The position numbers and the translations under genes are program-made. DNA of 64,000 bases from the human T2T-CHM13v2.0 reference genome, Homo sapiens. The stretch is taken from assembly GCF_009914755.1 (NCBI RefSeq), contig NC_060933.1; one strand, given 5' to 3'. The notes below the pieces were generated by a model that was not told the DNA's origin, made no database searches, and saw only the letters and a list, made by a program, of their open reading frames with translations. Shown here piece by piece: positions 1 through 64,000 of this stretch (its first letter is position 1; each line of letters opens with the position of its first letter).

Positions 1-3000
1 AATGGAAACATCCCGAATGGAATGGAATGTAATGGAGTGTAAGGGAATTGAATAGAATCAATCCGAATGTAATGGAACGGAATGGAATGAAATGGAATGG
101 AATGGAATGGAATGGAATCAACCCGAGTGCAATGGAATGGATTCGAATGGAATGGAATGGAATGGAATGGAATCAACTCGATTGGAATGGAATGGAATGG
201 AATGGAATGGAATGGAATGGAATTAACCCGACTGCAGGGGAATGGAATGGAATGGAATGGAATGGAATGGAATCATCCGGAACGGAATGGACTGGAATGG
301 AATGGAATCAACTCGATTGCAATGGAATGGAATGGAATGGAATTTAATCGAATGGAATGGAATGGAATTAACCGGAATAGAATGGAATGGAATGGAATGG
401 AACGGAATGGAATGGAATGGAATGGAATGGAATGGAATGGAATGGAATCAACCCGAGTGCAGGGGAATGGAATGGAATGGAATGCAATGGAATGGAATCA
501 TCCGGAATGGAATGGAATGGAATGGAATGCAATCAACCTGATGCAATGGAATGGAGTGGAATGGAATGGAATGGAATGGAAAAATCCCGAATGGAATGCA
601 ATGTAATGGAGTGTAAGGGAATTGAATAGAATCAATCCGAATGTAATGGAATGGAATGGAATGAAATGGAATGGAATGGAATGGAATGGAATCAACCCGA
701 GTGCAATGGAATGGATTCGAATGGAATGGAATGGAATGGAATGGATTCAACAAGAATGGAATGGAAAGGAATGGAATCAATCCGAGTGTAATGGCATGGA
801 ATGGAACGGAATGGAATGGGATGGAATGGAATGGTATGGAATAGAATGGAATAGAATGAAATGGAATGGAATGGAATGGAATGGAATGGAATGGAATGAA
901 CCCGTGTGCAATGGAATGGAATGGAATGGAATGGAATGCATTCAACTCGAATGGAATCAACTCGATTGCAATGGAATGGAATGGAATTGAAAGGAATAGA
1001 ATGGAATCAACACGAGTGGAATGGAATGGAAAGGACTGGAATGGAGTGGAATGGAATGGAATGGAATTAACACGAATAGAATGAAATGGAACGGAATGGA
1101 ATGGAATGAAATGGAATGCAATGGAAAGGAATCATCCCGAATGGAATGGAATGGAATGGAATGGAATGGAATGGAACAACCCGAATGGAATCGAATGTAA
1201 TGGAGAGTACGGGAGTTGAATAGAATCAATCCGAATGTAATGGAATGGAATGGAACGGAATGGAATTGAATGGAATGGAATGGAATGCAATGGAATGGAA
1301 TCAACCTGAGTGTAATGGAATGGAGAGGAATGGAATGGAATGGAATGGAAACTACCCGAATGGAATGGAATGTAATGGAGTGTAAGGGAATTGAATAGAA
1401 TCAATCCGAATGGAATGGAGTGGAATGGAACGGAATGGAATGGAATGGAATGGAATGGAATGCAATGGAATGGAATCACCCCGAGTGCAATCGAATGGAA
1501 TCGAATGGAATGGAATGCAATGGAATGGATTCAACTTGAATGGAATGGAAAGAATGGAATCAACACGAGTGGAATGGCATGGATTGGAATGGAATGGAAT
1601 GGAATCAACCCGAGTACAGGGGAATGGAATGGAATGGAATGCAATGGAATGGAATCATCCGTAATGGAATGGAAAGGAATGGAATGGAATGGAATGGAAT
1701 CAACTCGATTGCAATCGAATGGAATGGAATGGAATTAACCCAAATAGAATGGAATGGAATGGAATGGAACGGAACGGAATGGAATCGAATGGAATGGAAT
1801 GGAACGGAACGGAACGGAATGGAATGGAATGGAATGGAATGGAATCAACGCGAGTGCAGGGGAATGGAATGCAATGGAATGGAATCTTCCGGAATGGAAT
1901 GGAATGGAATGGAATGGAAAGAAATGCAATGGATTCAACTCGATTGCAATGGAATGGAATAGAATGGAATGGAATGGAATGGAATGGAATTAACCCGAAT
2001 AGAATGGAATGGAATGCAATGGAACGGAATGGAACGGAATGGAATGGAAGGGAATGGAATGGAATGGTATGGAATGGAATGGAATGGTACGGAATAGAAT
2101 GGAATGGAACGAATTGTAATGGAATGGAATTGAATGGAATGGAATGGAATCAACGCGAGTGCAGGGGAATGTAATGGAACGAAATGCAATGGAATGGAAT
2201 CATCCGGAATGGAATGGAATGGAATGGAATGGAATGGAATGGAATCAACCCGAGTGCAATGGAATGGAGTGGAATGGAATGGAATGGAATGGAACAACAA
2301 GAATGGAATGGAATGTAATGGATAGTAAGGGAGTTGAATAGAATCAATCTGAATGTAATGGAATGCAACGGAATGGAATGGAATGGAATGGAATGGAATG
2401 CAATGGAATGGAATCAACCCGAGTACAATGGAATGGAATGGAATGGAATGGAATGGAATGGAATGGAATGGAATGGAATGGAATCAATCCGACTGCAGGG
2501 GAATGGAATGGAATGGAATGGAATGGAATGGAATGGAATCATCCGGAACGGAATGGACTGGAATGGAATGGAATCAACTCGATTGCAATGGAATGGAATG
2601 GAATGGAATTTAATCGAATGGAATGGAATGGAATTAACCGGAATAGAATGGAATGGAATGGAATGGAACGGAATGGAATGGAATGGAATGGAATCAACCC
2701 GAGTGCAGGGGAATGGAATGGAATGGAATGCAATGGAATGGAATCATCCGGAATGGAATGGAATGGAATGGAATGCAATCAACCTGATGCAATGGAATGG
2801 AGTGGAATGGAATGGAATGGAATGGAAACATCCCGAATGGAATGGAATGTAATGGAGTGTAAGGGAATTGAATAGAATCAATCCGAATGTAATGGAATGG
2901 AATGGAATGAAAAGGAATGGAATGGAATGGAATGGAATCAACCCGAGTGCAATGGAATGGATTCGAATGGAATGGAATGGAATGGAATGGAATCAACTCG

Positions 3001-4050
3001 ATTGGAATGGAATGGAATGGAATGGAATGGAATGGAATGGAATTAACCCGAATAGAATGGAATGGAATGGAATTGAACGGAATGGAATGGAATGGAATGG
3101 AATGGAATGGAATGGAATGGAATCAACCCGACTGCAGGGGAATGGAATGGAATGGAATGGAATGGAATCATCCGGAACGGAATGGACTGGAAAGGAATGG
3201 AATCAAATCGATTGCAATGGAATGGAATGGAATGGAATTTAATCGAATGGAATGGAATGGAATTAACCGGAATAGAATGGAATGGAATGGAATGGAACGG
3301 AATGGAATGGAATGGAATGGAATGGAATGGAATGGAATGGAATCATCCCGAGTGCAGGGGAATGGAATGGAATGGAATGCAATGGAATGGAATCATCCGG
3401 AATGGAATGGAATGGAATGGAATGCAATCAACCTGATGCAATGGAATGGAGTGGAATGGAATGGAATGGAATGGAATGGAAACATCCCGAATGGAATGGA
3501 ATGTAATGGAGTGTAAGGGAATTGAATAGAATCAATCCGAATGTAATGGAATGGAATGGAATGAAATGGAATGGAATGGAATGGAATGGAATCAACCCGA
3601 GTGCAATGGAATGGATTCGAATGGAAAGGAATGGAATGGAATGGATTCAACAAGAATGGAATGGAAGGGAATGGAATCAACCCGAGTGTAATGGCATGGA
3701 ATGGAACGGAATGGAATGGAATGTAATGGAATGGTATGGAATAGAATGGAATAGAATGAAATGGAATGGAATGGAATGGAATGGAATGGAATGGAATGGA
3801 ATGGAATGAACCCGTGTGCAATGGAATGGAATGGAATGGAATGGAATGGATTCAACTCGAATGGAATCAACTCGATTGCAATGGAATGGAATGGAATTGA
3901 AAGGAATAGAATGGAATCAACACGAGTGGAATGGAATGGAAAGGACTGGAATGGAGTGGAATGGAATGGAATGGAATTAACACGAATAGAATGAAATGGA
4001 ACGGAATGGAATGGAATGTAATGGAATGCAATGGAAAGGAATCATCCGGA
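1..4050 (+). repeat. Higher-order direct duplication, ~2.8-2.9 kb offset (1-~1130 vs ~2821-4050)
   Basis: aatggaaacatcccgaatgg at 1 and 2821. Rare words GGACTGG...TTTAATCG, CAATCAACCTGATGC, GGATTCAACAAGAAT and GAACCCGTGTGC recur in the same order in both copies. Confidence 0.8.
1881..1895 (+). promoter_or_regulatory. Perfect heat-shock-element-like triplet GGAAT-CTTCC-GGAAT (representative of many copies)
   Basis: Matches the nGAAn-nTTCn-nGAAn consensus exactly. Further copies at 9651, 17831, 26421 and, inverted, at 31176, 33056, 39646, 46326 among others. Function is inferred from the motif only. Confidence 0.5.
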
Positions 4051-7000
4051 ATGGAATTGAATGGAATGGAATGGAATGGAATGGAATGGAATCAACTCGA
4101 TTTCAATGGAATGGAATGGAATAGAATGGAATGGAATTAACACGAATAGAATGGAATGGAATGGAATTGAATGGAACAGAAAGGAATGGAATGGAATGGA
4201 ATGGAATCAACCCAAGTGCAGGGGAATGGAAAAGAATGGAATTCAATGGAATGGAATCATCCGGAATGGAATGGAATAGAATGGAATGGAATGGAATCAA
4301 CGCGAGTGCAGGGGAATGGAATGGAATGGAATGCAATGGAATGGAATCTTCCGGAATGGAATGGAATGGAATGGAATGGAATGAAATGCAATGGATTCAA
4401 CTCGATTGCAATGGAATGGAATAGAATGGAATGGAATGGAATGGAATGGAATTAATTCGAATAGAATGGAATGGAATGGAATGGAACGGAATGGAACGGA
4501 ATGGAATGGAATGGAATGGAATGGAATGGTATGGAATGGAATGGAATGGTACGGAATAGAATGGAATGGAACGAATTGTAATGGAATGGAATTGAATGGA
4601 ATGGAATGGAATGGAATGGAATGGAATGGAATCAACGCGAGTGCAGGGGAATGTAATGGAACGGAAGGCAATGGAATGGAATCATCCAGAACGGAATGGA
4701 ATGGAATGGAATGGAATGGAATCAACCCGAGTGCAATGGAATGGTGTGGAATGGAATGGAATGGAATGGAACAACCCGAATGGAATGGAATGTAATGGAG
4801 AGTAAGGGAGTTGAATAGAATCAATCCGAATGTAATGGAATGGAAAGCAACGGAATGGAATGGAACGGAATGGAATGGAATGGAATGGAATGCAATGGAA
4901 TTGAATCAACCCGAGTACAATGGAATGGAATGGAACGGAATGGAATGGAATGGAATGGAATGGAATGAAATGATACGGAATAGAATGGAATGGAACGAAA
5001 TGAATGGAATGGAATGGAATGGAATGGAATGGAATGGAATGGAATCGTTCCGAGTGGAATAGGAGGGAATGTATTCGAGTGGAATGGAAAGGAATGGAAT
5101 CAGCCAGAGTGGAATGGAAGGGAATGGAATGGAATGGAAACTAATAGAATGGAATCAACCCGAGAGGAATGGAATGGAAAGGACTGGAATGGAATGGAGT
5201 GGAATGGAATCAACTCGATTGTAATGGAATGGAATGGAATGGAATGGAATGGAATGGAATGGAATTAACCTGAATACAATGCAATGGAATGGAATGGAAC
5301 GGAATGGAGTGGAATGGAATGGAATCTACCCGAGTGCAGGGGAATGGAATGGAATGGAATGCAATGGAATGGAATCATCCGGAATGGAATGGAATGGAAT
5401 GGAATGCAAAGCAATGGAATCAACTCGATTGCAATGGAATGGAATGGAATGGAAAGGAATACATTGGGATCAACCCGAGTGGAATGGAATGGAAAGGACT
5501 GGAATGGAGTGGAATGCAATGGAATGGAATGGAATGGAATCAACTCGATTGGAATAGAATGGAATGGAATGGAATGGAATGGAATTAACCCGAATAGAAT
5601 GGAATGGAATGGAATGGAACGGAATGGAATGGAATGGAATGGATTGGAATGGAATGGAATGGAAACAACCCGACTGCAGGGGAATGGAGTGGAATGGAAT
5701 GCAATGGAATGGATTCAACTTGAATGGAATGGAAAGAATGGAATCAACACGAGTGGAATGGCAGGAATTGGAATGGAATGGAATGGAATCAACCCGAGTA
5801 CAGGGCAATGGAATGGAATGGAATGCAATGGAATGGAATCATCCGTAATGGAATGGAAAGGAATGGAATGGAATGGAATGGAATGGAATGGAATGGAATC
5901 AACTCGATTGCAATCGAATGGAATGGAATGGAATTAACCCGAATAGAATGGAATGGAATGGAATGGAACGGAACGGAACGGAACGGAACGGAATGGAATG
6001 GAATGGAATGGAATGGAACGGAAAGGAATGGAATGGAATGGAATGGAAAGGAATAGAATGGAATCAACGCGAGTGCAGGGGAAAGGAATGGAATGGAATG
6101 CAATGGAATGGAATCTTCCGGAATGGAATGGAATGGAATGGAATGGAATAAACCCGAGTGCAATGGAATGGAGTGGAATGGAATGGAATGGAATGGAACA
6201 ACCCGAATGGAATGGAATGTAATGGAGAGTAAGGGAGTTGAATAGAATCAATCCGAATGTAATGGAATGGAATGGAACGGAATGGAATTGAATGGAATGG
6301 AATGGAATGCAATGCAATGGAATCAACCCGAGTGCAATGGAATGGAGAGGAATGGAATGGAATGGAGTGGAAACTACCCGAATGGAATGAAATGCAATGG
6401 AATGGAATCAACCCGAGTGCAATGGAATGGAGAGAAATGGAATGGAATGGAGTGGAAACTACCCGAATGGAATGGAATCTAATGGAGTGTAAGGGAATTG
6501 AATAGAATCAATCCGAATGTAATGGAAAGGAATGGAACGGAATGGAATGGAATGGAATGGAATGGAATGGAATGGAATGGAAAGGAATGCAAAGGAATGG
6601 AATCAACCCGAGTGCAATCGAATGGAATCGAATGGAATGAAATGCAATGGAATGGAATCAACTCGATTGCAATCGAATGGAATGGAATGGAATTAACCCG
6701 AATAGAATGGAATGGAATGGAATGGAAAGGAACGGAATGGAATGGAATGGAATGGAATGGAATGGAATGGAACGGAACGGAATGGAATGGAATGGAATGG
6801 AATGGAATCAACGCGAGTGCAGGGGAATGGAATGGAATGGAATGCAATGGAATGGAATCTTCCGGAATGGAATGGAATGGAATGGAATGGAATGAAATGC
6901 AATGGATTCAACCCGATTGCAATGGAATGGAATAGAATGGAATGGAATGGAACGGAATGGAATGAACCCGAATAGAATGGAATGGAATGTAATGGAACGG

Positions 7001-10000
7001 AATGGAACGGAATGGAATGGAATGGAATGGAATGCAATGGTATGGAATGGAATGGAATGGTACGGAATAGAATGGAATGTAACGAATTGTAATGGAATGG
7101 AATTGAATGGAATGGAATGGAATCAACGCGAATGCAGGGGAATGTAATGGAACGGAATGCAATGGAATGGAATCATCCGGAATGGAATGGAATGGAATGG
7201 AATGGAATGGAATGGAATGGAATGGAATCAACCCGAGTGCAATGGAATGGAGTGGAATGGAATGGAATGGAATGGAACAACCCGAATGGAATGGAATGTA
7301 ATGGAATGTAAGGGAGTTGAATAGAATCAATCCGAATGTAATGGAATGGAATGCAACGGAATGGAATGGAATGGAATGCAATGGAATGCAATCAACACGA
7401 GTACAATGTAATGTAATGGAATGGAATGGAATGGAATGGAATGGAATGGAATGGAATGGAATGCCTTCAAACCGAATGGAATGGAAAGGAATGGAATCAA
7501 CACGAGTGGAATGGAATGGAATGGAATGGAATGGAATGGAATGGAATGATACGGAATAGAATGGAATGGAACGAAATGGAATGGAATGGAATGGAATGGA
7601 ATGGAATCGTTCCGAGTGGAATAGGAGGGAATGTATTCGAGTGGAATGGAAAGGAATGGAATCAACCAGAGTGGAATGGAAGGGAATGGAATGGAATGGA
7701 AACTAATAGAATGGAATCAACCCGATTGGAATGCAATGGAAAGGACTGGAATGGAATGGAATGGAATGGAATCAACTCCATTGTAATGGAATGGAATGGA
7801 ATGGAATGGAATGGAATGGAATGGAATTAACCCGAATACAATGGAATGGAATGGAAAGGAAGGGAATGGAGTGGAATGGAATGGAATCAACCCGAGTGCA
7901 GGGGAATGGAATGGAATGGAATGCAATGGAATGGAATCATCCAGAATGGAATGGAATGGAATGGAATGCAAAGCAATGGAATCAACTCGATTGCAATGGA
8001 ATGGAAGGGAATGGAAAGGAATACATTGGAATCAACCCGAGTGGAATGGAATGGATAGGACTAGAATGGAGTGGAATGGAATGGAATGGAATGGAAAGGA
8101 ATGCAATGGAATGGAATCAACCCGAGTGCAATCGAATGGAATCGAATGGAATGAAATGCAATGGAATGGAATCAACTCGATTGCAATCGAATGGAATGGA
8201 ATGGAATTAACCCGAATAGAATGGAATGGAATGGAATGGAACGGAACGGAATGGAATGGAATGGAATGGAATGGAATGGAACGGAAAGGAACGGAATGGA
8301 ATGGAATGGAATGGAATGGAATGGAATGGAATGGAATCAACGCGAGTGCAGGGGAATGGAATGGAATGGAATGCAATGGAATGGAATCTTCCGGAATGGA
8401 ATGGAATGGAATGGAATGGAATGAAATGCAATGGATTCAACTCGATTGCAATGGAATGGAATAGAATGGAATGGAATGGAATGGAATGGAATTAACCCGA
8501 ATAGAATGGAATGGAATGGAACGGAATGGAACGGAATGGAACGGAATGGAATGGAATGGAATGGAATGGAATGGAATGGAATGGAATGGTATGGAATGGA
8601 ATAGAATGGTACGGAATAGAATGGAATGGAACGAATTGTAATGGAATGGAATTGAATGGAATGGAATGGAATGGAATGGAATCAACGCGAGTGCAGGGGA
8701 ATGTAATGGAACGGAGTGCAATGGAATGGAATCATCCGGAATGGAATGGAATGGAATGGAATGGAATGGAATGGAATGGATTGCAAAGGAATGGAATCAA
8801 CCCGAGTGGAATGGCATGGAATGGAATGCAATGGAATGGAATGGAATGGAATCAACTCGAGTGGAAAGGAATGGAATGGAATGGAAAGGAATGGAATGAA
8901 GTCAACTCGAGTGGAATGGAATGGAATGGAATGGATTGGAATGGATTGCAATGGAATATAATGGAATGGAATGGAATGGAATCAATCATTCCGAGTGGAA
9001 TGGAAGGGAATGTAATGGAGTGGAAAGAAGGGAATGGAATCAACCCGAGTGGAATGCAAGGCAATGGAATGGATTGGAAAGGAATGGAATGGAATCAACT
9101 CGATTGCAATGGAATGGAATGGAATGGAATGGAATGGAATGGAATGGAATGGAATTAACCGGAATAGAATGGAATGGAATGGAATGGAACGGAATGGAAT
9201 GGAATGGAAGGGAATGGAATCAACACGAGTGCAGGGGAGTGGAATGGAATGGAATGCAATGGAATGGAATCATCCGGAATGGAATGGAATGGAATGGAAT
9301 CAACTCCATTGCAATGGAATGGAATGGAATGGAATGGAATAGAATGGAATGGAATTAACCCGAATAGAATGGAATGCAATAGAATGGAATGCAACGGAAC
9401 CGAATGGAGTGAAATGGAATGGAATGGAATCAACCCGAGTACAGGGGAATGGAATGGAATGGAATGCAATGGAATGGAGTCATCCGTAATGGAATGGAAA
9501 GGAATGGAATGGAATGGAATGGAATGGAACGGAACGGAATGGAATGGAACGGAATGGAATGGAATGGAGCGGAACGGAATGGAATGGAATGGAATGGAAT
9601 GGAATCAACGCGAGTGCAGGGGAATGGAATGGAATGGAATGCAATCGAATGGAATCTTCCGGAATGGAATGCAATGGAACGGAATGGAATGAAAGGCAAT
9701 GGATTCAACTCGATTGCAATGGAATGGAATAGAATGGAATGGAATGGAATGGAATGGAATGGAATTGAATGGAATGGAATACTTTCAAACCGAATGGAAT
9801 GGAAAGGAATGGAATCAACACGAGTGGAAAGGAATGGAATGGAAAGGAATGGAATGGAATGGAATGGTACGGAATAGAATGGAATGGAACGAACTGGAAT
9901 GGAATGGAATGGAATGGAATGGAATGGAATGGAATGGAATCGTGCCGAGTGGAATAGGATGGAATGTATTCGAGTGGAATGGAAAGGAATGGAATCAACC

Positions 10001-13000
10001 AGAGTGGAATGGAAGGGAATGGAATGGAATGGAATCTAATAGAATGGAATCAACCCGAGTGGAATGGAATGGAAAGGACTGGAATGGAATGGAATGGAAT
10101 GGAATGGAATGGAATCAACTCGATTGTAATGGAATGGAATGGAACGGAATGGAATGGAATGGAATTAACCCGAATACAATGGAATGGAATGGAATGGAAC
10201 GGAATGGAGTGGAATGGAATGGAATCAACCCGAGTGCAGGGGAATGGAATGGAATGGAATGCAATGGAATGGAATCATCCGGAATGGAATAGAATGGAAT
10301 GGAATGCAAAGCAATGGAATCAACTCGATTGCAATGGAATGGAATGGAATGGAAAGGAATAGAATGGAATCAACCCGAGTGTAATGGAATGGAAAGGACT
10401 GGAATGGAGTGGAATGGAATGGAATGGAAAGGAATGGAATCAACTCGATTGTAATGGAATGGAATGGAATGGAATGGAATTAACCGGAATAGAATGGAAT
10501 GGAATGGAATGGAAAGGAACGGAATGGAATGGAATGGAATGGAATGGAATGGAATCAACCCGACTGCAGGGGAATGGAATGGAATGGAATGGAATGGAAT
10601 GGAATGGAATCATCCGGAACGGAATGGAATGGAATGGAATGGAATCAACTCGATTGCAATGGAATGCAATGGAATGGAATGGAATCGAATGGAATGGAGT
10701 GGAATTAACAGGAATAGAATGGAATGGAATGGAATTGAACGGAATGAAATGGAAGGGAATGGAATGGAATGGAATGGAATCAACCCGAGTGCAGGGGAAT
10801 GGAATGGAGTGGAATGCAATGGAATGGAATCAACCCGAGTGCAATGGAATGGAGAGGAATGGAATGGAATGGAATGGAAACTACCCGAATGGAATGGAAT
10901 GTAATGGAGTGTAAGGGAATTGAATAGAATCAATCCGAATGTAATGGAATGGAATATAACGGAATGGAATGGAATGGAGTGGAATGGAATGGAATGGAAT
11001 GGAATGCAATGGAATGGAATCAACCCGAGTGCAATCGAATGGAATCGAATGGAATGGAATGCAATGGAATGGATTCAACTTGAATGGAATGGAAAGAATG
11101 GAATCAACACGAGTGGAATGGCATGGATTGGAATGGAATGGAATGGAATCAACCCGAGTACAGGGGAATGGAATGGAATGGAATGCAATGGAATGGAATC
11201 ATCCGTAATGGAATGGAAAGGAATGGAATGGAATGGAATGGAATGGAATGGAATGGAATGGAATCAACTCGATTGCAATCGAATGGAATGGAATGGAATT
11301 AACCCGAATAGAATGGAATGGAATGGAATGGAACGGAACGGAATGGAATGGAATGGAATGCCATGGAATGGAACGGAAAGGAAGGGAATGGAATGGAATA
11401 GAATGGAATGGAATGGAATCAACGCGAGTGCAGGGGAATGGAATGGAATGGAATGCAATGGAATGGAATCTTCCGGAATGGAATGGAATGGAATGGAATG
11501 GAATGGAATGGAATGGAATCAACCCTAGTGCAATGGAATGGATTGTAATGGAATGGAATGGAATGGAACAACCCGAATGGAATGGAATGTAATGGAGAGT
11601 AAGGGAGTTGAATAGAATCAATCCGAATGTAATGGAATGGAATGGAACGGAATGGAATTGAAAGGAATGGAATGGAATGCAATGGAATGGAATCAACCCG
11701 AGTGCAATGGAATGGAGAGGAATGGAATGGAATGGAATGGAAACTACCCGAATGGAATGGAATGTAATGGAGTGTAAGGGAATTGAATAGAATCAATCCG
11801 AATGTAATGGAATGGAATGGAACGGAATGGAATGGAATGGAATGGAATGGAATGGAATGGAATGGAATGCAATGGAATGGAATCAACCCGAGTGCAATCG
11901 AATGGAATCGAATGGAATGGAATGCAATGGAATGGATTCAACTTGAATGGAATGGAAAGAATGGAATCAACACGAGTGGAATGGCATGGATTGGAATGCA
12001 ATGGAATGGAATCAACCCGAGTACAGGGGAATGGAATGGAATGGAATGCAATGGAATGGAATCATCCGTAATGGAATGGAAAGGAATGGAATTGAATGGA
12101 ATGGAATGGAATGGAATGGAATGGAAAGGAATGGAGTCAACTCGATTGCAATCGAATGGAATGGAATGGAATTAACCCGAATAGAATGGAATGGAATGGA
12201 ATGGAACGGAACGGAATAGAATGGAATGGAATGGAACGGAACGGAATGGAACGGAATGGAATGGAATGGAATCAACGCGAGTGCAGGGGAATGGAATGGA
12301 ATGGAATGCAATGGAATGGAAACTTCCGGAATGGAATGGAATGGAATGAAATGCAATGGATTCAACTCGATTGCAATGGAATGGAATAGAATGGAATGGA
12401 ATGGAATGGAATGGAATGGAATTAATCCGAATAGAATGGAATGGAATGGAATGGAACGGAATGGAACGGAATGGAATGGAATGGAATGGAATGGAATGGA
12501 ATGGAATGGTATGGAATGGAATGGAATGGTACGGAATAGAATGGAATGGAACGAAATGTAATGGAATGGAATTGAATGGAATGGAATGGAATGGAATGGA
12601 ATCAACGCGAGTGCAGGGGAATGTTATGGAACGGAATGCAATGGAATGGAATCATCCGGAATGGAATGGAATGGAATGGAATGGAATGGAATCAACACGA
12701 GTGCAATGGAATGGAGTGGAATGGAATGGAATGGAATGGAACAACCCGAATGGAATGGAATGTAATGGAGAGTAAGGGAGTTGAATAGAATCAATCCGAA
12801 TGTAATGGAATGGAATGCAACGGAATGGAATGTAATGGAATGGAATGGAATGCAATGGAATGGAATCAACCCGAGTACAATGGAATGGAATGGAATGGAA
12901 TGGAATGGAATGGAATGATACGGAATAGAATGGAATGGAACGAAATGGAATGGAATGGAATGGAATGGAATGGAATGGAATGGAATGGAATGGAATGGAA

Positions 13001-14484
13001 TGGAATCGTTCCGAGTGGAATAGGAGGGAATGTATTCGAGTGGAATGGAAAGGAATGGAATCAACCAGAGTGGAATGGAAGGGAATGGAATGGAATGGAA
13101 ACTAATAGAATGGAATCAACCCGAGTGGAATAGAATGGAAAGGACTCGAATGGAATGGAATGGAATGGAATCAACTCGTTTGTAATGGAATGGAATGGAA
13201 TGGAATGGAATGGAATGGAAGTAACCCGAATACAATGGAAGAGAATGGAATGGAATGGAAACTAATAGAATGGAATCAACCCGAGTGGAATGGAATGGAA
13301 AGGACTGGAATGGAATGGAATGGAATGGAATCAACTCGATTGTAATGGAATGGAATGGAATGGAATGGAATGGAATGGAATGGAATGGAAGTAACCCGAA
13401 TACAATGGAATGGAATGGAATGGAATGGAATGGAGTGGAATGGAATGGAATCAACCCGAGTGCAGGGGAATGGAATGGAATGGAATGCAATGGAATGGAA
13501 ACATCCGGAATGGAATGGAATGGAATGGAATGCAAAACAATGGAATCATCTCGATTACAATGGAATGGAATGGAATAGAATGGAATGGAATTAACACGAA
13601 TAGAATGGAATGGAATGGAATTGAATGGAAAAGAAAGGAATGGAATGGAATGGAATGGAATCAACCCAAGTGCAGGGGAATGGAATGGAATGGAATTCAA
13701 TGGAATGGAATCATCCGGAATGGAATGGAATGTAATGGAATGGAATGGAATGGAATGGAATGGAATCAACCCGAGTGCAATGGAATGGAGAGGAATGGAA
13801 TGGAATGGAATGGAAACTACACGAATCGAATGGATTGTAATGGAGTGTAAGGGAATTGAATAGAATGAATCCGAATGGAATGGAATGGAAAGGAATGGAA
13901 TGGAATGGAATGGAATGGAACGGAGCGGAACGGAACGGAACGGAATGGAATGGAATGGAATGGAATGGAATGGAATGGAATGCAATGGAATCAACTGATT
14001 GCAATGGAATGGAATGGAATGGAATGGAATGGAATGGAATGGAATGGAATTAACCCGAATAGAATGGAATGGAATTAAATGGAACGGAACGGAATGGAAT
14101 GGAATGGAATGGAATGGAATGGAATGGAATGGAATGGAATGGAATCAACCCGACTGCAGGGGAATGGAAAGGAATGGAATGCAATGGAATGGATTCAACT
14201 TGAATGGAATGGAAAGAATGGAATCAACACGAGTGGAATGGCATGGATTGGAATGGAATGGAATGGAATCAACCCGAGTACAGGGGAATGGAATGGAATG
14301 GAATGCAATGGAATGGAATCATCCGTAATGGAATGGAAAGGAATGGAATGGAATGGAATGGAATGGAATGGAATGGAATGGAATCAACTCGATTGCAATC
14401 GAATGGAATGGAATGGAATTAACCCAAATAGAATGGAATGGAATGGAATGGAACGGAACGGAATGGAATGGAATGGAATGGAAT

Positions 14485-14519
14485 GGAACGGAACGGAACG
14501 GAACGGAACGGAACGGAAC
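14485..14519 (+). repeat. (GGAAC)7 variant microsatellite within the array
   Basis: Seven consecutive GGAAC units read directly; shorter runs occur at ~5965-5989 and ~57596-57615 (as GTTCC). Confidence 0.85.
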
Positions 14520-17500
14520 GGAATGGAATGGAATGGCATGGAATGGAATCAACGCGAGTGCAGGGGAATTGAATGGAATGGAATTCAATGGAATGGAATC
14601 TTCCGCAATGGAATGGAATGGAATGGAATGGAATGGAATCAACCCGAGTGCAATGGAATGGAGTGGAATGGAATGGAATGGAATAGAACAACCCGAATGG
14701 AATGGAATGTAATGGAGAGTAAGGGAGTTGAATAGAATCAATCCGAATGTAATGGAATGGAATGGAACGGAATGGAAAGGAATGGAATGGAATGCAATGG
14801 AATGGAATCAACCCGAGTTCAATGAAATGGAGAGGAATGGAATGGAATGGAATGGAAACTACCCGAATGGAATGGAATGTAATGGAGTGTAAGGGAATTG
14901 AATAGAATCAATCCGAATGTAATGGAATGGAATGGAACGGAATGGAATGGAATGGAATGGAATGGAATGGAATGGAATGCAATGGAATGGAATCAACCCG
15001 AGTGCAATCAAATGGAATCGAATGGAATGGAATGCAATGGAATGGATTCAACTTGAATGGAATGGAAAGAATGGAATCAACACGAGTGGAATGACATGGA
15101 TTGGAATGGAATGGAATGGAATCAACCCGAGTACAGGGGAATGGAATGGAATGGAATGCAATGGAATGGAATCATCCGTAATGGAATGGAAAGGAATGGA
15201 ATGGAATGGAATGGAATGGAATGGAATGGAATCAACTCGATTGCAATCGAATGGAATGGAATGGAATTAACCCGAATAGAATGGAATGGAATGGAATGGA
15301 ACGGAACGGAATGGAATGGAATGGAATGGAATGGAACGGAAAGGAAGGGAATGGAATGGAATAGAATGGAATGGAATGGAATCAAAGCGAGTGCAGGGGA
15401 ATGGAATGGAACGGAATGCAATGGAATGGAATCTTCCGGAATGGAATGCAATGGAGTGGAATGGAATGGAATCAACCCGAGTGCAGGGGAATGGAATGGA
15501 ATGGAATGCAATGGAATGGAATCATCCGGAATGGAATGGAATGGAATGGAATGGAATGGAATGGAATGGAATCAACCCGAGTGCGATGGAATGGAGTGGA
15601 ATGGAATGGAATGGAATGGAACAACCCGAATGGAATGGAATGTAATGGAGAGTAAGGGAGTTGAATAGAATCAATTCGAATGTAATGGAATGGAATGCAA
15701 CGGAATGGAATGGAATGGAATGGAATGGAAGGCAATGGAATGGAATCAACCTGAGTACAATGGAATGGAATGGAATTTAATGGAATGGAATGGAATGGAA
15801 TGATACGGAATAGAATGGAATGGAACGAACTGGAATGGAATGGAATGGAATGGAATGGAATGGAATGGAATGGAATGGAATCGTTCCGAGTGGAATAGGA
15901 GGGAATGTATTCGAGTGGAATGGAAAGGAATGGAATCAACAAGAGTGGAATGGAAGGGAATGGAATGGAATGGAAACTAATAGAATGGAATCAACCCGAG
16001 TGGAATGGAATGGAAAGGACTGGAATGGAATGGAATGGAATGGAATCAACTCGATTGTAATGGAATGGAATGGAATGGAATGGAATGGAATGGAATTAAC
16101 CCGAATAAAATGGAAGGGAATGGAATGGAATGGAAACTAATAGAATGGAATCAACCCGAGTGGAATGGAATGGAAAGGACTGGAATGGAATGGAATGGAA
16201 TGGAATCAACTCGATTGTAATGGAATGGAATGGAATGGAATGGAATGGAATGGAATGGAATGGAATTAACCCGAATACAATGGAATGGAATGGAAAGGAA
16301 TGGAATGGAGGGGAATGGAATGGAATCAACCCGAGTGCAGGGGAATGGAATGGAATGGAATGCAATGGAATGGAATCATCCGGAATGGAATGGAATGGAA
16401 TGGAATGCAAAGCAATGGAATCAACTCGATTGCAGTGGAATGGAATGGAATGGAAAGGAATACATTGGAATCAACCTGAGTGGAATGAATGGAAAGGACT
16501 GGAATGGAGTGGAATGGAATGGAATGCAATGGAATGGAATGGAATGGAATCAACTTGATTGGAATGGAATGGAATGGAATGGAATGGAATGGAATCAACC
16601 CGACTGCAGGGGAATGGAATGGAATGGAATGCAATGGAATGGATTCAACTTGAATGGAATGGAAAGAATGGAATCAACACGAGTGGAATGGCATGGATTG
16701 GAATGGAATGGAATGGAATCAACCCGAGTACAGGGGAATGGAATGGAATGGAATGCAATGGAATGGAATCATCCGTAATGGAATGGAAAGGAATGGAATG
16801 GAATGGAATGGAATGGAATGGAATGGAATGGAATGGAATGGAATCAACTCGATTGCAATCGAATGGAATGGAATGGAATTAACCCAAATAGAATGGAATG
16901 GAATGGAATGGAATGGAACGGAATGGAACGGAATGGAATGGAATGGAATGGAATGGAATGGTATGGAATGGAATGGAATGGTACGGAATAGAATGGAATG
17001 GAACGAATTGTAATGGAATGGAATTGAATGGAATGGAATGGAATGGAATGGATTGGAATGGATTGCAATGGAATGAAATGGAATGGAATGGAATGGAATC
17101 AATCATGGAAGGGAATGTAATGGAGTGTAAAGAAGGGAATGGAATCAACCCGAGTGGAATGCAAGGCAATGGAATGGAATGGAAAGGAATGGAATGGAAT
17201 CAACTAGATTGTAATGGAATGGAATGGAATGGAATGGAATGGAATGGAATTAACCGGAATAGAATGGAATGGAATGGAATGGAACGGAATGGAATGGAAT
17301 GGAAGGGAATGGAATCAACACGAGTGCAGGGGAATGGAATGGAATGGAATGCAATGGAATGGAATCATCCGGAATGGAATGGAATGGAATGGAATCAACT
17401 CCATTGCAATGGAATGGAATGGAATGGAATGGAATAGAATGGAATGGAATTAACCCGAATAGAATCGAATGCAATAGAATGGAATGCAACGGAACCGAAT

Positions 17501-20500
17501 GGAGTGGAATGGAATGGAATGGAATCTACCCGAGTACAGGGGAATGGAATGGAATGGAATGCAATGGAATGGAGTCATCCGTAATGGAATGGAAAGGAAT
17601 GGAATGGAATGGAATGGAATGGAATGGAATGGAATGGAATCCACTCAATGGCAATCGAATGGAATGGAATGGAATTAACCCGAATAGAATGGAATGGAAT
17701 GGAATGGAACGGAACGGAATGGAATGGAATGGAATGGAATGGAATGGAACGCAACGGAATGGAATGGAATGGAATGGAATGGAATCAACGCGAGTGCAGG
17801 GGAATGGAATGGAATGGAATGCAATGGAATGGAATCTTCCGGAATGGAATGGAATGGAATGAAATGCAGTCGATTCAACTCGATTGCAATGGAATGGAAT
17901 AGAATGGAATGGAATAGAATGGAATGGAATTAACCCGAATAGAATGGAATGGAATGGAACGGAATGGAACGGAAGGGAATGGAATGGAATGGAATGGAAT
18001 GGTATGGAATGGAATGGAATGGTACGGAATAGAATGGAATGGAACGAATTCTAATGCAATGGAATTGAATTGAATGGAATGGAATGGAATGGAATCAACG
18101 CGAGTGCAGGGGAATGTAATGGAACGGAATGCAATGGAATGGAATCATCCGGAATGGAATGGAATGGAAAGGAATGGAATGGAATGGAATCAACACGAGT
18201 GCAATGGAATGGAGTGGAATGGAATGGAATGGAATGGAACAACCCGAATGGAATGGAATGTAATGGACAGTAAGGGAGTTGAATAGAATCAATCCGAATG
18301 TAATGGAATGGAATGCAACGGAATGGAATGGAATGGAATGGAATGGAATGGAATGGAATGCAAAGGAATGGAATCAACCCGAGTGGAATGGCATGGAATG
18401 GAATGCAATTGAATGGAATGGAATGGAATCAACTCGAGTGGAAAGGAATGGAATGGAATGGAAAGGAATGGAATGAAGTCAACTCGAGTGGAATGGAATG
18501 GAATGGAATGGATTGGAATGGATTGCAATGGAATGAAATGGAATGGAATGGAATGGAATCAATCATTCCGAGTGGAATGGAAGGGAATGTAATAGAGTGG
18601 AAAGAAGGGAATGGAATCAACCCGAGTGGAATGCAAGGCAATGGAATGGAATGGAAAGGAATGGAATGGAATCAACTCGATTGCAATGGAATGGAATGGA
18701 ATGGAATGGAATTAACCGGAATAGAATGGAATGGAATGGAATGGAACGGAATGGAATGGAAGGGAAGGGAATGGAATCAACACGAGTGCAGGGGAATGGA
18801 ATGGAATGGAATGCAATGGAATGGAATCATCCGGAATGGAATGGAATGGAATGGAATCAACTCCATTGCAATGGAATGGAATGGAATGGAATGGAATAGA
18901 ATGGAATGGAATTAAACCGAATAGAATGGAATCCAATATAATGGAATGCAACGGAACCGAATGGAGTGGAATGGAATGGAATGGAATGGAATGGAATGGA
19001 ATGGAATCAACTCGATGGCAATCGAATGGAATGGAATGGAATTAACCCGAATAGAATGGAATGGAATGGAATGGAACGGAACGGAATGGAATGGAATGGA
19101 ATGGAATGGAATGGAATGGAATGGAACGGAACGGAATGGAATGGAATGGAATGGAATGGAATCAACGCGACTGCAGGGGAATGGAATGGAATGGAATGCA
19201 ATGCAATGGAATCTTCCGGAATGGAATGGAATGGAATGAAAGGCAATGGATTCAACTCGATGGCAATGGAATGGAATAGAATGGAATGGAATGGAATGGA
19301 ATGGAATGGAATTGAATGGAATGGAATGCCTTCAAACCGAATGGAATGGAAAGGAATGGAATCAACACGAGTGGAAAGGAATGGAATGGAAAGGAATGGA
19401 ATAGAATGGAATGGTATGGAATAGAATGGAATCGAACGAACTGGAATGGAATGGAATGGAATGGAATGGAATGGAATCGTTCCGAGTGGAATAGGAGGGA
19501 ATGTATTCGAGTGGAATGGAAAGGAATGGAATCAACCAGAGTGGAATGGAAGGGAATGGAATGGAATGGAAACTAATAGAATGGAATCAACCCGAGTGGA
19601 AAGGAATGGAAAGGACTGGAATGGAATGGAATGGAATGGAATGGAATGGAATGGAACCAACTCGATTGTAATGGAATGGAATGGAATGGAATGGAATGGA
19701 ATGGAATGGAATGGAATTAACCCGAATACAATGGAATGGAATGGAATGGAACGGAATGGAGTGGAATGGAATGGAATCAACCCGAGTGCAAGGGAATGGA
19801 ATGGAATGGAATGCAATGGAATGGAATCATCCGGAATGGAATGGAAAGGAATGGAATGCAAAGCAATGGAATCAACTCGATTGCAATGGAATGGAATGGA
19901 ATGGAAAGGAATAGAATTGAATCAACCCGAGTGTAATGGAATGGAAAGGACTGGAATGGAGTGGAATGGAATGGAATGGAATGGAATGGAATCAACTCGA
20001 TTGGAATGGAATCTAATGGAATTGAATGGAATGGAATGGAATGGAATTAACCCGAATAGAATGGAATGGAATGGAATGGAACGGAATGGAATGGAATGGA
20101 ATGGAATGGAATGGAATGGAATCAACCCGACTGCAGGGGAATGGAATGGAATGGAATGGAATGGAATGGAATGGAATGGAATGGAATGGAATGGAATCAT
20201 CCGGAACGGAATGGAATGGAATGGAATGGAATCAACTTGATTGCAATGGAATGGAATGGAATGGAATGGAATGGAATGGAATGGAATGGAATTAACCGGA
20301 ATAGAATGGAATGGAATGGAATGGAACGGAATGGAATGGAATGGAATGGAATGGAATCAACCCGAGTGCAGTGGAATGTAAGGGAGAGTAAGGGAGTTGA
20401 ATAGAATCAATCCGAATGTAATGGAATGGAATGCAACGGAATGGAATGGAATGGAATGGAATGGAATGGAATGGAATGGAATGGAATGGAATTAACCCGA

Positions 20501-23500
20501 ATAAAATGGAATGGAATGGAATGGAACGGAATGGAGTGGAATGGAATGGAATCAACCCGAGTGCAGGGGAATGGAATGGAATGGAATGCAATGGAATGGA
20601 ATCATCCGGAATGGAATGGAATGGAATGGAATGCAATCAACCTGATGCAATGGAATGGAGTGGAATGGAATGGAATGGAATGGAAACATCCCGAATGGAA
20701 TGGAATATAATGGAGTGTAAGGGAATTGAATAGAATCAATCCGAATGTAATGGAATTTAATGGAATGAAATGGAATGGAATGGAATGGAATGGAATCAAC
20801 CCGAGTGCAATGGAATGGATTCGAATGGAATGGAATGGAATGGAATGGATTCAACAAGAATGGAATGGAAAGGAATGGAATCAACCCGAGTGTAATGGCA
20901 TGGAATGGAACGGAATGGAATGGGATGGAATGGAATGGTATGGAATAGAATGGAATGGAATGAAATGGAATGGAATGGAATGGAATGGAATGGAATGGAA
21001 TGGAATGGAATGGAATCGAATGAACTCGTGTGCAATGGAATGGAATGGAATGGATTCATCTCGAATGGAATCAACTCGATTGCAATGGAATGGAATGGAA
21101 TTGAAAGGAATAGAATGGAATCATCCCGAGTGGAATGGAATGGAAAGGACTGGAATGGAGTGGAATGGAATGGAATGGAATTAACCCGAATAGAATGAAA
21201 TGGAACGGAATGGAATGGAATGTAATGGAATGGAATGGAATGGAATCAACCCGAGTGCAGGGGAATGGAATGGAATGGAATGCAATGGAATGGAATCATC
21301 CGGAATGGAAAGGAATGGAATGGAATGGAATGGAATGGAATGGAATGGAATGGAATCAACTCGATTTCAATGGAATGGAATGGAATAGAATGGAATGGAA
21401 TTAACACGAATAGAATGGAATGGAATGGAATTGAATGGAACAGAAAGGAATGGAATGGAATGGAATGGAATCAACCCAAGTGCAGGGGAATGGAATGGAA
21501 TGGAATTCAATGGAATGGAATCATCCGGAATGGAATGGAATGGAATGGAATGGAATGGAATGGAATGGAATCAACCCGAGTGCAATGGAATGGAGAGGAA
21601 TGGAATGGAATGGAATGGAAACTACACGAATCGAATGGAATGTAATGGAGTGTAAGGGAATTGAATAGAATGAATCCGAATGGAATGGAATGGAATGGAA
21701 TCAACGCGAGTGCAGGGGAATGGAATGTAATGGAATGCAATGAAATGGAATCTTCCGGAATGGAATGGAATGGAATGGAATGCAATGGATTCAACTCGAT
21801 TGCAATGGAATGGAATAGAATGGAATGGAATGGAATGGAATGGAATTAACCCGAATAGAATGGAATGGAATGGAACGGAATGGAACGGAACGGAATGGAA
21901 TGGAATGGAATGGAATGGAATGGAATGGAATGGAATGGTGGGGAATGGAATGGAATGGAATGGAATCAACGCGAGTGCAGGGGAATGTAATGGAAAAGAA
22001 TGTAATGGAATGGAATCATCCGGAACGGAATGGAATGGAATGGAATGGAATGGAATCAACCCGAGTGCAATGGAATGGAGGGGAATGGAATGGAATGGAA
22101 TGGAACAACCCGAATGGAATGGAATGTAATGGAGAGTAAGGGAGTTGAATAGAATCAATCCGAATGTAATGGAATGGAATGGAACGGAATGGAATGGAAT
22201 GGAATGGAATGCAATTGAATGGAATCAACCCGAGTACAATGGAATGGAATGGAATGGAATGGAATGGAATGGAATGGAATGGCTTCAAACCGAATGGAAT
22301 GGAAAGGAATGGAATCAACACGAGTGGAATGGAATTGAATGGAATGGAATGCAATCGAATGGAATGGAATGGTATGGAATAGAATGGAATGGAAAGAAAT
22401 GGAATGGAATGGAATGGAATGGAATTTAATGGAATCGTTCCGAGTGCAATAGGAGGGAATGTATTCGAGTGGATTGGAAAGGAATGGAATCAACCAGAGT
22501 GGAATGGAAGGGAATGGAATGGAATGGAAACTAATAGAATGGAATCAACCCGAGTGGAATGGAATGGAAAGGACTGGAATGGAATGGAATGGAATGGAAT
22601 GGAATGGAATGGAATTAACCCAAATACAATGGAATGGAATGGAATGGAACGGAATGGAGTGGAATGGAATGGAATCAACCCGAGTGCAGGGGAATGGAAT
22701 GGAATGGAATGGAATGCAATGGAATGGAATCATCCGGAATGGAATGGAATGGAATGGAATGCAAAGCAATGGAATCAACTCGATTGCAATGGAATGGAAT
22801 GGACTGGAAAGGAATACATTGGAATCAACCCGAGTGGAATGGAATGGAAAGGACTGGAATGGAGTGGAATGGAATGGAATGGAATGGAATGGAATCAACT
22901 CGATTGGAATGGAATGGAATGGAATGGAATGGAATGGAATTAACCCGAATAGAATGGAATGGAATTAAATGGAACGGAACAGAATGAAATGGAATGGAAT
23001 GGAATGGAATGGAATGGAATCAACCCGACTGCAGGGGAATGGAATGGAATGGAATGCAATGGAATGGATTCAACTTGAATGGAATGGAAAGAATGGAATC
23101 AACACGAGTGGAATGGCATGGATTGGAATGGAATGGAATGGAATGAACCCGAGTACAGGGGAATGGAATGGAATGGAATGCAATGGAATGGAATCATCAG
23201 TAATGGAATGGAAAGGAATGGAATGGAATGGAATGGAATGGAATGGAATGGAATGGAATCAACTCGATTGCAATCGAATGGAATGGAATGGAATTAACCC
23301 GAATAGAATGGAATGGAATGGAATGGAACGGAACGGAACGGAACGGAATGGAATGGAATGGAATGGAATGGAATGGAACGGAAAGGAATGGAATGGAATG
23401 GAATGGAATGGAATCAACGCGAGTGCAGGGGAATGGAATGTAATGGAATGCAATGGAATGGAATCTTCCGGAATGGAATGGAATGGAATGGAATGGAATC

Positions 23501-26500
23501 AACCCGAGTGCAATGGAATGGAGTGGAATGGAATGGAATGGAATGGAACAACCCGAATGGAATGGAATGTAATGGAGAGTAAGGGAGTTGAATAGAATCA
23601 TTCCGAATGTAATGGAATGGAATGGAACGGAATGGAATTCAATGGAATGGAATGGAATGCAATGGAATGGAATCAACCCGAGTGCAATGGAATGGAGAGG
23701 AATGGAATGGAATGGAATGGAAACTACCAGAATGGAATGGAATGTAATGGAGTGTAAGGGAATTGAATAGAATCAATCTGAATGTAATGGAATGGAATGG
23801 AACGGAATGGAATGGAATGGAATGGAATGGAATGGAATGGAATGGAATCAACAAGAGTGCAATCGAATGGAATCGAATGGAATGCAATGCAATGGAATGG
23901 ATTCAACTTGAATGGAATGGAAAGAATGGAATCAACACGAGTGGAATGGCATGGATTGGAATGGAATGGAATGGAATCAACCCGAGTACAGGGGAATGGA
24001 ATGGAATGGAATGCAATGGAATGGAATCATCCGTAATGGAATGGAAAGGAATGGAATGGAATGGAATGGAATGGAATCAACTCGATTGCAATCGAATGGA
24101 ATGGAATGGAATTAACCCAAATAGAATGGAATGGAATGGAATGGAACGGAACAGGAATGGAATGGAATGGAATGGAATGGAATGGAACGGAACGGAACGG
24201 AATGGAATGGAATGGAATGGAACGGAATGGCATGGAATCAACGCGAGTGTAGGGGAATGGAATGGAATGGAATGCAATGGAATGGAATCTTCCGGAATGG
24301 AATGGAATGGAATGGAATGAAATGCAATGGATTCAACTCGATTGCAATGGAATGGAATAGAATGGAATGGAATGGAATGGAATGGAATTAACCCGAATAG
24401 AATGGAATGGAATGGAATGGAACGGAATGGAACGGAATGGAATGGAATGGAATGGAATGGAATGGAATGGAATGGAATGGAACGGAATGGTATGGAATGG
24501 AATGGAATAGTACGGAATAGAATGGAATGGAAAGAATTGTAATGGAATGGAATTGAATGGAATGGAATGGAATGGAATGGAATCAACGCGCGTGCAGGGG
24601 AATGTAATGGAACGGAATGCAATGGAATGGAATCATCCGGAATGGAATGGAATGGAATGGAATGGAATCAACCCGAGTGCAATGGAATGGAGTGGAATGG
24701 AATGGAATGGAATGGAACAACCCGAATGGAATGGAATGGAATGGAGAGTAAGGGAGTTGAATAGAATCAATCCGAATGTAATGGAATGGAATGCAACGGA
24801 ATGGAATGGAATGGAATGGAATGGAATGCAATGGAATGGAATCAACCCGAGTACAATGGAATGGAATGGAATGGAATGGAATGGAATGGAATGGAATGGA
24901 TTGGAATGCCTTCAAACCGAATGGAATGGAAAGGAATGGAATCAACACGAGTGGAATGGAATGGAATGGAAAGGAATAGAATGGAATGGAATGGTACGGA
25001 ATAGAATGGAATGGAACGAAATGGAATGGAATGGAATGGAATAGAATGGAATCGTTCAGAGTGGAATAGGAGGGAACGTATTCGAGTGGAATGGAAAGGA
25101 ATGGAATCAACCAGAGTGGAATGGAAGGGAATGGAATGGAATGGAAACTAATAGAATGGAATCAACCCGAGTGGAATGGAATGGAAATGACTGGAATGGA
25201 ATGGAATGGAATGGAATGGAATGGAATCAACTCGATTGTAATGGATTGGAATGGAATGGAATTGAAGGGAATGGAATGGAATTAACCCGAATACAACGGA
25301 ATGGAATGGAATGGAACGGAATGGAGTGGAATGGAATGGAATCAACCCGAGTGCAGGGGAATGGAATGGAATGGAATGCAATGGAATGGAATCATCCGGA
25401 ATGGAATGGAATGGAATGGAATGCAAAGCAATGGAATCAACTCGATTGCAATGGAATGGAATGGAATGGAAAGGAATACATTGGAATCAACCCGAGTGGA
25501 ATGGAATGGAAAGGACTGGAATGGAGTGGAATGGAATGGAATGGAATGGAATGGAATCAACTCGATTGGAATGGAATGGAATGGAATGGAATGGAATGGA
25601 ATGGAATGGAATTAACCCGAATAGAATGGAATGGAATTAAATGGAAAGGAACGGAATGGAATGGAATGGAATGGAATGGAATGGAATGGAATCAACCCGA
25701 CTGAAGGGGAATGGAATGGAATGGAATGCAATGGAATGGACTCAACTTGAATGGAATGGAAAGAATGGAATCAACAAGAGTGGAATGGCATGGATTGCAA
25801 TGGAATGGAATGGAATCAACCCGAGTACAGGGGAATGGAATGGAATGGAATGCAATGGAATGGAATCATCCGTAATGGAATGGAAAGGAAAGGAATGGAA
25901 TGGAATCAACTCGATTGCAATCGCATGGAATGGAATGGAATGTAATGGAAAGGAATGGAATGGAATGAAATGGGATGGAATGGAATGCAATGGAATGGAA
26001 TCAACCCGAGTGCAATCGAATGGAATCGAATGGAATGGAATGCAATGGAATGGATTCAACTTGAATGGAATGGAAAGAATGGAATCAACACGAGTGGAAT
26101 GGCATGGATTGGAATGGAATGGAATGGAATCAACCCGAGTACAGGGGAATGGAATGGAATGGAATGCAATGGAATGGAATCATCCGTAATGGAAAGGAAA
26201 GAAATGGAATGGAATGGAATGGAATGGAATGGAATGGAATCAACTCGATTGCAATCGAATGGAATGGAATGGAATTAACCCGAATAGAATGGAATGGAAT
26301 GGAATGGAACGGAACGGAACGGAATGGAATGGAATGGAATGGAATGGAATGGAACGGAAAGGAATGGAATGGAATGGAATGGAATCAACGCGCGTGCAGG
26401 GGAATGGAATGTAATGGAATGGAATCTTCCGGAATGGAATGGAATGGAATGGAATCAACCCGAGTGCAATGGAATGGAGTGGAATGGAATGGAATGGAAT

Positions 26501-26795
26501 GGAACAACCTGAATGGAATCGAATGTAATGGAGAGTAAGGGAGTTGAATAGAATCAATCCGAATGTAATGGAATGGAATGGAACGGAATGGAATTGAATG
26601 GAATGGAATGGAATGCAATGGAATGGAATCAACCCGAGTGCAATGGAATGGAGAGGAGGGGAATGGAATGGAGTGGAAACTACCCGAATGGAATGGAATG
26701 TAATGGAGTGTAAGGGAATTGAATAGAATCAATCCGAATGTAATGGAATGGAATGGAACGGAATGGAATGGAATGGAATGGAATGGAAAGAAGGG

Positions 26796-26823
26796 AATGG
26801 AATCAACCCGAGTTGATTCCATT
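26796..26823. other. Satellite strand-switch (inversion) breakpoint, quasi-palindrome AATGGAATCAAC-CCGA-GTTGATTCCATT
   Basis: Read directly at 26791-26830 (aagggaatggaatcaacccgagttgattccattgctttgc): 12-bp perfect inverted arms at 26796-26807 and 26812-26823 around a 4-nt spacer; pentamer polarity flips here and nowhere else that I can see. Confidence 0.95.
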
Positions 26824-29800
26824 GCTTTGCATTCCGTTCCATTCCATTCCTTTTCATTGTATTCGGGTTAATTCCATTGCATTCCATTCCATTCCTTTCC
26901 ATTCCATTCCATTCCATTACAATGGAGTTGATTCCATTCCATTCCATTCCATTCCATTCCATTCCAGTCCTTTCCATTCCATTCCACTCGGGTTGATTCC
27001 ATTCTATTAGTTTCCATTCCATTCCATTCCCTTCCATTGCACTCTGGTTGATTGCATTCCTTTCCATTTCACTCGAATACATTCCCTCCTATTCCACTCG
27101 GAACGATTCCATTCCATTCCATTCCATTCCATTCCATTCCATTTCGTTCCATTCCATTCTATTCCGTACCATTCCATTCCATTCCATTCCATTCCATTCG
27201 ATTCCATTCCACTCGTGTTGATTACATTCCTTTCCATTCCATTCAGTTTGAAGGCATTCCATTCCATTCAATTCCATTCCATTCCATTCCATTCCATTCC
27301 ATTCCATTCCATTCCATTCCATTGTACTCGGTTTGATCCCATTCCATTGCATTCTATTCCATTCCATTCCATTCCATTCCATTCCATTCCATTCCGGATG
27401 ATTCCATTCCATTGCATTCCATTCCATTCCATTCCCCTGCACTCGGGTTGATTACATTCCATTCCCTTCCCTTCCATTCCTTTCCATTCCATTCCATTCC
27501 ATTCTATTCGGATGAATTCCATTCCATTCCATTCCATTGCAATCGAGTTGATTCCATTACATTCCATTCCATTCCGTTCCGGATGATTCCATTCCATTGC
27601 ATTCCATTCCATTCCATTCCCCTGCAGTCGGTTTGATTCCTTTCCATTCCATTCCATTCCATTCCATTCTATTCCATTCCGTTCCATTCCATTGCATTCC
27701 ATTCTATTCGGGTTAATTCCATTCCATTCCTTTCCATTCCATTCCAATCGAGTTAATTCCATTGCATTGCATTCCATTCCACTGCATTCCAGTCCTTTCC
27801 ATTCCATTCCACTCGGGTTGATTCCATTCTATTCCTTTCCATTCCATTCCATTGCAATAGAGTTGATTCCATTGCATTGCATTCCATTCCATTCCATTCC
27901 ATTCCGGATGATTCCATTCCATTGCATTCCATTCCATTCCATTCCCCTGCACTCGGGTTGATTCCATTCCATTCCACTCCATTCCGTTCCATTGCATTCC
28001 ATTCCATTGTATTCGGGTTAATTCCATTCCATTCCATTCCATTCCATTCCATACCATTCCATTACAATCGAGTTGATTCCATTCCATTCCATTCCATTCC
28101 ATTCCATTCCATTCCATTCCATTCCATTCCTTTCCATTCCATTCCACTCGGGTTGATTCCATTCTATTAGTTTCCATTCCATTCCATTCCCTTCCATTCC
28201 ACTCTGGTTGATTCCATTCCTTTCCATTCCACTCGAATACATTCCCTCCTATTCCCTCGGAACAATTCCATTCCATTCCATTGCATTCTATTCCATTCCA
28301 TTTCGTTCATTCCATTCTATTCCATTCCGTTCCGTTCCGTTCAATTCCATTCCATTCCATTCCATTCCATTCAATTCCATTCCATTACAATTCGTTGCAT
28401 TCCATTCTATTCCGTACCACTCCATTCCATTCCATACCATTCCATTCCATTCCATTCCATTCCGTTCCATTCCGTTCCATTCCATTGCATTCCATTCTAT
28501 TCGGGTTAATTCCATTCCATTCCATTCCATCCCATTCTATTACATTGCATTGCAATCGAGTTGAATCCATTGCATTTCATTCCATTCCATTCCATTCCAT
28601 TCCATTCCGGAAGATTCCATTCCATTGCATTCCATTCCATTCCATTCCCCTGCACTCGCGTTGATTCCATTCCATTCCATTCCATTCCATTCCATTCCAT
28701 TCCGTTCCGTTCCATTCCATTCCATTACATTCCATTCCATTCCGTTCCGTTCCATTCCATTCCATTCCATTCTATTCGGGTTAATTCCATTCCATTCCAT
28801 TCGATTGCAATCGTGTTGATTCCATTCCATTCCATTCCATTCCATTCCATTCCATTCCATTCCATTCCATTCCTTTCCATTCCATTACGGATGATTCCAT
28901 TCAATTGCATTCCATTCCATTCCATTCCCCTGTACTCGGGTTGATTCCATTCCATTGCATTCCAATCCATGCCCTTCCACTCGTGTTGATTCCATTCTTT
29001 CCATTCCATTCAAGTTGAATCCATTCCATTGCATTCCATTCCATTCGATGTCATTCGATTGCACTCGGGTTGATTCCATTCCATTACATTCCATTCCGTT
29101 CCATTCCATTCCATTCCATTCCATTCCGTTCCATTCCATTCCATTACATTCGGATTGATTCTATTCAATTCCCTTACACTCCTTTACATTCCATTCCATT
29201 CGGGTAGTTTCCATTCCATTCCATTCCATTCCTCTCCATTCCATTGCACTCGGGTTGATTCCATTCCATTGCATTCCATTCCATTCCATTCAATTCCATT
29301 CCGTTCCATTCCATTCCATTACATTCGGATTGATTCTATTCAACTCCCTTACACTCCATTACATTTCATTCCGTTCGGGTTGTTCCATTCCATTCCATTC
29401 CATTCCACTCCATTCCATTGCACTCGGGTTTATCCCATTCCATTCCATTCCATTCCATTCCATTCCATTCCATTCCGGAAGATTCCATTCCATTGCATTC
29501 CATTCCATTCCATTCCCCTGCACTCGCGTTGATTCTATTCCATTCCATTCCATTCCATTCCATTCCATTCCATTCCATTCCATTCCTTTCCGTTCCATTC
29601 CATTCCATTCCATTCCATTCCATTCCATTCCATTCCGTTCCGTTCCGTTCCATTCCATTCCATTCCATTCCATTCTATTCGGGTTAATTCCATTCCATTC
29701 CATTCGATTGCAATCGAGATGATTCCATTCCATTCCATTCCATTCCATTCCATTCCATTCCATTCCATTGCACACGGGTTCATTCCATTCCATTCCATTC

Positions 29801-32059
29801 CATTCCATTCCATTCCATTTCATTCCATTCCATTTCATTCCATTCCATTCTATTCCGTACCATTCCATTCCATCCCATTCCATTCCGTTCCATTCCATGC
29901 CATTACACTCGGGTTGATTCCATTCCTTTCCATTCCATTCTTGTTGATTCCATTCCATTCCATTCCATTCCATTTCATTCCATTCCATTCCATTACATTC
30001 GGATTGATTCTATTCAATTCCCTTACACTCCATTACATTCCATTCCATTCGGGATGTTTCCATTCCATTCCATTCCATTCCACTCCATTCCATTGCATCA
30101 GGTTGATTGCATTCCATTCCATTCCATTCCATTCCGGATGATTCCATTCCATTGCATTCCATTCCATTCCATTCCCCTGCACTCGGGTTGATTCCATTCC
30201 ATTCCATTCCATTCCATTCCATTCCATTCCATTCCGTTCCATTCCATTCCATTCCATTCTATTCCGGTTGATTCCATTCCATTCCTTTCGATTCCATTCC
30301 ATTCCATTCCATTCCATTGCAGTCGAGTTGATTCCATTCCATTCCATTCCATTCCGTTCCGGATGATTCCATTCCATTCCATTCCATTCCATTCCATTCC
30401 CCTGCAGTCGGGTTGATTCCATTCCATTCCATTCCTTTCCATTCCATTCCATTCCATTCCGTTCCATTCCATTCCATGCTATTCTATTCGGGTTAATTCC
30501 ATTGCATTCCATTCCATTCCATTCCATTCCAATCGAGTTGATTGCATTCCATTCCATTCCATTCCATTCCACTCCATTCCAGTCCTTTCCATTACTTTAC
30601 ACTCGGGTTGATTCCATTCTATTCCTTTCCATTCCATTCCATTCCATTGCAATCGTGTTGATTCCATTGCTTTGCATTCCATTCCATTCCATTCCTTTCC
30701 GGATGATTCCATTCCATTGCATTCCATTCCTTTCCATTCCCCAGCACTCGGGTTGATTCCATTCCATTCCACTCCATTCCGTTCCATTCCATTCCATTCC
30801 ATTTTATTCGGGTTAATTCCATTCCATTCCATTCCATTCCGTTCCATTCCATTACAATCGAGTTGATTCCATTCCATTCCATTCCATTCCATTCCATTCC
30901 ATTCCATTCCGGATGATTCCATTCCATTGCATTCCGTTCCATTACATTCCCCTGCACTCGTGTTGATTCCATTCCATTCCATTCCATTCCATTCAATTCC
31001 ATTCCATTACAATTCGTTCCATTCCATTCTATTCCCTACCATTCCATTCCATTCCATTCCATTCCTTTCCATTCCATTACGGATGATTCCATTCCATTGC
31101 ATTACCTTCCATTCCATTCCCCTGTACTCGGGTTGATTCCATTCCATTCCATTCCATTCCATTCTATTCCATTCCATTCCGGAAGATTCCATTCCATTGC
31201 ATTCCATTCCATTCCATTCCCCTGCACTCGCGTTGATTCCATTCCATTCCATTCCATTCCATTCCATTCCATTCCGTTCCGTTCCATTCCATTCCATTCC
31301 ATTCCGTTCCGTTCCATTGCATTCCATTCCATTCTATTCGGGTTAATTCCATTCCATTCCATTCGATTGCAATCGTGTTGATTCCAATCCATTCCATTCC
31401 ATTCCATTCCATTCCATTCCATTCCTTTCCATTCAATTACGGATGATTCCATTCCATTGCATTCCATTCCATTCCATTCCCCTGTACTCGGGTTGTTTCC
31501 ATTCCATTGCATTCCAATCCATGCCCTTCCACTCGTGTTGATTCCATTCTTTCCATTCCATTCAAGTTGAATCCATTCCATTGCATTCCATTCAATTCGA
31601 TTCCATTCGATTGCACTCGGGTTGAATCCATTCCATTGCATTCCATTCCATCCCATTCCATTCCATTGCATTCCATTCCGTTCCATTCCATTCCATTACA
31701 TTCGGATTGATTCTATTCAATTCCCTTACACTCCATTACATTCCATTCCATTCGGGTAGTTTCCATTCCATTCCATTCCATTCCTCTCCATTCCATTGCA
31801 CTCGGGTTGATTCCATTCCATTGCATTCCATTCCATTCCATTCAATTCCATTCCGTTCCATTCCATTCCATTCCATTCGGATTGATTCTATTCAACTCCC
31901 TTACTCTCCATTACATTCCATTCCATTCGGGTTGTTCCATACCATTCCATTCCATTCCACTCCATTCCATTGCACTCGGGTTTATTCCATTCCATTCCAT
32001 TCCATTCCATTCCATTCCATTCCGGAAGATTCCATTCCATTGCATTCCATTCCATTCCA

Positions 32060-35000
32060 TTCCATTCCCCTGCACTCGTGTTGATTCCATTACCTTCTAT
32101 TCCATTCCATTCCGTTCCATTCCATTGCATTCCATTCTATTCCGGTTAATTCCATTCCATTCCATTCCATTCCATTCCATTCCATTCCATTGCAATCGAG
32201 TTGATTCCATTCCATTCCTTTCCATTCCATTCCATTGCCTTGCATTCCAATCGGGTTGTTTCCATTCCCTTCTTTCCACTCCATTACATTCCCTTCCATT
32301 CCACTCGGAATGATTGATTATATTCCATTCCATTCCATTTCATTCCATTGCAATCCATTCCAATCCATTCCATTCCATTCCATTCCACTCGAGTTGATTT
32401 CATTCCATTCCTTTCCATTCCATTCCGTTCCTTTCCATTCGAGTTGATTCCATTCCATTCCATTCCATTGCATTCCATTCCATGCCATTCCACTCGGGTT
32501 GATTCCATTCCTTTGCATTCCATTCCATTCCATTCCATTCCATTCCATTCCATTCCGTTGCATTCCATTCCATTACATTCCGATTGATTCTATTCAACTC
32601 CCTTACTCTCCATTACATTCCATTCCATTCGGGTTGTTCCATTCCATTCCATTCCATTCCACTCCATTCCATTGCACTCGGGTTGATTCCATTCCATTCC
32701 ATTCCATTCCATTCCATTCCATTCCGGATGATTCCATTCCATTGCATTCCGTTCCATTACATTCCCCTGCACTCGCGTTGATTCCATTCCATTCCATTCC
32801 ATTCCATTCAATTCCATTCCATTACAATTCGTTCCATTCCATTCTATTCCCTACCATTCCATTCCATTCCATACCATTCCATTCCATTCCATTCCATTCC
32901 ATTCCATTCCATTCCATTCCGTTCCATTCCGTTCCATTCCATTCCATTCCATTCTATTCGGGTTAATTCCATTCCATTCCATTCCATTCCATTCTATTCC
33001 ATTCCTTTGCAATCGAGTTGAATCCATTGCATTTCATTCCATTCCATTCCATTCCATTCCGGAAGATTCCATTCCATTGCATTCCATTCCATTCCATTCC
33101 CCTGCACTCGCGTTGATTCCATTCCATTCCATTCCATTCCATTCCATTCCATTCCGTTCCTTTCCGTTCCGTTCCATTCCATTCCATTCCATTCCATTCC
33201 GTTCCGTTCCATTCCATTCCATTCCATTCTATTCGGGTTAATTCCATTCCATTCCATTCGATTGCAATCGTGTTGATTCCATTCCATTCCATTCCATTCC
33301 ATTCCATTCCATTCCATTCCTTTCCATTCCATTACGGATGATTCCATTCCATTGCATTCCATTCCATTCCATTCCCCTGTACTCGGGTTGATTCCATTCC
33401 ATTGCATTCCAATCCATGCCCTTCCACTCGTGTTGATTCCATTCTTTCCATTCCATTCAAGTTGAATCCATTCCATTGCATTCCATTCTATTCGATTCCA
33501 TTCCATTCCATTCCGTTTCATTCCATTCCATTACATTCGGATTGATTCTATTCAATTCCCTTACACTCCATTACATTCCATTCTATTCGGGTAGTTTCCA
33601 TTCCATTCCATTCCATTCCTCTCCATTCCATTGCACTCGGGTTGATTCCATTCCATTGCATTCCATTCCATTCCATTCAATTCCATTCCGTTCCATTCCA
33701 TTCCATTACATTCTAATTGATTCTATTCATCTCCCTTAGTCTCCATTACATTCCATTCCATTCGGGTTGTTCCATTCCATTCCATTCCATTCCACTCCAT
33801 TCCATTGCACTCGGGTTGATTCCATTCCATTCCATTCCATTCCATTCCATTCCATTCCGGAAGATTCCATTCCATTGCATTCCATTCCATTCCATTTCCC
33901 TGCACTCGCGTTGATTCCATTCCATTCCATTCCATTCCATTCCATTCCATTCCACTCCATTCCATTGCACTCGGGTTGATTCCATTCCATTCCATTCCAT
34001 TCCATTCCATTCCATTCCGGATGATTCCATTCCATTGCATTCCGTTCCATTACATTCCCCTGCACTCGCGTTGATTCCATTCAATTCCATTCCATTCCAT
34101 TCAATTCCATTCCATTACAATTCGTTCCATTCCATTCTATTCCGTACCATTCCATTCCATACCATTCCATTTCATTCCATTCCATTCCATTCCATTCCAT
34201 TCCATTCCGTTCCACTCCGTTCCATTCCATTCCATTGCATTCTATTCGGGTTAATCCCATTCCATTCCATTCCATTCCATTCTATTCCATTCCATTGCAA
34301 TCGAGTTGAATCCATTGCATTTCATTCCATTCCATTCCATTCCATTCCGGAAGATTCCATTCCATTGCATTCCAATCCATGCCATTCCCCTGCACTCGCG
34401 TTGATTCCATTCCATTCCATTCCATTCCATTCCATTCCATTCCATTCCATTCCATTCCTTTCTGTTCCGTTCCATTCCATTCCATTACATTCCATTCCAT
34501 TCCATTCTATTCCATTCCGTTTCATTCCATTCCATTCCATTCTATTTGGGTTAATTCCATTCCATTCCATTCGATTGCAATCGTGTTGATTCCATTCCAT
34601 TCCATTCCATTCCATTCCTTTCCATTCCATTACGGATGATTCCACTCCATTGCATTCCATTCCATTCCATTCCCCTGTACTCGGGTTGATTCCATTCCAT
34701 TGCATTCCAATCCATGCCCTTCCACTCGTGTTGATTCCATTCTTTCCATTCCATTCAAGTTGAATCCATTCCATTGTATTCCTTTCCATTCGATTCCATT
34801 CGACTGCACTCGGGTTGATTCCATTCCATTGCATTCCATTCCATTCCATTCCATTCCATTCCATTCCATTCCATTCCGTTCCATTCCATTCCATTACATT
34901 CGGATTGATTCTATTCAATTCCCTTACACTCCATTACATTCCATTCCATTCGGGTAGTTTCCATTCCATTCCATTCCATTCCTCTCCATTCCATTGCACT

Positions 35001-38000
35001 CGGGTTGATTCCATTCCATTGCATTCCATTCCATTCCATTGCATTCCATTCCGTTCCATTCCATTCCATTACATTCGGATTGATTCTATTCAATTCCCTT
35101 ACACTCCATTACATTCCATTCCATTCGGGTAGTTTCCATTCCATTCCATTCCATTCCTCTCCATTCCATTGCACTCGGGTTGATTCCATTCCATTGCATT
35201 CCATTCCATTCCATTCAATTCCATTCCGTTCCATTCCATTCCATTCCATTCGGATTGATTCTATTCAACTCCCTTACTCTCCATTACATTCCATTCCATT
35301 CGGGTTGTTCCATACCATTCCATTCCATTCCACTCCATTCCATTGCACTCGGGTTTATTCCATTCCATTCCATTCCATTCCATTCCGGAAGATTCCATTC
35401 CATTGCATTCCATTCCATTCCATTCCATTCCAATCGAGTTGATTCCATTCCATTGCATTCCATTCCATTCCACTCCATTCCAGTCCTTTCCATTCCATTA
35501 CACTCGGGTTGATTCCATTCCATTCCACTCCATTCCGTTCCATTCCATTCCATTCCATTGTATTCGGGTTAATTCCATTCCATTCCATTCCATTCCATTC
35601 CATTCCATTCCATTCCATTCCATTACAATCGAGTTGATTCCATTCCATTCCATTCCATTCCATTCCATTCCATTCCAGTCCTTTCCATTCCATTCCACTC
35701 GGGTTGATTCCATTCTATTAGTTTCCATTCCATTCCATTCCCTTCCATTCCACTCTGGTTGATTCCATTCCTTTCCATTCCACTCGAATACATTCCCTCC
35801 TATTCCACTCGGAACGATTCCTTTCCATTCCATTCCATTCCATTCCAATCCATTCCATTCCATTCCAGTTCGTTCCATTCCGTTCTATTCGGTACCATTC
35901 CATTCCATTCCATTCCTTTCCATTCCATTCCTTTCCACTCGTGTTGATTCCATTCCTTTCCATTCCATTCGGTTTGAAGGCATTCCATTCCATTCAATTC
36001 CATTCCATTCCATTCCATTCCCTTCCATTCTATTCCATTGCATTGCAATCGAGTTGAATCCATTGCCTTTCATTCCATTCCATTCCATTCCATTCCATTC
36101 CATTCCGGAAGATTCCATTCCATTACATTCCATTCCATTCCATTCCCCTGCACTCGCGTTGATTCCATTCCATTCCATTCCATTCCATTCTATTCGGGTT
36201 AATTCCATTCCATTCCATTCCATTCCATTCCATTCCAATCGAGTTGATTCCATTCCATTCCATTCCACTCCATTCCAGTCCTTTCCATTCCATTCCACTC
36301 GGGTTGATTCCAATGTATTCCTTTCCATTCCATTCCATTCCATTGCAATCGAGTTGATTCCATTGCTTTGCATTCCATTCCATTCCATTCCATTCCGGAT
36401 GATTCCATTCCATTGCATTCCATTCCATTCCATTCCCCTGCACTCGGGTTGATTCCATTCCATTCCACTCCATTCCGTTCCATTCCATTCCATTCCATTG
36501 TATTCAGGTTAATTCCATTCCATTCCATTCCATTCCATTCCATTACAATCGAGTTGATTCCATTCCATTCCATTCCATTCCATTCCATTCCAGTCCTTTC
36601 CATTCCATTACACTCGGGTTGATTCCATTCTATTAGTTTCCATTCCATTCCATTCCCTTCCATTCCACTCTGGTTGATTCCATTCCTTTCCATTCCATTT
36701 AATTCCATTCCATTCCATTCCATTCCATTCCAATCCGTTCCATTCCATTCCATTCTATTCCACTGCAATCGACTTGATTCCATTCCATTCCATTCTATTC
36801 CATTCCATTCCATTCCATTCCATTCCATTCCATTCCATTCCATTTTGTTCCAATCCATTCTATTCGGAACCATTCCATTCCATTCCATTCCATTCCATTG
36901 CATTCCATTCCATGCCATTCCACTCGGGTTGATTCCATTCCATTCCATTCCATTCCATTCCATTCCATTCCGTTCCATTCCATTTCATTACATTCATTTT
37001 GATTCTATTCAATTCCCTTACACTCCATTATATTCCAATCCATTCTGGTTGTTTCCATTCCATTCCATTCCATTTCACTCCATTCCATTGCACTCGGTTT
37101 GATTCCATTCCATTCCATTCCATTCCGGATGATTCCATTCCATTGCATTCCATTCCATTCCATTCCCCTGCACTCAGGTTGATTCCATTCCATTCCATTC
37201 CACTCCATTCGGTTCCGTTCCATTCCATTCTATTGCATTCCATTCTATTCGGGTTAATTCCATTCCATTCTATTCCATTCCATTCCATTCCATTCCATTG
37301 CAATGGAGTTGATTCCATTCCATTCCATTCCATTCCGGATGATTCCATTCCATTGCATTGCATTCCATTCCATTCCCCTGCACTCGTGTTGATTCCATTA
37401 CCTTCTATTCCATTTCATTCCGTTCCATTCCATTGCATTCCATTCTATTCCGGTTAATTCCATTCCATTCCATTCCATTCCATTCCATTCCATTCCATTG
37501 CAATCGAGTTGATTCCATTCCATTCCTTTCCATTCCATTCCATTGCCTTGCATTCCAATCGGGTTGTTTCCATTCCCTTCTTTCCACTCCATTACATTCC
37601 CTTCCATTCCACTCGGAATGATTGATTATATTCCATTCCATCCCATTTCATTCCATTGCAATCCATTCCAATCCATTCCATTCCATTCCATTCCACTCGA
37701 GTTGATTTCATTCCATTCCTTTCCATTCCATTCCGTTCCTTTCCATTCGAGTTGATTCCATTCCATTCCATTCCATTGCATTCCATTCCATGCCATTCCA
37801 CTCGGGTTGATTCCATTCCTTTGCATTCCATTCCATTCCATTCCATTCCATTCCATTCCATTCCATTCCGTTGCATTCCATTCCATTACATTCGGATTGA
37901 TTCTATTCAAGTCCCTTACTCTCCATTACATTCCATTCCATTCGGGTTGTTCCATTCCATTCCATTCCATTCCACTCCATTCCATTGCACTCGGGTTGAT

Positions 38001-40320
38001 TCCATTCCATTCCATTCCATTCCATTCCATTCCATTCCGGATGATTCCATTCCATTGCATTCCGTTCCATTACATTCCCCTGCACTCGCGTTGATTCCAT
38101 TCCATTCCATTCCATTCCATTCAATTCCATTCCATTACAATTCGTTCCATTCCATTCTATTCCCTACCATTCCATTCCATTCCATACCATTCCATTCCAT
38201 TCCATTCCATTCCATTCCATTCCATTCCATTCCGTTCCATTCCATTCCATTCCATTCTATTCGGGTTAATTCCATTCCATTCCATTCCATTCCATTCTAT
38301 TCCATTCCATTGCAATCGAGTTGAATCCATTGCATTTCATTCCATTCCATTCCATTCCATTCCGGAAGATTCCATTCCATTGCATTCCATTCCATTCCAT
38401 TCCCCTGCACTCGCGTTGATTCCATTCCGTTCCATTCCATTCCATTCCATTCCATTCCATTCCGTTCCTTTCCGTTCCGTTCCATTCCATTCCATTCCAT
38501 TCCATTCCGTTCCGTTCCATTCCATTCCATTCCATTCTATTCGGGTTAATTCCATTCCATTCCATTCGATTGCAATCGTGTTGATTCCATTCCATTCCAT
38601 TCCATTCCATTCCATTCCATTCCATTCCATTCCTTTCCATTCCATTACGGATGATTCCATTCCATTGCATTCCATTCCATTCCATTCCCCTGTACTCGGG
38701 TTGATTCCATTCCATTGCATTCCAATCCATGCCCTTCCACTCGTGTTGATTCCATTCTTTCCATTCCATTCAAGTTGAATCCATTCCATTGCATTCCATT
38801 CTATTCGATTCCATTCCATTCCATTCCGTTTCATTCCATTCCATTACATTCGGATTGATTCTATTCAATTCCCTTACACTCCATTACATTCCATTCCATT
38901 CGGGTAGTTTCCATTCCATTCCATTCCATTCCTCTCCATTCCATTGCACTCGGGTTGATTCCATTCCATTGCATTCCATTCCATTCCATTCAATTCCATT
39001 CCGTTTCATTCCATTCCATTACATTCTAATTGATTCTATTCATCTCCCTTAGTCTCCATTACATTCCATTCCATTCGGGTTGTTCCATTCCATTCCATTC
39101 CATTCCACTCCATTCCATTGCACTCGGGTTGATTCCATTCCATTCCATTCCATTCTTTCCATTCCATTCCGGAAGATTCCATTCCATTGCATTCCATTCC
39201 ATTCCATTTCCCTGCACTCGCGTTGATTCCATTCCATTCCATTCCATTCCATTCCATTCCATTCCACTCCATTCCATTGCACTCGGGTTGATTCCATTCC
39301 ATTCCATTCCATTCCATTCCATTCCGGATGATTCCATTCCATTGCATTCCGTTCCATTACATTCCCCTGCACTCGCGTTGATTCCATTCAATTCCATTCC
39401 ATTCCATTCAATTCCATTCCATTACAATTCGTTCCATTCCATTCTATTCCGTACCATTCCATTCCATACCATTCCATTTCATTCCATTCCATTCCATTCC
39501 ATTCCATTCCGTTCCACTCCGTTCCATTCCATTCCATTGCATTCTATTCGGGTTAATCCCATTCCATTCCATTCCATTCCATTCTATTCCATTCCATTGC
39601 AATCGAGTTGAATCCATTGCATTTCATTCCATTCCATTCCATTCCATTCCGGAAGATTCCATTCCATTGCATTCCAATCCATGCCATTCCCCTGCACTCG
39701 CGTTGATTCCATTCCATTCCATTCCATTCCATTCCATTCCATTCCATTCCATTCCATTCCTTTCTGTTCCGTTCCATTCCATTCCATTACATTCCATTCC
39801 ATTCCATTCCATTCCATTCCGTTTCATTCCATTCCATTCCATTCTATTTGGGTTAATTCCATTCCATTCCATTCGATTGCAATCGTGTTGATTCCATTCC
39901 ATTCCATTCCATTCCATTCCTTTCCATTCCATTACGGATGATTCCATTCCATTGCATTCCATTCCATTCCATTCCCCTGTACTCGGGTTGATTCCATTCC
40001 ATTGCATTCCAATCCATGCCCTTCCACTCGTGTTGATTCCATTCTTTCCATTCCATTCAAGTTGAATCCATTCCATTGTATTCCTTTCCATTCGATTCCA
40101 TTCGACTGCACTCGGGTTGATTCCATTCCATTGCATTCCATTCCATTCCATTCCATTCCATTCCATTCCATTCCATTCCGTTCCATTCCATTCCATTACA
40201 TTCGGATTGATTCTATTCAATTCCCTTACACTCCATTACATTCCATTCCATTCGGGTAGTTTCCATTCCATTCCATTCCATTCCTCTCCATTCCATTGCA
40301 CTCGGGTTGATTCCAATCCA
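32060..40320 (-). repeat. Higher-order duplication, ~5.3 kb offset (~32060-35000 vs ~37370-40320)
   Basis: Private variants TACCTTCTAT (32091/37399), TTCTAATTGATTCTATTCATCTCCCTTAGT (33711/39024) and CGACTGCACT (34801/40103) are shared at offsets of 5302-5313. Confidence 0.88.
34901..35300 (-). repeat. Three island motifs at exact 175-bp period
   Basis: CGGATTGATTCTATTCAA starts at 34901, 35076 and 35251. Confidence 0.85.
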
Positions 40321-54749: not shown

Positions 54750-57700
54750 TCCATTGTACTCGGGTTGATTCCATTCCATTGCATTCCATTCCATTCCATT
54801 CCATTCCATTCCATTCCATTCCGTTCCATTCCATTCCATTACATTCGGATTGATTCTTTTCAACTCCCTTACTCTCCATTACATTCCATTCCATTCGGGT
54901 TGTTCCATTCCATTCCATTCCATTCGACTCCATTCCATTGCACTCGGGTTGATTCCACTCCATTCCATTCCATTCCATTCCGGATGATTCCATTCCATTG
55001 CATTCCGTTCCATTCCATTCCCCTGCACTCGGGTTGATTCCATTCCATTCCATTCCATTCCATTCCATTCCATTCCATTCGTTTCCATTCCAGTCTTTTC
55101 CATTCCATTCCACTCGGGTTGATTCCATTCTATTAGTTTCCATTCCATTCCATTCCCTTCCATTCCACTCTGGTTGATTCCATTCCTTTCCATTCCACTC
55201 GAATACATTCCCTGCTATTCCACTCGGAACGGTTCCATTCCATTCCATTCCATTCCATTCCATTCCATTTCGTTCCATTCCATTCTGTTCCGTATCATTC
55301 CATTCCATTCCATTCCATTCCATTCCATTCCATTCCATTCCACTCGTGTTGATTCCATTCCTTTCCATTCCATTCGGTTTGAAGGCATTCCATTCCATTC
55401 CATTCCATTCCTTTCCATTCCATTCCATTGTACTCGGGTTGATTCCATTCCATTGCATTCCATTCCATGCCATTCCATTCCATTCCATTCCATTCCATTC
55501 CGTTCCATTCCATTCCATTACATTCGGGTTGATTCTATTCAACTCCCTTACTCTCCATTACATTCCATTCCATTCGGGTTGTTCCATTCCATTCCATTCC
55601 ATTCCACTCCATTCCATTGCACTCGGGTTGATTCCATTCCATTCCATTCCATTCCATTCCATTCCGGATGATTCCATTCCATTGCATTCCGTTCCATTCC
55701 ATTCCCCTGCACTCGCGTTGATTCCATTCCATTCCATTCCATTCCATTCAATTCCATTCCATTACAATTCGTTCCATTCCATTCTATTCCGTACCATTCC
55801 ATTCCATTCCATAACATTCCATTCCATTCCATTCCATTCCATTCCATTCCATTCCGTTCCATTCCGTTCCATTCCTTTCCATTCCATTCTATTCGGGTTA
55901 ATTCCATTCCATTCCATTCCATTCCATTCCATTCCATTCCATTCCATTCCATTCTATTCCATTCCATTGCAATCGAGTTGAATCAATTGCATTTCATTCC
56001 ATTCCATTCCATTCCATTCCATTCCGGAAGATTCCATTCCATTGCATTCCATTCCATTCCATTCCCCTGCACTCGCGTTGATTCCATTCCATTCCATTCC
56101 ATTCCATTCCATCCATTCCATTCCGTTTCGTTCCATTCCATTCCATTCCATTCCGTTCCGTTCCATTCCATTCCATTCCATTCTATTCGGGTTAATTCCA
56201 TTCCATTCCATTCGATTGCAATCGAGTTGATTCCATTCCATTCCACTCCATTCCATTCCATTCCATTCCATTCCTTTCCATTCCATTACGGATGATTCCA
56301 TTCCATTGCATTCCATTCCATACCATTCCCCTGTACTCGGGTTGATTCCATTCCATTCCATTCCAATCCATGCCATTCCACTCGTGTTGATTCCATTCTT
56401 TCCATTCCATTCAAGTTGAATCCATTCCATTGCATTCCATTCCATTCCATTCCCCTGCAGTCGGGTTGTTTCCATTCCATTCCATTCCATTCCATTCCGT
56501 TCCGTTCCATTCCATTCCATTCCATTACATTCTATTCGGGTTAATTCCATTCCATTCCATTCCATTCCATTCCATTCCATTCCATTCCAATCGAGTTGAT
56601 TCCATTCCATTCCATTCCATTCCATTCCATTCCATTCCACTCCATTCCAGTCCTTTCCATTCCATTCCACTCGGGTTGATTCCAATGTATTCCATTCCAT
56701 TCCATTCCATTCCATTCCATTACAATCGAGTTGATTCCATTCCATTCCATTCCATTCCAGTCCTTTCCATTCCATTCCTCTCGGGTTGATTCCATTCTAT
56801 TAGTTTCCATTCCATTCCATTCCCTTCCATTCCACTCTGGTTGATTCCATTCCTTTCCATTCCACTCGAATACATTCCCTCCTATTCCACTCGGAACGAT
56901 TCCATTCCATTCCATTCCATTCCATTCCATTCCATTCCATTCCATTCCATTGTACTCGGGTTGATTCAATTCCATTGCATTCCATTCCATTCCATTCCAT
57001 TCCATTCCATTCCGTTGCATTCCATTCCATTACATTCGGATTGATTCTATTCAACTACCTTACTCTCCATTACATTCCATTCCATTCGGGTTGTTCCATT
57101 CCATTCCATTCCATTCCACTCCATTCCATTGCACTCGGGTTGATTCCATTCCATTCCATTCCATTCCATTCCATTCCATTCCATTCCGGATGATTCCATT
57201 CCATTGCATTCCGTTCCATTACATTCCCCTGCACTCGCGTTGATTCCATTCCATTCCATTCAATTCCATTCCATTACAATTCGTTCCATTCCATTCTATT
57301 CCGTACCATTCCATTCCATTCCATACCATTCCATTCCATTCCATTCCATTCCATTCCGTTCCATTCCGTTCCATTCCATTCCATTCCATTCTCTTCGAAT
57401 TAATTCCATTCCATTCCATTCCATTCCATTCTATTCCATTCCATTGCAATCGAGTTGAATCCATTGCATTTCATTCCATTCCATTCCATTCCATTCCATT
57501 CCGGAAGATTCCATTCCATTGCATTCCATTCCATTCCATTCCCCTGCACTCGCGTTGATTCCATTCCATTCCATTCCATTCCATTCCATTCCATTCCGTT
57601 CCGTTCCGTTCCGTTCCATTCCATTCCATTCCATTCCGTTCCGTTCCGTTCCATTCCATTCCATTCCATTCTATTCCGGTTAATTCCATTCCATTCCATT

Positions 57701-60700
57701 CGATTGCAGTCGAGTTGATTCCATTCCATTCCATTCCATTCCATTCCATTCCATTCCATTCCATTCCAATCGAGTTGATTCCATTCCATTCCATTCCATT
57801 CCATTCCATTCGACTCCATTCCAGTCCTTTCCATTCCATTCCACTCGGGTTGATTCCAATTTATTCCTTTCCATTCCAGTCCATTCCATTGCAATCGAGT
57901 TGATTCCATTGCTTTGCATTCCATTCCATTCCATTCCATTCCGGATGAGTCCTTTCCATTGCATTGCATTCCATTCCATTCCCCTGCACTCGGGTTGATT
58001 CCATTCCATTCCACTCCATTCCGTTCCATTCCATTCCATTCCATTGTATTCGGGTTAATTCCATTCCATTCCATTCCATTCCATTCCATTCCATTACAAT
58101 CGAGTTGATTCCATTCCATTCCATTCCATTCCAGTCCTTTCCATTCCATTCCACTCGGGTTGATTCCATTCTATTAGTTTCCATTCCATTCCATTCCCTT
58201 CCATTCCACTCTGGTTGATACCATTCCTTTCCATTCCACTCGAATACATTCCCTCGTATTCCACTCGGAACGATTCCATTCCATTCCATTCCATTCCATT
58301 CCATTCCATTCCATTCCATTTCGTTCCATTCCATTCTATTCCGTATCATTCCATTCCATTCCATTCGATTCCATTCCATTCCATTCCATTCCATTCCATT
58401 CCATTCCATTGTACTCAGGTTGATTCAATTCCATTGCATTCCATTCCATTCCATTCCATTCCATTCCATTCCGTTGCATTCCATTCCATTACATTCGGAT
58501 TGATTCTATTCACCTCCCTTACTCTCCATTACATTCCATTCCATTCGGGTTGTTCCATGCCATTCCATTCCATTCCACTCCATTCCATTGCACTCGGGTT
58601 GTTCCATTCCATTCCATTCCATTCCATTCCATTCCATTCCGGATGATTCCATTCCATTGCATTCCGTTCCATTACATTCCCCTGCACTCGCTTTGATTCC
58701 ATTCCATTCCATTCCATTCCATTCAATTCCATTCCATTACAATTCGTTCCATTCTATTCTATTCCGTACCATTCCATTCCATTCCATGCCATTCCATTCC
58801 TTTCCATTCCATTCCATTCCGTTCCATTCCGTTCCATTCCATTCCATTCCATTCTATTCGGATTAATTCCATTCCATTCCATTCCATTCCATTCCATTCT
58901 ATTCCATTCCATTGCAATCGAGTTGAATCCATTGCATTTCATTCCATTCCATTCCATTCCATTCCATTCCGGAAGTTTCCATTCCATTGCATTCCATTCC
59001 ATTCCATTCCCCTGCACTCGCGTTGATTCCATTCCATTCCATTCCATTCCGTTCCGTTCCATTCCATTCCATTCCATTCCGTTCCGTTCCATTCCATTCC
59101 ATTCCATTCTATTCGGGTTAATTCCATTCCATTCCGTTCGATTGCAATCGAGTTGATTCCATTCCATTCCATTCCATTCCATTCCATTCCATTCCATTCC
59201 ATTCCTTTCCATTCCATTACGGATGATTCCATTCCATTGCATTCCATTCCATTCCATTCCCCTGTACTCGGGTTTATTCCATTCCATTCCATTCCAATCC
59301 ATGCCATTCCACTCGTGTTGATTCCATTCTTTCCATTCCATTCAAGTTGAATCCATTCCATTGCATTCCATTCAATTTGATTCCATTCGATTGCACTCGG
59401 GTTGATTCCATTCCATTGCATTCCATTCCATTCCATTCCATTCCATTCCATTCCATTCCATTCCGTTCCATTCCATTCCATTACATTCGGATTGATTCTA
59501 TTCAATTCCCTTACACTGCATTACATTCCATTCCATTCGGGTAGTTTCCATTCCATTCCATTCCATTCCCCTCCATTCCATTGCACTCGGGTTGATTCCA
59601 TTCCATTGCATTCCATTCCATTCCATTCAATTCCATTCCGTTCCATTCAATTCCATTACATTCGGATTGATTCTATTCAACTCCCTTACTCTCCATTCCA
59701 TTCCATTCCATTCGGGTTGTTCCATTCCATTCCATTCCATTCCACTCCATTCCATTGCACTCGGGTTGATTCCATTCCATTCCATTCCATTCCATTCCAT
59801 TCCATTCCATTCCATTCCATTACAATCGAGTTGATTCCTTTCCATTCCATTCCATTCCAGTCCTTTCCATTCCATTCCACTCGTGTTGATTCCATTCTAT
59901 TAGTTTCCATTCCATTCCATTCCCTTCCATTCCACTCTGGTTGATTCCATTCCTTTCCATTCCACTCGAATACATTCCCTCCTATTCCACTTGGAACGAT
60001 TCCATTCCATTCCATTCCATTCCATTCCATTCCATTCCATTCCATTTCGTTCCATTCCATTTTATTCCGTATGATTCCATTCCATTCCATTCCATTCAAT
60101 TCCATTCCATTCCATTCCATTGTACTCGGGTTGATTCCATTCCATTCCATTCCATTCCATTCCATTCCATTCCATTCCATTCCGTTCCATTCCATTACAT
60201 TCGGATTGATTCTTTTCAACTCCCTTACTCTCCATTACATTCCATTCCATTCGGATTGTTCCATTCCATTCCATTCCATTCCACTCCATTCCATTGCACT
60301 CGGGTTGATTCCATTCCATTCCATTGCATTCCATTCCGGATGATTCCATTCCATTGCATTCTGTTCCATTACATTCCCCTGCAATCGGGTTGATTCCATT
60401 CCATTCCATTCCATTCCATTCGATTCCATTCCATTCCCCTGAACTCGCGTTGATTCCATTCCATTCCATTCCATTCCATTCCATTCCATTCCATTCCATT
60501 CCTTTCCATTCCAGTCCTTTCCATTCCATTCCACTCGCGTTGATTCCATTCTATTAGTTTCCATTCCATTCCATTCCCTTCCATTCCACTCTGGTTGATT
60601 CCATTCCTTTCCATTCCACTCGAATACATTCCCTCCTGTTCCACTCGGAACGATTCCATTCCATTCCATTCCATTCCATTCCATTCCATTCCATTCCATT

Positions 60701-63700
60701 TCGTTCCATTCCATTCTATTCCGTATCATTCCATTCCATTCCTTTCCATTCCATTCCACTCGTGTTGATTTCATTCCTTTCCATTCCATTCGGTTTGAAG
60801 GCATTCCATTCCATTCCATTCCATTCGATTCCATTCCATTCCAGTCCATTCCATACCATTGTACTCGGGTTGATTCCATTCCATTGCATTCCATTCCATT
60901 CCATTCCATTCCATTCCGTTGCATTCCATTCCATTACATTCGGATTGATTCTATTCAACTCCCTTACTCTCCATTACATTCCATTCCATTCGGGTTGTTC
61001 CATTCCATTCCATTCCATTCCACTCCATTCCATTGCACTCGGATTCATTCCATTCCATTCCATTCCATTCCGGATGATTCCATTCCATTGCATTCCGTTC
61101 CATTACATTCCCCTGCACTCGGGTTGATTCCATTCCATTCCATTCCTTTCCATTCGATTCCATTCCATTCCAATTCTTTCCATTCCATTCTATTCCGTAC
61201 CATTCCATTCCATTCCATACAATTCCATTCCATTCCATTCCACTCCGTTCCATTCCGTTCCGTTCCGTTCCGTTCCATTCCATTCCATTCCATTCTATTC
61301 GGTTTAATTCCATTCCATTCCATTCCATTCCATTACATTCTATTCCATTCCATTGCAATCGAGTTGAATCCATTGCATTCCATTCCATTCCATTCCATTC
61401 CATTCCGGAAGATTCCATTCCATTGCATTCCATTCCATTCCATTCCATTCCATTCCATTCCATTCCATTCCATTCCATTGTACTCGGGTTGATTCCATTC
61501 CATTGCATTCCATTCCATTCCATTCCATTCCATTCCATTCCGTTCCATTCCATTCCATTACATTCGGATTGATTCTTTTCAACTCCCTTACTCTCCATTA
61601 CATTCCATTCCATTCGGGTTGTTCCATTCCATTCCATTCCATTCGACTCCATTCCATTGCACTCGGGTTGATTCCACTCCATTCCATTCCATTCCATTCC
61701 GGATGATTCCATTCCATTGCATTCCGTTGCATTCCATTCCCCTGCACTCGGGTTGATTCCATTCCATTCCATTCCATTCCATTCCATTCCATTCCATTCC
61801 ATTCCATTCGTTTCCATTCCAGTCTTTTCCATTCCATTCCACTCGGGTTGATTCCATTCTATTAGTTTCCATTCCATTCCATTCCCTTCCATTCCACTCT
61901 GGTTGATTCCATTCCTTTCCATTCCACTCGAATACATTCCCTGCTATTCCACTCGGAACGGTTCCATTCCATTCCATTCCATTCCATTCCATTCCATTTC
62001 GTTCCATTCCATTCTGTTCCGTATCATTCCATTCCATTCCATTCCATTCCATTCCATTCCATTCCATTCCACTCGTGTTGATTCCATTCCTTTCCATTCC
62101 ATTCGGTTTGAAGGCATTCCATTCCATTCCATTCCATTCCTTTCCATTCCATTCCATTGTACTCGGGTTGATTCCATTCCATTGCATTCCATTCCATGCC
62201 ATTCCATTCCATTCCATTCCATTCCATTCCGTTCCATTCCATTCCATTACATTCGGGTTGATTCTATTCAACTCCCTTACTCTCCATTACATTCCATTCC
62301 ATTCGGGTTGTTCCATTCCATTCCATTCCATTCCACTCCATTCCATTGCACTCGGGTTGATTCCATTCCATTCCATTCCATTCCATTCCATTCCGGATGA
62401 TTCCATTCCATTGCATTCCGTTCCATTCCATTCCCCTGCACTCGCGTTGATTCCATTCCATTCCATTCCATTCCATTCAATTCCATTCCATTACAATTCG
62501 TTCCATTCCATTCTATTCCGTACCATTCCATTCCATTCCATAACATTCCATTCCATTCCATTCCATTCCATTCCATTCCATTCCGTTCCATTCCGTTCCA
62601 TTCCTTTCCATTCCATTCTATTCGGGTTAATTCCATTCCATTCCATTCCATTCCATTCCATTCCATTCCATTCCATTCCATTCCATTCTATTCCATTCCA
62701 TTGAAATCGAGTTGAATCAATTGCATTTCATTCCATTCCATTCCATTCCATTCCATTCCGGAAGATTCCATTCCATTGCATTCCATTCCATTCCATTCCC
62801 CTGCACTCGCGTTGATTCCATTCCATTCCATTCCATTCCATTCCATCCATTCCATTCCGTTTCGTTCCATTCCATTCCATTCCATTCCATTCCGTTCCGT
62901 TCCATTCCATTCCATTCCATTCTATGCGGGTTAATTCCATTCCATTCCATTCGATTGCAATCGAGTTGATTCCATTCCATTCCACTCCATTCCATTCCAT
63001 TCCATTCCATTCCTTTCCATTCCATTACGGATGATTCCATTCCATTGCATTCCATTCCATACCATTCCCCTGTACTCGGGTTGATTCCATTCCATTCCAT
63101 TCCAATCCATGCCATTCCACTCGTGTTGATTCCATTCTTTCCATTCCATTCAAGTTGAATCCATTCCATTGCATTCCATTCCATTCCATTCCCCTGCAGT
63201 CGGGTTGTTTCCATTCCATTCCATTCCATTCCATTCCGTTCCGTTCCATTCCATTCCATTCCATTACATTCTATTCGGGTTAATTCCATTCCATTCCATT
63301 CCATTCCATTCCATTCCATTCCTTTCCATTCCAATCGAGTTGATTCCATTCCATTCCATTCCATTCCATTCCATTCCACTCCATTCCAGTCCTTTCCATT
63401 CCATTCCACTCGGGTTGATTCCAATGTATTCCATTCCATTCCATTCCATTCCATTCCATTCCATTCCATTACAATCGAGTTGATTCCATTCCATTCCATT
63501 CCATTCCAGTCCTTTCCATTCCATTCCTCTCGGGTTGATTCCATTCTATTAGTTTCCATTCCATTCCATTCCCTTCCATTCCACTCTGGTTGATTCCATT
63601 CCTTTCCATTCCACTCGAATACATTCCCTCCTATTCCACTCGGAACGATTCCATTCCATTCCATTCCATTCCATTCCATTCCATTCCATTCCATTCCATT

Positions 63701-64000
63701 GTACTCGGGTTGATTCAATTCCATTGCATTCCATTCCATTCCATTCCATTCCATTCCATTCCGTTGCATTCCATTCCATTACATTCGGATTGATTCTATT
63801 CAACTACCTTACTCTCCATTACATTCCATTCCATTCGGGTTGTTCCATTCCATTCCATTCCATTCCACTCCATTCCATTGCACTCGGGTTGATTCCATTC
63901 CATTCCATTCCATTCCATTCCATTCCATTCCATTCCGGATGATTCCATTCCATTGCATTCCGTTCCATTACATTCCCCTGCACTCGCGTTGATTCCATTC
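54750..64000 (-). repeat. Higher-order duplication, ~6.7 kb offset (~54750-57250 vs ~61480-64000, second copy truncated by the window end)
   Basis: Private variants ATTCGACTCC (54922/61641), CTGCTATTCCACTCGGAACGGTTCC (55212/61941), AATCAATTGC (55981/62715) and CAACTACCTT (57052/63801). Confidence 0.9.

What the first reader, a model, noticed from the sequence alone, without database searches (positions are those of the whole stretch)
26796..26823. Seamless satellite inversion joined through a 5-bp microhomology inside the satellite's own quasi-palindromic decamer
Seen: the left parent reads GGAAAGAAGGGAATGGAATCAACC-CGAGT-GGAATGCAAG in intact copies (e.g. 9022-9060). The right parent reads CATTGCAAT-CGAGT-TGATTCCATTGCTTTGC in intact copies (e.g. 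36341-36371). The junction is CAACC-CGAGT-TGATTCCATTGCTTTGC, so the parents overlap exactly at CGAGT (26809-26813) with no inserted bases. This creates a 12-bp hairpin stem with a 4-nt loop. Inference: GGAAT and ATTCC strands share little homology, so the near-palindromic CAACYCGAKT word is the built-in site for an opposite-strand template switch or microhomology-mediated join (compare CAACTCGAGTGG at ~8853 and ~8903, one base from a perfect CAACTCGAGTTG palindrome). That predicts a sequence-encoded inversion hotspot in satellite III. Strand switches in HSat3 arrays are known from complete assemblies; I am not aware that this breakpoint rule is.
Basis: partly seen in the sequence, partly recalled or inferred. 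Interest (0 to 1): 0.8.

Follow-up and report, generated by a model that had tools for sequence, protein, structure and literature searches.

The report
Copied strand-switch scar in chr9 satellite
This is a real point where human satellite III flips strand, made once by a 5-base overlap join and then copied dozens of times along chromosome 9 as the array grew, so it is an old scar and not evidence of a recurring breakage hotspot.

Summary
The window is pure HSat3 with one clean GGAAT-to-ATTCC switch at 26799-26820. It has no inserted bases, a CGAGT overlap shared by both parental units, and a 12-bp/4-nt hairpin. A 5-bp or longer overlap is unlikely for a random join here (P about 0.0014), so a microhomology-mediated join is well supported.

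The hotspot inference is not supported. The exact 22-mer occurs 44 times in the genome, or 46 with any loop, all on chr9 51-76 Mb. All 44 share the same rare flanks, so they are copies of one ancestral event.

The window's copy is the twin of one 8.80 Mb upstream (0 substitutions in 3 kb). It was made by the already published recent multi-megabase 9qh+ tandem duplication of CHM13.

Five junction sequences account for 186 of at least 227 strand switches in the array. All five touch a decamer-type interruption, but that is only weakly above what base composition predicts (P 0.02-0.16). About nine minor classes join elsewhere.

Strand switches in this array are already in print. The junction anatomy and the founder structure may not be.

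The parts
1..26808 (+). HSat3 arm in GGAAT orientation. By the site map it belongs to a block of about 228 kb that begins at a B1 switch at chr9:62,853,014.
   Evidence: Polarity profile. No ATTCCATTCC in 1-26790. Site map.
26804..26813 (+). Left-parent decamer CAACCCGAGT, intact.
   Evidence: All 4 of 4 intact left-parent copies in the window continue with GG.
26809..26813 (.). CGAGT, the 5-bp overlap shared by the left parent (CAACCCGAGT) and the right parent (AATCGAGTTG, the reverse complement of CAACTCGATT).
   Evidence: Chance of 5 bp or more is 0.0014.
26799..26820 (+). Diagnostic 22-mer junction GGAATCAACCCGAGTTGATTCC (founder class A1).
   Evidence: One site in the window. 44 exact copies in the genome, all on chr9.
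26796..26823 (.). Inverted repeat made by the join: 12-bp stems (26796-26807 and 26812-26823) and a 4-nt loop (26808-26811).
   Evidence: DNA fold -12.7 kcal/mol, z = -5.1.
26814..64000 (-). HSat3 arm in ATTCC orientation. By the site map it belongs to a block of about 212 kb that ends at a B1 switch at chr9:63,292,725.
   Evidence: Polarity profile. No GGAATGGAAT in 26830-64000. Site map.

Best explanation
This is a fossil rearrangement junction inside the chr9 HSat3 array, and it has no function of its own. It arose once. A GGAAT-strand unit ending in CAACCCGAGT was joined to an ATTCC-strand unit beginning AATCGAGTTG, through their shared CGAGT. The join was made either by microhomology-mediated end joining of two broken ends or by a replicative template switch to the opposite strand. 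The sequence cannot tell these two apart. The hairpin is a geometric by-product of joining two units that both carry AATGGAATCAAC next to the decamer. The junction was then carried passively, in both orientations, by nested duplications and inverted duplications hundreds of kilobases to megabases long. That gave at least 46-48 copies across chr9 51-76 Mb. The copy in this window was made last, by the recent tandem duplication of about 8.7 Mb that underlies CHM13's 9qh+ karyotype. Shown: the single origin, the microhomology, the amplification and the pairing. Inferred: the repair pathway.
For: All 44 of 44 exact copies share the flanks for at least 45 bp on the left and 70 bp on the right, and subsets share private substitutions. 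Allowing any loop gives 46 sites, and the extra two differ by a CpG-to-TpG change and are themselves a pair 10.62 Mb apart. Two further point variants were seen at 53,784,326 and 54,509,819. In the nearest-neighbour table, L002-L017 (52.13-59.66 Mb) pair one-to-one with WIN and with L018-L034 apart from unpaired L024 (60.83-70.29 Mb). The pairs keep the same order and orientation, except that L003 matches both L019 and L020. Over 30 paired sites and 90,535 aligned bases there are 3 substitutions and 14 small indel events. The window copy against L007 has 0 substitutions in 3002 bp and one 20-bp indel. L036-L038 pair with L011-L009 in reversed order and opposite orientation at 99.5-99.7% identity. 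The A1 family is deep, with median pairwise divergence 5.3% over +-300 bp against 1.5-1.6% for A2 and B2. P(overlap >=5 bp) = 0.0014 for random joins. Nurk et al. 2022 (PMC9186530, passages) report the recent multi-megabase tandem HSat3 duplication on chr9, matching CHM13's 9qh+ karyotype.
Against: The repair pathway is inferred from one ancestral event. The predicted reciprocal junction was not found: 3 of 3 hits to the strict pattern lie inside ordinary ATTCC-oriented array. A simple two-break inversion is therefore not shown. Further upstream the flank resembles a different sub-repeat, so the left parent is a mosaic or its exact lineage is rare. The tool says its counts are lower bounds. 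No reads or other assemblies could be examined.
Confidence: 0.85

Rival explanations
1. One reading: the quasi-palindromic decamer CAACYCGAKT is a sequence-encoded inversion hotspot, so junctions like this arise again and again independently.
For: Both parental breakpoints lie in decamers, which happens in about 2% of random blunt joins. All five abundant chr9 junction classes touch a decamer-type word: A1 on both sides, A2 by 1 nt, A9 on the right, B1 on the left, B2 on the left. The chance that all five do so, given their overlap lengths, is P = 0.021.
Against: All 46 of 46 decamer-centred palindromic junctions genome-wide are on chr9, and all 44 exact copies share one flank context, so they are one lineage. 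No other chromosome's HSat2/3 array has one. The mirror-type ATTCC-to-GGAAT join centred on the decamer has 3 hits, of which only 1 is within chr9's 48-77 Mb satellite region and its context was not read. If A2 is not counted, P(at least 4 of 5) = 0.16. Over my hand-assigned list of 19 classes, 7-10 touch a decamer, giving P = 0.03-0.63. About nine classes join at GAATTC, GGCC, GGAAT|CCATT and similar sites.
Confidence: 0.05
2. Fold-back or sister-chromatid fusion origin. A hairpin at the quasi-palindrome, or a fusion of sister chromatids at one break, made a mirror-image inverted duplication whose symmetry later decayed.
For: There is a 12-bp perfect stem with a 4-nt loop at the join. The A1 family is old, with about 5% median divergence, so some decay is conceivable.
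Against: No k-mer diagonal is centred on the junction. Ungapped mirror identity next to the junction is 0.11-0.34. Gapped identity of the left flank against the reverse complement of the right flank is 0.73-0.79, no better than random decamer-ending segments (median 0.79). The +-45-70 bp that all 44 copies share is already not mirrored beyond 12 bp.
Confidence: 0.07
3. Assembly or chimeric-read artefact.
For: None was found. The region is highly repetitive, and no reads could be inspected here.
Against: There are 44 copies with copy-specific substitutions and indels, in a consistent order in both halves of the duplication. A-type and B-type switches alternate along the chromosome at 172 of 199 adjacent site pairs. 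Independent assemblies also show about 129 to hundreds of switches per haplotype in this array (preprints, passages).
Confidence: 0.01

Closest known systems
Mosaic strand-switch structure of the chr9 HSat3B5 array (Altemose et al. preprint 10.1101/2021.07.12.452052, section 7 read; Nurk et al. 2022 PMC9186530, passages; 2026 preprints, passages)
   Same: This junction is one of those switches. My minimum of 227 switches fits the published 'over 200'. Copying of founder junctions explains the reported correlation of switch number with array length (r = 0.90).
   Different: The passages I read give no junction sequences, no microhomology and no grouping into founder classes. One preprint calls the switches 'stochastic byproducts' of array expansion. 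Here, 186 of at least 227 are copies of five joins.
Recent multi-megabase tandem HSat3 duplication at 9q12 (the 9qh+ karyotype of CHM13; Nurk et al. 2022)
   Same: The window lies in the second copy. Its junction has a twin 8.80 Mb upstream with 0 substitutions in 3 kb.
   Different: Nothing differs in kind. I add approximate bounds (copy 1 about 52.0-60.75 Mb, copy 2 about 60.75-71.4 Mb), a divergence of 3.3e-5, and about 1.76 Mb extra in copy 2.
Microhomology-mediated rearrangement: polymerase-theta end joining, or replicative template switching (FoSTeS/MMBIR). Named from my own knowledge, not from a call.
   Same: The join is seamless through 5 shared bases with no insertion, and the two templates are in opposite orientation.
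   Different: The pathway is not testable from sequence. There is only one event, and no reciprocal junction was found.
Quasi-palindrome template-switch mutagenesis. Recalled, not from a call.
   Same: A near-palindromic word lies at the site of a strand switch.
   Different: That process corrects a quasi-palindrome towards perfection over a few bases. Here the loop CCGA stays imperfect, and the arms continue for hundreds of kilobases in opposite orientation.

Membership tests
Human satellite III (HSat3), chr9 array | (GGAAT)n pentamers interrupted by CAACCCGAGT-type decamers | tested here: met
   No 200-bp window has fewer than 8 pentamer hits. CAACCCGAGT occurs 194 times, and decamer-like words cover 12-15% of the array. 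The decamer appears in a SatIII primer in Jolly et al. 2004.
Human satellite III (HSat3), chr9 array | Assignment to subfamily B5 by diagnostic k-mers | not tested
   Taken from the Altemose preprint, which names the large chr9 array HSat3B5, and from the hub's chr9 coordinates.
Microhomology-mediated junction | A short identical stretch present in both parents at the breakpoint, kept once, with no inserted bases | tested here: met
   CGAGT is present in 4 of 4 left-parent and 11 of 11 right-parent copies.
Microhomology-mediated junction | Overlap longer than expected for blunt joining of the same sequences | tested here: met
   P(>=5 bp) = 0.0014 in 400,000 simulated joins.
Microhomology-mediated junction | Dependence on a specific pathway (polymerase theta, or replication restart) | not testable with these tools
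   This needs experiments.
Recurrent sequence-encoded hotspot | Independent events at the same motif, recognisable by different flanks | tested here: not met
   All 44 of 44 exact copies share flanks. All 46 any-loop sites are on chr9, and the two inexact ones are a CpG-to-TpG pair whose flanks were not read.
Recurrent sequence-encoded hotspot | Independent junction classes enriched at the motif over a composition-aware null | tested here: inconclusive
   Five of 5 abundant classes touch a decamer (P = 0.021, or 0.16 if A2 is not counted). Over 19 hand-assigned classes, 7-10 touch one (P = 0.03-0.63). The census is incomplete: at least 27 switches are unidentified.
Fold-back / palindromic inverted duplication | Arms are mirror images outward from the junction, with or without a short spacer | tested here: not met
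Simple two-break inversion | A reciprocal junction joining the two other parental ends | tested here: not met
   The loose pattern was not specific (120 hits). The strict pattern gave 3 hits, and none is a polarity switch. The reciprocal may have been lost or may have a different form.
CHM13 9qh+ tandem duplication | Sites paired in the same order and orientation at a near-constant offset, with near-zero divergence | tested here: met
   16 A1, 9 A2 and 5 B2 pairs at offsets of 8.69-8.81 and 10.57-10.63 Mb. There are 3 substitutions in 90,535 bp.

The most novel reading that the evidence does not exclude
The 220 or more strand switches of the chr9 HSat3 array are not the product of ongoing, scattered inversion. 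They descend from about five founder joins: A1 CGAGT, A2 TGCA, A9 GG, B1 blunt, B2 CGGA/ACGGA. Each founder touches a decamer-type interruption, because those interruptions and variant pentamers hold the only strand-symmetric words in a GGAAT array. The mosaic and its scaling with array length come from amplification. The founder k-mers would then serve as a lineage barcode for reconstructing how 9q12 heterochromatin grew and why 9qh size varies among people.
Probability: 0.45. Interest if true: 0.5.

Novelty: new member of a known kind. Interest (0 to 1): 0.3.

Why it matters
The finding corrects a tempting inference. One neat junction in a satellite says little about mutational hotspots, because junctions are copied along with the array. 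In CHM13, about 82% of the mapped minimum of strand switches in the largest human satellite array trace to five joins. That gives a concrete reason why switch number tracks array length. It also yields short diagnostic words that could be counted in pangenome assemblies to date the joins and follow 9qh expansion. Heat-shock SatIII RNA is made essentially from one strand (Jolly et al. 2004). By inference, GGAAT-to-ATTCC junctions like this one would therefore be points where sense transcription converges.

Tried and rejected
- A whole-arm blastn of the window against itself timed out. I replaced it with k-mer diagonals.
- Mirror symmetry about the junction was rejected.
- A register-preserving, same-sub-repeat join was rejected.
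- A clean higher-order period was not found. The arms show different long-range k-mer spacings.
- The decamer-centred ATTCC-to-GGAAT counterpart gave 3 hits, of which only 1 is within chr9's 48-77 Mb satellite region, and its context was not read.
- The reciprocal junction of A1 was not found. The loose 16-mer was not specific (120 hits). The strict 21-mer gave 3 hits, all ordinary array variants.
- The idea that B2 is B1 with a 4-nt deletion was dropped, because their flanks differ.
- The published Science version of the centromere paper was not held under the id I tried, so only the preprint main text was read.
- That preprint's Tables S6 and S7, and the supplementary figures of the 2026 preprints, could not be seen. 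They may hold breakpoint lists.
- Flank sharing of class A9 was not tested, because only one copy was read.

Full report
**What is in the window.** The 64 kb is uninterrupted HSat3. No 200-bp window has fewer than 8 pentamer hits. It is in GGAAT orientation up to about 26.8 kb and in ATTCC orientation from there to the end, with a single switch. There are no islands of the opposite polarity. The junction reads GGAATCAACCCGAGTTGATTCC at 26799-26820. This 22-mer occurs at one site in the window, where shuffles give none.

- All 4 of 4 copies of AAGAAGGGAATGGAATCAACCCGAGT continue with GG.
- The right parent occurs 11 times, each with CAACTCGATT when read in GGAAT orientation.
- Both parents contain CGAGT at the breakpoint, and the junction keeps one copy with nothing inserted.
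- The join creates 12-bp stems with a 4-nt loop (-12.7 kcal/mol, z = -5.1).
The left parent is therefore a mosaic or a rare lineage.

**Is the overlap more than chance?** I simulated 400,000 joins of a random GGAAT-strand position to a random ATTCC-strand position drawn from this window.
- 65% have no overlap, P(overlap >=4 bp) is 0.0068, and P(overlap >=5 bp) is 0.0014. A microhomology-mediated join is therefore well supported for this event.
Decamer-like words cover only 12-15% of the array. Yet joins with 5 bp or more of overlap touch a decamer on at least one side in 71-100% of cases, against 24% for blunt joins. At 5 bp they touch on both sides in 38% of cases, against 2%.

**Not a fold-back.**
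- No k-mer diagonal is centred on the junction.
- Ungapped mirror identity next to the junction is 0.11-0.34.
- Gapped identity of the left flank to the reverse complement of the right flank is 0.73-0.79. That is no better than 200 random decamer-ending segments, whose median is 0.79.

**One event, many copies.**
- The exact 22-mer occurs 44 times in the genome, all on chr9 between 51.07 and 75.68 Mb, 27 forward and 17 reverse.
- Allowing any 4-nt loop between the stems gives 46 sites. The two extra carry a CpG-to-TpG change and are themselves a pair 10.62 Mb apart. No other chromosome has such a site.
- Two more point variants were seen in a partial listing.
- I read all 44 exact copies with +-1.5 kb of flank. 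All share at least 45 bp on the left and 70 bp on the right, and subsets share private substitutions.
- That left context accounts for only 4 of 194 CAACCCGAGT words in the window, and the right context for 11 of 105 CAACTCGATT words. Independent events cannot explain such uniformity.

**How the copies arose.**
- In the nearest-neighbour table, the copies at 52.13-59.66 Mb pair one-to-one with those at 60.83-70.29 Mb, apart from unpaired L024 and apart from L003, which matches both L019 and L020. The pairs keep the same order and orientation. The offset is 8.69-8.80 Mb at first and 10.57-10.63 Mb later.
- Over 30 paired A1, A2 and B2 sites there are 3 substitutions and 14 small indel events in 90,535 aligned bases, a divergence of 3.3e-5.
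- The window's junction pairs with the copy at 54,279,549, with 0 substitutions in 3002 bp and one 20-bp indel.
[quoted passage not shown] 2022 (PMC9186530, passages read).
- An older layer is inverted. The copies at 71.62-72.19 Mb match those at 55.26-54.78 Mb in reversed order and opposite orientation, at 99.5-99.7% identity.
- The A1 family as a whole is deep, with median divergence 5.3% over +-300 bp, against 1.5-1.6% for A2 and B2. The join therefore predates most of the amplification.

**The other switches.** Generic polarity patterns, class-specific counts and one probe walk gave the five abundant classes below.

| Class | Direction | Join | Exact copies | Flanks shared |
|---|---|---|---|---|
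| A1 | GGAAT to ATTCC | CAACC[CGAGT]TGATTCC, 5-bp overlap; both breakpoints in decamers | 44 | 44 of 44 |
| A2 | GGAAT to ATTCC | CAACCCGAG[TGCA]TTCC, 4-bp overlap that covers the last base of the decamer | 29 | 29 of 29 |
| A9 | GGAAT to ATTCC | GGAATGG\|GTTTATTCC, GG overlap; right breakpoint inside ACTCGGGTTT | 20 | not tested (one copy read) |
| B1 | ATTCC to GGAAT | CCATTGCAC\|ACGGAATGG, blunt; left breakpoint inside ACTCGGGTTG | 82 | 8 of 8 sampled |
| B2 | ATTCC to GGAAT | CCATT[ACGGA]ATGG, 4-5 bp overlap in a decamer variant | 11 | 11 of 11 |

- With the minor classes I mapped 200 sites, 107 A-type and 93 B-type.
- There are 27 adjacent same-type pairs, so at least 27 more switches exist and the total is at least 227.
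- The five classes supply 186 of these, or 82%.
- The tool states that its counts are lower bounds. My listing of minor A-type classes on chr9 stopped at 61.04 Mb, where the output was cut.

**Is there any hotspot signal?**
- All five abundant classes touch a decamer-type word. Given their overlap lengths the chance of this is 0.021. If A2, which overlaps the decamer by a single base, is not counted, P(at least 4 of 5) is 0.16.
- I assigned 19 classes by hand. Seven touch a decamer, 3 are ambiguous and 9 do not. The nine join at GAATTC, GGCC, GGAAT|CCATT and similar sites. This gives P = 0.03-0.63, depending on the baseline and on how the ambiguous ones are counted.
- This is at best a weak, post hoc trend. 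It is what one expects if rare joins use whatever strand-symmetric words the array offers.

**Reciprocal junction.** A simple two-break inversion predicts an ATTCC-to-GGAAT join of a specific form.
- The loose pattern was not specific (120 hits).
- The strict pattern gave 3 hits, all inside ordinary ATTCC-oriented array.
- Reciprocal inversion and non-reciprocal template switching therefore remain undecided.

**What is in print.**
- Altemose et al. preprint, section 7 read: the chr9 HSat3B5 array and the beta satellite arrays hold 'over 200 inversion breakpoints'.
- Nurk et al. 2022, passages: a 'mosaic inversion structure' in HSat arrays.
- 2026 preprint 10.64898/2026.07.22.740206, passages: hundreds of switches, a correlation with array length of r = 0.90, and the switches read as 'stochastic byproducts' of array expansion.
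- 2026 preprint 10.64898/2026.09.03.749043, passages: about 129 switches per haplotype.
- I found no junction sequences, microhomology or founder classes for HSat3 in these passages. Three searches also gave none: 'HSat3 + inversion + strand' (47 papers, passages of 4 read), 'HSat3B5' (4 papers) and 'HSat3 + microhomology' (10 papers, listing only). Supplementary tables and figures could not be seen and may hold such data.

**Verdict.** The thing itself is one ancestral microhomology join, copied about fifty times, most recently by the known 9qh+ duplication. The proposed hotspot rule is not supported in its strong form. A weak compositional form remains open.

Noticed in passing
whole window (chr9:63,054,001-63,118,000) and L007 (chr9:54,278,049-54,281,070): The window lies in copy 2 of the known CHM13 9qh+ tandem duplication. 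From the paired switch sites, copy 1 is about 52.0-60.75 Mb and copy 2 about 60.75-71.4 Mb. There are 3 substitutions in 90,535 bp (3.3e-5). With a recalled rate of about 1.2e-8 per base per generation, that is very roughly 1,400 generations. Copy 2 holds about 1.76 Mb extra between 63.394 and 65.183 Mb, including the unpaired junction L024.
   Followed up: partly
L036-L038 (chr9:71.62-72.19 Mb) against L011-L009 (chr9:55.26-54.78 Mb): An older inverted duplication of about 0.6 Mb. Three junction copies match in reversed order and opposite orientation at 99.5-99.7% identity. It explains how one junction comes to lie in both orientations.
   Followed up: partly
L019 and L020 (chr9:61,043,390 and 61,094,956) against L003 (52,351,754): A local tandem duplication of about 52 kb is present only in copy 2. 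The B1/A1 pair at 61.031/61.043 Mb repeats at 61.082/61.095 Mb, L019 and L020 are identical over 3 kb, and copy 1 has a single pair.
   Followed up: no
chr9:52.3-76.4 Mb (site lists): Four other founder junctions occur only on chr9: B1 CCATTGCACACGGAATGG (82 copies), A2 GGAATCAACCCGAGTGCATTCC (29), A9 GGAACGGAATGGGTTTATTCC (20) and B2 ATTCCATTACGGAATGG (11). Together with A1 they make 186 of at least 227 switches.
   Followed up: yes
chr9:58,699,701 and 69,324,481; 53,784,326; 54,509,819: Point-mutated copies of the junction: CCTGAG (a CpG-to-TpG change, present as a duplication pair), CCCGACTTG and CATCCCGAGTTG.
   Followed up: no
window 1-26808 against 26814-64000: The two arms have different long-range k-mer spacings: about 2.9, 9.6 and 17.2 kb on the left, and about 5.3, 6.4 and 6.7 kb on the right. 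There is no single clean higher-order period.
   Followed up: no
chr7:58.70-59.24 Mb, chr2:89.36-90.39 Mb, chr14:4.70 Mb, chr17:21.96 Mb: Strand switches in smaller HSat arrays on other chromosomes mostly join at GAATTC, CCATTGG or GGAATTGATTCC words. Some occur as inverted pairs, for example chr2:89,357,772 and 90,389,485.
   Followed up: no
window 26799-26820: Heat-shock SatIII RNA is made essentially from one strand (Jolly et al. 2004). Junctions of this type would therefore be points of convergent sense transcription, and B-type junctions points of divergence. This is inference only.
   Followed up: no
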